Shown: one piece after another, positions 1 to 39,915 of the stretch
Layout of the letters: each line of letters begins with the position of its first letter
How positions within the stretch are numbered: the stretch's first letter is position 1
Source: Candidatus Nomurabacteria bacterium
GTDB lineage: Bacteria > Patescibacteriota > Minisyncoccia > Phycocordibacterales > UBA9973
NCBI GenBank assembly: GCA_016196605.1
Contig: JACPXJ010000004.1
Location: 1 to 39,915, forward strand
Length of the DNA stretch: 39,915 nt
Direction of reading: 5' to 3'
Notes under the pieces: model-generated
Seen by the model: only the letters and a program-made list of their open reading frames with translations
What the model was told of the DNA's origin: nothing
Database searches by the model: none
Program-made: the position numbers and the translations under genes

Positions 1-437
1 AAACCAAAGACTTGTAACGTCTCATGTTCTTCCCCGGGTAGTCTGACCGAAGCCAACCGAACGCAATGTCCGACGGCAGGATGCCATGAACCACGGGAAA
101 GAAGATGCGACCTACAAAATCTAACATAGAAAGTCTGATAGGTTAGCGAGAAATAGTGTTGATGGAGGACGCATCATTTACGCCGTAGACACTTCTAAAG
201 TTATCTCTTTGCGTTTTCCGACATTTTGGTTTGAACCCACTCCGCAGGGACTATTTATGCTTCAAGTGGCTTTCGGACAATCCAAATACTATTCTGACAA
301 CCTAAAACAAAATGTTGAGCGAGGGTTCCGCCAAAAATTGCGACGAGGTGAATGGCTCACCAGAGCACCCTTTGGCTATGTGAATAATTACAAAACAAGA
401 AATATTGAACCTCATCCAGTTCGTAGTAAAGTGATTG

Positions 438-507
438 TTCGTGCCTACAAAGAATATGCCAAAGGAACACATTTCGTGCCTACAAAGAATATGCCAAAGG
501 AACACAT
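438..507. repeat. Perfect 35-bp tandem duplication (438-472 = 473-507) causing the recombinase frameshift
   Basis: TTCGTGCCTACAAAGAATATGCCAAAGGAACACAT occurs twice back to back. Deleting one copy joins ..AYKEYAKGTH to GLESLSQFLADHGVYQKNG.. in frame with ORF 532-1488. Confidence 0.95.
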
Positions 508-1364
508 GGACTAGAATCACTTTCTCAATTTTTGGCAGATCACGGAGTATATCAGAAAAATGGAAAGCCACTTGGCAAAGCTTCCGTAAATTGTATTCTC
601 AATAATCGTGCATATCTCGGATTTACCAAACATTACGGAGAATATTTTCCCGGAAGCTTTTTGCCAATTCTTTCTCCGACTCTGTTTGAAGCAGTGCAGA
701 AAGTTTTGAAAACGAGACAGAAACCGAGAAAATCTAAAATTGCTCATCCGTTTCATTTTCTCGGTTTTGCTCGTTGTGGCGAGTGCGGAGGTATGTTTAC
801 CGCACAGTATTCCACCAACCGCTTTGGCACAAAATATTCATATTATCGTTGCACAAAAAAGTTTGGTGTATGCGGTCAACTATACCTCCAAGAAAATGCA
901 CTCGCCACACAATTAAAAACACTGCTTCAATCAGTGTCGCTTCCTCGTGAAGAAATATTAAAAATGGAAAATAAAATTGACGAATGGGAAAACGAAAATA
1001 TTTCCGCGCGGGGAGGTGTTGTCCAAAATCTCAAAGACAAGATTCGAGGAAATCAAGAGAAGCTGGATAAACTTGTCGCGATATATCTAGATGAAGATAT
1101 TGAACGAGAAATATATTTAGAACGAAAAGATTTACTCATGCGTGAAAAAGCTTCTCTTCTCGAATCCGAAAGAGATTTTGGACAACAGAGAAAGAATTGG
1201 GTCGAACCCTTGCGGAGTTTCGTTTTGTCCTTGAAAGAATGCGCCGATTTGGAAAAAACCGAAAACTATTTGGAATGGAAGCAGTTTTTCCAAAAAATCG
1301 GCTCTAACCCTGAAATCAAGGACAAAACGGTTTCCATACACTGGGGGGAACTTTGGGATTTTGT

Positions 1365-1387
1365 CGCTTCCGCAAAGGGCGGAAGCG
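1365..1387. repeat. GC-rich hairpin CGCTTCCGC-AAAGG-GCGGAAGCG in the recombinase 3' tail
   Basis: 9-bp perfect inverted repeat. The CTTCCGCAA..GCGGAAG core is the same as in the palindromes inside atpG and atpD. Confidence 0.8.
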
Positions 1388-1457
1388 GGCTACCTAGCGC
1401 GAGTTTTGCTTCACAAAACTCGCCCCTTATTTCTAATTTCGCGAATGTTTCTTTGGG

Positions 1458-1529
1458 TGACTCTACTGGGAATCGCACCCAGATTTGAAGCTTGAGAAGC
1501 TTCCGTCCTAACTGTTAGACGATAGAGCC
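1458..1529 (-). tRNA. tRNA-Glu (anticodon CUC)
   Basis: The reverse complement folds as a cloverleaf: GGCTCTA / TC / GTCT-AACAGTTA-GGAC / G / GAAGC-TTCTCAA-GCTTC / AAAT / CTGGG-TGCGATT-CCCAG / TAGAGTC / A. The D-arm is Glu-like (TCGTCTA..GGAC). The T-loop is non-canonical (G at position 55). No CCA is encoded. Confidence 0.75.
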
Positions 1530-1582
1530 TACTATACCACTCTGAAAAAATATAGCATTTTTGAAGGAAAATCAAAAATATT

Positions 1583-2638
1583 TTATTCTTCAAATTTCGG
1601 CTTTTCTATTTCAAGCAGTGCAAGCTCCGGAGATGCGCCGGATATCTTGAGCACATCCTTGTCTATCTTTTTTAATTCCTTGTTGGAAGCATTGTAATGG
1701 TTTACGACGGTGCCGAGAGCATTGCCTAATTTATTGTGATATTCGTCGTAGGATTTCAGATGCTTGCCCAAATCTTCCACTTTCTTGATTATTTCTTTGG
1801 CGGATTCTTCTATTTTCAAAGCTTTCAGCCCTTGCAAGACTGTCTGCAAATATGCGAGGAATGAAGTGGGGGAAGTGATGATTACTTTGTATTTTCCGGC
1901 TGCGCGCTGGATCAGATTTTCTGCATTTTCCTCTAGTGACCCCACTTTGTTGGTAAGAAGATCATAATAAATTGCTTCATGAGGTATGAACATAAAGGCG
2001 AAATCGGTTGTCCCTTTTGTCGGTTGGATATATTTTGAAGTTTCTACGATTCGGTTTTTAAGATCGTTTACAAAAATTACTTCCAATTTCTTTTTTTCAA
2101 GAACATTCAGCTCCTCAACCATTTTATTGTAATTTTCCAGTGAGAATTTAGAATCGATCGGAATAATTTTGTCTTTGACGAAGACGACAGCGTCTACGAT
2201 TGTTTTATCGGGGAATTCATATTGCATCTGGTAGCTTCCGGGCGGCAAGACATTTTTTAAAACTGTTTCCAAATAATATTCGCCGAGGATCCCGCGCTGT
2301 TTTGGATTCTTAAGAATGTTTTCCAAGCTTTGTAATTGATCAGCGAAAGAAATGACCTGCTTGTTTGTTTCATCCAGCCGAGTGAGACGTTCCGTCACAT
2401 CGCGGATGATTTTATTCGACTCGCTCGAATGGAATTGCAAACTCTCCCGCACCTGTTTATGCGATTCGCCAATCTTGCTATCCACCGTCCGCGAAAGCTC
2501 GTTTATTTGAGTCAATATAAGATTCAATCCCGTGTCGTCTTTTTTCTCATCTTTTTCCTGATTTCTTTTGCCAAAAATAAAATAGGCAAAGACTACTCCG
2601 CCAGCCAAACCTAAGATTATCCAAATAATGTTTTGCAT
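1583..2638 (-). CDS. rmuC: DNA recombination protein RmuC
   Basis: N-terminal TM helix (MQNIIWIILGLAGGVVFAYFIF), a coiled coil, then RmuC nuclease-like motifs (DAVVFVKDKIIPIDSKFSLENY, FAFMFIPHEAIYYDL). I chose the ATG at 2638 because the longer ORF overlaps the upstream gene, which stops at 2643. Confidence 0.85.
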   Translation of the reverse strand: MQNIIWIILGLAGGVVFAYFIFGKRNQEKDEKKDDTGLNLILTQINELSRTVDSKIGESHKQVRESLQFHSSESNKIIRDVTERLTRLDETNKQVISFADQLQSLENILKNPKQRGILGEYYLETVLKNVLPPGSYQMQYEFPDKTIVDAVVFVKDKIIPIDSKFSLENYNKMVEELNVLEKKKLEVIFVNDLKNRIVETSKYIQPTKGTTDFAFMFIPHEAIYYDLLTNKVGSLEENAENLIQRAAGKYKVIITSPTSFLAYLQTVLQGLKALKIEESAKEIIKKVEDLGKHLKSYDEYHNKLGNALGTVVNHYNASNKELKKIDKDVLKISGASPELALLEIEKPKFEE

Positions 2639-2642
2639 CTTA

Positions 2643-3362
2643 TTATTTTCCCAAATAATGTCTAAGCGTATAAATCCAATCCTCATGTTCCAGAACATCG
2701 CCTTTTTCTTTTTCACCCAGAATCCATTCCAGCCAGCCGCGGTCTATTTTGAGCACTTCTTCGATCGATTTTCCTTTATGTTTGCCGAAGTTCAGTGTTT
2801 TAATAAGCAATGGTTTTGAAGAAATTTCTATCATTCTTTCTATTGCTCCTTTCTCATCCAATTTTTCTTCCTGCATTATTTTATTTTTCAGTCGCTCAAA
2901 AAGTTTTTCCAAGACAAGTACGTCGCCCATAGCGTCATGCGCTTGCGCGTCTATATCAAAATCAAGCAAGTAGCGCAGATATTGCAGATTATACCTGCCT
3001 ATTTTCTCGTCCGGGTCCAAATACCTCGCTAGTTTTAAGGTGCAGATGAATTTTTTTGGCTCGATACCTTCCTTTTTTATCATATGAAGGTCGAAAGGGG
3101 CATTGTGGGCAACAACGACGGAATTGTTATTTTCAAAAAGTTTCTTTATTTTTGCCTGATCCCCGCTATCTTTGAAAGATTTTTTGCTTTCCACCATTTT
3201 GTTGGTTATGTGATGCACGGCGGAAGCTTCCGGTGGGATCTTGATTTCCGGCTTGTAGAGGCCGGTGAATCGCTCAGATCCCGCTATATAGGCAATCTGG
3301 CATAGAAAGTCTTTTTGTTCATTGCCGGTAGTTTCCGTGTCAAAAAAGATAATTTTCTGCAT
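2643..3362 (-). CDS. DnaQ-like 3'-5' exonuclease (ExoX-like) with a C-terminal DUF3820-like domain
   Basis: Exo I motif MQKIIFFDTETTG, VVAHNAPFDLHMI, AHDAMGDVLV. The C-terminus KHKGKSIEEVLKIDRGWLEWIL resembles the exodeoxyribonuclease X C-terminal module. Confidence 0.8.
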   Translation of the reverse strand: MQKIIFFDTETTGNEQKDFLCQIAYIAGSERFTGLYKPEIKIPPEASAVHHITNKMVESKKSFKDSGDQAKIKKLFENNNSVVVAHNAPFDLHMIKKEGIEPKKFICTLKLARYLDPDEKIGRYNLQYLRYLLDFDIDAQAHDAMGDVLVLEKLFERLKNKIMQEEKLDEKGAIERMIEISSKPLLIKTLNFGKHKGKSIEEVLKIDRGWLEWILGEKEKGDVLEHEDWIYTLRHYLGK

Positions 3363-3384
3363 GTCTACATTTTATCATACTTAC

Positions 3385-3488
3385 GCGCCAGAAGCTTTCC
3401 TCCCGGGGTCGCCATTTTTCTACTGAAAAATCTGGCTCCGTCCTCGGCTCGCCAGCCTGCGGAGACCCCGCTAGGAAACTTCCGGCGC
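3385..3488. ncRNA. Candidate structured RNA element (four helices around a junction), class unknown
   Basis: P1 pairs 3385-3401 with 3473-3488 (15 bp, one bulge, one A.C that becomes G.U on the minus strand). P2 pairs 3404-3410 with 3464-3470. P3 is ATTTTTC-TACT-GAAAAAT (3414-3431). P4 pairs CTGGC..GCCAG (3432-3455) with an inner CCG-TCCT-CGG. It is a GC-rich island within AT-rich intergenic DNA. Confidence 0.35.
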
Positions 3489-3498
3489 TCCATTTTTA

Positions 3499-3507
3499 TG
3501 CTATAAT
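3499..3507 (+). promoter_or_regulatory. Extended -10 box TGcTATAAT, 6 nt upstream of the yqeY-like ATG (leaderless candidate)
   Basis: TGCTATAAT at 3499-3507, ATG at 3514, no room for an SD. Confidence 0.5.
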
Positions 3508-3513
3508 TAGCTC

Positions 3514-3966
3514 ATGCTACACGAACAAATAAAAAACGGAATAAAAGAGGCGATGATGGCGAAAGACGCCATGAAGCTTAAGGTATTTCGGGCGATGTCA
3601 GCCGCCTTTACCAATGAACTGGTGGCAAAAAACAAAAAACCGCAGGAAATGCTGGCGGATGAGGAGGCAGTGGTCGTTATCACAAAGCTTGCAAAGCAGA
3701 GAAAAGATTCCATTGATCAATTTAAAAAGGGGAATCGGGAAGATTTGGTAAAAGAGGAACAGGCAGAACTTGCCATATTGGAAAATTATTTGCCGAAAAT
3801 GATGGACAAAAGTGAAGTCGCAAAGATCGCTCAGGCAAAAAAGGCAGAACTCGGGATTACCGACGGCGCAAAGAAGGGAATGCTGATGTCGGCTTTGATG
3901 AAAGATTTGAGGGGCAAGGCGGACGGGGCAGTGGTCAAGGAAGTAGTTGAATCTTTATTTGATTAG
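3514..3966 (+). CDS. GatB/YqeY domain-containing protein
   Basis: Typical YqeY-like sequence (IKEAMMAKDAMKLKVFRAMSAAF.., ELAILENYLP, GKADGAVVKEVV). Confidence 0.85.
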   Translation: MLHEQIKNGIKEAMMAKDAMKLKVFRAMSAAFTNELVAKNKKPQEMLADEEAVVVITKLAKQRKDSIDQFKKGNREDLVKEEQAELAILENYLPKMMDKSEVAKIAQAKKAELGITDGAKKGMLMSALMKDLRGKADGAVVKEVVESLFD

Positions 3967-4872
3967 ATGATGTTCAGTAAAAAAGTTAAATTAGCAACCC
4001 ACGACGGCGCATTTCACGCGGACGAGATTTTCGCAGCTGCTCTTCTTACCGTGTATTTAAAAGAGAAGGGCAAGCGTTTTGAAATTACTCGTACCCGCGA
4101 TGAGGACTATATAAAAACCGCTGATTATGTTTTTGATGTAGGGGGCATTTATAACGCAGAAAAAAATTTGTTTGACCATCATCAGCCGGGAGGCGCTGGC
4201 AGGCGAGAAAATGGCATTGAGTACTCTTCTTTTGGTCTGATTTGGAAAAAGATCGGCACAGAACTTTGTGGGAGCGAAAAAGTAGCCGAGATGATAGATA
4301 AAAAACTAGTTGCGCCTATTGATGCAAATGATAATGGCTTTAATTTAGTCACTAGTAATCATGAAGTTTCGCCATATACGATTCAAGACTTATTTCATTC
4401 CATGAGAGCCACATGGCGTGAAGAGACTTTGACTGATGATGAAGTGTTTTTTAAATGCCTGGAAATCGCGAAAGAAATTTTGGCGCGAGAAATCATTCAG
4501 GCCAAAGACGGCGCTATTGCGGAAGAAAGAGTTATTTCAATTTACAACAATACCGCAGATAAAAGAATTATAGTTTTTGATAAGAATTATGCTTTTCAAT
4601 ATGACGTAGAAAATTTTCCTAAGCCCCTTTTTGCGGTTTACCCAAGCAGATCGATAAAAGATAAATGGACAGCGAAAGCAGTTCGAAAAGATCCGAAAGC
4701 GTTTAGCAATCGAAAAGATTTTCCAAAATCTTGGGCGGGGCTAAGAAATGAAGAATTACAAAAAGTTTCAGGCGTTCAGGATGCTGTTTTTTGTCATAGG
4801 AATTTATTTCTAGCTGTAGCTAAATCGAGAGAAGGGGCTATCAAATTGGCTCAAACTGCGATAGAATCCTAA
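3967..4872 (+). CDS. MYG1 family (UPF0160) metal-dependent hydrolase
   Basis: THDGAFHADEIFAAALL, FDVGGIYN..LFDHHQ and PIDANDNG motifs characteristic of MYG1. Confidence 0.85.
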   Translation: MMFSKKVKLATHDGAFHADEIFAAALLTVYLKEKGKRFEITRTRDEDYIKTADYVFDVGGIYNAEKNLFDHHQPGGAGRRENGIEYSSFGLIWKKIGTELCGSEKVAEMIDKKLVAPIDANDNGFNLVTSNHEVSPYTIQDLFHSMRATWREETLTDDEVFFKCLEIAKEILAREIIQAKDGAIAEERVISIYNNTADKRIIVFDKNYAFQYDVENFPKPLFAVYPSRSIKDKWTAKAVRKDPKAFSNRKDFPKSWAGLRNEELQKVSGVQDAVFCHRNLFLAVAKSREGAIKLAQTAIES

Positions 4873-4876
4873 ATAC

Positions 4877-5872
4877 ATGGCTTTTATCGATGAAATAACA
4901 ATACATGCGGAAGCGGGCCGCGGCGGTGCTGGCGTGGCGCGCTGGCACCGGCAGAAATTCGAGCCGAAGGGCGGACCGGCGGGAGGCGATGCTGGTCGTG
5001 GCGGTAACTTTTATATCAGAGCTGTACGGGACATAGGCATTCTGGCAAAATACAAAGCAAAGAAAATATTCATGGCGAGCCGTGGTGAAGATGGCGGGAG
5101 TCAGAGCCTTCATGGAAAAAATGGCGAAGACTTTATTTTAGATCTACCGATCGGCTCTGTTATTACCAATTTAGAGACTGATGAAAAATGGCAGTTTTTA
5201 AAAGAGGGAGAAAAAATAATGTTGCTCCGGGGCGGCTTCGGCGGCTTCGGCAATGAGCACTTCAAAAGCTCCGTAAATACGACCCCGTATGAGTCTAATT
5301 TGGGAGGTGAAGGCGAGAAGGGGAATTTCAAAATAGAGCTGGAGCTTTTTGCGGACCTCGGACTTATCGGCCTTCCAAATGCCGGGAAATCCTCTCTTCT
5401 AAATGCTTTGACCAATGCCGAGGCAAAGGTGGGAGATTATCCTTTTACCACGCTCGATCCGAATCTGGGGGATTTCTACGGCTATATTATCGCCGACATT
5501 CCGGGACTCATAGAAGGAGCATCAGTTGGCAGAGGCCTCGGGACAAAATTTCTGCGCCACATAAAGCGCACGAAGATGCTGGCTCATCTGGTTTCTTTTG
5601 AGAATTCCAATATGCTGAAAAGTTATAAAGAGATCCGCAAGGAGCTGGCGAAATATGACAAAAATTTAGACGAAAGTGAAGATGGCCTTTCGTCCAAGCA
5701 AGAAATAATAATTCTTACGAAAAGCGACGTGATAGATGACGAGAATTTTATCGATAAAAAGGTAAAAGAATTCAAAAAAATCAGCAAGAATGTTTTTGCC
5801 ATATCATTGTTTGATGATAAAATGATAAAGAAGTTTGCCGACGCCTTGATGAAAATTTTAAAGAAAAAATAA
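4877..5872 (+). CDS. obg: GTPase Obg/CgtA
   Basis: Obg fold FIDEITIHAEAGRGGAG..GGPAGGDAGRGG, and G domain GLIGLPNAGKSSLLNALT, DIPGLIEGA, LTKSD. Confidence 0.95.
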   Translation: MAFIDEITIHAEAGRGGAGVARWHRQKFEPKGGPAGGDAGRGGNFYIRAVRDIGILAKYKAKKIFMASRGEDGGSQSLHGKNGEDFILDLPIGSVITNLETDEKWQFLKEGEKIMLLRGGFGGFGNEHFKSSVNTTPYESNLGGEGEKGNFKIELELFADLGLIGLPNAGKSSLLNALTNAEAKVGDYPFTTLDPNLGDFYGYIIADIPGLIEGASVGRGLGTKFLRHIKRTKMLAHLVSFENSNMLKSYKEIRKELAKYDKNLDESEDGLSSKQEIIILTKSDVIDDENFIDKKVKEFKKISKNVFAISLFDDKMIKKFADALMKILKKK

Positions 5873-5958
5873 ATTTATGGAGAAAAAATTTAAACAACAA
5901 CAAGATAAAGAAAATAAAAAATTTGCTCTAGTAATAGATTTAATTCCAAATGTTTTTT

Positions 5959-6000
5959 AATCTACCAATTTAAACATATGTTCAAGATAGTAGATTATAG
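5959..6000. repeat. 42-bp repeat copy 1 (nested palindrome) upstream of ORF 6028
   Basis: AATCTACCAATTTAAACATATGTTCAAGATAGTAGATTATAG. Outer arms are AATCTAC/GTAGATT and the inner part is a near-palindrome TT(A)AACATATGTTCAA. Confidence 0.9.
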
Positions 6001-6027
6001 AGATTCATAGTATAGTGGATAAATATT

Positions 6028-6597
6028 ATGCGAGGAGAGATAATTTACAAAATTTTGGATTTTATTAGTGACCAGATTATTGACCAATTTGATTTTGCGG
6101 ATGCTTTTCTTTCAGCCGGTTATGGAGCTAGTAGATCAAAAATGCAATATGAATTTTCAAAAATACAAGACAAAAGAACAATTTCGAAATTAAAAAAACA
6201 AAAAATTGATAATTTGAGAAAATATTTGTCGAAATTAAAAAAAGCTGGTTTAGTTGGAGAGGACGAATCAAAAAAAATCTATTTAAGTAAAAAGGGAAAG
6301 GGCAGGTTAATCTATCTTCAGAAGTCTTTTCTTTCAAATAAAAATCTTTATAAGAAAAGATTAGCGGACAGGGTTACTGTCATAAGTTATGATATACCTA
6401 TCGCTTTTAATAGGGAAAGAAATATTTTAAGAGATATGTTAAAGATGCTTGGCTTTAATTTAATTCATAAGAGTGTGTGGATTGGGAGAGTATTATTACC
6501 TAAAAGATTTATTAGTGATTTAAGCAATTTAGGAATTACTGATTATGTAGAAATTTTAGAGGTTACAAAAAATGGAACTTTAAAAGAAATAAATTAA
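6028..6597 (+). CDS. PaaX-like / Cas2-fold putative transcriptional regulator (wHTH + ferredoxin-like C-terminal domain)
   Basis: A winged-helix-like segment (LRKYLSKLKKAGLVGEDESKKIYLSKKGKGRL) is followed by VISYDIP..RNILRDMLKMLGFNLIHKSVWIG, which matches the FDIPE..R..LR..L..GF..Q.SVW pattern of PaaX C-terminal/Cas2-like domains. Assignment is from memory of the family, not a search. Confidence 0.5.
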   Translation: MRGEIIYKILDFISDQIIDQFDFADAFLSAGYGASRSKMQYEFSKIQDKRTISKLKKQKIDNLRKYLSKLKKAGLVGEDESKKIYLSKKGKGRLIYLQKSFLSNKNLYKKRLADRVTVISYDIPIAFNRERNILRDMLKMLGFNLIHKSVWIGRVLLPKRFISDLSNLGITDYVEILEVTKNGTLKEIN

Positions 6598-6606
6598 TTT
6601 ATAAAA

Positions 6607-6648
6607 AATCTACCAATTTGAACATATGTTCAAGATAGTAGATTACAG
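6607..6648. repeat. 42-bp repeat copy 2 downstream of ORF 6028
   Basis: AATCTACCAATTTGAACATATGTTCAAGATAGTAGATTACAG matches copy 1 at 40 of 42 positions. It contains the perfect 16-bp palindrome TTGAACATATGTTCAA. Confidence 0.9.
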
Positions 6649-6702
6649 TTTTAATTATATTCACTTATAGTTTTTATTCTAATTTATTATTTTTTGCCAA
6701 TA

Positions 6703-6711
6703 TGCTATTAT
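6703..6711 (+). promoter_or_regulatory. Extended -10 box TGcTATTAT, 7 nt upstream of the gatB ATG
   Basis: TGCTATTAT at 6703-6711, ATG at 6719. Confidence 0.45.
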
Positions 6712-6718
6712 TTTAATA

Positions 6719-8161
6719 ATGCAAAAGAATTATTATCCAACAATAGGCCTCGAAATACATGCGGAATTAAAAACACAGACAAAAATGTTCTGCGCCTGCA
6801 AAAATGATCCTGATGAAGAAAAACCTAATGTAAATATTTGCCCGGTTTGCATGGCGCATCCGGGGGCGCTGCCAGTCATCAATAAGAAGGCGGTAGAAAA
6901 TGTAATAAAAGTCGGCCTTGCTGTCGACGGGAAAATTGCAGACTTCACCGAGTTTGACCGCAAGAACTATTTTTACCCCGACATTCCAAAAGGGTATCAG
7001 ATTTCACAATACAAGTTTCCGATAGTTTTTGGCGGACATCTGGCAGATTTTGATATTACCCGGGTGCATTTAGAGGAAGACACTGCGAACAACAAGCATG
7101 ACCGTGGGGATTTCTCTCTCATAGATTTCAACCGCGCAGGCGTGCCCTTGATGGAGCTTGTTACCGAGCCGCATACTTTTGATGGCGCGGACGAAGCCGG
7201 GAAAGGCGCTACCAAGTTTGCCAAAGAACTGCAGCTCATACTTTGGTATTTGGGTGTATCGGAAGCGAATATGGAAAAAGGCGAGATGCGTGTCGAGGCC
7301 AATATTTCTGTTTCGACAGATAAAAAAGTCCTTGGCACGAAGGTGGAGGTAAAAAATTTAAACTCATTCCGAAGCGTGGAGCGGGCGATAAAATACGAGA
7401 TTGATCGGATGACTGAACTTTTAGAGAAAGGAAAAGGAGCAGAAATAGCGCAGGAAACCCGAGGATGGGATGAATCAAAGCAGAAAACTTTTTCACAAAG
7501 AAAAAAAGAGGGGAGCGCAGATTACAGATATTTCCCGGATCCAGATTTGCCAAAATTGAAGCTGTATGAAGCATTTGATCTAAAAAAGATGAAAAAAGAA
7601 CTGCCAGAATTGCCGGAGGACAAACGATTGAGATATAAGAAGGATTATGGAATTAAAGATGAAGACACTGAGGTTTATATAAATAATCCAGTTTTAGGCA
7701 CATGGTTTGAATTAGTTATAAAAGAGTTGAAAGAAAAAAAAGAATTAATACAACTTGCTTCAAATTATATAAAAAATGATATAGCGGGATTAGTGAATAC
7801 GGTTTTAGTAGAAGGTACGACTAAATATCCAAATCCAAAAAACTTTGCGAAATTAGTGAATATGAATTTTAATAAAGAAATTAATTCTGCAGTCGCTAAA
7901 AAATTATTAGGAAATCTTGTAACTTTTGATGAAAATGTAGAAAATTTAGCAAAAGAAGAAGGATTATTGCAAATAAGTGATGAAAAAATCTTGAAACAAA
8001 TCGCAGAGAGGATTATCGATGCCAATCTGAAAGTCGTGGCGGATTACAAAGGCGGTAAGGAACAGGCACTCATGTCTTTGGTGGGGCAAATAATGAAAGA
8101 AACTAAAGGGTCCGCCAATCCCGCAGTTACTAAGCAAATTTTAATCGATCTGCTAAAATAA
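6719..8161 (+). CDS. gatB: Asp-tRNA(Asn)/Glu-tRNA(Gln) amidotransferase subunit B
   Basis: YYPTIGLEIHAELKTQTKMFC, NICPVCMAHPGALPV, RVHLEEDTA, EVKNLNSFRSV, and a C-terminal YqeY-like tail. Confidence 0.95.
   Translation: MQKNYYPTIGLEIHAELKTQTKMFCACKNDPDEEKPNVNICPVCMAHPGALPVINKKAVENVIKVGLAVDGKIADFTEFDRKNYFYPDIPKGYQISQYKFPIVFGGHLADFDITRVHLEEDTANNKHDRGDFSLIDFNRAGVPLMELVTEPHTFDGADEAGKGATKFAKELQLILWYLGVSEANMEKGEMRVEANISVSTDKKVLGTKVEVKNLNSFRSVERAIKYEIDRMTELLEKGKGAEIAQETRGWDESKQKTFSQRKKEGSADYRYFPDPDLPKLKLYEAFDLKKMKKELPELPEDKRLRYKKDYGIKDEDTEVYINNPVLGTWFELVIKELKEKKELIQLASNYIKNDIAGLVNTVLVEGTTKYPNPKNFAKLVNMNFNKEINSAVAKKLLGNLVTFDENVENLAKEEGLLQISDEKILKQIAERIIDANLKVVADYKGGKEQALMSLVGQIMKETKGSANPAVTKQILIDLLK
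8151..8159 (+). promoter_or_regulatory. Extended -10 box TGcTAAAAT embedded in the gatB 3' end, 6 nt upstream of the aldolase ATG
   Basis: TGCTAAAAT at 8151-8159, ATG at 8166. Confidence 0.4.
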
Positions 8162-8165
8162 TAGT

Positions 8166-9206
8166 ATGAACGAGAAAATTTTAACAGATACGGTGGCGCG
8201 GCTGGTGACACCGCCCAAAGGAATTCTCGCCATAGATGAAGGCACGAAGACGTGCGCCGGGCGTTTTGAAAAACTCGGAGTTCCGAATACAGAAGAAAAG
8301 CGTCGAGAGTACCGCGAACTTCTCATTACTGCGCCGGGAATCGAGCAATTCATTTCTGGATATATTCTTTTTGACGAAACCATTCGCCAGAAGGCAAAAA
8401 ATGGAGTTACTTTTACTTCTATTTTACAGTCGAAAGGGATAGAGATAGGGATAAAAGTTGACGCTGGTCCGCTGGATTTTACCGATCACCCAGGTGAAAA
8501 AGTGACCAGCGGTCTGGAGGGGCTCTCGGAGAGGTTGAAGGAATACAAAAAACTCGGCGCTACTTTCGCTAAATGGCGTGCAGTCTATACTATAGGTGAA
8601 GCCGTTCCCACTGCAGCTTGTATGAAAAAAAATGCAGAAATTTTTGTAAAGTATGTGGAACTTTGCCAAGAAGAGGGTATCGTGCCGATTGTCGAGCCGG
8701 AAATTTTAATGGATGGGGATCATTCTTTAGAAAAGTGTTATGAGGTTACCTCCGTAAATTTGCAGGTGGTTTTTGATGCTCTCAAGGCGGCCAAAGTTTT
8801 CTTGCCCGGATTAATTTTGAAAACTAACATGATCCTTCCCGGAAAAGATTCAAAAGTGGCAGTATTCAACAGGGAAATTGCCCAAAGCACTGTTAGATGC
8901 CTCAAGGAAAAAGTGCCAGCCGAGATAGGCGGAATTGTTTTTCTTTCTGGCGGACAAAAAGATGAAGATGCTGTAATAAATTTGGATTTAATGCATCAAT
9001 CCTTGATTGGCCCTCTTCCTTGGCCTCTCTCATTTTCATACAGTAGGGCTATTCAAAATCCTGTGCTTCGAACGTGGGGTCAAAATCCCGGCCAAGTAAC
9101 CAGAGCCCAAATGCTTTTAGTCGCGGCGGCACGAAATTGCAGTCTCGCGTCAGTGGGAAAATATCAGCATGAAGATTTTAAGAAATTAAGCCGGCATCCG
9201 CAATAA
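8166..9206 (+). CDS. fba: Fructose-bisphosphate aldolase, class I
   Basis: GILAIDEGTKTCAGRFEKLGV, IVEPEILMDGDH, LILKTNMILPG (Schiff-base Lys region), VFLSGGQ. Confidence 0.9.
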   Translation: MNEKILTDTVARLVTPPKGILAIDEGTKTCAGRFEKLGVPNTEEKRREYRELLITAPGIEQFISGYILFDETIRQKAKNGVTFTSILQSKGIEIGIKVDAGPLDFTDHPGEKVTSGLEGLSERLKEYKKLGATFAKWRAVYTIGEAVPTAACMKKNAEIFVKYVELCQEEGIVPIVEPEILMDGDHSLEKCYEVTSVNLQVVFDALKAAKVFLPGLILKTNMILPGKDSKVAVFNREIAQSTVRCLKEKVPAEIGGIVFLSGGQKDEDAVINLDLMHQSLIGPLPWPLSFSYSRAIQNPVLRTWGQNPGQVTRAQMLLVAAARNCSLASVGKYQHEDFKKLSRHPQ

Positions 9207-9211
9207 ACTGA

Positions 9212-10864
9212 ATGAAAGAAGAAATAAAAAAATTTTTCAGAGGGGACGCTGAGGATAGTGAAGAAACACTTTTAAAATATTCGCATGATGCGAGCATTTT
9301 TGATATTCGTCCAAAAATAGTTCTGTTTCCGAAAGATGCGGAGGACGTAAAGAATTTAGTGAAGTGGGTAAGTGAAAATCAGCAAAAATATCCCGGACTT
9401 TCGATCACCGCAAGATGCGCCGGCACGGATATGTCCGGCGGCGCGGTCGGTGAATCTATAATTTTGGATTTTACCCGGCATATGAATAAATTGATAAGGT
9501 GGAATGAATCCTTGAATTTTTCACAGGTTCATTCCATAACCGTTCAGCCCGGGATGTTTTATCGGGACTTTGAAAAAATTACTCTATCCAAGGGTATGAT
9601 TCTCCCTTGTTTTACCGCTTCAAAAACTATCAATGCCATGGGCGGAATGTTCGGCAATAATTCAGCCGGGGAACGAACTTTAAGGTATGGCAAGACTGAA
9701 GACTATATCTTAGAAACTAAAGTTGTTTTTGCCGATGGAATTGAGAGAGCTGTAAAACCGATACCGGTTTCGGAAATTTCCAGGCAGGAAGGAGTCTACA
9801 CTAAAATTTACGGCTTGTTTAAAAATAACGAAAAAGAAATAAAAGAAGCTAAACCCGATGTGCATAAAAATTCCGCCGGCTACTACATTTGGAATGTTTT
9901 AAAAGATGATGTTTTTGATTTGAATAAGCTGCTGGTAGGTTCGCAGGGGACACTCGGCATAGCGACAGAGATTACTTTCCGACTGGTGCCCGAACCGAAA
10001 TATTCCCGCCTTCTTGTCGTCTTTCTCCGGGACATGAGCTTGCTTCCCCTTTTGGTTAACAAAATCCTCAAATATAATCCTCAGACCCTCGAGTCCTATG
10101 ACGATAAGACTTTTCTTTTGGTGGTGAAATACATAAGGGGATTCGCCCAGTTGCTTGGTCTCAAAAATTTCATGAAGCTTATTTTTAGTTTTCTGCCGGA
10201 AGCGGTGATGACTTTCCGGAATGGTTTCCCAAAGCTGGCCCTTTTAGTTGAATTTACAGGGGAGACACAGAAAGAAGCGAATGAAGAGGCGGAAAAGGCG
10301 CTTCAGGAGCTCACGACTGTTAAAAAAATTGGCTTGCGACTAACAAGGGACGCGCTTGAAGCAAAAAAATACTGGACTATACGCCATGAGGCATTCAACT
10401 TAATTCGTTACCATTTGAAAAAGTTCAAATCCAAACCTTTTGTCGATGATGTGATTGTCCGGCCGGAAAGACTGCCGGAATTTTTTCCAGCGCTTTATAA
10501 AATTTTGAATGAGTATAAAAAAGAGATGGCTTTTGCGGTAGGCGGACATGCTGGTGACGGCAATCTGCATATCTATACTCTGGTAGATCCCAAGGACCCA
10601 AACGTGAAAAAGATGATCATTGAAGTTTCCAATAAAGTTTATGATCTTGTAGTTCGACTTGGCGGCTCGATAACGGCGGAACACAATGACGGGCTTATTC
10701 GCACGCCTTATTTACACAAGATGTATAGTGAAAAAATGTTAGAAATTTTTGCGGAAATCAAGCGAATTTTCGACCCTAAACATATTCTTAATCCTGGTAA
10801 AAAAGTTCCAGTCGTGGGCGGAGCGGGAACTGAAGAATATATCGTTAAGCATATTGCTTTTTAA
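9212..10864 (+). CDS. FAD-binding oxidoreductase (GlcD / FAD-linked oxidase family)
   Basis: FAD_binding_4-like N-terminus (PKDAEDVKNLVKW..ITARCAGTDMSGGAV), and a C-terminal FAD-oxidase domain (GGHAGDGNLH.., GGSITAEHNDGL, DPKHILNPGK). Confidence 0.85.
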   Translation: MKEEIKKFFRGDAEDSEETLLKYSHDASIFDIRPKIVLFPKDAEDVKNLVKWVSENQQKYPGLSITARCAGTDMSGGAVGESIILDFTRHMNKLIRWNESLNFSQVHSITVQPGMFYRDFEKITLSKGMILPCFTASKTINAMGGMFGNNSAGERTLRYGKTEDYILETKVVFADGIERAVKPIPVSEISRQEGVYTKIYGLFKNNEKEIKEAKPDVHKNSAGYYIWNVLKDDVFDLNKLLVGSQGTLGIATEITFRLVPEPKYSRLLVVFLRDMSLLPLLVNKILKYNPQTLESYDDKTFLLVVKYIRGFAQLLGLKNFMKLIFSFLPEAVMTFRNGFPKLALLVEFTGETQKEANEEAEKALQELTTVKKIGLRLTRDALEAKKYWTIRHEAFNLIRYHLKKFKSKPFVDDVIVRPERLPEFFPALYKILNEYKKEMAFAVGGHAGDGNLHIYTLVDPKDPNVKKMIIEVSNKVYDLVVRLGGSITAEHNDGLIRTPYLHKMYSEKMLEIFAEIKRIFDPKHILNPGKKVPVVGGAGTEEYIVKHIAF

Positions 10865-10875
10865 TTCTTTTTCTG

Positions 10876-10881
10876 TATACT
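10876..10881 (+). promoter_or_regulatory. -10 box TATACT, 6 nt upstream of the rplY ATG
   Basis: TATACT at 10876-10881, ATG at 10888. Confidence 0.4.
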
Positions 10882-10887
10882 GTTTTC

Positions 10888-11586
10888 ATGTTTGTAATTG
10901 AAGCAACACCTCGAGAAAAGGGCGTTAAGATAGAAGTCCTTAGAAAGTCCGGCAAGATTCCTGCAGTTTTTTATGGCGCGGGCAAACAATCTACTTCAAT
11001 AGCTATTCCTAGTCCTCTTTTCAAAAAGGTCTGGCGAGAGGCGGGAGAATCTTCTACTGTAAAAATTGGCATGCCCAAGGGAGGAGATATCGATGTGCTT
11101 ATCCACGAAGTTCAGGTAGATCCGGTAACCGATGAGCCGATACATGTGGATTTTCTTGCGATAGACATGAGGAAAAAAATCAAAGTTAAAGTACCGCTAG
11201 TTTTCGAAGGCATATCAAATGCGGTGAAGAGCGGCATAGGAAACCTAGTGAAGGTGCTTCACGAAATCGAAATCGAGGCGCTGCCAGCTGATTTGCCTCA
11301 CAATCTTCCTGTGGATATTTCAAAACTCGAAACACTGGATAATAATATTGTCGTTTCCGATATTAAATTGCCGGCCGGCGTAGCAGCTGTTACGTCTCCG
11401 ACTGATGTGGTGGCTTCTGTGGTTGCTCAGGTGGAAGAAAAAGAAGAAGTGGTAGTGGTTCCAGACTTGACTGCTATTGAAGTCGAGAAGAAGGGCAAGA
11501 AAGAAGAAGAGGGAGCACCAGGAGCCGAGGGTGCAGCCGCTCCAGCACCGGCCAAGGAGGAAAAGGCAGAGAAAGAGAAAAAGTAA
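10888..11586 (+). CDS. rplY: 50S ribosomal protein L25 / general stress protein Ctc
   Basis: REKGVKIEVLRKSGKIPAVFYG, HEVQVDPVTDEPIHVDF, and an acidic/Lys-rich tail. Confidence 0.9.
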   Translation: MFVIEATPREKGVKIEVLRKSGKIPAVFYGAGKQSTSIAIPSPLFKKVWREAGESSTVKIGMPKGGDIDVLIHEVQVDPVTDEPIHVDFLAIDMRKKIKVKVPLVFEGISNAVKSGIGNLVKVLHEIEIEALPADLPHNLPVDISKLETLDNNIVVSDIKLPAGVAAVTSPTDVVASVVAQVEEKEEVVVVPDLTAIEVEKKGKKEEEGAPGAEGAAAPAPAKEEKAEKEKK

Positions 11587-11610
11587 TCAACTCCAGATTT
11601 ACTCAGTTTG

Positions 11611-11619
11611 TGCTAGAAT
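11611..11619 (+). promoter_or_regulatory. Extended -10 box TGcTAGAAT, 6 nt upstream of the ATG at 11626
   Basis: TGCTAGAAT at 11611-11619. Confidence 0.45.
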
Positions 11620-11625
11620 ATTGCT

Positions 11626-12978
11626 ATGGCAAAACAGGCGGTCATACTTTTTGTCGTTTTTATAGCTATTTTAGGCAGTTTTTTCTCGTTCAGAATTAAT
11701 GCCGCATTTGATTGTCTCTCTCTCACTACTTCTTCCAGCCAGGCAGATAAGGATTATTGCAGAAGCGAGCTTGCGGATATCGAAGCGGAGCTGGAGCGGC
11801 TTTTGAACCAGCAAAAAGAACAACAGAAACAAACTGGTACGCTGAAAGGTGATGTTGATTATTTGACGAGCCAAATAAATGCTCTTAAAGCCAAGATCAA
11901 AGCTCGCGCGCTAGTGATCGCGCAGCTGAAAGTAGATATAAAGGAAAAGACGAGCAAGATCGAATCGCTCCAGAAAAAGATAGAGCGTGAGCATGAATCT
12001 CTTGCCCAGCTTTTGCGCAATACCAGAGAGCGGGACGAAGATACATTAGTGCATTTGGTGCTCGGAGAAGAGAGTATTTCAGGTTTCTATAGTGATTTTG
12101 AGTCATATGCTTCCATTAAAGAGGCGGTGAATAAATCAGTAAATACTATCAGGGGCGTAAAGACGGAAACAGAGGTTGCAAAAAAAGATCTGGAGCTAAA
12201 GCAGGATGCGGAAACTGACGCTAAGGCGGAACTAGAAAGCGCGCAAAAGAAAGTAACCCAGTCGGAAACAGAAAAGAAACAGCTTTTGGCAATTTCCAAA
12301 GAAAAGGAGCAGGAATATAGAGAATTGGCGGCGCAGAAGAAGATAGAGGCCGATAGAATTAGAAGTGCCCTCTTCAGTTTGGCAGGTATATCGCAAAAAA
12401 TTGATTTCGGTACCGCGCTCGAATATGCAAATTCTGTAAATAAAGAGCTCGGAGTTGATCAGGCGTTTTTACTCGCCATTCTTACGCAGGAATCCAATCT
12501 CGGGGCAAATGTTGGCCAATGTTACCTCGTAAACCCTGATACGGGTGCTGGCGTAGGTAAAAATACAGGAACGCCATTTGCAAATGTCATGAAACCGACC
12601 CGAGATGTCGTGCCATTCCTTGAAATAACTAACGCGCTTGGCTTTAACGGCTTTCAAACTGCTGTATCTTGCCCAATTGCGAGCGCAGGAGGATACGGTG
12701 GAGCCATGGGTCCGGCCCAATTCATTCCTTCAACTTGGAAAATATTCGAAAGCCGCTTAAAAAATATTCTGGGGCATACAGCCAATCCTTGGTCCCCGCG
12801 AGACGCCTTTATGGCTTCCGGAATGTATCTGGCTGATTTGGGGGCAATAGGCAATAGCGCAAGTTCCCAATTGAGAGCCGCTTGTAAATATTACGGTACA
12901 GGGGGGTCTACATGTTCTTATGGACGCAGCGTGATGAAAATTAAAGCAAAGATTCAGAGCGATATTGATCTTTTATAG
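11626..12978 (+). CDS. Secreted/membrane-anchored coiled-coil protein with a C-terminal lytic transglycosylase-like domain
   Basis: N-terminal hydrophobic anchor, ~230 aa of coiled coil, then AILTQESNLG (catalytic Glu context) and GAMGPAQFIPSTW, reminiscent of MltB/Slt-type transglycosylases. Confidence 0.65.
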   Translation: MAKQAVILFVVFIAILGSFFSFRINAAFDCLSLTTSSSQADKDYCRSELADIEAELERLLNQQKEQQKQTGTLKGDVDYLTSQINALKAKIKARALVIAQLKVDIKEKTSKIESLQKKIEREHESLAQLLRNTRERDEDTLVHLVLGEESISGFYSDFESYASIKEAVNKSVNTIRGVKTETEVAKKDLELKQDAETDAKAELESAQKKVTQSETEKKQLLAISKEKEQEYRELAAQKKIEADRIRSALFSLAGISQKIDFGTALEYANSVNKELGVDQAFLLAILTQESNLGANVGQCYLVNPDTGAGVGKNTGTPFANVMKPTRDVVPFLEITNALGFNGFQTAVSCPIASAGGYGGAMGPAQFIPSTWKIFESRLKNILGHTANPWSPRDAFMASGMYLADLGAIGNSASSQLRAACKYYGTGGSTCSYGRSVMKIKAKIQSDIDLL

Positions 12979-13010
12979 CAATTTAATCAGAATTGCCTAA
13001 AGTTAAAAAC

Positions 13011-13019
13011 TGTGATATT
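13011..13019 (+). promoter_or_regulatory. Extended -10-like TGtGATATT, 8 nt upstream of the rpmE ATG
   Basis: TGTGATATT at 13011-13019, ATG at 13028. Confidence 0.35.
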
Positions 13020-13027
13020 GTCAAGCC

Positions 13028-13246
13028 ATGAAGAAAGATATACACCCAAAATATGATTTAAAAACAAAAGCAACCTGCGCCTGCGGAGCTGTTTATGAAG
13101 TTGGCTCAACTATGCCGGAAATTACGATGGAAATCTGCAGCCAATGCCATCCTTTCTATACTGGCAATGAAAAAATAATGGATACGGCCGGACGTGTGGA
13201 CCGTTTCAACAAGCGTCGCGCTGCGACAGCTAAAGTCAAGAAGTAA
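13028..13246 (+). CDS. rpmE: 50S ribosomal protein L31 (Zn-binding type)
   Basis: MKKDIHPKY.., [24 protein letters not shown]. Confidence 0.95.
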
Positions 13247-14209
13247 ATGAATTTAGATGAAATAAAAAAGGATCATAGAACTAGCTATTTAGCAGTTGCT
13301 TTAGAAAAGCTTGTTCGCGAGGAGAGAGAAGTACGAGAGATGCTCGCGAGTGATGATACTCTTCATGAAATGGCGGCCAAAGAGCTTAAATTTATTCAGG
13401 AGGAAAGAGAGAGGATAGAGAAGCAAGTAGTGGATATTTTAGATAAGGAAAAGGTGGAGGCAGAGATCACCAATGAGATAGTTATTGAAGTGCGCGCTGG
13501 CGCTGGCGGGGACGAAGCATCGCTTTTTGCCTGGGAACTCGCGCACATGTATGAGAAATATTCCGAATCACAAGGATGGAGCTGGAAAGTAAACTATGAA
13601 TCTAAAAGCGACCTCTCTGGCTACAAGGAAGCTTCGTTTGAAGTAAAAGGCAAGGGTGTTTATGACAAAATGAAATACGAGACAGGCGTGCACCGAGTGC
13701 AGAGAATGCCAGCCACTGAAAAGAACGGAAGAATACATACCTCTACCGCATCTGTCGCAGTATTACCAATTAGAAAAAAAGTTACTTTCAAAATTGACCC
13801 TTCGGAATTTGAAATGGAATACTCTCGTTCCGGCGGCAAGGGCGGACAGAACGTGAACAAAGTCGAAACAGCTGTCCGTATCATTCACAAGCCCACTGGC
13901 CTTGATGTGCGTTCTACAAATGAACGTAGCCAGCTCGCCAACCGCGAAAAGGCCATGGCAATTCTGACTGCCAAATTACAGCAGCTCGAAGAAGAAAGAG
14001 AAGCCAAAAAATATGCCGGAGAAAGAAAGGAACAGATAGGCACCGCAGACCGGTCAGAAAAAATCCGTACTTACAATTTTCCACAGGACCGCGTAACAGA
14101 CCATCGCATCAAAAAATCCTGGCATAATCTGCCCAAAATAATGGAGGGGGACATCGAAGACATAATTCATGATATTCAGACTGGCGCGGTTGGGGATGAA
14201 ACTGAATAA
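13247..14209 (+). CDS. prfA: Peptide chain release factor 1
   Basis: PAT tripeptide (RMPATEKNGRIHTS) and GGQ motif (SGGKGGQNVNKVETAVRI). The ATG directly follows the rpmE stop. Confidence 0.9.
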   Translation: MNLDEIKKDHRTSYLAVALEKLVREEREVREMLASDDTLHEMAAKELKFIQEERERIEKQVVDILDKEKVEAEITNEIVIEVRAGAGGDEASLFAWELAHMYEKYSESQGWSWKVNYESKSDLSGYKEASFEVKGKGVYDKMKYETGVHRVQRMPATEKNGRIHTSTASVAVLPIRKKVTFKIDPSEFEMEYSRSGGKGGQNVNKVETAVRIIHKPTGLDVRSTNERSQLANREKAMAILTAKLQQLEEEREAKKYAGERKEQIGTADRSEKIRTYNFPQDRVTDHRIKKSWHNLPKIMEGDIEDIIHDIQTGAVGDETE

Positions 14210-14240
14210 AACGTGTCGACCTGCCAGGTCAACACGTTTG
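14208..14240 (+). terminator. Hairpin after prfA (A-run / stem / T-run)
   Basis: AAACGTGTCGACC-TGCCA-GGTCAACACGTTT, 13 bp with one mismatch. Confidence 0.5.
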
Positions 14241-14275
14241 TGTAAAACCCTTATATTTATTGATTTTACGAGCTA

Positions 14276-14303
14276 TTGACTTTATTATAAAATGTGCTAT
14301 ACT
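14276..14303 (+). promoter_or_regulatory. Sigma70-like promoter TTGACT-16 nt-TGcTATACT
   Basis: -35 TTGACT at 14276-14281, extended -10 at 14295-14303. It is followed by a GAAA-tetraloop hairpin plus U-run at 14314-14338. Confidence 0.45.
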
Positions 14304-14426
14304 TAAGAGGTATAAGTCCGAAAGGGCTTTTTTGTTTGTCCATTGATAATTGAAGACTCGAGTTTCCAGGCAACCTGTGCTGGAAGCGGTTTTGATTTGG
14401 GTAAACTAAACTAGGAATTTTGTCCT

Positions 14427-14642
14427 ATGAAACGTCACTCGCTAGCTATCATGGCTGTGCTCATCGTAGCCGGAGCAATCTTGGTTAGTTATCGCATTCT
14501 CGTTCCGGCCCACAAGGCCGTGTTCGGGAACAGCCAGCCAGTAAAGGCTCAAAAAACAAATCAGACCAAAGTGATTGTTGCCCCAGCACGGTCTGGAGTC
14601 ATCAATCTCGAAGTCCACCTCAACCCAACGTTTGCACCATAA
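14427..14642 (+). CDS. Small hypothetical protein with an N-terminal TM anchor
   Basis: MKRHSLAIMAVLIVAGAILVSY.. It lies 10 nt upstream of the next ORF. There is no homology I recognise, and a GC-rich context inflates spurious ORFs. Confidence 0.35.
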   Translation: MKRHSLAIMAVLIVAGAILVSYRILVPAHKAVFGNSQPVKAQKTNQTKVIVAPARSGVINLEVHLNPTFAP

Positions 14643-14652
14643 ATTTTCGGTT

Positions 14653-15702
14653 ATGAAAAAAATACTCAGCCTCACTTGCGTCGCAATTGCGACGGCGCTT
14701 TGCGCCTTCGCCCAAACTCCAGTTACACCTCCAGGTTCACCACCGTCGGAACTTCCCGCCATCGTCAACAGTGGCACCTTGCGCGCCCGCGCATTCGAGC
14801 TCGCCGCCGAGGTTAACGCCTCGATGTGGGGGAGCGATTCATTGCTCCCAAGCGATACCACCTATGATCACCGGACATGGGTTGGGAAGAAAAACTCGCT
14901 GGAGATTCTGGATCAGGTCAAGCTACTCAAGCTTGCTGGCCAGACGGTGAGTTCCTCCGACGATATCAACATAGGCGGGTCCATCAATGCCAAGGACGGC
15001 GATCAGCTTTTCGCCGGAATGAACACGGTGAAGCCGGTGCAAGTCGGCGGCGTGTGGACGCTTCCGAGCACTGTCGGCAATATCGCCTTTGCTTTGTCGA
15101 GCGTTCCGTTCGATATGGGCAAGGAGGTTGCGGGTGTTGTTGGCGTTGGGAAAGACACCAACGGCAACCCAAGCACGGTCTGGATGGGATACGGCGGCAG
15201 AAAGATTTACGTCTCGCCACTCCTGTATACTTTGTCTAATCCAGTGGTGCGTGTGTCTTTCACTGATGGCAGTGTGTGGGATTACACAGCCGCGGACGGT
15301 GGAAAAGGCAAAAAGATAGTGGTGATTCCGCTTACGGTCAACATGTCCGGTTCGTTCAAGAACACGGTCACTCTCAAAGATCCGCCGAACGGCTTCGTAT
15401 CGGTTGTTTCGATCAAGACAACCAACAAAGTCGGGATCACTCCGACAATCGAGGTTATGTCTTCGTCGATGACGACAATAATAGTAAATTTTGATATCTC
15501 AACCACTGACGGTAAACGTCCAGTGAGGTTGTGGTATCGAAAAAGCACCGATTCTAACGAAAGTTGGGCACCGGCCGTGTACGATGTCGGGCAGACAATC
15601 AAGGGGCTGCCCATTAACTACGACGGCAAAGCTGGCACCACCTATGTCGTGCCGGAATTCAAAGTGGGGGATCTGACGGAACCCTCTCCTTACGGAAAGT
15701 AA
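14653..15702 (+). CDS. Secreted hypothetical protein (Sec signal peptide, beta-rich)
   Basis: An internal ATG at 14653 gives MKKILSLTCVAIATALCAFA/QTP.., a signal peptide. The long ORF has a strong GC3 bias. I recognise no family. Confidence 0.6.
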   Translation: MKKILSLTCVAIATALCAFAQTPVTPPGSPPSELPAIVNSGTLRARAFELAAEVNASMWGSDSLLPSDTTYDHRTWVGKKNSLEILDQVKLLKLAGQTVSSSDDINIGGSINAKDGDQLFAGMNTVKPVQVGGVWTLPSTVGNIAFALSSVPFDMGKEVAGVVGVGKDTNGNPSTVWMGYGGRKIYVSPLLYTLSNPVVRVSFTDGSVWDYTAADGGKGKKIVVIPLTVNMSGSFKNTVTLKDPPNGFVSVVSIKTTNKVGITPTIEVMSSSMTTIIVNFDISTTDGKRPVRLWYRKSTDSNESWAPAVYDVGQTIKGLPINYDGKAGTTYVVPEFKVGDLTEPSPYGK

Positions 15703-15758
15703 TTAAGACGGCGGCTAGGATAACCACTATCTGTCAAGAAAATTTAGCACATCAATCC

Positions 15759-15790
15759 AAAGCCCGGTTCGCGAAAGCGAACCGGGCTTT
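15759..15790 (+). terminator. Perfect hairpin AAAGCCCGGTTCGC-GAAA-GCGAACCGGGCTTT
   Basis: 14-bp perfect stem, GAAA loop, flanked by A/T runs. Confidence 0.7.
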
Positions 15791-15829
15791 AACTATTTTT
15801 AGCCAAATCTGCTGTTGGTTTTTCATACT

Positions 15830-15857
15830 TTGCTTTTTATTTTTGCCATGTTATACT
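15830..15857 (+). promoter_or_regulatory. Promoter TTGCTT-16 nt-TGtTATACT for the RRM gene (about 85-nt 5' UTR)
   Basis: -35 at 15830-15835, extended -10 at 15849-15857. The ATG at 15948 is preceded by the purine-rich GGGAAGAAG. Confidence 0.4.
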
Positions 15858-15947
15858 TTTTCGGTAGTTTCTCACTTAGCGAAAAGAGGTTCTACGTTTA
15901 TAAATAGTTTTTTGTCTCTTTTATTAAAAAGGGAAGAAGTAAAGAAA

Positions 15948-16268
15948 ATGGCTACAAAGCTATATGTAGGGGGACTCCCTTACAGCACTCAGGAGAACGC
16001 TCTCAAGGAGCTCTTCGCGCAGGCAGGAAACGTTGTTTCCGCTGTGATTATCATGGACAAGATGTCCGGTCGTTCTAAGGGTTTTGGATTCGTGGAAATG
16101 GCAACTCAAGAAGAAGCGCAGAAGGCTATTTCTATGTTTAATGACCAAGAATTCGAAGGACGCAAGCTTACTGTCAACGAAGCTCGCCCTATGGAAGCTC
16201 GCCCACCACGAAGTGGAGGCAATGACCGAGGCGGTTACGGGGGAGGAGGCGGACGCCGAGAATACTAA
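15948..16268 (+). CDS. RRM-type RNA-binding protein with a Gly/Arg-rich tail
   Basis: RNP2 KLYVGGL and RNP1 SKGFGFVEM, with C-terminus GGNDRGGYGGGGGRREY. Start chosen at MATKLYV. Confidence 0.9.
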   Translation: MATKLYVGGLPYSTQENALKELFAQAGNVVSAVIIMDKMSGRSKGFGFVEMATQEEAQKAISMFNDQEFEGRKLTVNEARPMEARPPRSGGNDRGGYGGGGGRREY

Positions 16269-16290
16269 TTTATATTTGTACTTTAGAATC

Positions 16291-16316
16291 AAAAAACCGC
16301 CTCCCGGCGGTTTTTT
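16291..16316 (+). terminator. Rho-independent terminator
   Basis: AAAAAACCGCC-TCCC-GGCGGTTTTTT. Confidence 0.8.
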
Positions 16317-16321
16317 GATTG

Positions 16322-16383
16322 GACCTCTCCCGGCTTTCAGCCACCCTCTCCTTAATAAGGAGAGGGACCGGGGGTGAGGTGAG
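16322..16383. repeat. REP/MITE-like nested palindrome, copy A
   Basis: ACCTCTCCCGG..CCCTCTCCTTAATAAGGAGAGGG..CCGGGGGTGAGGTGAG. The same architecture occurs at 18030, 24211 and 30151. Confidence 0.85.
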
Positions 16384-16384
16384 T

Positions 16385-16413
16385 TTGCCTTAATGCGTTA
16401 TCTTTGTTATATT
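16385..16413 (+). promoter_or_regulatory. Promoter TTGCCT-17 nt-TGtTATATT upstream of tRNA-Ile
   Basis: -35 at 16385-16390, -10 at 16408-16413. The tRNA starts at 16427. Confidence 0.5.
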
Positions 16414-16426
16414 TTTTTTTAAGCCT

Positions 16427-16498
16427 GAGTGTGTAGTTCAGTGGTAGAACGCTGTCCTGATAAGACAGAGGTCGAAGGTCCGATTCCTTCCACACTCA
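16427..16498 (+). tRNA. tRNA-Ile (anticodon GAU)
   Basis: GAGTGTG/TA/GTTC-AGTGGTA-GAAC/G/CTGTC-CTGATAA-GACAG/AGGTC/GAAGG-TCCGATT-CCTTC/CACACTC/A. The T-loop has C at position 55. Confidence 0.8.
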
Positions 16499-16512
16499 CT
16501 AGGTCTAGTCTA

Positions 16513-16848
16513 CTAGTATCTTTTTAATAGATCTTCTAGGAATTTTTCAACTGAATCCCCATTAGGGAAATCATCGTAAAGCGCAGGTAAATCACTCGGA
16601 ATAGTGCTTCCTCCCAGGATATGAAACATTCCGTATCTCACAGCATTTGAATATTTATTTTCTAAGTCTGTGACTTTTTTTACAAGTTCTTTTTGGAGTT
16701 CTATAGTTTTTGTAAGATCTTGATCGTCGAGTGCCATAACATTCTTTACTATTTTTTCGAATACCGTACGAAACTTTTCCACCTTCTCGTGATTATAGAC
16801 AGGTGCATTTGGGAATTTTTCTTGTTCCATTTCATTATTATACCACAT
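16513..16848 (-). CDS. Hypothetical acidic protein (111 aa)
   Basis: The ORF fills the gap between tRNA-Ile and the atp operon. No recognisable motif. Confidence 0.45.
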   Translation of the reverse strand: MWYNNEMEQEKFPNAPVYNHEKVEKFRTVFEKIVKNVMALDDQDLTKTIELQKELVKKVTDLENKYSNAVRYGMFHILGGSTIPSDLPALYDDFPNGDSVEKFLEDLLKRY

Positions 16849-16891
16849 TTTGCATTACTGACACCTTTTGATATACTAACTGAAAGCCATA

Positions 16892-17191
16892 ATGGCTTTG
16901 TTTTTTATGGATAAAGACAAGAAAAAACTCGATTGGAAGCCTGCTTTCGAGCTTTTTAGCCAAGTCTCGGCGTGGATAGTGGCGCCGATAGTTTTAGCCC
17001 TTGTATTCGGCAAAATGCTCGATGCGCGTTATGGCACGGAACCTATAATTTTCCTTGTTTTGGCTGGTGTTGGTTTTCTGGTTACCTGTGCGGGGATAAT
17101 TCGCGTGGTTAGAAAATACATTAAAAAATTAAAAGAAATAGCGGATAAATCGCCTCAACGGCGATCTGCCGAAGAGGCAGAAGAAAATTAA
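16892..17191 (+). CDS. AtpZ/AtpI-like small membrane protein of the ATP synthase operon
   Basis: Two predicted TM helices, a basic C-terminus, and a position immediately upstream of atpB. Confidence 0.6.
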   Translation: MALFFMDKDKKKLDWKPAFELFSQVSAWIVAPIVLALVFGKMLDARYGTEPIIFLVLAGVGFLVTCAGIIRVVRKYIKKLKEIADKSPQRRSAEEAEEN

Positions 17192-17194
17192 AGT

Positions 17195-18043
17195 ATGGAA
17201 AAAATCGCGCATGAAATTACATTATTTGCAGAGCCAATTTTCCACCTTGGGAATTTTACCATTACCAACGCTCTGCTTACATCTTGGGTAGCTGTCGCAG
17301 TAATCATAATTTTATCTATCATATTGCGCACGAAGCTTCGCGTCATCCCCGGCAAACTCCAGAATATTTTTGAAATCGTTACCGAGGGCGCGCTAAGTCT
17401 CTGCGATCAGGTGACTGGCAGTCGCATCCTTTCCATGAAAATTTTTCCTTTGGCTATCTGCGTTTTTTTCTTCATCTTACTTAATAATTGGTTGGGACTT
17501 TTGCCTATTGGCGGACTGGGGCTTTTAGAAAGAAGCGAAAAAGGGCTAGCTTTTGTCCCATTTTTACGAGGTGGGACGGCTGACATAAATACTACCATTG
17601 CCCTTGCCGTAATGGCTGTTATCGGGGCAAATATCTTCGGGATTTTTTCAATCGGCATATGGAAAATTTTTAATAAATATGTTAATCTAAAGGCGCTCGG
17701 GGGGACATTTACGAAAATACGTAAAGAGCCGGCAGTCATCATCGTAGCTCCGATCACGTTCTTTGTGGGTATAATCGAGATTATCAGCGAATTTGCCAAG
17801 GTGGCCTCTTTGTCATTTCGTCTTTTTGGCAACGTTTTTGCCGGGGAAGTTCTTCTGGCATCCATGGCGGCGCTGGTGGCCTATGTGGTTCCAATACCAT
17901 TTCTCTTTTTGGAAATTATGGTGGGAATCATACAGGCATTAATATTTTCAATTTTGCTGGTTGTTTATTTTACGATAGCCTCTACGGATCATGAGGAGCA
18001 CGAAGAAAAACATGAACATTTATTGAGTGCCCCCTCTCCTTAA
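17195..18043 (+). CDS. atpB: F0F1 ATP synthase subunit a
   Basis: Polytopic membrane protein with the conserved LSFRLFGNVFAGEV (essential Arg). The last codons and the stop lie inside a REP element. Confidence 0.95.
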   Translation: MEKIAHEITLFAEPIFHLGNFTITNALLTSWVAVAVIIILSIILRTKLRVIPGKLQNIFEIVTEGALSLCDQVTGSRILSMKIFPLAICVFFFILLNNWLGLLPIGGLGLLERSEKGLAFVPFLRGGTADINTTIALAVMAVIGANIFGIFSIGIWKIFNKYVNLKALGGTFTKIRKEPAVIIVAPITFFVGIIEIISEFAKVASLSFRLFGNVFAGEVLLASMAALVAYVVPIPFLFLEIMVGIIQALIFSILLVVYFTIASTDHEEHEEKHEHLLSAPSP

Positions 18044-18116
18044 CAAGGAGAGGGCCGGGGTGAGGTTCTTGAGTCAGGAACCTCCTCCCAGCCTCCCCCT
18101 TATTAAGGGGGAGGGG
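18030..18116. repeat. Two adjacent REP-like palindromes, copies B1 and B2
   Basis: CCCTCTCCTTAACAAGGAGAGGG + CCGGGGTGAGGT at 18032-18066. Then AGGTTC-TTGAGTCAG-GAACCT, followed by the variant CCTCCCCCTTATTAAGGGGGAGG at 18092-18114. Confidence 0.85.
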
Positions 18117-18133
18117 AATAAAAATTATTATAA

Positions 18134-18406
<273 letters not shown>

Positions 18407-18467
18407 TTTTTTGAGAATATAATTGGTTCTAAAAAATTAAAACTGCTCATATTCTAAACGAATAACT

Positions 18468-18917
18468 ATGGACTCAATTATTTCCACATTTCACATAGAC
18501 TGGAAAATTATCATTGCGCAGGCAGTTAATTTTGGCATTGTTTTTGCCGTTCTTTATATTTTTGCGCTCAAGCCGCTCAATAAGCTTATGGCAGAAAGAA
18601 CTGAGAAAATAAAAAAAGGCATTGATGATGCCAAGAAATCTGAAGAAATGCTCTTGAAAGCTGCCCATGAATATGAAGAGAACACCATAAAACTTCGAAA
18701 ACTATCAATAGACACCCAAAAAGAACTCAAAAAAGATTTAGAAAAATTAAGAGCAGAAAATATTGAAAGGATAAAAAAAGATGAAGCCGAACACATAAAA
18801 AAAAGAGCTGTCCAAATGGAAATTGACAAGAAGACTTTGGTCGAATCGGCAAAGAATGAAATCGCGTCTCTGGCTACATTGATTGCTAAAAAAATTATGG
18901 AAGGCGAGAAAAAATAA
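18468..18917 (+). CDS. atpF: F0F1 ATP synthase subunit b
   Basis: N-terminal TM helix then a long charged helix, in operon position. Confidence 0.9.
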   Translation: MDSIISTFHIDWKIIIAQAVNFGIVFAVLYIFALKPLNKLMAERTEKIKKGIDDAKKSEEMLLKAAHEYEENTIKLRKLSIDTQKELKKDLEKLRAENIERIKKDEAEHIKKRAVQMEIDKKTLVESAKNEIASLATLIAKKIMEGEKK

Positions 18918-18918
18918 C

Positions 18919-19329
18919 ATGGCAACAATTACTCCAAAAAATATTGCGGAAGCAATATATAATGCAACTAAGGATAAATCCGGAAGAGAGTTGGAAGAAT
19001 CGCTCCGGGGCTCTGTCCGAGTTTTGTGGCAGAAACGCATGATCGGCAAATCGGATGACATCCTGAAAGAATTACAAAACATTTTTGAGAGAAAAGAAGG
19101 AGTAGTGCGGGTTAAAGTTACCACTGCGGCGAAGATGGAAGAGGGAGTCAGAAAGAAATTAGAGTGGGAACTAAAAGAAAAGCATAAGGCGCGGGCGCTA
19201 CTCAGTGAATTTTTTGAAGAGAGAGATGTGCTGGGCGGGATGCGGGTCGAAGTTGGAGATGAAGTAACGGACGCTACATATAGAAATCGCCTCCGTCAAT
19301 TAGAAAAATTTTTAATGCAAGAAAAATAA
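18919..19329 (+). CDS. atpH: F0F1 ATP synthase subunit delta (short form)
   Basis: Operon position between b and alpha, with an OSCP-like C-terminus ([20 protein letters not shown]). ATG at 18919 sits just after the atpF stop. Confidence 0.8.
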
Positions 19330-19334
19330 AGGAA

Positions 19335-20867
19335 ATGTCAAATCAGATAGTAGAAAATTTAAGAAAGGAAATAGAAGCATTCAAAGCGGAAGTCAAAACC
19401 GAGAAAGTCGGCAAGGTAATGGAAGTTTTTGACGGAATCGCCAAGGTTTCCGGCCTTTCTGACATTCGGTCAGGAGAAATGGTCACATTCCAAAATGGCG
19501 AGAGAGGAGTTGCGCTTAATCTGGAGGAGGATGCAGTCGGCGTCATAATTCTGGGTGACTTTTCTAAAATAAAAGAAGGCGACGAAGTAAAGGCTACCGG
19601 AAGAATTTTAGAAATATCGGTATCTAATAATATTTTGGGCAGAGTTGTGAACGCTATCGGTGTTCCCATTGACGGCAAAGGGGCAATCTCCGCCCAAGGC
19701 GGATCCGCCTCGGGCGGAAAAAGTTCCATAGAATATTATCCAATTGAAAAAGTGGCTCCCGGAGTGATTACCAGAGAGAGCGTGGGGGAGCCGGTCGCTA
19801 CGGGCATTAAGGCAATAGACGCTATTATCCCGATCGGCCGCGGACAGCGCGAGCTCTTGATCGGTGACAGGCAGACGGGAAAAACCGCCATCGCCATTGA
19901 CGCCATTTTGAATCAAAAGGGCCAGAATATGATTTGTGTCTATGTTTCTATCGGACAAAAAGATTCAAAATTACGCAAATTGCAGGCGCGACTCGAAGCA
20001 GGCAATAGCATGGAATATACGGTCATAGTCTCTGCCGGCGCATCAGAAGCCGCAGCCCTTTCTTATATCGCTCCTTACACTGGAGTTTCTATCGCAGAAT
20101 TTTTTATGGATCAAGGAAAAGATGTCTTAATTATTTATGATGATCTTTCCAAGCACGCTGTGGCCTATCGAGAAATTTCTCTGCTTCTCCGCCGTCCTCC
20201 CGGCCGTGAAGCGTATCCGGGAGACGTTTTTTATCTGCACTCCCGGCTTTTGGAACGCGCCTGCCGGAGAAATGCAAAATATGGCGGGGGATCGATAACG
20301 GCGCTGCCAATTATTGAGACGCAGGCGGGAGATATTTCTGCCTATATTCCAACAAATGTTATTTCCATCACTGACGGGCAAATTTTCTTGGAAACCGACC
20401 TCTTTTACAAAGGTGTCCGACCGGCGGTCAACGTGGGATCATCCGTGTCTCGTGTCGGCTCCAGCGCCCAGATAAAGGCAATGAAGAAGGTGGCAGGCAC
20501 GCTCAAGCTCGACCTCGCGCAATTCCGCGAGCTCGAAGCTTTCTCTCAATTCGGTTCTGATTTGGACGATGCAACCAAGCGCCAGCTGGAACGGGGCAAG
20601 AGAGCCGTGGAAGTCTTGAAACAGACTCAATATGCACCAGTTAAGACCGAACATCAAGTGGTGACTTTATATGCTCTTACAAAAGGTTATATGGATGACG
20701 TACCAGTAAATAAAATAAAAGAATTTGAAAGCGGACTTATTGACTACACTGAGAGAAATGCAAAAACTTTTTATAAAGAAGTTATAGAAAGTAAAATGTG
20801 GACAGACAAAGGCGAAGAGCAATTAAAGAAAGCAATTGCGGATTTTAAAAGTAGTTTTATAAAATAA
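19335..20867 (+). CDS. atpA: F0F1 ATP synthase subunit alpha
   Basis: [13 protein letters not shown] (P-loop), [43 protein letters not shown]. Confidence 0.97.
19689..19718. repeat. Two tandem mini-hairpins TCCGCC-CAA-GGCGGA / TCCGCC-TCG-GGCGGA inside atpA
   Basis: 30 nt, in frame, within the segment encoding [13 protein letters not shown]. Confidence 0.8.
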
Positions 20868-20924
20868 TGGCCGGCATCCCGAACGAAAGCAAAGCTTCGT
20901 ACGGGACAGGCAAAAGAAATTTAC

Positions 20925-21866
20925 ATGGCGGGTACTAAAGAGATAAAACGACGAATTAGATCAGTCAAGAACACCAAGAAGATCACAAAGGCGATGGAGC
21001 TGGTGGCGGCTTCCAAGATGAAGCGAGTCGTTTCTTTGACGCTTGCTTCCCGATTATATGCTGAATATTCTTGGGAGATTTTGACCTCGATAGCTAAAAA
21101 TGTGGAAGAATTGGAACATCCGCTTTTCGCAGAAAGAAAGAAAAAGAAAAATGAAAAAGAGAATATTTTATTGATACTTATCACTTCAAATAGGGGTCTT
21201 TGTGGCGCTTATAATGCGCAAATAATGAAAAAAGCTCTTACTTTTTTAAAAACTAATAAAAACGCCAACATAAGTTTAGGGTCAGTTGGCAAAAAGGGAG
21301 AAATTTTCATTAATCGCACGATTGGATTTTCTTCAGCGAACTTTATTCTAGATGATGTAACTCTTGCCGATATTGAACCAGTTGCAAAATATGTTATAGA
21401 TGAATATAAAAATTTAACATACGGTAAAGTTTTGGTGGCTTATACTGATTTTATTTCCGCTCTTACCCAAAAGCCGAACATCAAGCAGATATTGCCTGTA
21501 TCCAAAGTTGATCTCAAAAAAGTGATCGAGTCTTTGGAGAATATTCGTCACGCGGAAGTCGGACTTCCGCAAAGCCAAAGCGGAAGTCCGACTTCCGCGC
21601 AAATTAAAGTGGATTATTTGTTTGAAGGGGATAAGGTAAAATTGATTAGCTCGCTTGCGGAAAAGCTTACCCGAATGCAAATATATCAGATGATAATCGA
21701 ATCAAACGCGAGCGAGCAGTCGAGTCGTATGGTTGCCATGAAGAATGCCTCGGACGCTTCCGGAGAAATGATAGATGATCTGACCTTGATGTTCAACAAA
21801 GCGAGACAGGCGAATATTACCAGAGAAATATCAGAAATAAGCGCGGGGATGGCATCCGTAAGCTGA
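20925..21866 (+). CDS. atpG: F0F1 ATP synthase subunit gamma
   Basis: KEIKRRIRSVKNTKKITKAMELVAASKM, and C-terminus ARQANITREISEI..G. Confidence 0.95.
   Translation: MAGTKEIKRRIRSVKNTKKITKAMELVAASKMKRVVSLTLASRLYAEYSWEILTSIAKNVEELEHPLFAERKKKKNEKENILLILITSNRGLCGAYNAQIMKKALTFLKTNKNANISLGSVGKKGEIFINRTIGFSSANFILDDVTLADIEPVAKYVIDEYKNLTYGKVLVAYTDFISALTQKPNIKQILPVSKVDLKKVIESLENIRHAEVGLPQSQSGSPTSAQIKVDYLFEGDKVKLISSLAEKLTRMQIYQMIIESNASEQSSRMVAMKNASDASGEMIDDLTLMFNKARQANITREISEISAGMASVS
21551..21599. repeat. Twin 19-nt palindromes in inverted orientation inside atpG
   Basis: GCGGAAGTCGGACTTCCGC (21552-21570), AAAGCCAAA, GCGGAAGTCCGACTTCCGC (21580-21598). The second is the exact reverse complement of the first. 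Confidence 0.9.
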
Positions 21867-21919
21867 CGCTTACGGGATATTTAAATATTTAAAAATATAA
21901 ACAAAAAATTATCAATTAA

Positions 21920-23335
<1,416 letters not shown>

Positions 23336-23346
23336 AATTTTTTAAC

Positions 23347-23386
23347 AAGGACGGTCCTTAAGAGAGTTTCCCCAAGGACCGTCCTT
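23347..23386. repeat. Intergenic twin palindromes AAGGACGGTCCTT / AAGGACCGTCCTT between atpD and atpC
   Basis: The second unit is the exact reverse complement of the first. They can form a 13-bp stem with a 14-nt loop or two local hairpins. Confidence 0.85.
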
Positions 23387-23398
23387 AAGAAAAAATTT

Positions 23399-23851
23399 AT
23401 GGCAAAACAATTGAAATTAAAAATAGTCACTCCGGAGCGTCTTGTGCTCGAGGAAATGGTAGATCAGGTAAGTCTTCCCACAACCGAGGGTGAAATAACT
23501 ATTCTGCCGGGCCATATTCCATTAATTACCGGTCTTGCAAGCGGGGACGTAGTGGCTGTGTCAAAGGACGAGTATGTGCCGATGGCAATAGTCGGGGGAT
23601 TTGTGGAAGTGAAGCCCGGGCAAAATGGCGAAGTAGCCACCGAAGTCGCGGTGCTGGCAGACTTTGCGGAGCATGTATCGGAACTTTCCGAGGACAAAAT
23701 CGGCCAGGCGAAAGCTCGCGCGGAGGAATTGAAAAAGCAGATGGAAAATAAACAGCACGTGGACTTCGAGCACTTCGAAGCCGAATTGGAAAGATCTCTC
23801 ACTCGCGTGAAAATTGCCGATAAATGGCGAACAAGAAAATATCGTAAATAA
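23399..23851 (+). CDS. atpC: F0F1 ATP synthase subunit epsilon
   Basis: KIVTPERLVLEEMVDQVSLPTTEGEITILPGHIPLIT, and a C-terminal helical hairpin. Confidence 0.9.
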   Translation: MAKQLKLKIVTPERLVLEEMVDQVSLPTTEGEITILPGHIPLITGLASGDVVAVSKDEYVPMAIVGGFVEVKPGQNGEVATEVAVLADFAEHVSELSEDKIGQAKARAEELKKQMENKQHVDFEHFEAELERSLTRVKIADKWRTRKYRK

Positions 23852-23878
23852 TACATTCGACAAGCTCAGTATAAAAAT

Positions 23879-24619
23879 ATGTCAAAATTTTACATAGTTG
23901 CGACGCCGATAGGAAATATGGGAGACATCACCCTAAGGGCAATTGAAACCTTGAAAAATGTCGATTTAATTTTGTGCGAGGATACGCGAGAGACGCATAA
24001 AATTTTAGAAAAATATGGAATATCTACGCCGACTATGAGTTATCCATCCGACGATGTCGTCAGAAAAAACTCCAGACAGAGCAACAAATTTGACAAAATT
24101 TTTGAATTATTGGAAGAGGGGAAAGATCTTGCTCTAGTTTCTGACGCGGGTACACCGACCATTTCTGACCCGGGCGCGATGCTAGTTTCTAAAATTAAAG
24201 AAAAGTTTAACCTCACCCCTTCGCCCCTCTCCTTATCAAGGAGAGGGGTTGGGGGAGAGGTGAGTGTGATTCCTATTCCCGGTCCTTCGGCTGTCATTGC
24301 GGCGCTCTCTGCTTCAGGCCTGCCTACTCATGAATTTACTTTTCTCGGTTTTTTACCGCACAAAAAGGGCAGAGAGACTTTGTTTAAAGAAATCGTCGAG
24401 TCAGAAAGGACAATGGTGTTTTACGAATCTCCCCACAGAATTTTAAAAACACTTGAAGCTCTCGTTAAATTCTGTCCTGATAAAAAAGTCTGCGTTGCGA
24501 GGGAGCTTACGAAAATTTATGAAGAATTTAAAACCGGGACACCATCGGAAATATTATATTATCTAGTTCAAAACCCTGTAAAACAAAAAGGGGAGTTTAC
24601 GGTTATCGTTGCATGGTAG
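23879..24619 (+). CDS. rsmI: 16S rRNA (cytidine1402-2'-O)-methyltransferase
   Basis: FYIVATPIGNMGDITLRAIETLKNVDLILCEDTR, SDAGTPTISDPG, PIPGPSAVIAALSASGLP, ESPHR. Confidence 0.9.
   Translation: MSKFYIVATPIGNMGDITLRAIETLKNVDLILCEDTRETHKILEKYGISTPTMSYPSDDVVRKNSRQSNKFDKIFELLEEGKDLALVSDAGTPTISDPGAMLVSKIKEKFNLTPSPLSLSRRGVGGEVSVIPIPGPSAVIAALSASGLPTHEFTFLGFLPHKKGRETLFKEIVESERTMVFYESPHRILKTLEALVKFCPDKKVCVARELTKIYEEFKTGTPSEILYYLVQNPVKQKGEFTVIVAW
24211..24264. repeat. REP/MITE-like nested palindrome, copy C, in frame inside rsmI
   Basis: CCTCACCCC-TTCG-CCCCTCTCCTTATCAAGGAGAGGGG-TT-GGGGGAGAGGTGAG. It translates as LTPSPLSLSRRGVGGEVS between the SDPG and PIPGPSA motifs. Confidence 0.9.
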
Positions 24620-24644
24620 TGTCAAAGAGACACTTTGACAGGTT

Positions 24645-26600
24645 TTACAGCAAATCTTCCGGATCCACGGTTACTTCGAAAGAAGAAGGCAAAGACGAGA
24701 GTTTACCAAAAAGACTTTGATCGATGGAATAATTCGGGGTGAGAAAAGGCAGAGACCAACTTTTTGGGTTCACCTTTATGAGGGCATTAGTTGCATACTT
24801 GCTCTTTAGCTTGGCGACAAATCCGCTAAAAATTTCAGGACTGTATTCTTTTAAAATTTCCTTAAGAATCTTTCGCGCATTTTGCATTTCTTCTTTGTTT
24901 CCTAAGTGCGTAACTTTTATAAAGCGCTTATAAGGCGGGTATGAGAATTTTTTTCTTTCTTCCAGCTCCTCTCGTACAAATGAAAGAATGTTTGAATTTT
25001 TTACCGCAAGAATAGCCGAATCATTAGGATTTTTTGTCTGAATCAAAAGTTTTGTTGCGGTTTTTTCTAGGACCGAAAGTAAAATATGAATTATTTTTTC
25101 ACCCATAGCAAAGTTCGGGATGCTCCAGAGTGAATCGAAAGAAGCGATAATCGAAAGCGGCACTTTATTTTTTAAGTATGAGAATGCCATTTCCGTTCCT
25201 ATCAGAATGGCGCCTTCGTTATTTTCAAATCCTTTGATTATTTCTTCAGCCCCTTTTTTGTTTCTTGCAGTTTCTTTGTCGAGCTGGAAAATCTTTTCCT
25301 TTCCGAATACTTTTTTAACCTCCTCATATACCGTATCTGTGCCAATGCCAAGCGGCATCAAGTTCCAGCTATGGCAATTCGCGCAAGATGTTTCAGGATC
25401 AACGGCTTTTTTGCATCGATTACAGCTGAAGATTCTTCTGTTTCCATCTTTTGAAAGATATAAGACGACAGGGGCGGAGCAAGTAGCGCATGCAAGTGTT
25501 TCTCCGCAATCTCGACAAATAGTTTGGGTGGCTAGGCCTTTACGCAAAGCAAAAATAAATACATTTTTCTTTTTACTGATATATTGCCTTATTTCATTTT
25601 CACTCTGATCTAAGAGAACTTTGAACTTTTTCTCCCCCTTCGTTAGAACGTCCTTAATGGGCTTGCCTCTCTCGAGAATTTTAATATCACCGTCAAAGTT
25701 GATCCGGAAAGAAAGAGGATAGAGGAGGGGCAGGTTTTCGGTATCTTTTCGGCTGATAGTTGTAAAAGATAGCAAAGTATCGCTTAAAATAAATTTAGCC
25801 CTGCTTCGAGAAGCAAAAAGTTCCACAAAAACTCGAAGATCGATATAAGGCCGTTCGATTTTCCGGTAACTATTAGAACTCTCTCGTTCTAGAATTATCG
25901 TTTTAAAATCCGGCCGCGGCAAGGATAAAAACGGAGGTGTGGCGAGAACGAGTACAGGATGAGTTGTTTTTAAAAGATCCTTTATCCTTAAAAAATTTTT
26001 CTTAGTGCTTAGCCCGCCGTGAAATTCAAATGTGAACTGTTCTATTCCGCGTGAAAGCAATTGATGGAAAATTCTTATATCATGCTCAGTCGGAAGCGCA
26101 ATAAAAACTGATTTTTTTTCCGCGAAAGAACTTCGGATAAGTGTTTTATATGAAGAAATGCGTTCTTCGAGGGGGGCTTGAAAAATTAATTTTTCACTTT
26201 TTACAGAGTCGTTCTCCTTTTTTTCCAGGGAAATACTTTTTGTATATGACTCCGCTATTTCATCGTAATATTCTCGGAAAATACTCGGTATGAGGGTTGT
26301 AATAGTGTTATTTGCGCCGGCTAAGAAATAGTTGGCAGTATCTATTGCTGATTCCAAAAGCCGAGGTGAAAAAATTGAAGTTTTTTTAATTTCAATTATC
26401 TTTCGCAAATTAAAATCCATATTTTTCACATCGGCTTTAATGTCGCTGGCGTCTCTCGAAGAGACGACTAGCCCAAGGGTATTTTTACTGCGTAGGGGAA
26501 TATTTACCAGAGACCCGGCAGAAATGTCTTGCGCTGAAAAATAGGTTAAATTTTGCCCTAATGGCCCTTTTTTGAGCGGTATAACGGTCAGAATTTTCAT
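24645..26600 (-). CDS. priA: Primosomal protein N' (PriA) homolog with degenerate ATPase motifs
   Basis: N-terminal 3'-BD-like region and the PriA Cys-rich region CRDCGETLACATCSAPVVLY..FSCNRCKK..CANCHS. The helicase scaffold is alignable, but the Walker A and DExH positions read QAPLEERIS and IILERESSNSYRK. Confidence 0.75.
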   Translation of the reverse strand: MKILTVIPLKKGPLGQNLTYFSAQDISAGSLVNIPLRSKNTLGLVVSSRDASDIKADVKNMDFNLRKIIEIKKTSIFSPRLLESAIDTANYFLAGANNTITTLIPSIFREYYDEIAESYTKSISLEKKENDSVKSEKLIFQAPLEERISSYKTLIRSSFAEKKSVFIALPTEHDIRIFHQLLSRGIEQFTFEFHGGLSTKKNFLRIKDLLKTTHPVLVLATPPFLSLPRPDFKTIILERESSNSYRKIERPYIDLRVFVELFASRSRAKFILSDTLLSFTTISRKDTENLPLLYPLSFRINFDGDIKILERGKPIKDVLTKGEKKFKVLLDQSENEIRQYISKKKNVFIFALRKGLATQTICRDCGETLACATCSAPVVLYLSKDGNRRIFSCNRCKKAVDPETSCANCHSWNLMPLGIGTDTVYEEVKKVFGKEKIFQLDKETARNKKGAEEIIKGFENNEGAILIGTEMAFSYLKNKVPLSIIASFDSLWSIPNFAMGEKIIHILLSVLEKTATKLLIQTKNPNDSAILAVKNSNILSFVREELEERKKFSYPPYKRFIKVTHLGNKEEMQNARKILKEILKEYSPEIFSGFVAKLKSKYATNALIKVNPKSWSLPFLTPNYSIDQSLFGKLSSLPSSFEVTVDPEDLL

Positions 26601-26621
26601 CCTTTCATTTTAACACATATA

Positions 26622-26630
26622 TGTTATATT
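26622..26630 (+). promoter_or_regulatory. Extended -10 box TGtTATATT, 8 nt upstream of the mreB ATG at 26639
   Basis: TGTTATATT at 26622-26630. This supports the MGIFSKKLGIDLG start. Confidence 0.4.
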
Positions 26631-26638
26631 ACTTTTAT

Positions 26639-27652
26639 ATGGGCATTTTTTCTAAGAAATTAGGCATAGATCTAGGAACTGCGAATACTCTGGTTTTTTT
26701 GCCAGGCAAAGGAATAATTCTGAATGAGCCTTCAGTGGTGGCGGTTTCAGAGCAGGACAATAAAATTTTGGCGATCGGTTTTGAAGCCAAAGACATGATA
26801 GGCAAGACTCCGGAATCCATTATCACCTATTGCCCAATGAAAGACGGGGTGATAGCGGATTACAGGGTGACGGAGGCGATGCTCCGTTATTTTATAAATA
26901 AAGCCATGGGGCGTTTTAATTTCTTTAAGCCGGACGTGATGGTTTCTGTGCCGGCTGGCGTCACGAGCACAGAGAGGCGCGCAGTGGTGGAAGCAGCGGT
27001 GCGCGCAGGCGCGAGAAACGCTTATGTGGTGAAAGAACCTATCCTCGCTGCTATCGGGGCGGGGATTCCGATTTACGAGCCGAGAGGGCACATGGTGGTG
27101 GATATCGGCGGGGGTACGACTGACGTTGCGGTCATTTCGCTCGGCGGCATAGTGTCTTCGACCTCGGTGAAATGCGCCGGTAATAAGATTGATCAAGCTA
27201 TCGCTGACTACATAAAGAAAACTTTTAATTTAGCGATTGGAGACAGGACGGCTGAAGAGGTCAAAATCAAGATAGGCGCCGCCGTTCCTTTAGAGGAGGA
27301 GCTCTCCGTGACAATCAAGGGGCGAGATTACATTCAAGGGTTGCCCAGATCAGCGAGAGTTGGCACGAATGAAATAGTCAAAGCGATAGACGGAGAGCTC
27401 CGACAGATAATAAAAGCGATCAAGGACGTATTACAGGAAACTCCGCCTGAACTTGCTTCGGATATTATCGATCAAGGCATAATCATGACCGGAGGATCAT
27501 CCCAGCTGCGCAATTTAACTGACTTGGTTTATAGAAAAACCGGAGTCAAGGCAACTCTGGCGGAAGATCCGCTGTTTTGCGTCGCAAAAGGCACAGGCAT
27601 AGCGCTTGAGCACTTGGATGTCTATAAAAAAGCCGTGCTAAGCAAAAAGTAG
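26639..27652 (+). CDS. mreB: Rod shape-determining protein MreB
   Basis: GIDLGTANTLVF, VVDIGGGTTDVAVISLGGIV, GIIMTGGSSQLRNL. Confidence 0.95.
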   Translation: MGIFSKKLGIDLGTANTLVFLPGKGIILNEPSVVAVSEQDNKILAIGFEAKDMIGKTPESIITYCPMKDGVIADYRVTEAMLRYFINKAMGRFNFFKPDVMVSVPAGVTSTERRAVVEAAVRAGARNAYVVKEPILAAIGAGIPIYEPRGHMVVDIGGGTTDVAVISLGGIVSSTSVKCAGNKIDQAIADYIKKTFNLAIGDRTAEEVKIKIGAAVPLEEELSVTIKGRDYIQGLPRSARVGTNEIVKAIDGELRQIIKAIKDVLQETPPELASDIIDQGIIMTGGSSQLRNLTDLVYRKTGVKATLAEDPLFCVAKGTGIALEHLDVYKKAVLSKK

Positions 27653-27684
27653 AATTAGTTGCTAGTGACTAGCTTCTAGAACCT

Positions 27685-28413
27685 ATGAACCTAATCAATC
27701 AGCATTTAGACAAAAATAATCTGCATCACGCGTATCTCCTTGAAGGCGAACGGGAAGCTGTTGCGGGAGAGGTTTTAAAATTTATGGATGAATTGGAAGT
27801 AAAAACTGCCGGCAATCCTGACTTTACTCATATCGCGCTTGATAGCTTTAAAATTGAAGACGCGCGCAATCTAAAATCGTTTGCCAATGAGAGAGCATTT
27901 TCCGGAGGCAAGAAAATATTTATGATTTCCGCGAACAGTCTGCTGCTCGAAGCACAGCATAGTCTGCTAAAAATGTTTGAAGAACCGGTAGAGAATACGC
28001 ATTTTTTTGTCATTGTTCCCGACGCAAATTCTCTGCTCAAAACTCTGGTTTCCAGATTTTACGTAGTTTCAGCTAGGCAAGACCTAGCTAGTGAAGTAAA
28101 AAATGCGGAAAAATTTATCGGTATGCCTTTACAAAAAAGAATTAATTTTATAAAAGAATTATTAGTTGAACCTGAAGAAACCGACGGCGAAGGTAATGAA
28201 GTTGTCGTTTTAGATTCTACGCGCTCTAAAGCTCTGAAATTCTTAAATGCGCTAGAATTAATTTTGCACAAGAATTTGATGTCAAAGCCCGCCTTTGACA
28301 CGGAGGCAAAATGTTTTGAGCACTTTTTCAAGATCCGCAAGTTTTTGCGCATGCCGGGAAGTTCTGTGAAAATGTTAATGGAATCTGTTGCTTTAATAGT
28401 TCCAATTCTATGA
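27685..28413 (+). CDS. holB: DNA polymerase III subunit delta' (short)
   Basis: LHHAYLLEG.., SLLKMFEEP..THFFVIV.., LLKTLVSR, a typical clamp-loader delta' pattern. Confidence 0.7.
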   Translation: MNLINQHLDKNNLHHAYLLEGEREAVAGEVLKFMDELEVKTAGNPDFTHIALDSFKIEDARNLKSFANERAFSGGKKIFMISANSLLLEAQHSLLKMFEEPVENTHFFVIVPDANSLLKTLVSRFYVVSARQDLASEVKNAEKFIGMPLQKRINFIKELLVEPEETDGEGNEVVVLDSTRSKALKFLNALELILHKNLMSKPAFDTEAKCFEHFFKIRKFLRMPGSSVKMLMESVALIVPIL

Positions 28414-28419
28414 TAGAAT
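28411..28419 (+). promoter_or_regulatory. Extended -10 box TGaTAGAAT overlapping the holB stop, 6 nt upstream of the frr ATG
   Basis: TGATAGAAT at 28411-28419, ATG at 28426. Confidence 0.45.
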
Positions 28420-28425
28420 ACATTT

Positions 28426-28977
28426 ATGCAATACAATTTCACAAATTTTAAGGCAGAAATTAAAAAAGTGGGTGAATTCTTGAGCAAAGAATATAGTCAA
28501 TTAAACATCGGCCGGGCTTCGCCTATGGTTTTAGACGGTGTAATGGTGGAGTCTTATGGATCGCGTGTACCGCTTAAAAATACTGCTTCCGTTTCCATTG
28601 AAGACCCAAAAACTTTGCGCGTGGCGCCGTGGGATAAGAATCAGATTAAAGATATCGAAAAGGCTATAGCGAGCGCCAATCTGGGCTTGTCTGTCGCGTC
28701 AGATGATTCTGGCGTCCGGGTAATATTCCCGCAATTAACGACCGAAACAAGGCAGAAACTGGTGAAGGTTTTGAAGGATAAATTGGAAGAAGCTAGAATC
28801 GCTGTGCGTCGTGAACGAGAAGTTATCTGGAAAGATGTAGAAATGAAAGAAAAAGAAGGGAAATTGACAGAAGACGAGAAATTTCGAGCCAAGGACGAAT
28901 TGCAGAAAATAATTGATGAGGCAAATAAAAGTTTGGAAGCTAGCTTTGAAAAGAAGCAGAAAGAGGTGATGGGGTAG
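28426..28977 (+). CDS. frr: Ribosome recycling factor
   Basis: LNIGRASPMVLDGVMVESYGSRVPLKNTASVSIEDPKTLRVAPWD, IPQLTTETRQKLVK, RR.R. Confidence 0.95.
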   Translation: MQYNFTNFKAEIKKVGEFLSKEYSQLNIGRASPMVLDGVMVESYGSRVPLKNTASVSIEDPKTLRVAPWDKNQIKDIEKAIASANLGLSVASDDSGVRVIFPQLTTETRQKLVKVLKDKLEEARIAVRREREVIWKDVEMKEKEGKLTEDEKFRAKDELQKIIDEANKSLEASFEKKQKEVMG

Positions 28978-29014
28978 CTGATAGGGTTACAGCTTTTAGC
29001 TTATAGGAAATACG

Positions 29015-30151
29015 ATGAACATTTTAATTTTCTTGATTATTCTTCTAGTCTTGGTTTTAGTCCATGAGTTTGGGCATTTTTTTACTGCAAAAAAGTTCGG
29101 TATAAGAGTTGATGAATTCGGCTTTGGTTTTCCGCCGAAAATTGCAGGAATAAAAAAGGGTGAGACAGAGTATAGTCTTAATGCCTTGCCATTTGGCGGA
29201 TTTGTCAAGATTTTTGGCGAAAACGGAGAAGATTCTGTGAAGGTCGAACCTTCCCAAAATACTCATAGGGAAGGTTCGACCTTCACAGATGTGGATGCGA
29301 GCAGGAGTTTTGTGAATAGGCCAAAATGGCAGCAGGCGATAGTTCTTTTTGCCGGCGTGTTTATGAATTTTATTTTAGCTTGGATATTATTTTCTGTCGG
29401 TTTCATGTCCGGGCTTCCGACATCAGTCGGGAATGAAGCGAAAGGGCAGGTTCTTGAAAACGTAAATTTAACTGTTGTTTCTGTGTTAGAAACATCTCCG
29501 GCATTTATGGCAGGACTTAAATCCGGCGATAAGATAGTATCGGTACAAAGTGGACAGGATTCGTTAAGCAAGATTGATCCTGAAACTTTGAAATCCTTTA
29601 TCGTTGCCCATCCAGATAAAGAAATAGAGGTCGGATACGAGAGGGGTAACAATATTCAGGTTGCTAAAGTAACACCCATTCAAAATACCGAACAGGATAA
29701 ACCAATGATAGGCATATCCATGGATATGATTGGTACGGCCAAACTTCCATTTTTAACGGCTTTTAAAGAAGGAATGACCTTGACACTATTTGTTACAAAA
29801 GGTACAGCCGTGGGGCTCTATACGCTTATTTCTGAAGCAGTGAGAGGTCAAGGTAGTCTGGACTCGGTGACGGGGATCGTGGGCATGGTGGGTATGACAG
29901 GTGATGCATACGAATTTGGTTTTGTTTATCTCCTGTCATTTACCGCGCTTATTTCGGTGAACCTTGCGATCATAAATTTAGTTCCGATTCCGGCGCTGGA
30001 TGGCGGACGGCTGCTGTTCCTTCTTATTGAAAAAATAAAAGGGTCGCGTCTAAATTCTAAATTTACCAATACCGCCAACGCTGTCGGTTTCGGCGCCTTA
30101 ATAATTCTCATGCTGGTTATTACATATCACGATGTAGTAAAATTATTTTGA
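29015..30151 (+). CDS. rseP: RIP metalloprotease RseP (site-2 protease)
   Basis: HEFGHFFTAKKFGIRVDEFGFGFPP (HExxH), a PDZ-like middle, and NLVPIPALDGGRL. Confidence 0.9.
   Translation: MNILIFLIILLVLVLVHEFGHFFTAKKFGIRVDEFGFGFPPKIAGIKKGETEYSLNALPFGGFVKIFGENGEDSVKVEPSQNTHREGSTFTDVDASRSFVNRPKWQQAIVLFAGVFMNFILAWILFSVGFMSGLPTSVGNEAKGQVLENVNLTVVSVLETSPAFMAGLKSGDKIVSVQSGQDSLSKIDPETLKSFIVAHPDKEIEVGYERGNNIQVAKVTPIQNTEQDKPMIGISMDMIGTAKLPFLTAFKEGMTLTLFVTKGTAVGLYTLISEAVRGQGSLDSVTGIVGMVGMTGDAYEFGFVYLLSFTALISVNLAIINLVPIPALDGGRLLFLLIEKIKGSRLNSKFTNTANAVGFGALIILMLVITYHDVVKLF
29235..29288. repeat. 54-nt palindrome (perfect 21-bp arms, 12-nt loop) inside rseP
   Basis: CTGTGAAGGTCGAACCTTCCC-AAAATACTCATA-GGGAAGGTTCGACCTTCACAG. 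It is in frame and encodes SVKVEPSQNTHREGSTFTD. Confidence 0.95.
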
Positions 30152-30205
30152 CCTCTCCCTAGCCCCTCTCCTTATTAAGGAGAGGGGAAAAAAGGGGTGA
30201 GGTGA
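30151..30205. repeat. REP/MITE-like nested palindrome, copy D
   Basis: ACCTCTCCC-TAG-CCCCTCTCCTTATTAAGGAGAGGGG-AAAAAA-GGGGTGAGGTGA. It starts on the last base of the rseP stop, and its GAGGTGA tail lies 7 nt (30206-30212) upstream of the ATG at 30213. Confidence 0.9.
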
Positions 30206-30212
30206 ATTTGTT

Positions 30213-30944
30213 ATGAAAAAAATTAAGCTTATTCATGAAGTACGGGCAGTCAAGAGCAAAAAAGAACTCGCAAATATAATCAAAGCGCAGAGAATCAGCG
30301 AGAAAGCGCTTCGCTATACTGTAGCAAAATTAAGAACTGGCATCACGGAACTTGAAATTGCTGATTTCATCAAAAAAACATATTTAAGCCATGGCGTAAA
30401 TGTGTTATCTTTCCCGCCGATAGTCGCTTTTGGCAAAAATACAGCCAATGTTCACCATGAGCCGGGAAGAAACAAATTAAAAAGGGGGGATATTATCATG
30501 TTTGATTTCGGATGCACGGTAAATCATTATTGTTCTGATATGACTCGGACCTATTTCTGGGGCGCGGCTTCTAAAAAACAGAAGAAGATTTATGAGAGCG
30601 TACTTCTAGCGATGGAGCTTGCCATTGGGAAAATAAGAAAAGGGGAGCGAAGGGCAAAAATAATTGATAAGTCGGCGCGAAGTTTTCTAAACAAAAAATT
30701 CGGACAGAAGAAATTCCCGCACGGACTCGGTCATGGAGTAGGTACGGTTATTCACGAATGGCCGAATTTTAAACCAAAGAGCGAAGACGTTTTACCCGTA
30801 GGTTGTGTGATGACTATCGAGCCTGGAATATATTTAAAAGGTTTTGGTGGAGTACGAATAGAGGATATGGTTTTGATTACCCAAAAAGGTTATAAGAATT
30901 TAACTAATGTGTCAAAAGATCTAAAAAGTGCAATTTTAAAATAA
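30213..30944 (+). CDS. M24 family metallopeptidase (Xaa-Pro aminopeptidase-like, catalytic domain only)
   Basis: Pita-bread fold motifs: FPPIVAFG.N.A..HH, DFGC..N.YCSDMTRT, HGLGHGVG..IHEWP, MTIEPGIY, VRIEDMVLIT. Confidence 0.85.
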   Translation: MKKIKLIHEVRAVKSKKELANIIKAQRISEKALRYTVAKLRTGITELEIADFIKKTYLSHGVNVLSFPPIVAFGKNTANVHHEPGRNKLKRGDIIMFDFGCTVNHYCSDMTRTYFWGAASKKQKKIYESVLLAMELAIGKIRKGERRAKIIDKSARSFLNKKFGQKKFPHGLGHGVGTVIHEWPNFKPKSEDVLPVGCVMTIEPGIYLKGFGGVRIEDMVLITQKGYKNLTNVSKDLKSAILK

Positions 30945-30949
30945 TCGGG

Positions 30950-30955
30950 TATACT
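30950..30955 (+). promoter_or_regulatory. -10 box TATACT, 6 nt upstream of the ddl ATG
   Basis: TATACT at 30950-30955, ATG at 30962. Confidence 0.35.
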
Positions 30956-30961
30956 GTCTTC

Positions 30962-31933
30962 ATGGCAAAAAAGAAATTGAAAATTGGAGTGCTTTTTGGA
31001 GGTAAATCAGCGGAACACGAAGTATCGCTTCGTTCGGCAGAAAACATATTTAATGCTTTAGGTAAAGATAAATATGAAATTACTCCAATCAAAATAAACA
31101 AGAATGGAAAATTTAAATTGGATATTTTCAAAAATTTCGATGTGATTTTTCCCGTATTGCATGGTCCCTTCGGCGAAGATGGCAGTATGCAAGGACTTTT
31201 AAAAGTTGCTGGTGTGCCATATGTGGGAGCTGGAGTGCTCGGTTCAGCTGTAGGAATGGATAAAGATGTCATGAAAAGACTTCTGCGAGACGCAGGTATT
31301 CCAATTGGGAAATTCACAACTTTAAAACTTGGAGAAAAAATTACTTTTGAAAAAGCGAAAAAAGATCTAGGGCTGCCGTTATTTATTAAGCCGGTTAATA
31401 TGGGTTCATCGGTGGGAGTCAGTAAAGTCAGAAATGAAAAAGAATTCAATCAAGCGATTAAGAAAGCATTTGAATTTGACACAAAAGTGATAATTGAAGA
31501 ATTTATCAACGGCAGGGAAATAGAATGTTCGGTTTTGGGAAATGATAAGCCGATTGCTTCCGTTCCCGGAGAAGTTATAGTCAAAGATGATTTTTATTCT
31601 TACAACACAAAATATATCAATGAGAACGGAGCAATCATTCAAATTCCTGCCAAACTTTCAAAAAAATCTATAAAAGAAATTCAAGAACTTTCCGTGAAAA
31701 CTTTCAAGACTCTTTCTTGTGAAGGATTCGGCAGAGTGGACAGCTTTTTAACAAAAAGTGGAAAAGTTTACATTAACGAAATAAATACGATTCCAGGATT
31801 TACTTCCATCAGCATGTATCCAAAATTATGGGAAGCAAGTGGATTGCCGTTGCCTAAACTTCTTGATAAGTTGATTGAACTTGCCATAGAACGATTTAAG
31901 AAGGAACAGAAATTAAAAACAACGGTTAATTAA
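30962..31933 (+). CDS. ddl: D-alanine--D-alanine ligase
   Basis: IGVLFGGKSAEHEVSLRSA, FPVLHGPFGEDGSMQGLL, FIKPVNMGSSVGVSKV, GFGRVDSFL, INEINTIPGFT. Confidence 0.95.
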   Translation: MAKKKLKIGVLFGGKSAEHEVSLRSAENIFNALGKDKYEITPIKINKNGKFKLDIFKNFDVIFPVLHGPFGEDGSMQGLLKVAGVPYVGAGVLGSAVGMDKDVMKRLLRDAGIPIGKFTTLKLGEKITFEKAKKDLGLPLFIKPVNMGSSVGVSKVRNEKEFNQAIKKAFEFDTKVIIEEFINGREIECSVLGNDKPIASVPGEVIVKDDFYSYNTKYINENGAIIQIPAKLSKKSIKEIQELSVKTFKTLSCEGFGRVDSFLTKSGKVYINEINTIPGFTSISMYPKLWEASGLPLPKLLDKLIELAIERFKKEQKLKTTVN

Positions 31934-31938
31934 ACACC

Positions 31939-32751
31939 ATGTCGAATATCAGCAAAAAAAATAATCAACCGATCGGCGTCTTTGATTCGGGAGTAGGAGG
32001 ACTTTCGGTGCTAATTGAACTCAAACGTTTACTTCCGAATGAGAATTTTGTTTTTTTGGCTGACCAGAAATATGTGCCTTATGGAGAGAAAACTAAAAAC
32101 GAACTTATTCAACTGGCATATAAAATAACAGATTATTTTATAAATCAGCATGATGTGAAAATGATGATTGTAGCTTGCAATACTTCCACCTGTAATTCAA
32201 TCAGTGAAGTTCGAGCAAAATATACACTGCCTGTTGTTGGTACTGTGCCGGCCATCAAACCAGCGGCAGAAAAAACAAAAAGCGGGACTGTTGCCATCAT
32301 TGCCACTCCTTCAACTTCAAAAAGCGAAGTACTAAAGAATCTTATTAAAGATTTTTGCTCGAATGTAAAAGTTTTAAATATTGGTTGTAAAAATCTAGAA
32401 GATGCGGTAGAGACAGGGAAATTAGATAGTGCAGAAGTTCATCAATTACTTCTAAAATATCTGGAGGAAGTGAAAAATTCAAACGCTGATCAGCTTGTTT
32501 TGGGATGCACCCATTATCCTTTTTTGAAAAAATCTATTCAGAATATTGTTGGTTCTGGTGTTAATCTTATAGACAGCGGGAATGCTATTGCCAGACACAC
32601 CAAGTCTTTGTTGGTAAATAATATTTTGGAAAATAGCCAGAAAAAAAATGGTAAAACTATTTACTTTACGACTGGAGATCCTGTAAAATTTTCAAAGGTT
32701 GCTTCTCTGCTGCTGAAAGAACAAATTAAAGCAAAAAAAGTAAAAATCTAA
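31939..32751 (+). CDS. murI: Glutamate racemase
   Basis: IGVFDSGVGGLSVL, ADQKYVPYGEK, IVACNTST, LGCTHYPFL. Confidence 0.95.
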   Translation: MSNISKKNNQPIGVFDSGVGGLSVLIELKRLLPNENFVFLADQKYVPYGEKTKNELIQLAYKITDYFINQHDVKMMIVACNTSTCNSISEVRAKYTLPVVGTVPAIKPAAEKTKSGTVAIIATPSTSKSEVLKNLIKDFCSNVKVLNIGCKNLEDAVETGKLDSAEVHQLLLKYLEEVKNSNADQLVLGCTHYPFLKKSIQNIVGSGVNLIDSGNAIARHTKSLLVNNILENSQKKNGKTIYFTTGDPVKFSKVASLLLKEQIKAKKVKI

Positions 32752-32801
32752 ATCTTCACGGCTTATTTGCTTTTTTACTTATTTTAGATTAGTCTATTTG
32801 C

Positions 32802-32960
32802 ATGTCACAAGATCGGCTCATAAAGCTTGCCTGCGGTACCTGTAAACGCGTGAATTACTGGTCCAGCAAGAACAAGAAACTCGTCACAAAGAAGATAGAA
32901 CTTTTGAAATTTTGCAATTGGTGTAGGAAAAGAACTAAACATAAGGAGGCTAAGAAGTAA
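32802..32960 (+). CDS. rpmG: 50S ribosomal protein L33 (52 aa, not in the supplied ORF track)
   Basis: My translation is MSQDRLIKLACGTCKRVNYWSSKNKKLVTKKIELLKFCNWCRKRTKHKEAKK. It has the CxxC..CxxC zinc-ribbon pattern and the length typical of L33. Confidence 0.85.
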   Translation: MSQDRLIKLACGTCKRVNYWSSKNKKLVTKKIELLKFCNWCRKRTKHKEAKK

Positions 32961-32973
32961 TTTTTATTAAATC

Positions 32974-32998
32974 TAGGACAAGGTTAAACCTTGTCCTA
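32974..32998 (+). terminator. Hairpin TAGGACAAGG-TTAAA-CCTTGTCCTA after rpmG
   Basis: 10-bp perfect stem. Confidence 0.6.
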
Positions 32999-33001
32999 TC
33001 G

Positions 33002-33030
33002 TTGCAAAAATACCCATACAAAGGTATAAA
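33002..33030 (+). promoter_or_regulatory. Promoter TTGCAA-17 nt-TATAAA upstream of tRNA-Trp
   Basis: -35 at 33002-33007, -10 at 33025-33030. The tRNA starts at 33040. Confidence 0.55.
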
Positions 33031-33039
33031 TAAGGCTAT

Positions 33040-33110
33040 GGGCGATTGGTGAAGTGGCATCATAATTCTCTCCAAAAGAACAGTCGAAGGTTCGATTCCT
33101 TCATCGCCCG
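33040..33110 (+). tRNA. tRNA-Trp (anticodon CCA)
   Basis: GGGCGAT/TG/GTGA-AGTGGCA-TCAT/A/ATTCT-CTCCAAA-AGAAC/AGTC/GAAGG-TTCGATT-CCTTC/ATCGCCC/G. No CCA is encoded. Confidence 0.85.
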
Positions 33111-33113
33111 CAT

Positions 33114-33449
33114 ATGAAATTCTTATTATCAATAAATTATATTGTCTGGCTGGTGATATCCGCCCTATTTTTTGCCATCGGTGAATTTTTATCTAAGAAA
33201 TTTGCCCTCGGTCCAAAACTTATATATGTGGTATTTATCCTCGTTGCTTATTCTTTAGGAACACTTGCGTGGTTGCCGGCGATTTTACAGAAAAATTCAC
33301 TTTCCATTGTAGGAGCCATGTGGTCTGTATTAACTCTAGCCATAACCATATTGATAGGAGTTTTAATTTTCGGAGAAAGATTGAATTTGATAGGGATTAT
33401 TGGAATAGCATTCGCCCTGATAGCAGTTGTACTATTATCAATATCCTAA
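33114..33449 (+). CDS. Four-TM small membrane protein, SMR/EamA-like (DMT superfamily)
   Basis: 111 aa with four hydrophobic helices and an EF..SKKFA motif in TM1. Its length and topology match SMR/ArnE-F-like proteins. The ATG lies 4 nt after the tRNA-Trp discriminator. Confidence 0.55.
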   Translation: MKFLLSINYIVWLVISALFFAIGEFLSKKFALGPKLIYVVFILVAYSLGTLAWLPAILQKNSLSIVGAMWSVLTLAITILIGVLIFGERLNLIGIIGIAFALIAVVLLSIS

Positions 33450-34297
33450 TTTTCAATGCCAATTTTCTTTGACGCGTCGAACCATTTTATTTGCTTATCG
33501 CGCTTAAACCAGGTTATTTGGCGTTTGGCATAATTCATAGTCGCCTTGATTACTTTTTCTGGTGTTGGTTTGTAATATTCAAAACCTAATTCTTTTAATC
33601 TACCATCTGAAATACCAGATTTTTTAAGTTTTGTAATTTCTTTAAGTAAACCATCCTGAAACATTTTTTTCACTCTTCTCTCTACTTTCTTTTTTAATTT
33701 GTCCGGCGGCAAGTACAGGCCAATTTTTTTAAACTTATAACTTGGTAGTCGAAGTACCAAGTTGGGAACTTTTCCCAAAGTTTTAGCTATCTCAATCGCT
33801 CTAATAATCCTGACTCTATTTTTATGATCTATTTCCTTTGCGCGCCTAGAATCAAGTTTTTTAAGTTTTAGCATTAGTACGCGGTCGCTTGCTAATGCTA
33901 GTTTCTTGCGAAGTGGATAGTTTGGCAGAACTTCAGGGAAAACAACTCCTTTTGTAATTGCGTCAATATAAAATCCAGTGCCCCCGCATATGATAGGAGT
34001 TTTACCGTGAGAGATTATTTCTTCCAGCTTCTTTTCAGCTAGTTCTTTATATTGAGCTACAGTAAATTGTTTTTTAGGATTTGCTACATCAATCAAATGA
34101 TGCGGCACCCCCTGCATTTCTTTCTGAGTAATCTTACCTGTACCTATGTCAAGACCTTTATAAACTTGTCTCGAATCTGCCGAAATTATTTCGCCGTTAA
34201 TTTTTTTAGCAATTTTTACCGCTAGATCACTTTTACCTGTGGCGGTTTGACCTAAAATAACTATTACTCTAGGCATGTCAAAGTGTCTCTTTAACAT
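33446..34297 (-). CDS. miaA: tRNA dimethylallyltransferase
   Basis: VILGQTATGKSDLAVKIAKK..EIISADSRQVYKGLDIGTGKIT, PHHLIDV, GGTGFYI. The ATG overlaps the murA stop (ATGA-type coupling). An alternative start is at 34276. Confidence 0.9.
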   Translation of the reverse strand: MLKRHFDMPRVIVILGQTATGKSDLAVKIAKKINGEIISADSRQVYKGLDIGTGKITQKEMQGVPHHLIDVANPKKQFTVAQYKELAEKKLEEIISHGKTPIICGGTGFYIDAITKGVVFPEVLPNYPLRKKLALASDRVLMLKLKKLDSRRAKEIDHKNRVRIIRAIEIAKTLGKVPNLVLRLPSYKFKKIGLYLPPDKLKKKVERRVKKMFQDGLLKEITKLKKSGISDGRLKELGFEYYKPTPEKVIKATMNYAKRQITWFKRDKQIKWFDASKKIGIEN

Positions 34298-35655
34298 CAG
34301 CTGCCTTTAATTATTTTGATATCTGCGCCGATCGAATTCAAGCGTTCAGCTATTTCCTCATAGCCGCGATTGATCATGTAAACATTGCGCAAGATCGAAG
34401 TACCGCTTGCTCCCAGCATTGATATGAGGATAACCATAGAGGGACGCAAAGCCGGCGGACAGACGATTTGAGCTCCTTTGAGGACTGTGCCTCCGTTTAT
34501 ATAAAGGCGATGCGGGTCGGCGAGAGTCACTTCAGCGCCTAAGCGATTGAGCTCAGTCAGATATATCGCCCGATTTTCATAAACCCAGTCGTGGATCATA
34601 GTCTGTCCCTTTGCTCGAATCGCGATGGGTACAAAAAACGGCAGATTGTCGATGTTTATTCCGGGATAAGGATTGGAATGCAATTTATCATTCAAAGCTT
34701 TCAGCTTGCTTGGGAAGATCTCAATATCAGCAAGTCTGGTGCGACCGTTGAATGAAAAATAAATTTTTGAGATTTTATATTTCAGGTTCATCCTTTTCAG
34801 CTTTTCCATTTCCAGAGCCAAAAAGTCTATCGGCGCGCGGGTGATGGTGAGCCGTGAATCGGTAATGATCGCTGCGGAAATAAACATCATTGATTCAATC
34901 GGATCTTCACTGTTCCAATATTCTATATCCTTATTTATTTCTGACACTCCATGTACAGTCAGATTGGTCGTGCCGATGCCGTCTATTTTGACACCTAATG
35001 CTTCCAGGAAAAAGCAAACTTCCTGCACCATGTAATTCGCGCTGGCAAAGCTTATCTTTATAGTGCCGGGAATAAGGACAGCTGCTGAGAGGACATTTTC
35101 ACATGCTGTATCCCCGGACTCGTACATAACGATACCCATGCCGTTTATCGGCTTGAGCTTCTTCCTCGTTACCTCGTAGCTTTTTGTTGTCGTTTTTATT
35201 TTCACTCCGAGCTTTTCTAGCGCATATATATGGGCGGCGATAGTTCTTTTGCCGAGATTGCATCCGTATGCGTGAGGAATAGAAAAGGAAGATAATTTAT
35301 GTATTAAGGGGCCGATCAGCATGACGATCGAACGGGTTTTTATCGCTGATTCTACGTTTATGTTTTCCAAATTAAATTTCTTCGGGGGTGTGACAGTCAA
35401 AGTATTTTGATTAAGCCATTTTATGCTTACTCCGATGCTCTCCAAAATTTCGATTACCCGATAAACCTCTTCGATGCGCGCAATGCCGTGCAGTATCGTT
35501 ACCCCGCTATTTATGAGCGAGGAGCATAAAAGGCCGACCGAGCCGTTCTTGGAAAAGTTGGTTTTTATAGTTCCGCTCAGTTTTTTTCCTCCATTTACCT
35601 GGAAATCAACTGAATCGGGCAATGATATTCTTAAATTTTCTGTTTCTTCTTTCAT
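34297..35655 (-). CDS. murA: UDP-N-acetylglucosamine 1-carboxyvinyltransferase
   Basis: EPSP-synthase fold. L.V.GG..L.G....SKNG.V.LL..SL, IARIEEV, and the GC.LG.RTI..H (Cys loop) region are consistent with MurA. Confidence 0.85.
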   Translation of the reverse strand: MKEETENLRISLPDSVDFQVNGGKKLSGTIKTNFSKNGSVGLLCSSLINSGVTILHGIARIEEVYRVIEILESIGVSIKWLNQNTLTVTPPKKFNLENINVESAIKTRSIVMLIGPLIHKLSSFSIPHAYGCNLGKRTIAAHIYALEKLGVKIKTTTKSYEVTRKKLKPINGMGIVMYESGDTACENVLSAAVLIPGTIKISFASANYMVQEVCFFLEALGVKIDGIGTTNLTVHGVSEINKDIEYWNSEDPIESMMFISAAIITDSRLTITRAPIDFLALEMEKLKRMNLKYKISKIYFSFNGRTRLADIEIFPSKLKALNDKLHSNPYPGINIDNLPFFVPIAIRAKGQTMIHDWVYENRAIYLTELNRLGAEVTLADPHRLYINGGTVLKGAQIVCPPALRPSMVILISMLGASGTSILRNVYMINRGYEEIAERLNSIGADIKIIKGS

Positions 35656-35663
35656 AAATTTTG

Positions 35664-35747
35664 TGCCCAGAGAGAGAATCGAACTCTCATGATGTTGCCA
35701 TCAATAGATTTTGAGTCTATCGCGTCTACCAATTCCGCCATCTGGGC
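35664..35747 (-). tRNA. tRNA-Leu (anticodon CAA), long variable arm
   Basis: The reverse complement is GCCCAGATGGCGGAATTGGTAGACGCGATAGACTCAAAATCTATTGATGGCAACATCATGAGAGTTCGATTCTCTCTCTGGGCA. Confidence 0.9.
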
Positions 35748-35862
35748 AAAATGAACTGCTTCATTTTGCCCCTAATCAGCTTGCTGAATCGCCGATGCGA
35801 GTTTACGAGCAGGCGATCGGGGGCAATCTTCCATATTACATTTACACATTACTAAATTTTTG

Positions 35863-35871
35863 TGTTAAAAT
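35863..35871 (+). promoter_or_regulatory. Extended -10 box TGtTAAAAT, 6 nt upstream of the parB ATG
   Basis: TGTTAAAAT at 35863-35871, ATG at 35878. Confidence 0.45.
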
Positions 35872-35877
35872 CAATTC

Positions 35878-36918
35878 ATGTCCAACGTATATTCAAATTC
35901 AATTTTCTGGATTGATACCGACAAAATAAAACCAAATCCATACCAGCCGCGGCGGGATTTTGATGAAGCGCGCCTTCAAGACCTCGCGGACTCGATAAAG
36001 CAGTATGGAGTGCTCCAGCCGCTGACCGTCTCTCGCGTAGAGAAAGAAAAAGAAGGCGGCGGGCTGGTGACTGAATACGAACTTATTGCCGGGGAGCGGC
36101 GCCTTCGCGCGGCGATACTTGCTCGTGTCTCTCAAGTGCCGGTCATAATCCGCACCGGCGACACTGCGATTATGAAGCTGGAGCTTGCGATCATTGAAAA
36201 TCTGCAGCGTGAAGACTTGAATGCGGTAGATCGCGCCCGGGCTTTCTTTCGTCTGGCCACTGAATTTAAGTTTACCCACGGTGAAATTGCGAAGAAAATG
36301 GGACGCAGCAGGGAATACGTATCAAACTCTTTGCGTATTCTCACCTTGCCGGAAGAAATCTTGGCTGGTCTTCGGGACGGAAAAATCAGCGAAGGCCACA
36401 CTCGGCCGATACTTATGCTTGCCGACCATCCTGAAGAGCAATTAGTGCTTTTTAAGGAAATTGTCTACAAAAAAATAACTGTCCGCGAGGCGGAAAAAAT
36501 TGCCAGAAAAATCGCTTATGACCGAGTACGCAAGAAAGAATTCATGCCCGATCCTGAAATAACCGAGCTTGAGGAAGAATTCCAACAAAAACTCGGCACC
36601 AGAGTCCATATCGACAGGAAAGAGCTTGGCGGACAGATAAGAATTGACTATTTTTCCAAAGAGGATCTGCGCGCTATTTTGGACTCGATGCAAAAGGCAG
36701 TTTATGAGAAAAATCCTGCCGAAATGTTGGAAAATTATATAGCGAATGCCAGGAAAGAAGTGGCTGAAGAATCACAGAGAGAACAAGTCGAGACAGCGCC
36801 TCAGGCGCTATCTGGGAGCGCTTTAGGCGCTCTTGAAGTTCCTATCGACGATCGATCAAAAGAGGAAGTCAAAAAAGACGACAGCGACTTATATAATATC
36901 TCGAATTTCAGCGTTTAG
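35878..36918 (+). CDS. parB: ParB/Spo0J chromosome partitioning protein with a C-terminal extension
   Basis: I.PNPYQPRRDFDE..L.DLADSIKQYGVLQPLTV, LIAGERRLRAA, HTH region (HGEIAKKMGRSREYVSNSLRIL). Confidence 0.9.
   Translation: MSNVYSNSIFWIDTDKIKPNPYQPRRDFDEARLQDLADSIKQYGVLQPLTVSRVEKEKEGGGLVTEYELIAGERRLRAAILARVSQVPVIIRTGDTAIMKLELAIIENLQREDLNAVDRARAFFRLATEFKFTHGEIAKKMGRSREYVSNSLRILTLPEEILAGLRDGKISEGHTRPILMLADHPEEQLVLFKEIVYKKITVREAEKIARKIAYDRVRKKEFMPDPEITELEEEFQQKLGTRVHIDRKELGGQIRIDYFSKEDLRAILDSMQKAVYEKNPAEMLENYIANARKEVAEESQREQVETAPQALSGSALGALEVPIDDRSKEEVKKDDSDLYNISNFSV
36795..36832. repeat. Two tandem mini-hairpins AGCGCC-TCA-GGCGCT and GAGCGC-TTTAG-GCGCTC inside the parB tail
   Basis: Seen directly. 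They encode PQALSGSALGAL in the non-conserved C-terminal extension. Confidence 0.75.
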
Positions 36919-39089
36919 CTTTCTATCTTCTTTATTTTGTGAGGATTGTGCATCGGACATGCTTTATTAGAGCAACGTTCGGGGATGGTTTTCGTGCCTT
37001 CCATCATGAGAGAGCCGCATTCTTTGCAGATATTCCCGGTTGGTTTGGCTTTTATCGCGAATTTGCATTTAGGATAATTTGAACAGGAATAGAAAATGCC
37101 GAATCGTCCGCGGCGCTCGCTGATGTCTCCGGTTTTACATAGAGGACAGGATACACCAGTGCGTTTTTTGGCTTCATCTGCTTCATCGCTCTTTATGAAT
37201 TTGCATTTTGGATAGCGGGAGCAAGAAATAAAAGTGCCTGTGCCGTCACGCCTTTGTCTGATGACCAGCTTGCCGCCCATATCTTTTTTTCTTTTCCCCC
37301 CAGCCTCCGCTAAAGCTACGGCGGGCGCAGCACACTCGGGGCACATTTCTCCGGTTTCCTCCGGACCTTTTAGTTCTGTACCGTCAAGCATCAATGCCCC
37401 ATCGCAGTCAGGGTAACGTAAGCAAGAATAGAATTTTCCTCCCCGAGAGAGCTTGATAATCATGTTGGATCCACATTTTGGGCACTTGATATTTTTCGGC
37501 GCATCGCCCAAATTCGTAGCTTTCTCCAACTTTTCTTTTGATTTCACTTCTTTTAAAAATGGCCCATAGAAATCTTTGAGCGTCTTCTCATATTCGCGCT
37601 CGCCGCGGGAAATTTCATCAAGTTCATCTTCCATTTCGGCGGTAAAGCTGTCAGATATGTAATTCATAAAATGTTTTTCCAAGAAGTCAGACACGACTTC
37701 GCCCACGTCAGTAGGGAATAAAGTTTTTCCCTCTTTTTTTACGTAACCTCTTTCTTCAATGGTGCGCATTATCGAAGCGTAAGTTGAAGGTCGCCCTATG
37801 TCCCTTTGTTCCAGTTCTTTGATAAGTCCTGCTTCACTATACCTGTCGGGCGGCAAAGTAAATTTTTCCTCATTATTTAAATCTATCAACTTCAAAACTT
37901 CTCCTTCCTTACATTGAGGAAGGTTTACATCATCACCGACTGCGTCGCTATCCACTTTGAGCCACCCGGGAAATAAGAGACGAGAGCCGTTGGCTCCGAA
38001 TTCAGGCAGATCATCATGATTTTTTATTTTGGCAGTGACTTTTGTTTTAAGCAGTTTTGCGTCAGTCATCTGGGAAGACACTGCCCGTTCCCAGATCAAC
38101 CTGTACAATCTGTCCTGATCCTCGCTTCCGGCAGTGAGGTGTTCTATATGAGTAGGGCGTATGGCTTCGTGCGCCTCCTGGACATTTTTTGATTTGGCTT
38201 TGTAAACTCGCGCTTCTGCATAGTCTGCGCCGTATTTCTTTTTTACGAGCGCAATAATTTGGTTTTGAGCGGTAACAGACAAATTTGTGCTGTCCGTTCG
38301 CATATAGGTAATATGCCCGGCTTCATAAAGTTTTTGAGATATTTGCATAGTACGCGAAGGGGAATATCCAAGCCGCGAGCTGGCAGTCTGCTGCAGAGTA
38401 GAAGTGGTAAAAGGCGCGCGAGGCGAACGCTTTTGTTCGGACTCTTTAACTCCACTTACGATCCAAGTGCCATCCTTGCCCTCTCTCATTATTCTTTGCA
38501 CTAATTTCTCATCCCGAGGTTCTTCGGAACATTCCAGAAGAAGCTGGCTCCCCAAAGCAAGACCTTGGGATCCCTTAAGGTCTTGCTTTTCTCCGCCAGC
38601 AGTTTTAAATAGACCAAAGACTCTCCAGTATTTTTCTGGCACAAAAGCGCGGATTTCGCGTTCACGTTCCATAATAATTCGGAGCGCCGGCGATTGAACC
38701 CGGCCAGCCGAAAGCCCGTAGCGGACTTTTTTCCAGATAAGCCCGGAAAGATCGTAGCCGACAAGGCGGTCGAGAACCCTTCGCGCTTCTTGCGCTTGCC
38801 TTAAGTTAGTATCAATTTTTCGCGGCTCTTTTAACGCTTCCTCCACAGCTTCCTTTGTGATTTCATGGAATGTTACCCTTTCTATCGGCGCTTTTACTTT
38901 TTTGTCCTGTTTTAAAAGAGTTTCTATGTGCCAGGCAATTGCTTCACCCTCACGGTCAGGGTCGGTCGCGATTATCACTTCATTTGCTTTTTGTGCCAGC
39001 CCCTGTAGTTCGTGCACGATTTTTTCTTTCCCCTTGGAAATTTCGTAGTTGGGAACAAATCCGGCCTCGATATCGATCGCATAGTGCAA
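36915..39089 (-). CDS. topA: DNA topoisomerase I (the ORF lacks the usual N-terminal ~40-45 residues)
   Basis: IATDPDREGEAIAWHI, the active-site region GHITYMRTDS, and four C-terminal zinc ribbons (CPKCGS.., CPEC.., CPLC.., CKECGS..). The ORF can only start at the TTG at 39089, 3 nt after the dprA stop. Confidence 0.85.
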   Translation of the reverse strand: MHYAIDIEAGFVPNYEISKGKEKIVHELQGLAQKANEVIIATDPDREGEAIAWHIETLLKQDKKVKAPIERVTFHEITKEAVEEALKEPRKIDTNLRQAQEARRVLDRLVGYDLSGLIWKKVRYGLSAGRVQSPALRIIMEREREIRAFVPEKYWRVFGLFKTAGGEKQDLKGSQGLALGSQLLLECSEEPRDEKLVQRIMREGKDGTWIVSGVKESEQKRSPRAPFTTSTLQQTASSRLGYSPSRTMQISQKLYEAGHITYMRTDSTNLSVTAQNQIIALVKKKYGADYAEARVYKAKSKNVQEAHEAIRPTHIEHLTAGSEDQDRLYRLIWERAVSSQMTDAKLLKTKVTAKIKNHDDLPEFGANGSRLLFPGWLKVDSDAVGDDVNLPQCKEGEVLKLIDLNNEEKFTLPPDRYSEAGLIKELEQRDIGRPSTYASIMRTIEERGYVKKEGKTLFPTDVGEVVSDFLEKHFMNYISDSFTAEMEDELDEISRGEREYEKTLKDFYGPFLKEVKSKEKLEKATNLGDAPKNIKCPKCGSNMIIKLSRGGKFYSCLRYPDCDGALMLDGTELKGPEETGEMCPECAAPAVALAEAGGKRKKDMGGKLVIRQRRDGTGTFISCSRYPKCKFIKSDEADEAKKRTGVSCPLCKTGDISERRGRFGIFYSCSNYPKCKFAIKAKPTGNICKECGSLMMEGTKTIPERCSNKACPMHNPHKIKKIES
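38554..38589. repeat. Palindrome AAAGCAAGACCTT-GGGATCCCTT-AAGGTCTTGCTTT inside topA
   Basis: 13-bp perfect arms, within the segment encoding ..DLKGSQGLALGSQ.. Confidence 0.8.
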
Positions 39090-39091
39090 AT

Positions 39092-39915
39092 TTACGCCAA
39101 TCTGATTTCTCCAAACTCTTCTTTGATCAGTCCTTTGATTTCCATTATTGAAATAAGCGCGTTGCCGGCGGCAGTCGGCATTTTTAATGATCTAATAAGA
39201 TCATCTTTAGGCAATGACTCTCGCAGCATGCCAACTACTTTTTTTTCATCGGGCGACAAATCCTCAAAAAGACGCTGTTGTTTTTCTTCGTCTTTTTCTT
39301 GTTCAAAACCTAGAGCTTCTAAAACTTCTTCCGAATTGGTTACGGGAGTAGCGCCCTGTCGGAGTAGCCGATTTGTACCTTTTGAGTTTGAGGAAAATAT
39401 AGATCCAGGCACGACTAGCAGATCTCTGTTGTATTCGGTAGTCAGCCGGGCGGTGATAAGCGTACCGGATCTTTCTTCGGCTTCTATTATGAGTACCGCC
39501 TTTGACATGCCCGCCATCAGCCGATTTCTCATAGGGAAGCACCAATATTGCGATACAAGGTCAGGAGGGAATTCTGAGATCAAGCATCCGCCTTTCTCCA
39601 CCACTTCTTTTACCAGTTGTATATTTGTTCTCGGATATATTACTTTGTCCGAAAGCCCTGAACCGGGAAACACAATAGTTTTAAGTCCTACCTGCATTGC
39701 TTTTTTATGGGCGATGGTGTCAATACCCATAGCAAAACCAGAAACAATGACTATCGGATAACCTTTAAGTCCGGCGATAATTTTTTCACAAGCTTCCTTG
39801 CCATAAGATGTAAATTTACGCGAACCAACAACGGAAAGATAAATTAAATTTTTTTCTTTCGGCAGCTCTCCGATTATCCAGAGGTCCTCCGGCGGCTGTG
39901 GAATTTCCAAAAGCT
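39092..39915 (-). CDS. dprA: DNA-processing protein DprA (5' end runs off the window)
   Basis: Rossmann-like core VVGSRKFTSYGKE.., IVSGFAMGIDTIAHKKA, VIIEAEERSGTLITA, and a C-terminal winged helix. The ORF is open to the window end. Confidence 0.9.
   Translation of the reverse strand, partial: LLEIPQPPEDLWIIGELPKEKNLIYLSVVGSRKFTSYGKEACEKIIAGLKGYPIVIVSGFAMGIDTIAHKKAMQVGLKTIVFPGSGLSDKVIYPRTNIQLVKEVVEKGGCLISEFPPDLVSQYWCFPMRNRLMAGMSKAVLIIEAEERSGTLITARLTTEYNRDLLVVPGSIFSSNSKGTNRLLRQGATPVTNSEEVLEALGFEQEKDEEKQQRLFEDLSPDEKKVVGMLRESLPKDDLIRSLKMPTAAGNALISIMEIKGLIKEEFGEIRLA

Follow-up and report, generated by a model that had tools for sequence, protein, structure and literature searches.

The twin palindrome in the atpG gene is very probably a REP-type doublet and would belong to a REP/RAYT system with a wide distribution among Patescibacteria (Paceibacteria/Nomurabacteria). 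Its repeat unit is about 21 nt long, (T)TGCGGAAGTCsGACTTCCGCA(A), has no stop codon in any frame and amounts to 7 codons. We infer that the doublet is mobile.

The window, that is, the whole stretch of 39,915 nucleotides analysed here, contains atpG at 20925-21866 on the + strand. The gene encodes the F1 gamma subunit of 313 aa (Pfam ATP-synt, E 1e-78). Two 19-nt palindromes lie within it: unit 1, GCGGAAGTCgGACTTCCGC (= GCGGAAGTCGGACTTCCGC), at 21552-21570 and unit 2, GCGGAAGTCcGACTTCCGC (= GCGGAAGTCCGACTTCCGC), at 21580-21598. They are exact reverse complements and differ solely in the central base, G and then C; the original prediction was exact on both the positions and this relationship. 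As each 19-mer is already self-complementary except at its centre, their mutual reverse complementarity informs on one base only. The whole inverted repeat (21551-21599) is perfect, with 20-nt arms (21551-21570 and 21580-21599) that include a flanking C and G. The arms enclose the 9-nt spacer AAAGCCAAA (21571-21579), the loop of the long hairpin.

This arrangement of two inverted REPs with a short spacer is the layout of a REPIN. The segment is predicted to fold strongly, both as single-stranded DNA (-28.9 kcal/mol, z = -9.5) and as RNA (-42.5 kcal/mol, z = -9.6). It had been proposed to adopt either two hairpins or one stem of ~20 bp. The single 20-bp stem is the minimum-energy form and the two small hairpins are not, so that one long hairpin is predicted in single-stranded DNA or mRNA, as for REPINs. 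The unit is also of REP size (about 20-60 bp with a palindromic core), being 19 nt long and extended to 21-23 nt by T/A flanks. Its palindrome is perfect, not imperfect as in canonical REPs, and the copy lies in frame inside a gene rather than at the canonical extragenic position.

Position 21552 is the start of an atpG codon, as originally noted, and the segment is translated as AEVGLPQSQSGSPTSAQ, immediately N-terminal to the DYLFEG motif. Unit 1 together with the following AA (21 nt) encodes AEVGLPQ. Unit 2 is read in a different phase and, with the preceding A and the following G, yields SGSPTSA. The insert corresponds to residues 210-226, within a loop that varies strongly in length and sequence among 120 aligned AtpG orthologs. 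In the AlphaFold model of AtpG, residues 208-230 are the sole segment with pLDDT below 50. The model thus suggests that the doublet is tolerated in a loop predicted to be disordered.

The hypervariability of this loop could suggest that the palindrome arose by chance in an ordinary variable segment, or that it is an assembly artefact. We consider this scarcely credible. Allowing up to 3 mismatches, the 19-mer pattern is found twice in the window against 0.03 expected, the folding z-score is -9.5, and the repeat is in frame, leaving an essential gene intact. Identical DNA is also present in independent ENA, NCBI and JGI assemblies. Chance and artefact are refuted by the shuffles and by this recurrence.

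The exact 19-mer has no copies in the 40-kb window beyond the two in atpG. Its terminal heptamer GCGGAAG occurs 14 times in the window (6.0 +/- 2.3 expected), including sites in atpD (22262/22272) and in the tail of a recombinase ORF (1367/1379). The stems GCGGAAG/CTTCCGC are indeed common to these elements, as had been noticed from the arm termini. The atpD element (22249-22291) is an in-frame REP doublet, GCGGAcGC-ctt-GCTTCCGC / aag / GCGGAAGC-aag-GCgTCCGC, with a 20-bp stem that codes for 14 residues. Its type, GCGGAAGC-aag/ctt-GCTTCCGC, is a sister of the atpG REP and is found flanking other RAYT genes, at loci L158 and L161. A change in one arm of the atpD doublet is matched in the distal arm. 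The recombinase-tail hairpin, CGCTTCCGC-aaagg-GCGGAAGCG at 1365-1387, is located in the 3' tail of a truncated serine-recombinase ORF and has stem words in common with both the atpG and the atpD REPs.

Several unrelated palindrome families coexist in the window. Twin small hairpins lie in frame in atpA (19689-19718; TCCGCC-caa-GGCGGA and TCCGCC-tcg-GGCGGA) and are absent from the sister genome. The atpD-atpC intergenic spacer contains a twin palindrome at 23347-23386 (AAGGACgGTCCTT, 14 nt, AAGGACcGTCCTT). Another, with 22-nt arms that each contain GAAGGT-cga/tcg-ACCTTC, is in frame in an M50 (RseP-like) peptidase gene (29234-29289). The M50 gene of the sister genome is without palindrome and 14 aa shorter at this site. 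Altogether the window holds 14 GC-rich perfect hairpins, compared with 1.2 +/- 1.2 in shuffled sequences, and close relatives hold 34 in 164 kb (0.2 expected). When conserved genes of the window and the nearest relative, L001, are compared, GC-rich palindromes coincide with 5 of the 9 internal indels of at least 3 aa on the window side and with most of those on the L001 side.

The atpG loop of relatives shows both conservation and exchange of the palindrome. Orthologs with the same amino acids in non-palindromic codons had been proposed as the sign of an ordinary loop; the two orthologs that share the peptide, L003 and L041, carry identical palindromic DNA. L003 (67% aa identity in AtpG) contains identical twin units around a different spacer, AAAAGA, and keeps the same 19-mers despite diverged synonymous sites elsewhere. 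L041 bears one unit only. In the nearest relative, L001 (AtpG 81% identical), the loop is occupied by another twin, GGCGGTT-a/t-AACCGCC, and in L076, L077, L082, L084 and L087 the loop is without palindrome. The doublet in the L080/L081 loop is of the REP type found in the window's atpD. In L083 the loop carries GCGGAAGACgGTCTTCCGC, the type that flanks the RAYT P0157, and in L159 it carries a doublet of GCCTAGGTCsGACCTAGGC, the type that flanks the RAYT P0231. In these two pairs, the palindrome of the loop matches the RAYT variant of what is putatively the same genome, the AtpG and RAYT proteins of each pair being linked by longest contigs of equal length. As in the window's atpD, a change in one arm of the L159 doublet is matched in the distal arm, which indicates that the long hairpin is preserved, and not the local ones.

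The different palindromes that sister genomes carry at the same atpG and atpD positions, as well as the atpA palindrome seen in the window alone, could also mean that the atp operon has a structure under selection at the RNA or DNA level, for example one that stabilises the mRNA, serves in its processing or makes translation pause, the hairpin being kept while its sequence drifts. The high stability of the stems (-42.5 kcal/mol as RNA) agrees with this, and a role as RNA elements has been reported for REPs elsewhere in bacteria (PMC3733652). We nevertheless consider this explanation very unlikely, as five of the loops named above dispense with a palindrome and the same sequences turn up between genes, in unrelated genes and around genes for transposases. 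The stems are perfectly Watson-Crick paired with zero G-U pairs, which points to a process at the DNA level. An Rfam scan of the window returned four tRNAs only, and with no match at the palindrome a known RNA family was rejected. A terminator or attenuator was likewise discarded: no T-run follows the hairpin on the + strand, a pattern match exists in antisense only, and terminator-like sites are not enriched.

The REP reading draws on the unit being a dispersed, lineage-restricted repeat. When 185,579 species genomes were scanned for the exact 19-mer GCGGAAGTCSGACTTCCGC, 71 loci were found: 48 labelled as Patescibacteria lineages, 6 on low-GC MAG contigs and 17 in other phyla. The 17, of which 14 have a GC content of at least 57%, are at about chance level. 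The Patescibacteria-labelled and low-GC MAG loci come from 34 assemblies and comprise about 63 sites, a single assembly having at most 7 exact ones. None of 2.9 million viral contigs contains an exact match, on which ground a phage-borne element was rejected. The 19-mer is found in frame in genes for GatB, M1 peptidase, MnmA, GDH, ApbE, a PIF1-like helicase, TopA, ArgRS, UvrC, a Mur ligase, RF, KsgA, HolB, TatD and MYG1 as well as AtpG, and is also present in AT-rich intergenic DNA. About 45 of 65 exact sites from low-GC loci are inside ORFs of at least 200 codons. The flank consensus at 64 sites is TTT...AAA. Flank tags are at chance level (range 1-4/64), with GTAG/CTAC at 2 and CGTC/GACG at 4 of the 64 sites.

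Single units outnumber doublets among the about 63 sites. A second copy within 70 nt is found at 7 of them, against about 0.001 expected per site, and five of these seven close pairs have a start-to-start spacing of 25-29 nt at unrelated loci. Among all twin elements seen, not all of them independent, about 12 are inverted and 3 direct. The notion that exact reverse-complement twins imply an inverted duplication is weakened, since orientation rests on a single centre base and direct pairs exist (L036, L057 and L060). An argument for selection from the perfect conservation of the 19-mer at orthologous sites was dropped because of ascertainment bias, the scan retrieving exact matches only. The AtpG alignment is free of this bias and shows decayed copies too, for example in L159. 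In MYG1 the repeat fills exactly the space of a pre-existing 21 nt, which looks like conversion or decay rather than insertion. Since host loops differ in length and one replacement is of equal length, the comparison of empty and filled sites yields no clean insertion boundary and no definable target duplication.

Such an equal-length replacement of similar sequence would also be expected if the palindromes had been built in place from local sequence, by replication fold-back or template switching at the loop and without the participation of any mobile or dispersed element. In agreement with this, the inverted repeat is perfect and extends to one flanking base per side, and matched changes in distal arms (the window's atpD, L159 atpG) are expected if one arm is copied from the other. 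As the whole explanation, an origin in situ is very unlikely. Local templating cannot produce the same sequence in GatB, GDH, TopA and others, and the identical 19-mer accompanies RAYT genes and recurs across 34 assemblies, at about 63 sites unrelated to one another. Both arms consist of foreign, family-typical sequence, and the ortholog at 67% aa identity retains the 19-mers while synonymous sites elsewhere have diverged. The original prediction had offered hairpin-templated duplication or a mobile palindromic element as origins. The dispersed 19-mer and the RAYT-like genes it flanks support the latter; pure templating in situ is insufficient given the identical copies at dozens of unrelated loci. 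Templating could still contribute to doublet formation and may explain the step from singlet to doublet.

The link to a transposase comes from relatives of the window's genome. In the MAG locus L039, the exact 19-mer is located at both ends of a RAYT-like ORF and once inside it. This flanking of a RAYT gene, typical of REPs, is seen in a relative and not in the genome of the window. The 40-kb window contains no RAYT or other transposase (Pfam, all 40 ORFs); it has only the truncated serine recombinase. The L039 protein (P0121) has 243 aa and contains the HUH (NHFHI) and YIHLNP motifs. Its sole NCBIfam match is the REP-associated tyrosine transposase (E 3.7e-12), below the cut-off of NF047646 (46.4 bits vs 80), and it also falls just below that of Pfam PF01797 (22 vs 23). 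The divergent L053 protein exceeds the PF01797 cut-off (30.1 vs 23). We conclude that proteins of the P0121 type are a divergent clade.

As phmmer gave no match of the protein among solved structures, a fold search was needed. The AlphaFold model of P0121 (pLDDT 87.6) best matches 4ER8_A (E 2.5e-7, TM 0.65 on target), the structure of the REP-associated transposase of E. coli in complex with a REP hairpin. The IS608 and ISDra2 TnpA structures (2VJV, 2XM3 and others) follow. The N-H-F-H and Y..Y-x-H-L-N-P motifs are invariant in 41 aligned members, providing the HUH motif and catalytic tyrosine of a Y1 transposase. The motif NP(L/V)(R/K)xG after the tyrosine is a RAYT feature in Nunvar 2010 (PMC2817692). 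The RAYT-like family has NP[IV]KLI here, whose last position is not glycine.

Eight more RAYT-like loci (L156, L157, L158, L160-L163 and L053) show the same arrangement. Each has its own palindrome variant upstream and inside the ORF, and in seven the variant is also downstream, the downstream palindrome of L160 being different. Including L039, the cognate palindrome is upstream in 9/9 loci and downstream too in 8/9, with eight variant types; the gene is thus flanked by two co-varying REPs, as expected of a RAYT. The internal palindrome is in frame and close to the HUH motif. In the main clade it follows this motif, as seen in the DNA of 8 loci and as peptide in the displayed aligned family members. 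In the divergent L053 protein it precedes the motif. The RAYT-like genes of L157 and L158 adjoin mraZ/rsmH. With such conserved neighbourhoods, the gene looks host-resident rather than like a multi-copy IS.

The dyad symmetry of the 19-mer resembles the site of a dimeric protein, and DprA is encoded in the window. The palindrome could hence be a recognition sequence for another DNA transaction, such as a competence uptake sequence, an operator or a nucleoid-protein site. DNA uptake sequences of other bacteria do occur inside genes and as inverted pairs. They are present in orders of magnitude more copies than the 7 or fewer exact 19-mers per assembly, several unrelated palindrome families coexist in the window, and the type changes between related genomes together with the flanks of the RAYT gene. 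We therefore regard a recognition sequence of this kind as highly improbable.

Several known systems resemble the REP doublet. The ends of IS200/IS605 transposons (IS608, ISDra2) and of their miniature derivatives are small hairpins recognised in single-stranded DNA, not terminal inverted repeats. Their transposases belong to the same superfamily as the Patescibacterial protein and are its second-best fold matches. The protein is nearer to RAYTs in fold and profile (4ER8 first; REP_Tyr_transpos the sole NCBIfam match), and has about 230 aa with a C-terminal extension. Cyanobacterial very small dispersed repeats and yeast mitochondrial GC clusters are likewise short, GC-rich palindromes of AT-rich genomes that can be in frame. 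Their sequences are presumably unrelated, and neither is known to have a RAYT link.

Ogata et al. are said to have described in 2000, under the name RPE, palindromic repeats in frame in conserved genes of the reduced Rickettsia genome. Those elements measure about 100-150 bp. The Patescibacterial repeats are similar in being in-frame palindromic insertions in conserved genes, translated as extra surface segments. They are set apart by their size, 19-49 nt with a unit of about 21 nt, and by an identifiable cognate RAYT-like gene. No dedicated transposase is known for RPE. The Rickettsia palindromic elements are mentioned in PMC3733652 and PMC10969869, and the CGTC repeats, the class holding the R. 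conorii RPE, "seem lacking a dedicated transposase" (Di Nocera 2013, PMC3733652).

The closest counterpart is REP/REPIN with RAYT, the "REPtron" known from Proteobacteria (Nunvar 2010, PMC2817692; Bertels & Rainey 2011, PMC3116915). Both systems have a short palindromic unit, inverted doublets with a short spacer and one long predicted hairpin, and a transposase gene flanked by its own REPs, with REP and RAYT co-varying between genomes. Both use a Y1/HUH transposase, with 4ER8 as the best fold match of the Patescibacterial one. In contrast, the atpG copy and many others are inside genes and in frame, whereas only 14 of 1,067 16-mers overlap genes in P. fluorescens. The Patescibacterial palindrome is also perfect, only 19-23 nt long and without a GTAG head. 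Its apparent copy number is low, its RAYT-like genes hold a REP inside their own ORF, and its host belongs to the CPR. In Nunvar 2010, RAYT homologs were not found beyond the lineages examined there (PMC2817692), and the phyla for which Di Nocera 2013 lists REP families do not include Patescibacteria (PMC3733652).

REPs wholly within ORFs of known proteins have been described in several species by Di Nocera et al. 2013, in some cases at the same site in orthologs, as in recB of two Xanthomonas species (PMC3733652). Head-to-head dimers predominate among REPs (PMC3733652). The Patescibacterial repeats share the position within ORFs and, in part, at the same ortholog site. The intragenic REPs of that study are GTAG/CGTC-tagged, unlike the Patescibacterial sites, where the tags are at chance level. 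In that study REPs are mainly extragenic with an intragenic minority, compared with about 45/65 sites in ORFs here, the taxa being different.

A REP/RAYT origin suggests how the doublet could have come to lie in atpG. The RAYT would recognise the palindrome as a hairpin in single-stranded DNA, and cutting and rejoining beside it would disperse the copies. Gene-borne copies would survive solely where they are harmless, in surface loops and linkers. Neighbouring units, separated by a few bases, could pair into one long hairpin, the REPIN form, and it is this long pairing, not two small hairpins, that appears to be maintained. It is possible that the atpG loop is re-used, its occupant being replaced as the REP/RAYT pair of a lineage diverges.

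We also consider, tentatively and leaning against it on balance, a previously undescribed, self-referential REP/RAYT arrangement of Patescibacteria, in which the co-varying palindrome inside the ORF is a donor or autoregulatory site and intragenic copies supply new loops. The RAYT-internal copy, which co-varies with the flanking and dispersed copies, could be the master or donor copy or an autoregulatory site. If so, the dispersed copies, which lie largely in essential genes, would regularly supply CPR proteins with new loops and linkers, repeatedly at a small set of permissive positions.

Full-text literature searches gave no paper linking CPR/Patescibacteria with REP, RAYT or palindromic insertions. 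A REP/RAYT system in these bacteria would extend to the Candidate Phyla Radiation a partnership described so far in Proteobacteria above all, and in a few further phyla. The term "extragenic" would no longer fit, as genomes with almost no intergenic space keep the repeats in frame, not only in the loops of topoisomerase, tRNA-modification enzymes and ATP synthase subunits but even in the transposase itself. It would explain many odd G/S/P/A/E-rich insertions in CPR proteins and most of the internal indels of at least 3 aa between the window's genome and its sister. The repeats would be usable as sequence markers for strain typing, and a 19-nt perfect hairpin with a 230-aa enzyme would constitute a compact natural system for the co-evolution of a Y1 transposase and its repeat.

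The two palindromes in the window's atpG gene (20925–21866, forward strand), GCGGAAGTCGGACTTCCGC (21552–21570) and GCGGAAGTCCGACTTCCGC (21580–21598), are separated by the 9-nt spacer AAAGCCAAA. With the flanking C and G included, they form a perfect inverted repeat with 20-nt arms. The host ORF encodes a protein of 313 aa (Pfam ATP-synt, E 1e-78), in which the repeat is read as AEVGLPQSQSGSPTSAQ immediately before DYLFEG. The window sequence confirmed the positions and inverted-repeat relation described in the original prediction, as did the ORF and its translation for the start on a codon boundary directly upstream of DYLFEG. Two 9-bp hairpins or one stem of about 20 bp had been considered; the computed fold is the single 20-bp stem (−28.9 kcal/mol as ssDNA, −42.5 kcal/mol as RNA, z ~ −9.5). 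The 19-mer pattern with up to 3 mismatches occurs twice in the window (0.03 expected), and GCGGAAG 14 times (6.0 ± 2.3 expected). The latter include the hairpins in atpD and the recombinase tail, bearing out the sharing of this motif.

The window has a GC content of 42% and contains the atp operon as well as gatB, obg, a prfA-like gene, mreB, frr, topA, parB and dprA. The top AtpG relatives belong to Candidatus Nomurabacteria or Paceibacterota (CPR), the nearest being P0002 with 81% identity. A large-serine-recombinase ORF (532–1488, forward strand), which overlaps with a tRNA gene (1458–1529, reverse strand), has Recombinase and zinc-ribbon domains only and lacks the catalytic resolvase domain. 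It is probably what remains of an integrated element, and two GC-rich hairpins (1365–1387 and 1399–1423) lie in its tail. An RmuC-family gene is located at 1583–2716 (reverse strand). RmuC reportedly restricts inversions at short inverted repeats and may be relevant to a genome full of perfect palindromes.

Palindromes turn over at the atpG loop. Across 120 AtpG orthologs, the segment preceding DYLFEG is hypervariable. Locus L003 (67% aa identity) carries both 19-mers identical to those of the window with a different spacer, AAAAGA, while the loop of L041 (AtpG 75% identical) contains one unit only and that of L033 one unit and a related hairpin. At the same place, the sister-genome locus L001, from the nearest relative, has a different twin, GGCGGTT-a-AACCGCC / GGCGGTT-t-AACCGCC, which makes up a perfect palindrome of 44 bp. 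The loops of L080 and L081 contain a twin of GCGGAAGC-ctt/aag-GCTTCCGC, and that of L083 contains GCGGAAGACgGTCTTCCGC. The K/E/N-rich ordinary loops of L076, L077, L082, L084 and L087 have no palindrome. A check for orthologs with the same peptide encoded by non-palindromic codons gave the opposite result: an equal peptide comes with equal palindromic DNA, and orthologs without it have a loop with another palindrome or none. In an AlphaFold model based on 56 orthologs, the window's AtpG is confidently disposed except in one place: the sole segment with pLDDT below 50 comprises residues 208–230, between the helix 194–211 and the C-terminal coiled-coil helix. The insert (residues 210–226) lies inside this segment, placing it in a permissive loop that is predicted to be disordered.

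The atpG twin is one case of a genome-wide phenomenon. We aligned 14 syntenic genes of the window and L001 by codon. Of the nine internal indels of at least 3 aa in the window, five are located at GC-rich palindromes, as are the majority of those in L001. The former lie in atpA (19689–19718), atpG (the twin site), atpD (22249–22291), the TP_methylase gene (24210–24261) and the M50 peptidase gene (29234–29289), the latter in atpG, atpD, holB, the M24 peptidase gene and atpB. At the position of the window's atpD element, L001 has the twin CAGCGGTT-g/c-AACCGCTG. This picture is supported by hairpin counts: the window contains 14 perfect hairpins (stem ≥8, GC ≥55%) against 1.2 ± 1.2 (maximum 5) in codon shuffles, near relatives 34 in 164 kb against 0.2 expected (stem ≥9, stem GC ≥50%); in 521 kb of loci from distant AtpG relatives, 34 were counted and 9.4 expected. 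The twin build X-n-X' spacer X-n'-X' is common to atpA, atpG, atpD, the atpD–atpC spacer (23347–23386) and the M50 gene of the window.

A second family of repeats, ~57 nt long, has the structure of a long, imperfect hairpin, ACCTCWCCC..CCCCTCTCCTTA-n-TAAGGAGAGGGG..GGGGWGAGGT, with a Shine-Dalgarno-like AAGGAG in its core. It occurs in the window at 16323–16380, 18032–18066, 18092–18114, 24210–24261 and 30151–30203, and in L001 at 6790–6810 and 10922–10942. Four copies are located at the ends of genes or between them, and the TP_methylase gene contains one in frame. Members of the family also encode NLSPTPLLNKERGEGVRS in atpG loops from other Paceibacteria (P0026, P0031, P0041). Compared with the window, L001 alone carries a GC-rich repeat, CCTGCCCGCAATGC...TGCAGGCGGG, encoding PARNA..AGG in two ATP synthase genes (atpB N-terminus, 5874–5939; atpC, 12804–12839). 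L001 also has an additional 101-aa ORF between atpA and atpG (9691–9996, no Pfam match), where the window has only a 57-nt spacer (20868–20924).

The 19-mer is dispersed and restricted to this lineage. Scanning 185,579 species, each represented by a single genome, for GCGGAAGTCSGACTTCCGC yielded 71 loci, of which 48 are in labelled Patescibacteria lineages and 6 on other low-GC MAG contigs, representing 34 assemblies with a maximum of 7 sites each. The remaining 17 are in other phyla, mainly in very GC-rich genomes, where chance is a plausible origin; none was found in any viral contig scanned. One class of sites lies in AT-rich intergenic DNA (e.g. L007). The other is in frame, in the genes for GatB (5 genomes), M1 aminopeptidase (4), MnmA (4) and GDH (3), as well as ApbE, a PIF1-like helicase, an Fmt-like protein, TopA (as a doublet), ArgRS, UvrC, a Mur ligase, a release factor, KsgA, HolB, TatD and MYG1. 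The 5' flank is rich in T (T at −1 in 81%) and the 3' flank in A (A at +1 in 72%), so the unit is effectively a palindrome of 21–23 nt. Its 21 nt equal seven codons and contain no stop codon in any frame. Within long ORFs it is read as AEV[G/R]LPQ 33 times, CGSPTSA 9 times and LRKSDFR 3 times, an excess that points to a filter acting on the encoded peptide. A second copy lies within 70 nt at 7 of ~63 sites (~0.001 expected per site), with a start-to-start spacing of 25–29 nt in five of these pairs.

We found no clean insertion boundaries of the repeat. The MYG1-like gene of L063 contains the 21-nt repeat (CGSPTSA), while the window has the equal-length, non-palindromic TGTGGGAGCGAAAAAGTAGCC (CGSEKVA) at 4516–4536, with purely synonymous differences in the codons for C, G, S and A. 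The window stretch may be the decayed form of a repeat that was retained for its amino acids, or else repeats may be able to overwrite similar sequence. Such equal-length replacement may reflect conversion instead of insertion.

The repeat is associated and co-varies with genes resembling RAYTs, the Y1/HUH tyrosine transposases associated with short dispersed palindromic repeats (REPs). In L039, a 243-aa ORF has the 19-mer at either end and one further copy within. The ORF has HUH (NHFHI) and YIHLNP motifs; its sole NCBIfam match is 'REP-associated tyrosine transposase' (E 3.7e-12, under the equivalog cut-off), and its match to Pfam Y1_Tnp is borderline. The top structural match of its AlphaFold model (pLDDT 87.6) is 4ER8 (E 2.5e-7), the E. 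coli RAYT with a bound REP hairpin; the transposases of IS608 and ISDra2 come next. Over 4,500 proteins in the collection belong to this family. Those with a named source are from Patescibacteria, Paceibacterota or Nomurabacteria, and the label 'REP element-mobilizing transposase RayT' is used in some sources. Main-clade proteins fall under curated cut-offs, and only the divergent L053 protein passes Pfam. No RAYT gene is present in the window.

We compared L039 with seven further loci of its family (L156–L158, L160–L163) and the divergent Y1 transposase locus L053. In all eight added loci, one palindrome immediately precedes the gene and another lies in the ORF; in seven of them, and in L039, one also immediately follows the gene. 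The palindrome matches within a locus and varies between genomes: GCGGAAGTC-s in L039, GCGGAAGAC-s in L156, GCGGAAGC-aag/ctt in L158 and L161, GCGGAAGCC-s in L163, GCCTAGGTC-s in L157, GCCAAAGTC-g in L160, GCCTTAACC-w in L162 and CGCGGAAGT-tgg in L053. Every RAYT-like gene examined contains its own cognate palindrome in frame (L039 3484–3502, L156 2303–2321, L157 2275–2295, L158 2276–2294, L161 773–793, L053 7160–7178; also L160, L162 and L163), directly after the HUH strand in the main clade and before it in L053. Displayed aligned members read this segment as RKSDFR, RKQGFR, RKTVFR, PKSDFG and others, and the frame varies (RKQGFR in L158, AEARLPQ in L161). In the model it forms a low-confidence loop (residues ~91–102). 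The shared neighbourhood of the gene in L157 and L158, with an aminoacyl-tRNA synthetase upstream and mraZ-rsmH downstream, suggests a resident, vertically inherited gene and not a hopping insertion sequence. A DnaA-box-like TTATCCACA / TGTGGATAA adjoins palindromes at two RAYT loci (L039 3826–3834; L158 just upstream of 1966) and in L048 and L055, and a ~110-bp direct repeat flanks the gene in L039 (~2950–3055, ~3945–4061).

Judging from two putative genome pairs, the atpG loop palindrome follows the RAYT type. The GCGGAAGACgGTCTTCCGC of the L083 loop is the flank type of RAYT P0157, putatively from the same genome, given that the L083 contig and the longest contig of P0157 both measure 106,175 nt. 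The L159 loop (AtpG P0097) contains GCCgAGGTCgGACCTAGGC-aag-GCCTAaGTCcGACtTcGGC, a slightly decayed doublet of the flank type of RAYT P0231, again putatively from the same genome (longest contig 102,251 nt for both proteins). A T-to-G change in the L159 loop abolishes a TAG that would be in frame, with compensation in the distal arm. In the window, atpD carries an element of the L158/L161 type and atpG one of the L039 type. In both the window atpD (22249–22291) and L159 atpG doublets, a substitution in one REP is matched in its partner, leaving the long hairpin paired and the local hairpins mismatched.

In-frame palindromic elements are classic in Rickettsia, and REPs, REPINs and RAYTs are already well described. 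In a REPIN, two inverted REPs separated by a short spacer fold into one hairpin (PMC3116915). The atpG doublet shares the inverted orientation, short spacer and single hairpin, whereas the canonical GTAG tag, imperfect palindrome and extragenic placement are missing. Intragenic REPs have been reported in several phyla (PMC3733652). The phyla listed in that paper do not include Patescibacteria, and our literature search found no paper tying REP/RAYT to Patescibacteria or CPR. The present system differs from those described in its perfect, untagged 19-nt unit, in that in-frame copies in essential genes predominate, and in having the repeat within the transposase ORF as well.

The atpG twin palindrome is best explained as a REP doublet with REPIN geometry in a Patescibacterial REP/RAYT system. 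The mobile palindromic element of the original prediction is refined accordingly, as a putatively mobile repeat, through its dispersal and co-variation with RAYTs. The RAYT would mobilise the repeat by recognizing single-stranded hairpins, and selection on frame and peptide would decide which copies persist. The long hairpin would be the maintained form, as supported by the two cases of long-range compensation in window atpD and L159 atpG.

Follow-up and report, generated by a model that had tools for sequence, protein, structure and literature searches.

The rsmI gene of a Candidatus Nomurabacteria bacterium carries, in frame, a nested palindrome that is probably a small non-coding palindromic repeat, present in the linker of the RsmI protein since the ancestor of a Paceibacterota subclade and inherited thereafter. 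This repeat, which we call copy C, belongs to a family dispersed through the window, that is, the whole stretch of 39,915 nucleotides that we analysed. The best reading of copy C is a REP- or RPE-like palindromic element tolerated in a flexible linker, a reading that leaves its conservation at the nucleotide level unexplained.

The host gene was identified from its open reading frame and from profile, PDB, and Foldseek matches:

23879..24619, forward strand: rsmI, 16S rRNA (cytidine1402-2'-O)-methyltransferase, 246 aa

The predicted protein belongs to the RsmI family, matching TIGR00096 with E = 2e-65 and 220.8 bits (equivalog cut-off 167.9). Its best PDB match was RsmI of E. coli (5HW4; E = 6e-47), and the best Foldseek matches of its model were also RsmI. 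The profile match covers positions 2-219 of 275 (ending at 232 of 287 by another count) and the ORF stops 2 residues further on, indicating that only the N-terminal and core domains are present and that the E. coli-type C-terminal domain is absent. In E. coli this three-helix domain binds h23b and is required for activity, and RsmI shortened by its last 50 residues has hardly any activity left (PMC13037946). As the initial annotation had proposed, the methyltransferase frame is preserved: the ORF is full length and retains every family-invariant residue, and in an AF2 model (pTM 0.51, with unreliable domain orientation) the fold of each domain matches solved RsmI domains by Foldseek. The insert is probably translated as part of RsmI, and the insert-bearing enzyme has probably retained its activity.

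The palindrome within this gene consists of two outer arms around a core hairpin:

24210..24263, forward strand: copy C, nested palindrome, 54 nt or 18 codons, residues 111-128, translation NLTPSPLSLSRRGVGGEV
24210..24219, forward strand: left outer arm of copy C, ACCTCACCCC
24224..24248, forward strand: core hairpin of copy C, CCCCTCTCCTT, loop ATC, AAGGAGAGGGG, with a perfect 11-bp stem
24251..24263, forward strand: right outer arm of copy C, GGGGGAGAGGT then GA

The full order from 24210 to 24263 is ACCTCACCCC-TTCG-CCCCTCTCCTT-ATC-AAGGAGAGGGG-TT-GGGGGAGAGGT-GA, and the left arm pairs with 24251-24261 with the single exception of an A.A mismatch. Folded as a single strand, copy C reached -40.5 kcal/mol (z = -5.35), and none of 200 shuffled sequences was equally stable. 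The protein reads N111-LTPSPLSLSRRGVGGEV-S129 at this place. Alignment with 5HW4 placed 17 extra residues exactly at copy C, and this gap, together with the ORF translation, bears out the read-through between the ISDPG and IPIPGPSA motifs that had been proposed. The place had been described as one where RsmI proteins normally have a short helix and strand; the helix after ISDPG (residues 98-109) is kept, and the insert lies between it and the strand at 128-133, where the two methylase domains meet. The insert likewise falls between the stretches that match the single-domain structures 3HH1 (residues 4-105) and 3FFY (137-245). AF2 modelled it as coil with pLDDT <50 at residues 115-125, that is, as a low-confidence loop between domains that is predicted to be disordered.

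The initial annotation had described five occurrences of a dispersed nested palindrome within about 14 kb, and we recovered these as 4 copies of the core plus 1 variant, compared to a chance expectation of 0 in 100 dinucleotide shuffles. Its core pattern, CCCCTCTCCTTA-NN-TAAGGAGAGGGG, had one base too many and gave 0 matches even with 3 mismatches; the true loop is 3 nt rather than the proposed TA-NN-TA. The corrected core, CCCCTCTCCTT-NNN-AAGGAGAGGGG, occurs at 16343, 18031, 24224, and 30163 (window family D1), each time with an 11-bp stem and the 3-nt loop ANN. The family unit is a homopyrimidine/homopurine 11-bp hairpin with a 3-nt loop and one or two arms of 9-10 nt (ACCTCACCC / GGGTGAGGT), most copies in the window being flanked by ACCTC(A/T)CCC and GGGTGAGGT. 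Left arms, ACCTC(T/A)CCC, were found at 16323, 24210, and 30151, and right arms, GGG(T/A)GAGGT, at 16372, 18058, 24253, and 30195; the arms were thus correctly placed at the outset except for copy B, which has no left arm. The stems lack stop codons in every frame on both strands, the sole exception being a TGA in one frame of GGGTGAGGT. The other members of the set are as follows:

16322..16383, forward strand: copy A, intergenic, with both arms and an extra small hairpin, GGCTTTCAGCC, in the left linker
18031..18066, forward strand: copy B, a one-armed unit of the core plus GGGGTGAGGT
18080..18116, forward strand: variant unit in inverted order, arm AACCTCCTCCC plus core CCTCCCCCTT-ATT-AAGGGGGAGG (core at 18092-18114)
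30149..30205, forward strand: copy D, intergenic, between the M50 and M24 peptidase genes

Copy A lies 3' of an RRM-protein gene and its terminator, with tRNA-Ile 44 nt downstream; this canonical terminator, at 16287-16320, is separate from copy A and stands just before it. Copy B encodes the last codons of atpB (..APSP), with the atpB stop codon TAA in its loop, an arrangement shared by loci L198 and L123; the site is empty in L144/L152. Because copy B lacks a left arm and pairs through its right arm with the left arm of the variant, the two constitute a head-to-head dimer of one-armed units, located upstream of atpE and folding into three hairpins (-57.4 kcal/mol, z = -4.8). The M50 stop codon TGA overlaps the first bases of copy D, and 7 nt separate the end of its right arm, GAGGTGA, from the M24 start codon at 30213; the site of copy D is empty in the syntenic locus L229. 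No T run of the kind found in intrinsic terminators was seen 3' of copies A-D. We also considered a mimic of the Shine-Dalgarno or anti-Shine-Dalgarno sequence (TAAGGAG / CCTCCTTA-like) and rejected it, since only copy D stands at a start codon and rsmI, atpC, and atpE have no Shine-Dalgarno-like sequence upstream.

The same architecture was found at 120 or more genome loci from many phyla and on 28 viral contigs, with hosts that include Nostocales, Bacteroidota, Chloroflexi, Armatimonadota, and many CPR groups, and the stems are conserved in sequence across phyla. Of 170 copies, 49 have both arms, 118 have a single arm, and 3 have neither. Approximately 86% of 138 copies lie outside long ORFs and ~14% within long open frames; several are in frame in bona fide genes (Dus, UvrD, GcvP, MgsA, and FemAB) and in interdomain gaps of multidomain proteins. 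Copies are sparse in Paceibacterota loci (19 in 865 kb). One-armed units showed no orientation bias relative to flanking genes (21/18/17/11), so a simple role in 3'-UTRs or as terminators is unsupported.

We searched the surroundings of the element for signs of how it moves. All-against-all clustering of genes within ~4 kb of 120 loci recovered ABC transporters and kinases only, with no transposase or other element-linked neighbour, and no RAYT gene was found near the element in these loci (8-20 kb each). No direct repeat indicative of a target-site duplication was seen at the ends of copies A-D or in comparisons of filled with empty sites, a tentative result given how far the empty sites have diverged. 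Since no pair of closely related genomes with a fresh insertion was seen, mobility of the element and its mechanism are inferred from its distribution only. Rfam 15 at the gathering threshold returned only tRNAs for the window and one tRNA plus a cobalamin riboswitch over 12 loci, none of them at the element; blastn against annotated plasmids gave two weak matches with uninformative annotation. A full-text literature search with four 10-mers of the element retrieved unrelated primers and oligonucleotides only, and the literature on CPR palindromes, Nostoc SDRs, and MITEs provided analogues, no paper on the present family being found.

Comparison of orthologs demonstrated that copy C is not a recent insertion in this genome. 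The same insert, with the same frame, TTCG and TT linkers, and A.A mismatch, is present in L231, L230, L229, and L121/L131/L132/L133, whose RsmI proteins are 100%, 90%, 86%, and 81-84% identical to that of the window, respectively, and 26 of the 120 closest RsmI homologs are insert carriers. An identical protein also appears in an independent Logan assembly, making an assembly artefact unlikely. Within the 20.7 kb of L229 that are syntenic, the rsmI copy is the sole copy of the element; as the same element is intergenic here and in other phyla, this speaks for age and is no evidence against an element origin. The segment had been read as an insert, and orthologs with an empty site do exist (e.g., KIKEKFN-AEEVQV-VPIPG). 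The DNA of the element is 83-96% identical among carriers, compared to 45-55% at third codon positions in the rest of rsmI. Passive tolerance fails to explain this identity, since a selfish insert in decay would be expected to diverge as synonymous sites do. Moreover, in L155 compared to L132 (90% protein identity) the inner segment is inverted, which turns the peptide into LTPNPSPYQGEGRRGEV and keeps the palindrome. Across rsmI orthologs, it is the DNA palindrome that is conserved and not the peptide.

These observations weigh on the idea that the peptide itself is selected, its basic loop (..SRRG..) adding an rRNA contact and perhaps compensating for the missing C-terminal domain. That the window RsmI ends at its core domain, that the truncated E. 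coli enzyme is nearly inactive, and that the helix preceding the insert holds the equivalents of E. coli Y103/H104, which contact h24a (PMC13037946), would all fit. However, the peptide changes upon inversion of the element, third codon positions are conserved too, the loop is predicted to be disordered, and equally short orthologs (228-232 aa) lack the insert, making selection on the peptide highly improbable. A mimic of 16S h44 for autoregulation (CGCCCCUC versus CGCCCGUC) was rejected as well, being absent from the sense strand of the inverted L155 copy.

Nor is copy C likely to have been made in place by a local fold-back or template-switch error of replication that copied neighbouring sequence in inverted form. 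Other palindromes of these genomes do seem to have arisen in this way: in L192 and L200 the rsmI palindrome has the native (D/N)VQV codons as its right arm, many atpG palindromes begin with the native AACTTGG codons, and the 49-bp atpG palindrome of the window is the doubled form of a single hairpin at the same place in L230. In contrast, the same 45-odd conserved bases of copy C recur three more times within the window, as well as in unrelated genomes from other phyla, so copy C was not built from rsmI sequence, and we give this origin very little credence.

The linker that holds copy C is occupied by at least 10 different palindrome families in related lineages and is empty in others. Of 81 rsmI loci, 29 had a perfect hairpin whose stem measured 10 bp or more, in essentially all cases at this one site, and comparable hot spots were found in atpG, atpD, priA, and one further gene. 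The atpD site had appeared unique to the window with a first regular expression; an unbiased hairpin scan overturned this, revealing other palindromes there in five more loci. Several of these unrelated families are also dispersed: a 42-bp ACTTGGTAGTCGGAGTACC... palindrome is found in both rsmI and atpG of L166, and the AAGGACGGTCCTT double hairpin occurs within rsmI in L176 and within atp spacers in the window and L230. Such crowding could arise by recurrent site-specific insertion, in which many independent arrivals at a preferred rsmI target, such as a pre-existing hairpin or short motif, dispense with shared ancestry. Carriers are indeed scattered on a rough neighbour-joining tree of RsmI, the left junction varies among lineages (IKD|L or KFN|L), and nested insertions in the loops and linkers of other copies (L123; extra hairpins elsewhere) suggest that hairpins attract hairpins. 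Yet that tree, based on ~220 residues, is too poorly resolved to tell one gain from several, we recognised no target motif shared by the hot spots in rsmI, atpG, and atpD, and all rsmI copies of the element are alike in frame, orientation, linkers, and mismatch, whereas intergenic copies from the same genome differ. We therefore consider independent arrivals unlikely for copy C, compared to a single ancestral acquisition.

The conservation of the palindrome raises a further possibility, namely that this and the other hairpins at the site have been exapted and are kept by selection on nucleic-acid structure, for example as an RNA signal at the domain boundary that governs processing, stability, or pausing, or as a DNA site to which a host factor binds. 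In that case the peptide would be a by-product, and an origin from a mobile element would be compatible, the difference lying in why the element persists. Conservation in rsmI is confined to the element, the L155 inversion spares the palindrome, and its stems are shared across phyla. Compensatory changes were found in 8 of 12 pairs of the 'RQDL' hairpin (88.5% of cells paired) and 5 of 15 pairs of the 'STNSAIAEN' hairpin, both at the rsmI site, and slid controls collapsed in both cases, the sets being small (7-8 sequences). All 8 RQDL copies share a single frame and orientation, and the concentration of long perfect stems at one rsmI site points in the same direction. On the other hand, the site is without a hairpin in many orthologs (L137, L162, L186, L188, L189, and L180), one-armed units lack orientation bias, no Rfam match was obtained, the covariation could equally stem from constraints on a mobile family or from hairpin-templated repair, and a specific function cannot be named. 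An exapted hairpin is thus possible, but we regard it as the less probable account of why copy C persists. It is doubtful that purifying selection maintains the CCTCTCC nested hairpin as a cross-phylum structured nucleic-acid element that a widely conserved factor recognises. If true, Paceibacterota would maintain several hairpin families at fixed positions of essential genes, typically the domain boundaries of RsmI, AtpD, AtpG, and PriA, for reasons that might include, at the RNA or DNA level, a translational pause between domains, processing of the transcript, or binding of a protein, or else molecular drive, e.g., biased uptake or repair. Because pairing of the arm GGGTGAGGTT with the stem strand AAGGAGAGGG would follow the purine-motif rule for triplexes, we speculate that the hairpin plus one arm could form an intramolecular triplex.

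Ogata and colleagues reportedly described Rickettsia palindromic elements (RPE) in protein-coding genes in 2000. The present element resembles RPE in being an in-frame palindromic repeat in conserved genes that is read as an extra surface segment, also occurs between genes, and has no transposase of its own; it differs in its shorter unit (35-60 bp compared to 100-150 bp for RPE-1), its sequence, and its occurrence in several phyla rather than in Rickettsia only. So far as is known, orthologous RPE copies decay, in contrast to the closely conserved rsmI copy. We take the relation as an analogy only, set apart by host phylum, size, and composition. The small dispersed repeats (SDR) of Nostoc, said to have been described by Elhai et al. 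in 2008 as confined to one cyanobacterial subgroup, are likewise very small hairpin repeats of Nostocales with mutual insertion and compensatory changes, but the present family, compared with them by description, spans phyla.

Among REPs in the general sense, the family qualifies as a short GC-rich palindrome with dispersed and mainly extragenic copies. Members of the GTAG/CGTC superfamilies, which include intragenic REPs, have a 5-13-bp stem that bears at one end a GTAG or CGTC tetranucleotide left unpaired (Di Nocera et al. 2013, PMC3733652, where RPE-4 and RPE-6 are also discussed). They share with our element small GC-rich hairpins, often in head-to-head dimers and mostly downstream of genes, some of which supply stop codons or lie within ORFs and encode 20-30 linker residues (PMC3733652). 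However, our stems adjoin linkers of variable sequence (TTCG, TAG, CCAAC, CTTC, and others) that lack such a tag, a conserved 9-10-nt arm stands at variable distance, and no RAYT is known for the family or was seen nearby; the cyanobacterial families of PMC3733652 are GTAG-12, -15, and -16, so the present family is not among them. Copy B and the variant, as an inverted unit pair, recall REPINs (Bertels & Rainey 2011, PMC3116915), but copies elsewhere are mostly single one- or two-armed units, and the 120 loci yielded no RAYT gene. MITEs are found in frame in Coxiella (PMC5896051) and are common to hosts and viruses (PMC11602168). Our element is similarly short, non-autonomous, bounded by inverted repeats in its two-armed copies, occasionally in frame, and present on viral contigs, although it is much shorter than typical MITEs, shows no visible target-site duplication, and is one-armed in two thirds of cases. 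Known long intragenic inverted repeats are also perfect repeats kept in functional coding genes as a compromise between nucleic-acid structure and protein, but both of their arms, up to 284 bp, encode conserved protein regions, whereas the present palindromes are insertions in variable linkers and members of dispersed families.

In the reading that we prefer, an ancestral and tolerated repeat, elements of the family would spread at the DNA level through an enzyme encoded outside the element, and one would have landed, or become fixed, in frame between the N-terminal and core domains of RsmI. Compact genomes would keep such elements only where they are harmless, in short spacers and at 3' ends of genes (as for copies A, B, and D), and persistence within a gene would need a length that is a multiple of three, a stop-free frame, and a flexible surface or interdomain site. 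The 54 nt in rsmI would be transcribed and translated into an 18-residue disordered loop that leaves both methylase domains intact.

In-frame palindromic repeats are known from Rickettsia and a few REP-rich bacteria, and here they occur in CPR bacteria, with tiny genomes and almost no spare DNA. The ~45 conserved bases common to cyanobacteria, Bacteroidota, Chloroflexi, CPR, and viral contigs suggest horizontal spread of a very small element or a shared recognition factor, and the rsmI copy keeps its DNA palindrome across a divergence at which synonymous sites are saturated. For annotation, such repeats explain many odd low-complexity peptides (PLSLxRRG, PLLxKERG, and PSPYxGEG) in predicted proteins. 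Different lineages fill the same linkers of RsmI, ATP synthase beta and gamma, and PriA with different palindromes, which provides a natural map of insertion-tolerant sites in essential proteins and makes testable the question of whether these hairpins are parasites filtered by selection or structures used by the cell.

The element in rsmI, first described as a nested palindrome of the REP/MITE-like type that the gene reads through, consists of a core hairpin with an 11-bp stem and a 3-nt loop, flanked by one or two 9-10-nt arms. The core pattern of the initial annotation carried one T in excess and had 0 matches in a literal search of the window. With the true 3-nt loop, four core copies were recovered, and a variant core was present besides; the arm positions given by the initial annotation were confirmed in the window. 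The window is AT-rich (G+C 42%), and no core copy appeared in 100 shuffles.

Copies of the CCTCTCC element in the window and the rsmI host gene
16322-16383: copy A, both arms, core from 16343
18031-18066: copy B, right arm alone, core from 18031
18080-18116: variant unit, core CCTCCCCCTT-ATT-AAGGGGGAGG at 18092-18114
24210-24263: copy C in rsmI, both arms, core from 24224
30149-30205: copy D, both arms, core from 30163
23879..24619: rsmI (TIGR00096, 220.8 bits, cut-off 167.9; E. coli RsmI 5HW4, E = 6e-47)

Copy C reads ACCTCACCCC-TTCG-CCCCTCTCCTT-ATC-AAGGAGAGGGG-TT-GGGGGAGAGGT-GA, and its predicted fold has an energy of -40.5 kcal/mol (z = -5.35). Copy B and the variant unit form a head-to-head dimer through pairing between the right arm of the former and the left arm of the latter. 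At 30195-30215, copy D ends in the right arm GAGGTGA, 7 nt 5′ of the ATG of an M24 peptidase gene, for which it could be a candidate ribosome-binding site; among the neighboring genes read in the window, rsmI, atpC, and atpE have no such site upstream. The sequence CCCTCTCCTTACGGAAAGTAA (15682-15702) is located at the 3′ end of ORF 14575..15702 (..EPSPYGK*); it is a candidate degraded half of the element, providing the C-terminus.

The description of an in-frame insert stands: copy C adds 17 residues compared to E. coli RsmI, between the post-DPG helix and the strand leading into the PGPSA motif. Two single-domain crystal structures match the window protein, 3HH1 (residues 4-105) and 3FFY (137-245), placing the insert (residues 111-128) at the domain boundary. 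An AlphaFold2 model built with 70 homologs as input (mean pLDDT 76.8, pTM 0.51) shows a helix at 98-109, coil at 110-127 with pLDDT <50 at 115-125, and a strand at 128-133. Foldseek comparison per domain gave TM scores of 0.86 (C-terminal) and 0.79 (N-terminal); the whole-chain TM was only 0.47, so the domain orientation of the model is not to be trusted. All family-invariant RsmI residues are kept, and the enzyme presumably works. The C-terminal three-helix domain is absent from this protein and its 228-263-aa relatives; this domain is essential for E. coli RsmI activity according to a 2026 cryo-EM study (PMC13037946). Only 25 nt, with no terminator, separate the end of rsmI from the stop codon of the convergent priA.

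We compared the 120 closest RsmI homologs (72-100% identity), named as Candidatus Paceibacterota, Nomurabacteria, and Parcubacteria, among others; these names assign the window to a CPR bacterium. The ISDPG-to-IPIPG stretch ranged from 16 to 56 residues.

Occupants of the rsmI site in 120 homologs
element in the frame of the window (PLSLxRRG): 26
element with inner segment inverted (PSPYQGEG): 3
variant core (PPLTGEG): 6
short segment: 30
other inserts: 55

The DNA of 80 metagenomic loci revealed that the other inserts are palindromes too, belonging to at least 10 families. These include ACGTCAACAAACTCTGCTATCGCAGAAAATGTTGACGT, hairpins sharing AGGCAAGACCT as their constant centre, CCAGCAAGGGGAGTCCTTGCTGG, the double hairpin AAGGTCGGACCTT..AAGGTCCGACCTT, TCCCTGAAGACCGTCTTCGGGGA, ATCTACGCCATGGCGTAGAT, and the 20-21-bp perfect stems of two Paceibacterota loci (L166 and L200), besides further families. 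The empty sites that the initial annotation had proposed to look for were present in rsmI of six loci (L137, L162, L180, L186, L188, and L189). In an unbiased scan, 29 of 81 rsmI loci had perfect stems ≥10 bp long, located at the insert site in all but two loci (L134 and L188), which have AT-rich stems near residue 72. Compensatory changes were seen in hairpin families at this site (8/12 and 5/15 pairs), and slid controls collapsed.

Palindromes were also common in other genes of these genomes. In 844 kb of rsmI-centred loci, each covering up to 20 kb of a relative's surroundings, we counted 245 hairpins whose perfect stems were ≥10 bp long, 137 of them in coding sequence, taken as stop-to-stop ORFs rather than curated genes. 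Shuffling of 30 of these loci gave 7 hairpins compared to 82 observed in the same 30 (an excess of approximately 12-fold).

Recurrent hairpin sites, and in-frame palindromes in the window
AtpG, near residues 200-230: 13 loci
PriA, near residues 320-345: 16 loci, some AT-rich and possibly native
protein of ~250 residues downstream of rsmI: 21 loci
AtpD, residues 101-120: 6 loci
window 21551-21599: atpG, perfect 20-bp stem
window 22249-22291: atpD, perfect 20-bp stem
window 29234-29289: M50 peptidase gene, perfect 22-bp stem
window 38554-38589, minus strand: topA, 13-bp stem

The AtpD site lies between the beta-barrel (7-75) and nucleotide-binding (147-360) domains, and at the linker positions of RsmI, AtpG, AtpD, PriA, and the 250-aa protein the palindrome family varies by lineage (L121-L200). 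Peptides encoded by the four window palindromes include EKQDLKGSQGLAL. One genome (L166) has identical 42-bp palindromes in its rsmI and atpG genes, which indicates dispersed repeats. Some palindromes also seem to grow in place, given that the 49-bp atpG palindrome of the window is the single hairpin of a close relative (L230) doubled, and that some arms coincide with native codons. The atpD palindrome is missing in two relatives with 86% and 90% RsmI identity (L229 and L230). Spacers of the atp operon repeatedly contain a double hairpin, AAGGACGGTCCTT-14 nt-AAGGACCGTCCTT, with its loop in both orientations (window 23347-23386 in the atpD/atpC spacer; L230 76-115, 3456-3494, and 4915-4954), and in L176 (2390-2429) it occupies the rsmI hot spot, again as an in-frame segment.

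Elsewhere in the window, a gene for a large serine recombinase, which has a zinc-ribbon motif, is interrupted by a perfect 35-nt tandem duplication (438-507 within 209-1488). With one copy removed, the gene reads as one long ORF, and tRNA-Glu (1456-1529, minus strand) overlaps its 3′ end. Decay of an integrated element or an error in the assembly may account for the split. Two copies of a palindromic sequence of 39-42 nt, AATCTACCAATTT(A/G)AACATATGTTCAAGATAGTAGATTA, were present (5958-5997 and 6607-6645; 95% identical), each directly preceding an ORF (6028.. and 6719..), and look like a putative common operator or promoter site.

At least 120 loci with the element were identified in a scan that used a single genome for each species. 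Among the matches listed were complete Nostocales genomes (e.g., Calothrix parasitica NIES-267 and Nostocales HT-58-2), Bacteroidota, Ignavibacteria, Armatimonadota, Chloroflexi, many CPR groups (Nomura-, Morani-, Gracili-, and Saccharibacteria, Kerfeldbacteria), and single matches in further taxa, which may be mis-binned contigs; the element was also on 28 viral contigs. The arms are conserved too, though the search used the core only, giving the consensus (A)ACCTCACCC - linker/extra hairpin - core - linker/extra hairpin - GGGTGAGGT(T). One arm was present in 118 of 170 copies, making hairpin plus one arm the basic unit, while 49 had both and 3 had none; one-armed units showed no orientation bias relative to neighboring genes among the 170. 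About 14% of 138 copies lie within long open frames; Pfam confirmed genuine host genes, namely Dus, FemAB, UvrD, GcvP, and MgsA/RarA, along with copies in the gaps between domains of multidomain proteins. The UvrD helicase gene of a Moraniibacteriota locus (L068 833-4228) has the element in frame near residue 97, as well as an intein with a Hint/intein splicing domain at approximately residues 277-643. Nostocales copies (L004, L007, L031, L063, and others) often lie within a longer inverted repeat, GTTGAGTSCAATACAC ... GTGTATTGGACTCAAC, with extra small palindromes such as GATAAAGCACAGCTTTATC nested in the linkers, and are therefore composite or nested repeats. No recurrent neighbor gene and no mobilising enzyme were found across the 120 loci, no Rfam family matched the element in the window and 12 loci, and text searches of the literature returned no description.

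The copy C insert has identical frame, orientation, TTCG/TT linkers, and A.A mismatch in the three close relatives (L231, L230, and L229; RsmI identity 100%, 90%, and 86%), and the same signature occurs in L121, L131, L132, and L133 (81-84%). Element DNA in rsmI is 83-96% identical pairwise; the corresponding values outside the element are 73-77% for all positions and 45-55% for third codon positions, and the codons directly flanking the element have diverged as much as the remaining gene. In L155, 90% identical to L132 in protein, the inner segment is inverted and the linkers swapped with the outer arms unchanged, yielding the peptide LTPNPSPYQGEGRRGEV and keeping the palindrome, which indicates that the nucleic-acid palindrome is preserved and the peptide is not. 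The syntenic L229 lacks intergenic copies A and D, and its 20.7 kb contain no copy besides that in rsmI. Copy B, which lies at the 3′ end of atpB and has the stop codon within its loop, is also present in L198 and L123 and missing in L144/L152. The shared signature favors one ancient gain at rsmI followed by losses and replacements, although this is not proven, as carriers are scattered on a rough, weak neighbor-joining tree of RsmI and the left junction varies by lineage (IKD/L versus KFN/L).

The REP/MITE-like reading of the initial annotation stands. Among known cases, the closest are the palindromic elements of Rickettsia and REPs located inside genes (PMC3733652). Without the tag, the element falls outside the GTAG/CGTC REP superfamilies, and it is no clean fit to the MITE definition because target duplication was not seen and most copies are one-armed. 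We infer that the element is mobile and that the rsmI insert is translated. A selection filter most likely accounts for palindromes in genes: small palindromes would arise or arrive frequently, and would survive inside genes only if in frame, stop-free, and in a flexible linker. Conservation of the rsmI copy at the nucleotide level and constancy of the stem sequence across phyla exceed this account and leave room for a functional or drive-based explanation of the element, which we regard as rather unlikely but well short of negligible. Selection acting as a filter on small palindromes would also explain the hot spots at domain boundaries.

What the first reader, a model, noticed from the sequence alone, without database searches (positions are those of the whole stretch)
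29235..29288. 54-nt palindrome with perfect 21-bp arms inside rseP
CTGTGAAGGTCGAACCTTCCC-AAAATACTCATA-GGGAAGGTTCGACCTTCACAG lies in the rseP ORF and is translated as SVKVEPSQNTHREGSTFTD. This falls in the loop after the LPFGGFVKIFGE block and before the next TM segment. A 21-bp perfect inverted repeat is very unlikely by chance in a coding region. The sequence differs from the GCGGAAG family, so at least two or three hairpin families seem to colonise ORFs here.
Basis: seen in the sequence. Interest (0 to 1): 0.66.

Follow-up and report, generated by a model that had tools for sequence, protein, structure and literature searches.

The report
REP-type hairpin pair inside rseP
The perfect palindrome inside the rseP protease gene of this ultra-small (CPR) bacterium is two copies of a 21-base mobile hairpin repeat, of the type linked to a domesticated transposase in related genomes, inserted in frame into a loop of the protein.

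Summary
The arms are 22 bp and perfect (29234-29255 and 29268-29289) with a 12-nt spacer, inside an intact M50/RseP gene.

It is an insertion. The closest orthologs lack 14 codons here. Removing two 7-codon units (SVKVEPS, REGSTFT) restores a gap-free match (GENGED-QNTH-DVDASRSF against GENPDD-ENTN-GPDASRSF). So two 21-nt units in opposite orientation bracket four host codons.

Each unit is itself a small hairpin (GAAGGT-nnn-ACCTTC). Pairs with this core occur at 88 sites in 78 stretches of genome DNA. At least 52 stretches are labelled CPR, and about half the sites lie inside long ORFs, read in all three frames.

In six CPR-type genomes the same units lie next to, and in several also inside, an IS200-like Y1 transposase gene. 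Its only NCBIfam hit is 'REP-associated tyrosine transposase'. Its best fold match is E. coli TnpA-REP bound to a REP hairpin (4ER8). The window's unit is 19/21 identical to one such transposase-flanking repeat.

atpA, atpG, atpD and topA in the window carry other palindromes, absent from the relatives compared.

Best reading: a REP/RAYT-type repeat doublet that landed in frame, as Rickettsia palindromic elements do. No transposase gene lies in the window. I found no report of this in CPR bacteria.

The parts
29015..30151 (+). Host gene: RseP / site-2 protease (M50), 378 aa. Catalytic motifs are intact (HEFGH 17-21; NLVPIPALDGG 321-331).
29234..29254 (+). Left 21-nt REP-like unit, codons S74-S80 (SVKVEPS). 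It contains the mini-hairpin GAAGGT-cga-ACCTTC. The perfect arm runs 29234-29255.
   Evidence: It is absent from orthologs. It is 19/21 identical to the REP flanking the RAYT-like gene in L111.
29255..29266 (+). Spacer, codons Q81-H84 (CAAAATACTCAT). This is host sequence, homologous to ENT[N/F] of the closest orthologs (GAAAATACTTTT in L082) and to ENVH of Aquifex RseP.
   Evidence: phmmer opens two gaps around QNTH; L-INS-i aligns NT with the orthologs' NT; DNA.
29267..29287 (+). Right 21-nt unit, codons R85-T91 (REGSTFT), the reverse complement of the left unit. The perfect arm runs 29268-29289.
23346..23387 (.). Intergenic doublet CAAGGACgGTCCTTA-(12 nt)-CAAGGACcGTCCTTA between atpD and atpC. 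It has the same unit type as the repeat upstream of and inside the RAYT-like gene of L110.
21551..21599 (+). In-frame doublet in atpG: CGCGGAAGTCgGACTTCCGC-(9 nt)-GCGGAAGTCcGACTTCCGCG. Each arm is itself a hairpin. The same protein site carries different palindromes in L081 and L082 and none in L083.
19689..19718 (+). In-frame double hairpin in atpA (TCCGCC-caa-GGCGGA TCCGCC-tcg-GGCGGA). It is a +33 nt insertion relative to L081 and L083.
22249..22291 (+). In-frame 43-nt palindrome in atpD (20-bp arms, 3-nt loop). It is a +42 nt insertion relative to L081, L082 and L083 and to solved beta subunits.
   Evidence: A related arm lies in holB of L081.
38554..38589 (-). 13-bp-stem hairpin in topA, in a segment that is longer than in the TopA of L074.

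Best explanation
The rseP palindrome is a doublet of a short REP-type palindromic repeat. Two copies of one 21-nt unit (CTGTGAAGGTCGAACCTTCCC and its reverse complement) sit 12 nt apart in opposite orientation, each adding exactly seven codons to a poorly modelled (pLDDT < 50) loop of RseP.

Shown here:
- The units are insertions and the spacer is host sequence.
- The unit belongs to a multicopy hairpin family (core GAAGGT-N3-ACCTTC) of CPR genomes.
- In related genomes that family flanks, and sits inside, a syntenic IS200-like Y1/HUH transposase gene that resembles REP-associated tyrosine transposases (RAYTs) in sequence and predicted fold.

Inferred from the IS200/IS605 and TnpA-REP paradigm:
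- The RAYT-like enzyme recognises the unit as a hairpin on single-stranded DNA, then cuts and rejoins next to it, seeding new units, often beside an existing one in the opposite orientation.
- In gene-dense CPR genomes many insertions fall in ORFs. Only those that keep the frame, have no stop codon and land in tolerant loops survive.
- The peptide (KVEPS...EGSTF) is therefore a passenger, not a selected protein motif.

The perfect 22-bp pairing points to a recent event, or to the two arms being copied from one another. Both arms share the same two departures from the canonical unit.
For: Insertion:
- Short-form orthologs have 12 residues between GEN and RSF, against 26 in the window.
- Removing S74-S80 and R85-T91 gives an 18-residue, gap-free match with 12 identities.
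- phmmer against Aquifex RseP (9j82) independently opens two gaps around QNTH. L-INS-i with more orthologs does the same.
- The spacer DNA matches L082 at 9 of 12 positions.
- L112 has a single 21-nt hairpin (NLPAGEAG) at the same left site.

Family:
- The two-hairpin pattern found 78 stretches with 88 sites in 596 Gb, where my estimate of chance is about 0.05.
- 52 stretches are labelled CPR. The clearly non-CPR hits are mostly direct tandem repeats.
- At least 12 genomes have several copies. One 17-kb contig holds 4 near-identical doublets and 3 single units.
- 48 of the 88 sites lie in long ORFs, including UvrA, UvrC, MetRS, PheT, TopA, LepA, DnaE, RNase R and TsaD. They are read in all three phases as EGxTF, KVxPS or RRxxLR, so this is a DNA-level element.

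Transposase link:
- Y1_Tnp ORFs abut units in L067, L045, L009, L060 and L010; a sixth homolog lies in L006.
- The only NCBIfam hit for all six is NF047646, REP-associated tyrosine transposase.
- HUH and Tyr motifs are conserved.
- The AlphaFold model has pLDDT 86. Its best PDB match is 4ER8, TnpA-REP bound to a REP hairpin (E = 3.5e-5), followed by IS200 and IS608 transposases.
- Three homologs chosen without regard to repeats (L109-L111) lie in one syntenic locus (efp-recA-ftsK ... L10-L12).
- L109 and L111 are flanked on both sides by their own repeat type, in inverted orientation in L111; L110 has its type upstream. All three carry an in-frame internal copy of the same type.
- The window arm is 19/21 identical to the L111 repeat.
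- The window's atpD-atpC doublet is of the L110 type.
Against: - No Y1 transposase gene lies in the 40-kb window, so the link to a RAYT in this genome is by analogy.
- This unit type occurs only once (one doublet) in the window.
- The exact 19-nt arm is not a repeated element in the JGI metagenome contigs. All 25 hits are single and non-palindromic, and they sit in an unrelated conserved coding context that I did not annotate.
- The GTAG/CGTC head that marks classical REPs is absent; GTGA stands at that position.
- The location is intragenic, contrary to the definition of REPs.
- The host-derived spacer does not fit en-bloc REPIN transposition.
- The NCBIfam scores (19-47 bits) are far below the 80-bit equivalog cut-off, and a sequence profile did not retrieve 4ER8.
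- The 'Bdellovibrionales' and 'Pacearchaeota' labels of some repeat-rich MAGs were not resolved.
Confidence: 0.7

Rival explanations
1. The palindrome arose de novo by replication template switching or fold-back copying. A short quasi-palindrome in rseP was extended and perfected by copying the complementary strand, with no mobile element or transposase involved.
For: - The arms are perfectly complementary, including positions that depart from the canonical unit.
- The spacer is host sequence.
- Only one doublet of this type is in the window.
Against: - The arm is 19/21 identical to a repeat that flanks a transposase gene in another genome.
- It shares its 15-nt hairpin core with 88 sites in other genomes, which a local copying error would not produce.
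- Orthologs offer no precursor sequence at this spot.
- Template switching could still explain how the second arm arose from a first inserted unit.
Confidence: 0.12
2. It is a miniature transposable element of the MITE or Rickettsia-palindromic-element kind. It would be moved by an unknown (for example DDE) transposase, and the nearness of such repeats to Y1 genes elsewhere would be coincidental.
For: - It is inserted in frame in a housekeeping gene, as described for RPEs (PMC10969869).
- It has inverted-repeat architecture.
Against: - No target-site duplication is visible around either unit.
- The inserted material is 2 x 21 nt, far below MITE or RPE size.
- The internal sequence is host DNA.
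- Units abut the Y1 ORF in five of the six independent loci. In the three unselected syntenic loci the repeat type changes together with the Y1 lineage.
Confidence: 0.08
3. The hairpin is kept for a function in situ. Examples would be an mRNA structure that paces translation or membrane insertion of RseP, an RNase site, or an adaptive surface peptide.
For: - The predicted RNA hairpin is very stable (-43.5 kcal/mol).
- It sits in a loop between membrane segments.
- In-frame repeats at one fixed codon position of the RAYT-like genes show that some intragenic copies are long-lived.
Against: - The insert is absent from all sampled orthologs, so it is not needed for RseP function.
- The same loop carries unrelated inserts in other lineages, which fits tolerance rather than function.
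- The same DNA motif is read in three frames in unrelated proteins.
Confidence: 0.07
4. It is an assembly artefact, such as a chimeric inverted join.
For: Perfect inverted repeats can be created by assemblers.
Against: - Identical sequence is present in three assemblies, including two separate sequencing runs.
- The reading frame and RseP homology continue on both sides.
Confidence: 0.01

Closest known systems
REP / BIME / REPIN repeats with their RAYT (TnpA-REP) transposase ('REPtrons') of Proteobacteria
   Same: - The unit is a short palindrome, often found as an inverted doublet that can form one long hairpin.
- It is multicopy within genomes.
- A Y1/HUH transposase gene at one conserved (syntenic) locus is flanked by the cognate repeats, and the repeat type changes with the transposase lineage.
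- The best fold match of the CPR protein is 4ER8.
(. Definitions from PMC2817692, PMC3337134, PMC5581495 and PMC8266576.)
   Different: - About half of the sampled copies are intragenic and in frame, whereas REPs are by definition extragenic.
- There is no GTAG or CGTC head.
- The units are 21-25 nt with an almost perfect stem and a 1-3 nt loop.
- In the rseP case, and in a Kaiserbacteria genome, the spacer between the two units is not part of the repeat.
- The RAYT-like gene itself carries an in-frame copy.
- The host is CPR/Patescibacteria, and the protein is only distantly related (below NCBIfam's cut-off).
Rickettsia palindromic elements (RPEs)
   Same: Palindromic repeats inserted in frame into unrelated housekeeping genes of a reduced genome. 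They add surface peptides without destroying the protein (PMC10969869).
   Different: - RPEs are about 100-150 bp and encode a conserved peptide per family. Here the units are 21 nt and are read in any frame.
- No transposase has been tied to RPEs in the source read, whereas here a RAYT-like gene is associated.
- Sequence relatedness to RPEs was not tested.
IS200/IS605 insertion sequences and their miniature derivatives
   Same: A Y1 HUH transposase, sub-terminal hairpins recognised on single-stranded DNA, and no target duplication. The gene plus flanking hairpins is about 0.7-0.8 kb.
   Different: - The CPR gene sits in one conserved syntenic locus in three genomes rather than in many mobile copies.
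- The dispersed copies are bare hairpins, not miniature ISs with distinct left and right ends.
GC clusters and double-hairpin elements of fungal mitochondrial genomes (recalled from memory, not tested)
   Same: Short G+C-rich hairpin or double-hairpin repeats in an A+T-rich compact genome, occasionally inside coding regions in frame. The atpA, atpG and atpD hairpins here are 63-77% G+C in genes of 39-49%.
   Different: Organellar and eukaryotic, with no associated Y1 transposase. This is only an analogy.

Membership tests
REP/REPIN-RAYT system | Short (about 20-40 nt) palindromic unit able to form a stem-loop | tested here: met
   The 21-22-nt unit has an internal 6-bp stem and 3-nt loop. Relatives have 10-13-bp stems.
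REP/REPIN-RAYT system | Doublet of two units in inverted orientation that can form one long hairpin (REPIN) | tested here: met
   22-bp perfect arms; the minimum-free-energy structure is a single long hairpin.
REP/REPIN-RAYT system | Many copies in the same genome | tested here: inconclusive
   Only one doublet of this type lies in the 40-kb window, and the rest of the genome is not available. The feature is met in at least 12 other genomes.
REP/REPIN-RAYT system | Cognate RAYT gene flanked by the same repeats (inverted orientation) | tested here: inconclusive
   No Y1 gene lies in the window. Met in L111 (centre g versus c) and L010, and units also abut the gene in L060, L045 and L067. In L067 the two flanking units are in direct orientation.
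REP/REPIN-RAYT system | Transposase of the Y1/HUH class with RAYT character, one copy at a conserved locus | tested here: met
   Shown for CPR homologs, not for this genome. Pfam Y1_Tnp hits; the only NCBIfam hit is NF047646; HUH and Tyr are conserved; the top fold hit is 4ER8; three loci are syntenic. Copy number per genome was not counted.
REP/REPIN-RAYT system | Conserved GTAG (or CGTC) tetranucleotide at the foot of the hairpin | tested here: not met
   The unit begins CT-GTGA-AGGTC. No GTAG or CGTC is present (definitions in PMC3733652 and PMC8266576).
REP/REPIN-RAYT system | Extragenic location | tested here: not met
   The doublet is inside the rseP ORF, and 48 of 88 related sites are inside long ORFs.
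Rickettsia palindromic elements | In-frame insertion into unrelated protein-coding genes | tested here: met
   Translation itself was not tested.
Rickettsia palindromic elements | Element of about 100-150 bp that encodes a family-specific conserved peptide | tested here: not met
   2 x 21 nt are inserted, and the same DNA is read in three phases.
MITE | Terminal inverted repeats bounded by a target-site duplication, with an internal sequence belonging to the element | tested here: not met
   No direct repeat flanks the arms, and the internal 12 nt are host codons.
Integron attC site | R''/R' core sites RYYYAAC and GTTRRRY | tested here: not met
   The window unit has GTCGAAC and GTTCGAC, which do not fit. 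Only the CTA/TAG variants elsewhere (for example L044, bracketing a HicAB cassette) fit by eye.

The most novel reading that the evidence does not exclude
CPR/Patescibacteria may harbour a distinct, so far undescribed branch of REP-RAYT systems with three unusual properties.

(i) The hairpin units are about seven codons long and routinely settle in frame inside essential genes, including ATP synthase, RseP, TopA, UvrABC, aminoacyl-tRNA synthetases and DnaE. If so, they would be a steady source of loop insertions in CPR proteins.

(ii) Units are laid down as pairs at a fixed distance around pre-existing DNA, rather than moving as one REPIN block.

(iii) The RAYT gene carries its own cognate repeat in frame at a fixed codon position, co-evolving with the flanking repeats. 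This would point to autoregulation, or to an origin of the repeat from the transposase gene.

If true, this would also give the first enzyme candidate for RPE-like in-frame palindromes.
Probability: 0.35. Interest if true: 0.8.

Novelty: new variant of a known kind. Interest (0 to 1): 0.68.

Why it matters
REP/RAYT systems are regarded as extragenic residents of mostly proteobacterial genomes. In-frame palindromes (RPEs) are a Rickettsia curiosity with no known mobilising enzyme in the source I read.

Here both features meet in the ultra-reduced, gene-dense CPR bacteria. A hairpin repeat tied to a RAYT-like enzyme is found inside conserved genes, translated in whichever frame stays open.

Three consequences would follow:
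- It would explain part of the many lineage-specific loop insertions in CPR proteins.
- It would warn annotators and structure predictors that such segments are passengers.
- It offers an experimentally tractable pair (a small Y1 enzyme plus a 21-nt hairpin) for asking how REPs spread.

For the rseP gene itself the finding is benign: an extra 14 residues in a loop.

Tried and rejected
1. Exact-arm scan of the metagenome contigs. All 25 hits are single and non-palindromic, mostly in DNA of higher G+C (0.50-0.70 in most). Read on the opposite strand the motif encodes GEGSTF, and from memory this looks like a histidine-kinase ATPase motif, but I did not annotate those loci.

2. Known RNA genes. 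Rfam finds only four tRNAs in the window. Nothing but tRNAs and a tmRNA turns up in 18 loci with intergenic doublets, none overlapping a repeat.

3. Transposase in the window. Pfam scans of about 35 ORFs found none of the Y1 class. The only recombinase-like ORF is a partial serine recombinase at 532-1485.

4. Sequence-profile search of the six Y1 proteins against PDB sequences found nothing. Only the fold comparison linked them to TnpA-REP.

5. The large ortholog group with ADFVEVGFLDKE at the same RseP site showed no DNA symmetry, so I did not count it as a hairpin insert.

6. Integron attC idea. Rejected for the window's unit because the core sites do not fit.

7. DNA-uptake-sequence idea. 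Rejected because there is only one occurrence in 40 kb.

8. Intrinsic terminator. Rejected because the hairpin is inside an ORF with no T-run after it.

9. Literature. Seven full-text searches found no paper that links REP, RAYT or in-frame palindromes with CPR, Patescibacteria or Parcubacteria. The library lacks most subscription journals, so this is absence in that library only.
Full report
**1. The observation**

The window has a perfect inverted repeat with arms at 29234-29255 and 29268-29289. The arms are 22 nt, 100% complementary and 12 nt apart.

It lies in ORF 29015..30151 (+). This ORF is an RseP-type site-2 protease: Peptidase_M50 at E=2e-59 plus a PDZ domain, with HEFGH and NxxPxxxLDGG intact. 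The repeat reads SVKVEPSQNTHREGSTFTD.

It is far beyond chance:
- The arm sequence with up to three mismatches occurs only at the two arms, with 0.01 expected.
- The window has 11 perfect stems of 12 bp or more, against 0.125 in dinucleotide shuffles.
- The stretch folds to -43.5 kcal/mol as RNA (z = -9.8) and -26.8 as DNA (z = -10.4).
- Two other assemblies, from runs SRR12113416 and SRR12113417, carry the identical sequence.

The organism is a CPR/Patescibacteria bacterium of the Paceibacteria/Nomurabacteria kind, judged from the names attached to its RseP homologs.

**2. It is an insertion made of two units around host codons**

Among 8000 RseP homologs the nearest are only 66-75% identical, and none has this peptide. 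The short-form orthologs have 12 residues between GEN and RSF. The window has 26.

Removing codons S74-S80 (SVKVEPS, 29234-29254) and R85-T91 (REGSTFT, 29267-29287) leaves GENGED-QNTH-DVDASRSF. This aligns without a gap to GENPDD-ENTN-GPDASRSF, with 12 of 18 residues identical.

Two aligners reached the same picture independently:
- phmmer against Aquifex RseP (9j82) opens two gaps on either side of QNTH, which it pairs with ENVH.
- L-INS-i with more orthologs pairs the window's NT with the orthologs' NT.

At the DNA level the spacer CAAAATACTCAT matches GAAAATACTTTT of L082 at 9 of 12 positions.

So the palindrome is two 21-nt units in opposite orientation, each exactly seven codons, bracketing 12 nt of original rseP sequence. 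A related RseP (P0003, locus L112) has a single, different 21-nt hairpin (NLPAGEAG; CCTGCC...GGCAGG) at the same left site. In the AlphaFold model the inserted residues lie in an unstructured, low-confidence loop (residues 50-93, pLDDT below 50) between strands 42-56 and helix 104-132. From what is known of E. coli RseP topology, this should be the cytoplasmic loop after the membrane-re-entrant beta-hairpin. I did not test that.

**3. The unit belongs to a CPR-wide hairpin family**

Each arm is itself a small hairpin, GAAGGT-cga-ACCTTC. I scanned one genome per species (596 Gb) for two such hairpins 6-30 nt apart, with any loop. This returned 78 stretches holding 88 sites. My estimate for equal base frequencies is about 0.05 sites by chance.

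Taxonomic labels of the 78 stretches:
- 52 are labelled as CPR lineages: Kaiser-, Sacchari-, Morani-, Woese-, Nomura-, Adler- and Taylorbacteria, Paceibacterota and Minisyncoccales.
- 12 are unnamed 'bacterium'.
- 7 are labelled Bdellovibrionales or Pacearchaeota. I did not resolve whether these labels are right.
- 7 are clearly non-CPR, and these are mostly direct tandem repeats.

At least 12 genomes have several copies. One 17-kb contig (L036 and L067) has four near-identical doublets and three single units.

48 of the 88 sites lie well inside open frames of 150 codons or more. The host genes include UvrC (two copies), UvrA, MetRS, PheT, TopA (twice), LepA, RNase R, DnaE, GatA-type amidase, TsaD, MiaB-like enzymes and an ABC ATPase.

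The same DNA is read in all three phases, as EG[SLQ]TF, KV[ERQ]PS or RR[SL][ND]LR. This shows that the conserved entity is the DNA (or its transcript), not a protein motif. Intergenic copies overlap no Rfam family.

**4. Link to a RAYT-like transposase**

One ORF carrying a doublet (L067 370-1053, minus strand) hit Pfam Y1_Tnp. It is bracketed by single units 10 nt beyond its stop and at its start.

A phmmer search of all ORFs in the fetched loci found five homologs. Four of them (L045, L009, L060, L010) have units or doublets within about 130 nt of the ORF ends; the fifth (L006) has none nearby.

Evidence on what the protein is:
- All six have one NCBIfam hit only, NF047646 'REP-associated tyrosine transposase' (E from 2e-12 to 7e-4). 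The scores are below the 80-bit equivalog cut-off. Four of five further ORFs pass Pfam's Y1_Tnp threshold.
- The HUH motif (PNHFH) and conserved tyrosines on the following helix (EYLKYLFAYIHLNP) are invariant across 40 homologs.
- The family has more than 5000 members in the protein collection. Those that are named are CPR proteins called just 'transposase'.
- A confident AlphaFold model (pLDDT 86) has as its best PDB match 4ER8, 'REP associated tyrosine transposase bound to a REP hairpin' (E = 3.5e-5, probability 1.0). IS200, IS608 and ISDra2 transposases follow.

Three homologs picked without regard to repeats (L109, L110, L111) sit in the same syntenic locus, efp-recA-ftsK ... Y1 ... rplJ-rplL. 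This is as expected for the vertically inherited, single-copy RAYTs (PMC5581495).

Each of the three has its own repeat type next to the gene:

| Locus | Flanking repeat | Internal in-frame copy (codons about 55-62) |
|---|---|---|
| L111 | CTGTGAAGGTCgGACCTTCACAG upstream; ATTTGTGAAGGTCcGACCTTCACAAAT downstream (inverted orientation) | same type, read REGRTF |
| L110 | AATCAAGGACtGTCCTTGAT upstream (the hairpin downstream is of a different type) | same type, read NQGQSLI |
| L109 | CCATAGGTCGGACCTCTG (a doublet upstream, a single unit downstream) | same type, read PRGSTYV |

This co-variation of repeat and enzyme is the hallmark of REP-RAYT pairs (PMC2817692; PMC8266576).

The window's arm CTGTGAAGGTCGAACCTTCCC differs from the L111 repeat at 2 of 21 positions. 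Both differences are mirrored in the other arm. In addition, the window's intergenic doublet at 23346-23387 is of the L110 type.

**5. The wider picture in the window**

Codon alignments with three syntenic relatives (L081-L083) show window-specific, in-frame palindromic insertions in three ATP synthase genes:
- atpA: +33 nt at 19689-19718.
- atpD: +42 nt at 22249-22291.
- atpG: 21551-21599.

HMMER alignments to solved ATP synthase subunits confirm the AtpD and AtpG insertions.

The atpG site carries three different palindromes in three lineages. In L081 it is CCCCTCTCCTTAATAAGGAGAGGGG, a palindrome that is otherwise intergenic, with five copies in the window and three more in L081. This shows directly that 'extragenic' palindromes of this clade also enter ORFs.

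topA has a further hairpin at 38554-38589. The atp hairpins are 63-77% G+C in genes of 39-49% G+C.

**6. Mechanism**

Shown here: the two-unit insertion, family membership by sequence, and the association and co-variation of the family with a RAYT-like enzyme in relatives.

Inferred from the IS200/IS605 and TnpA-REP paradigm: the enzyme binds the unit as a hairpin on single-stranded DNA and cuts and joins beside it. New units then arise next to existing ones in the opposite orientation, as in the BIME model of PMC2817692.

The host-derived spacer in rseP argues against movement of the doublet as one block. So does a Kaiserbacteria genome, where ten doublets have identical 21-nt units at a constant 23-24-nt spacing but unrelated spacers (mean identity 39%). 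By contrast, in L036 and L067 doublets with an identical short spacer do recur. Both modes may therefore exist.

Survival inside genes then needs only three things: a length divisible by three, an open frame and a tolerant loop. What argues against, or limits, this reading is set out in the evidence-against field.

**7. Rivals**

- Pure template-switch origin. It explains the perfect arms and the host spacer, but not the 19/21 match to a transposase-flanking repeat or the shared core.
- A MITE- or RPE-type element moved by another enzyme. There is no target duplication, the internal sequence is host DNA, and the inserted material is too small.
- A hairpin or peptide selected in situ. It is absent from all orthologs, and the same loop holds unrelated inserts elsewhere.
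- An assembly artefact. Three assemblies agree and the frame is intact.

**8. Novelty**

REP/RAYT systems and in-frame palindromes (RPEs; PMC10969869) are both known. I found no report of either in CPR bacteria, and no report of REP-type units that are routinely intragenic. The paper library is incomplete, so this is not proof of absence.

I therefore rate the finding a new variant of a known kind. The rseP insertion itself is probably neutral.

Noticed in passing
window 16343-16367, 18031-18055, 18092-18114, 24224-24248, 30163-30187; L081 2367, 4835, 11189, 16655: A 25-nt palindrome, CCCCTCTCCTTA-N-TAAGGAGAGGGG, recurs in intergenic spots of the window and of the relative L081. One copy lies at the same place just downstream of rseP in both genomes. 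In L081 one copy is inside the atpG ORF, read as TPLLNKERGE.
   Followed up: partly
window 19689-19718 (atpA), 21551-21599 (atpG), 22249-22291 (atpD): Three ATP synthase genes carry window-specific, G+C-rich, in-frame palindromes (+33 nt in atpA, +42 nt in atpD). They are absent from syntenic relatives, and the AtpD and AtpG ones are also absent from solved homologs. An arm like the atpD one also sits in holB of L081 (9138-9176).
   Followed up: yes
window 23346-23387: An intergenic doublet CAAGGACgGTCCTTA ... CAAGGACcGTCCTTA lies between atpD and atpC. It has the same unit type as the repeat upstream of and inside the RAYT-like gene of L110.
   Followed up: partly
window 36915-39089 (-) and 39090-39330: The topA ORF lacks about the first 60 codons of the Toprim domain (the MKLLIVESPSKAK...GHIRDLP part seen in two other CPR TopAs). 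The dprA stop codon abuts it. This could be a truncated gene, a split gene or a local deletion.
   Followed up: no
window 37257-37340 (-): TopA has a G+C-rich 17-residue insert (AAPAVALAEAGGKRKKDMG) in its zinc-ribbon region that two other TopAs lack. Its DNA is an imperfect hairpin, possibly a decayed repeat.
   Followed up: no
window 5958-5997 and 6607-6644: A 39-nt imperfect palindrome, AATCTACCAATTTrAACATATGTTCAAGATAGTAGATTA, occurs twice, on either side of ORF 6028-6597 (weak PaaX central / Cas2-like domain hit), in the most A+T-rich part of the window. It could be an operator pair or cassette ends.
   Followed up: no
window 532-1485 and 1456-1529: An ORF with only the C-terminal Recombinase and zinc-ribbon domains of a large serine recombinase overlaps tRNA-Glu. 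It may be the remnant of an integrated element.
   Followed up: no
L109 10160-10180, L110 10168-10190, L111 10159-10187, L045 2715-2729, L067 816-853: The RAYT-like genes carry an in-frame repeat at roughly the same codon position (about 55-62, or 67-79 in L067). In L109-L111 and L067 its type matches the repeat next to the same gene.
   Followed up: partly
L044 3833-3870 and 4412-4449: Two repeat doublets bracket a two-gene HicB (UPF0150) / HicA toxin-antitoxin cassette. The CTA/TAG loop variants of the unit happen to fit the integron attC core consensus by eye (GTCTAAC and GTTAGAC).
   Followed up: partly
L003, L010, L012, L014, L028, L030, L041, L062 (Kaiserbacteria JACPGH01): Ten intergenic doublets have identical 21-nt units (TGTGAAGGTCnGACCTTCACA) at a constant 23-24-nt spacing. 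Their spacer sequences are unrelated, though often with AGCT next to a unit.
   Followed up: partly
L081 10250-10295; L082 10565-10603; L112 (rseP codons about 73-80): RseP orthologs carry other imperfect-palindrome inserts: PARNAESIASAGGE (P0081), PARNATQSVAGGE at a different site (P0032), and a 21-nt hairpin NLPAGEAG at the same site as the window's left unit (P0003).
   Followed up: partly
window 14575-15702: A 375-codon ORF with no Pfam hit lies in the most G+C-rich part of the window (0.48), overlapped by several antisense ORFs.
   Followed up: no
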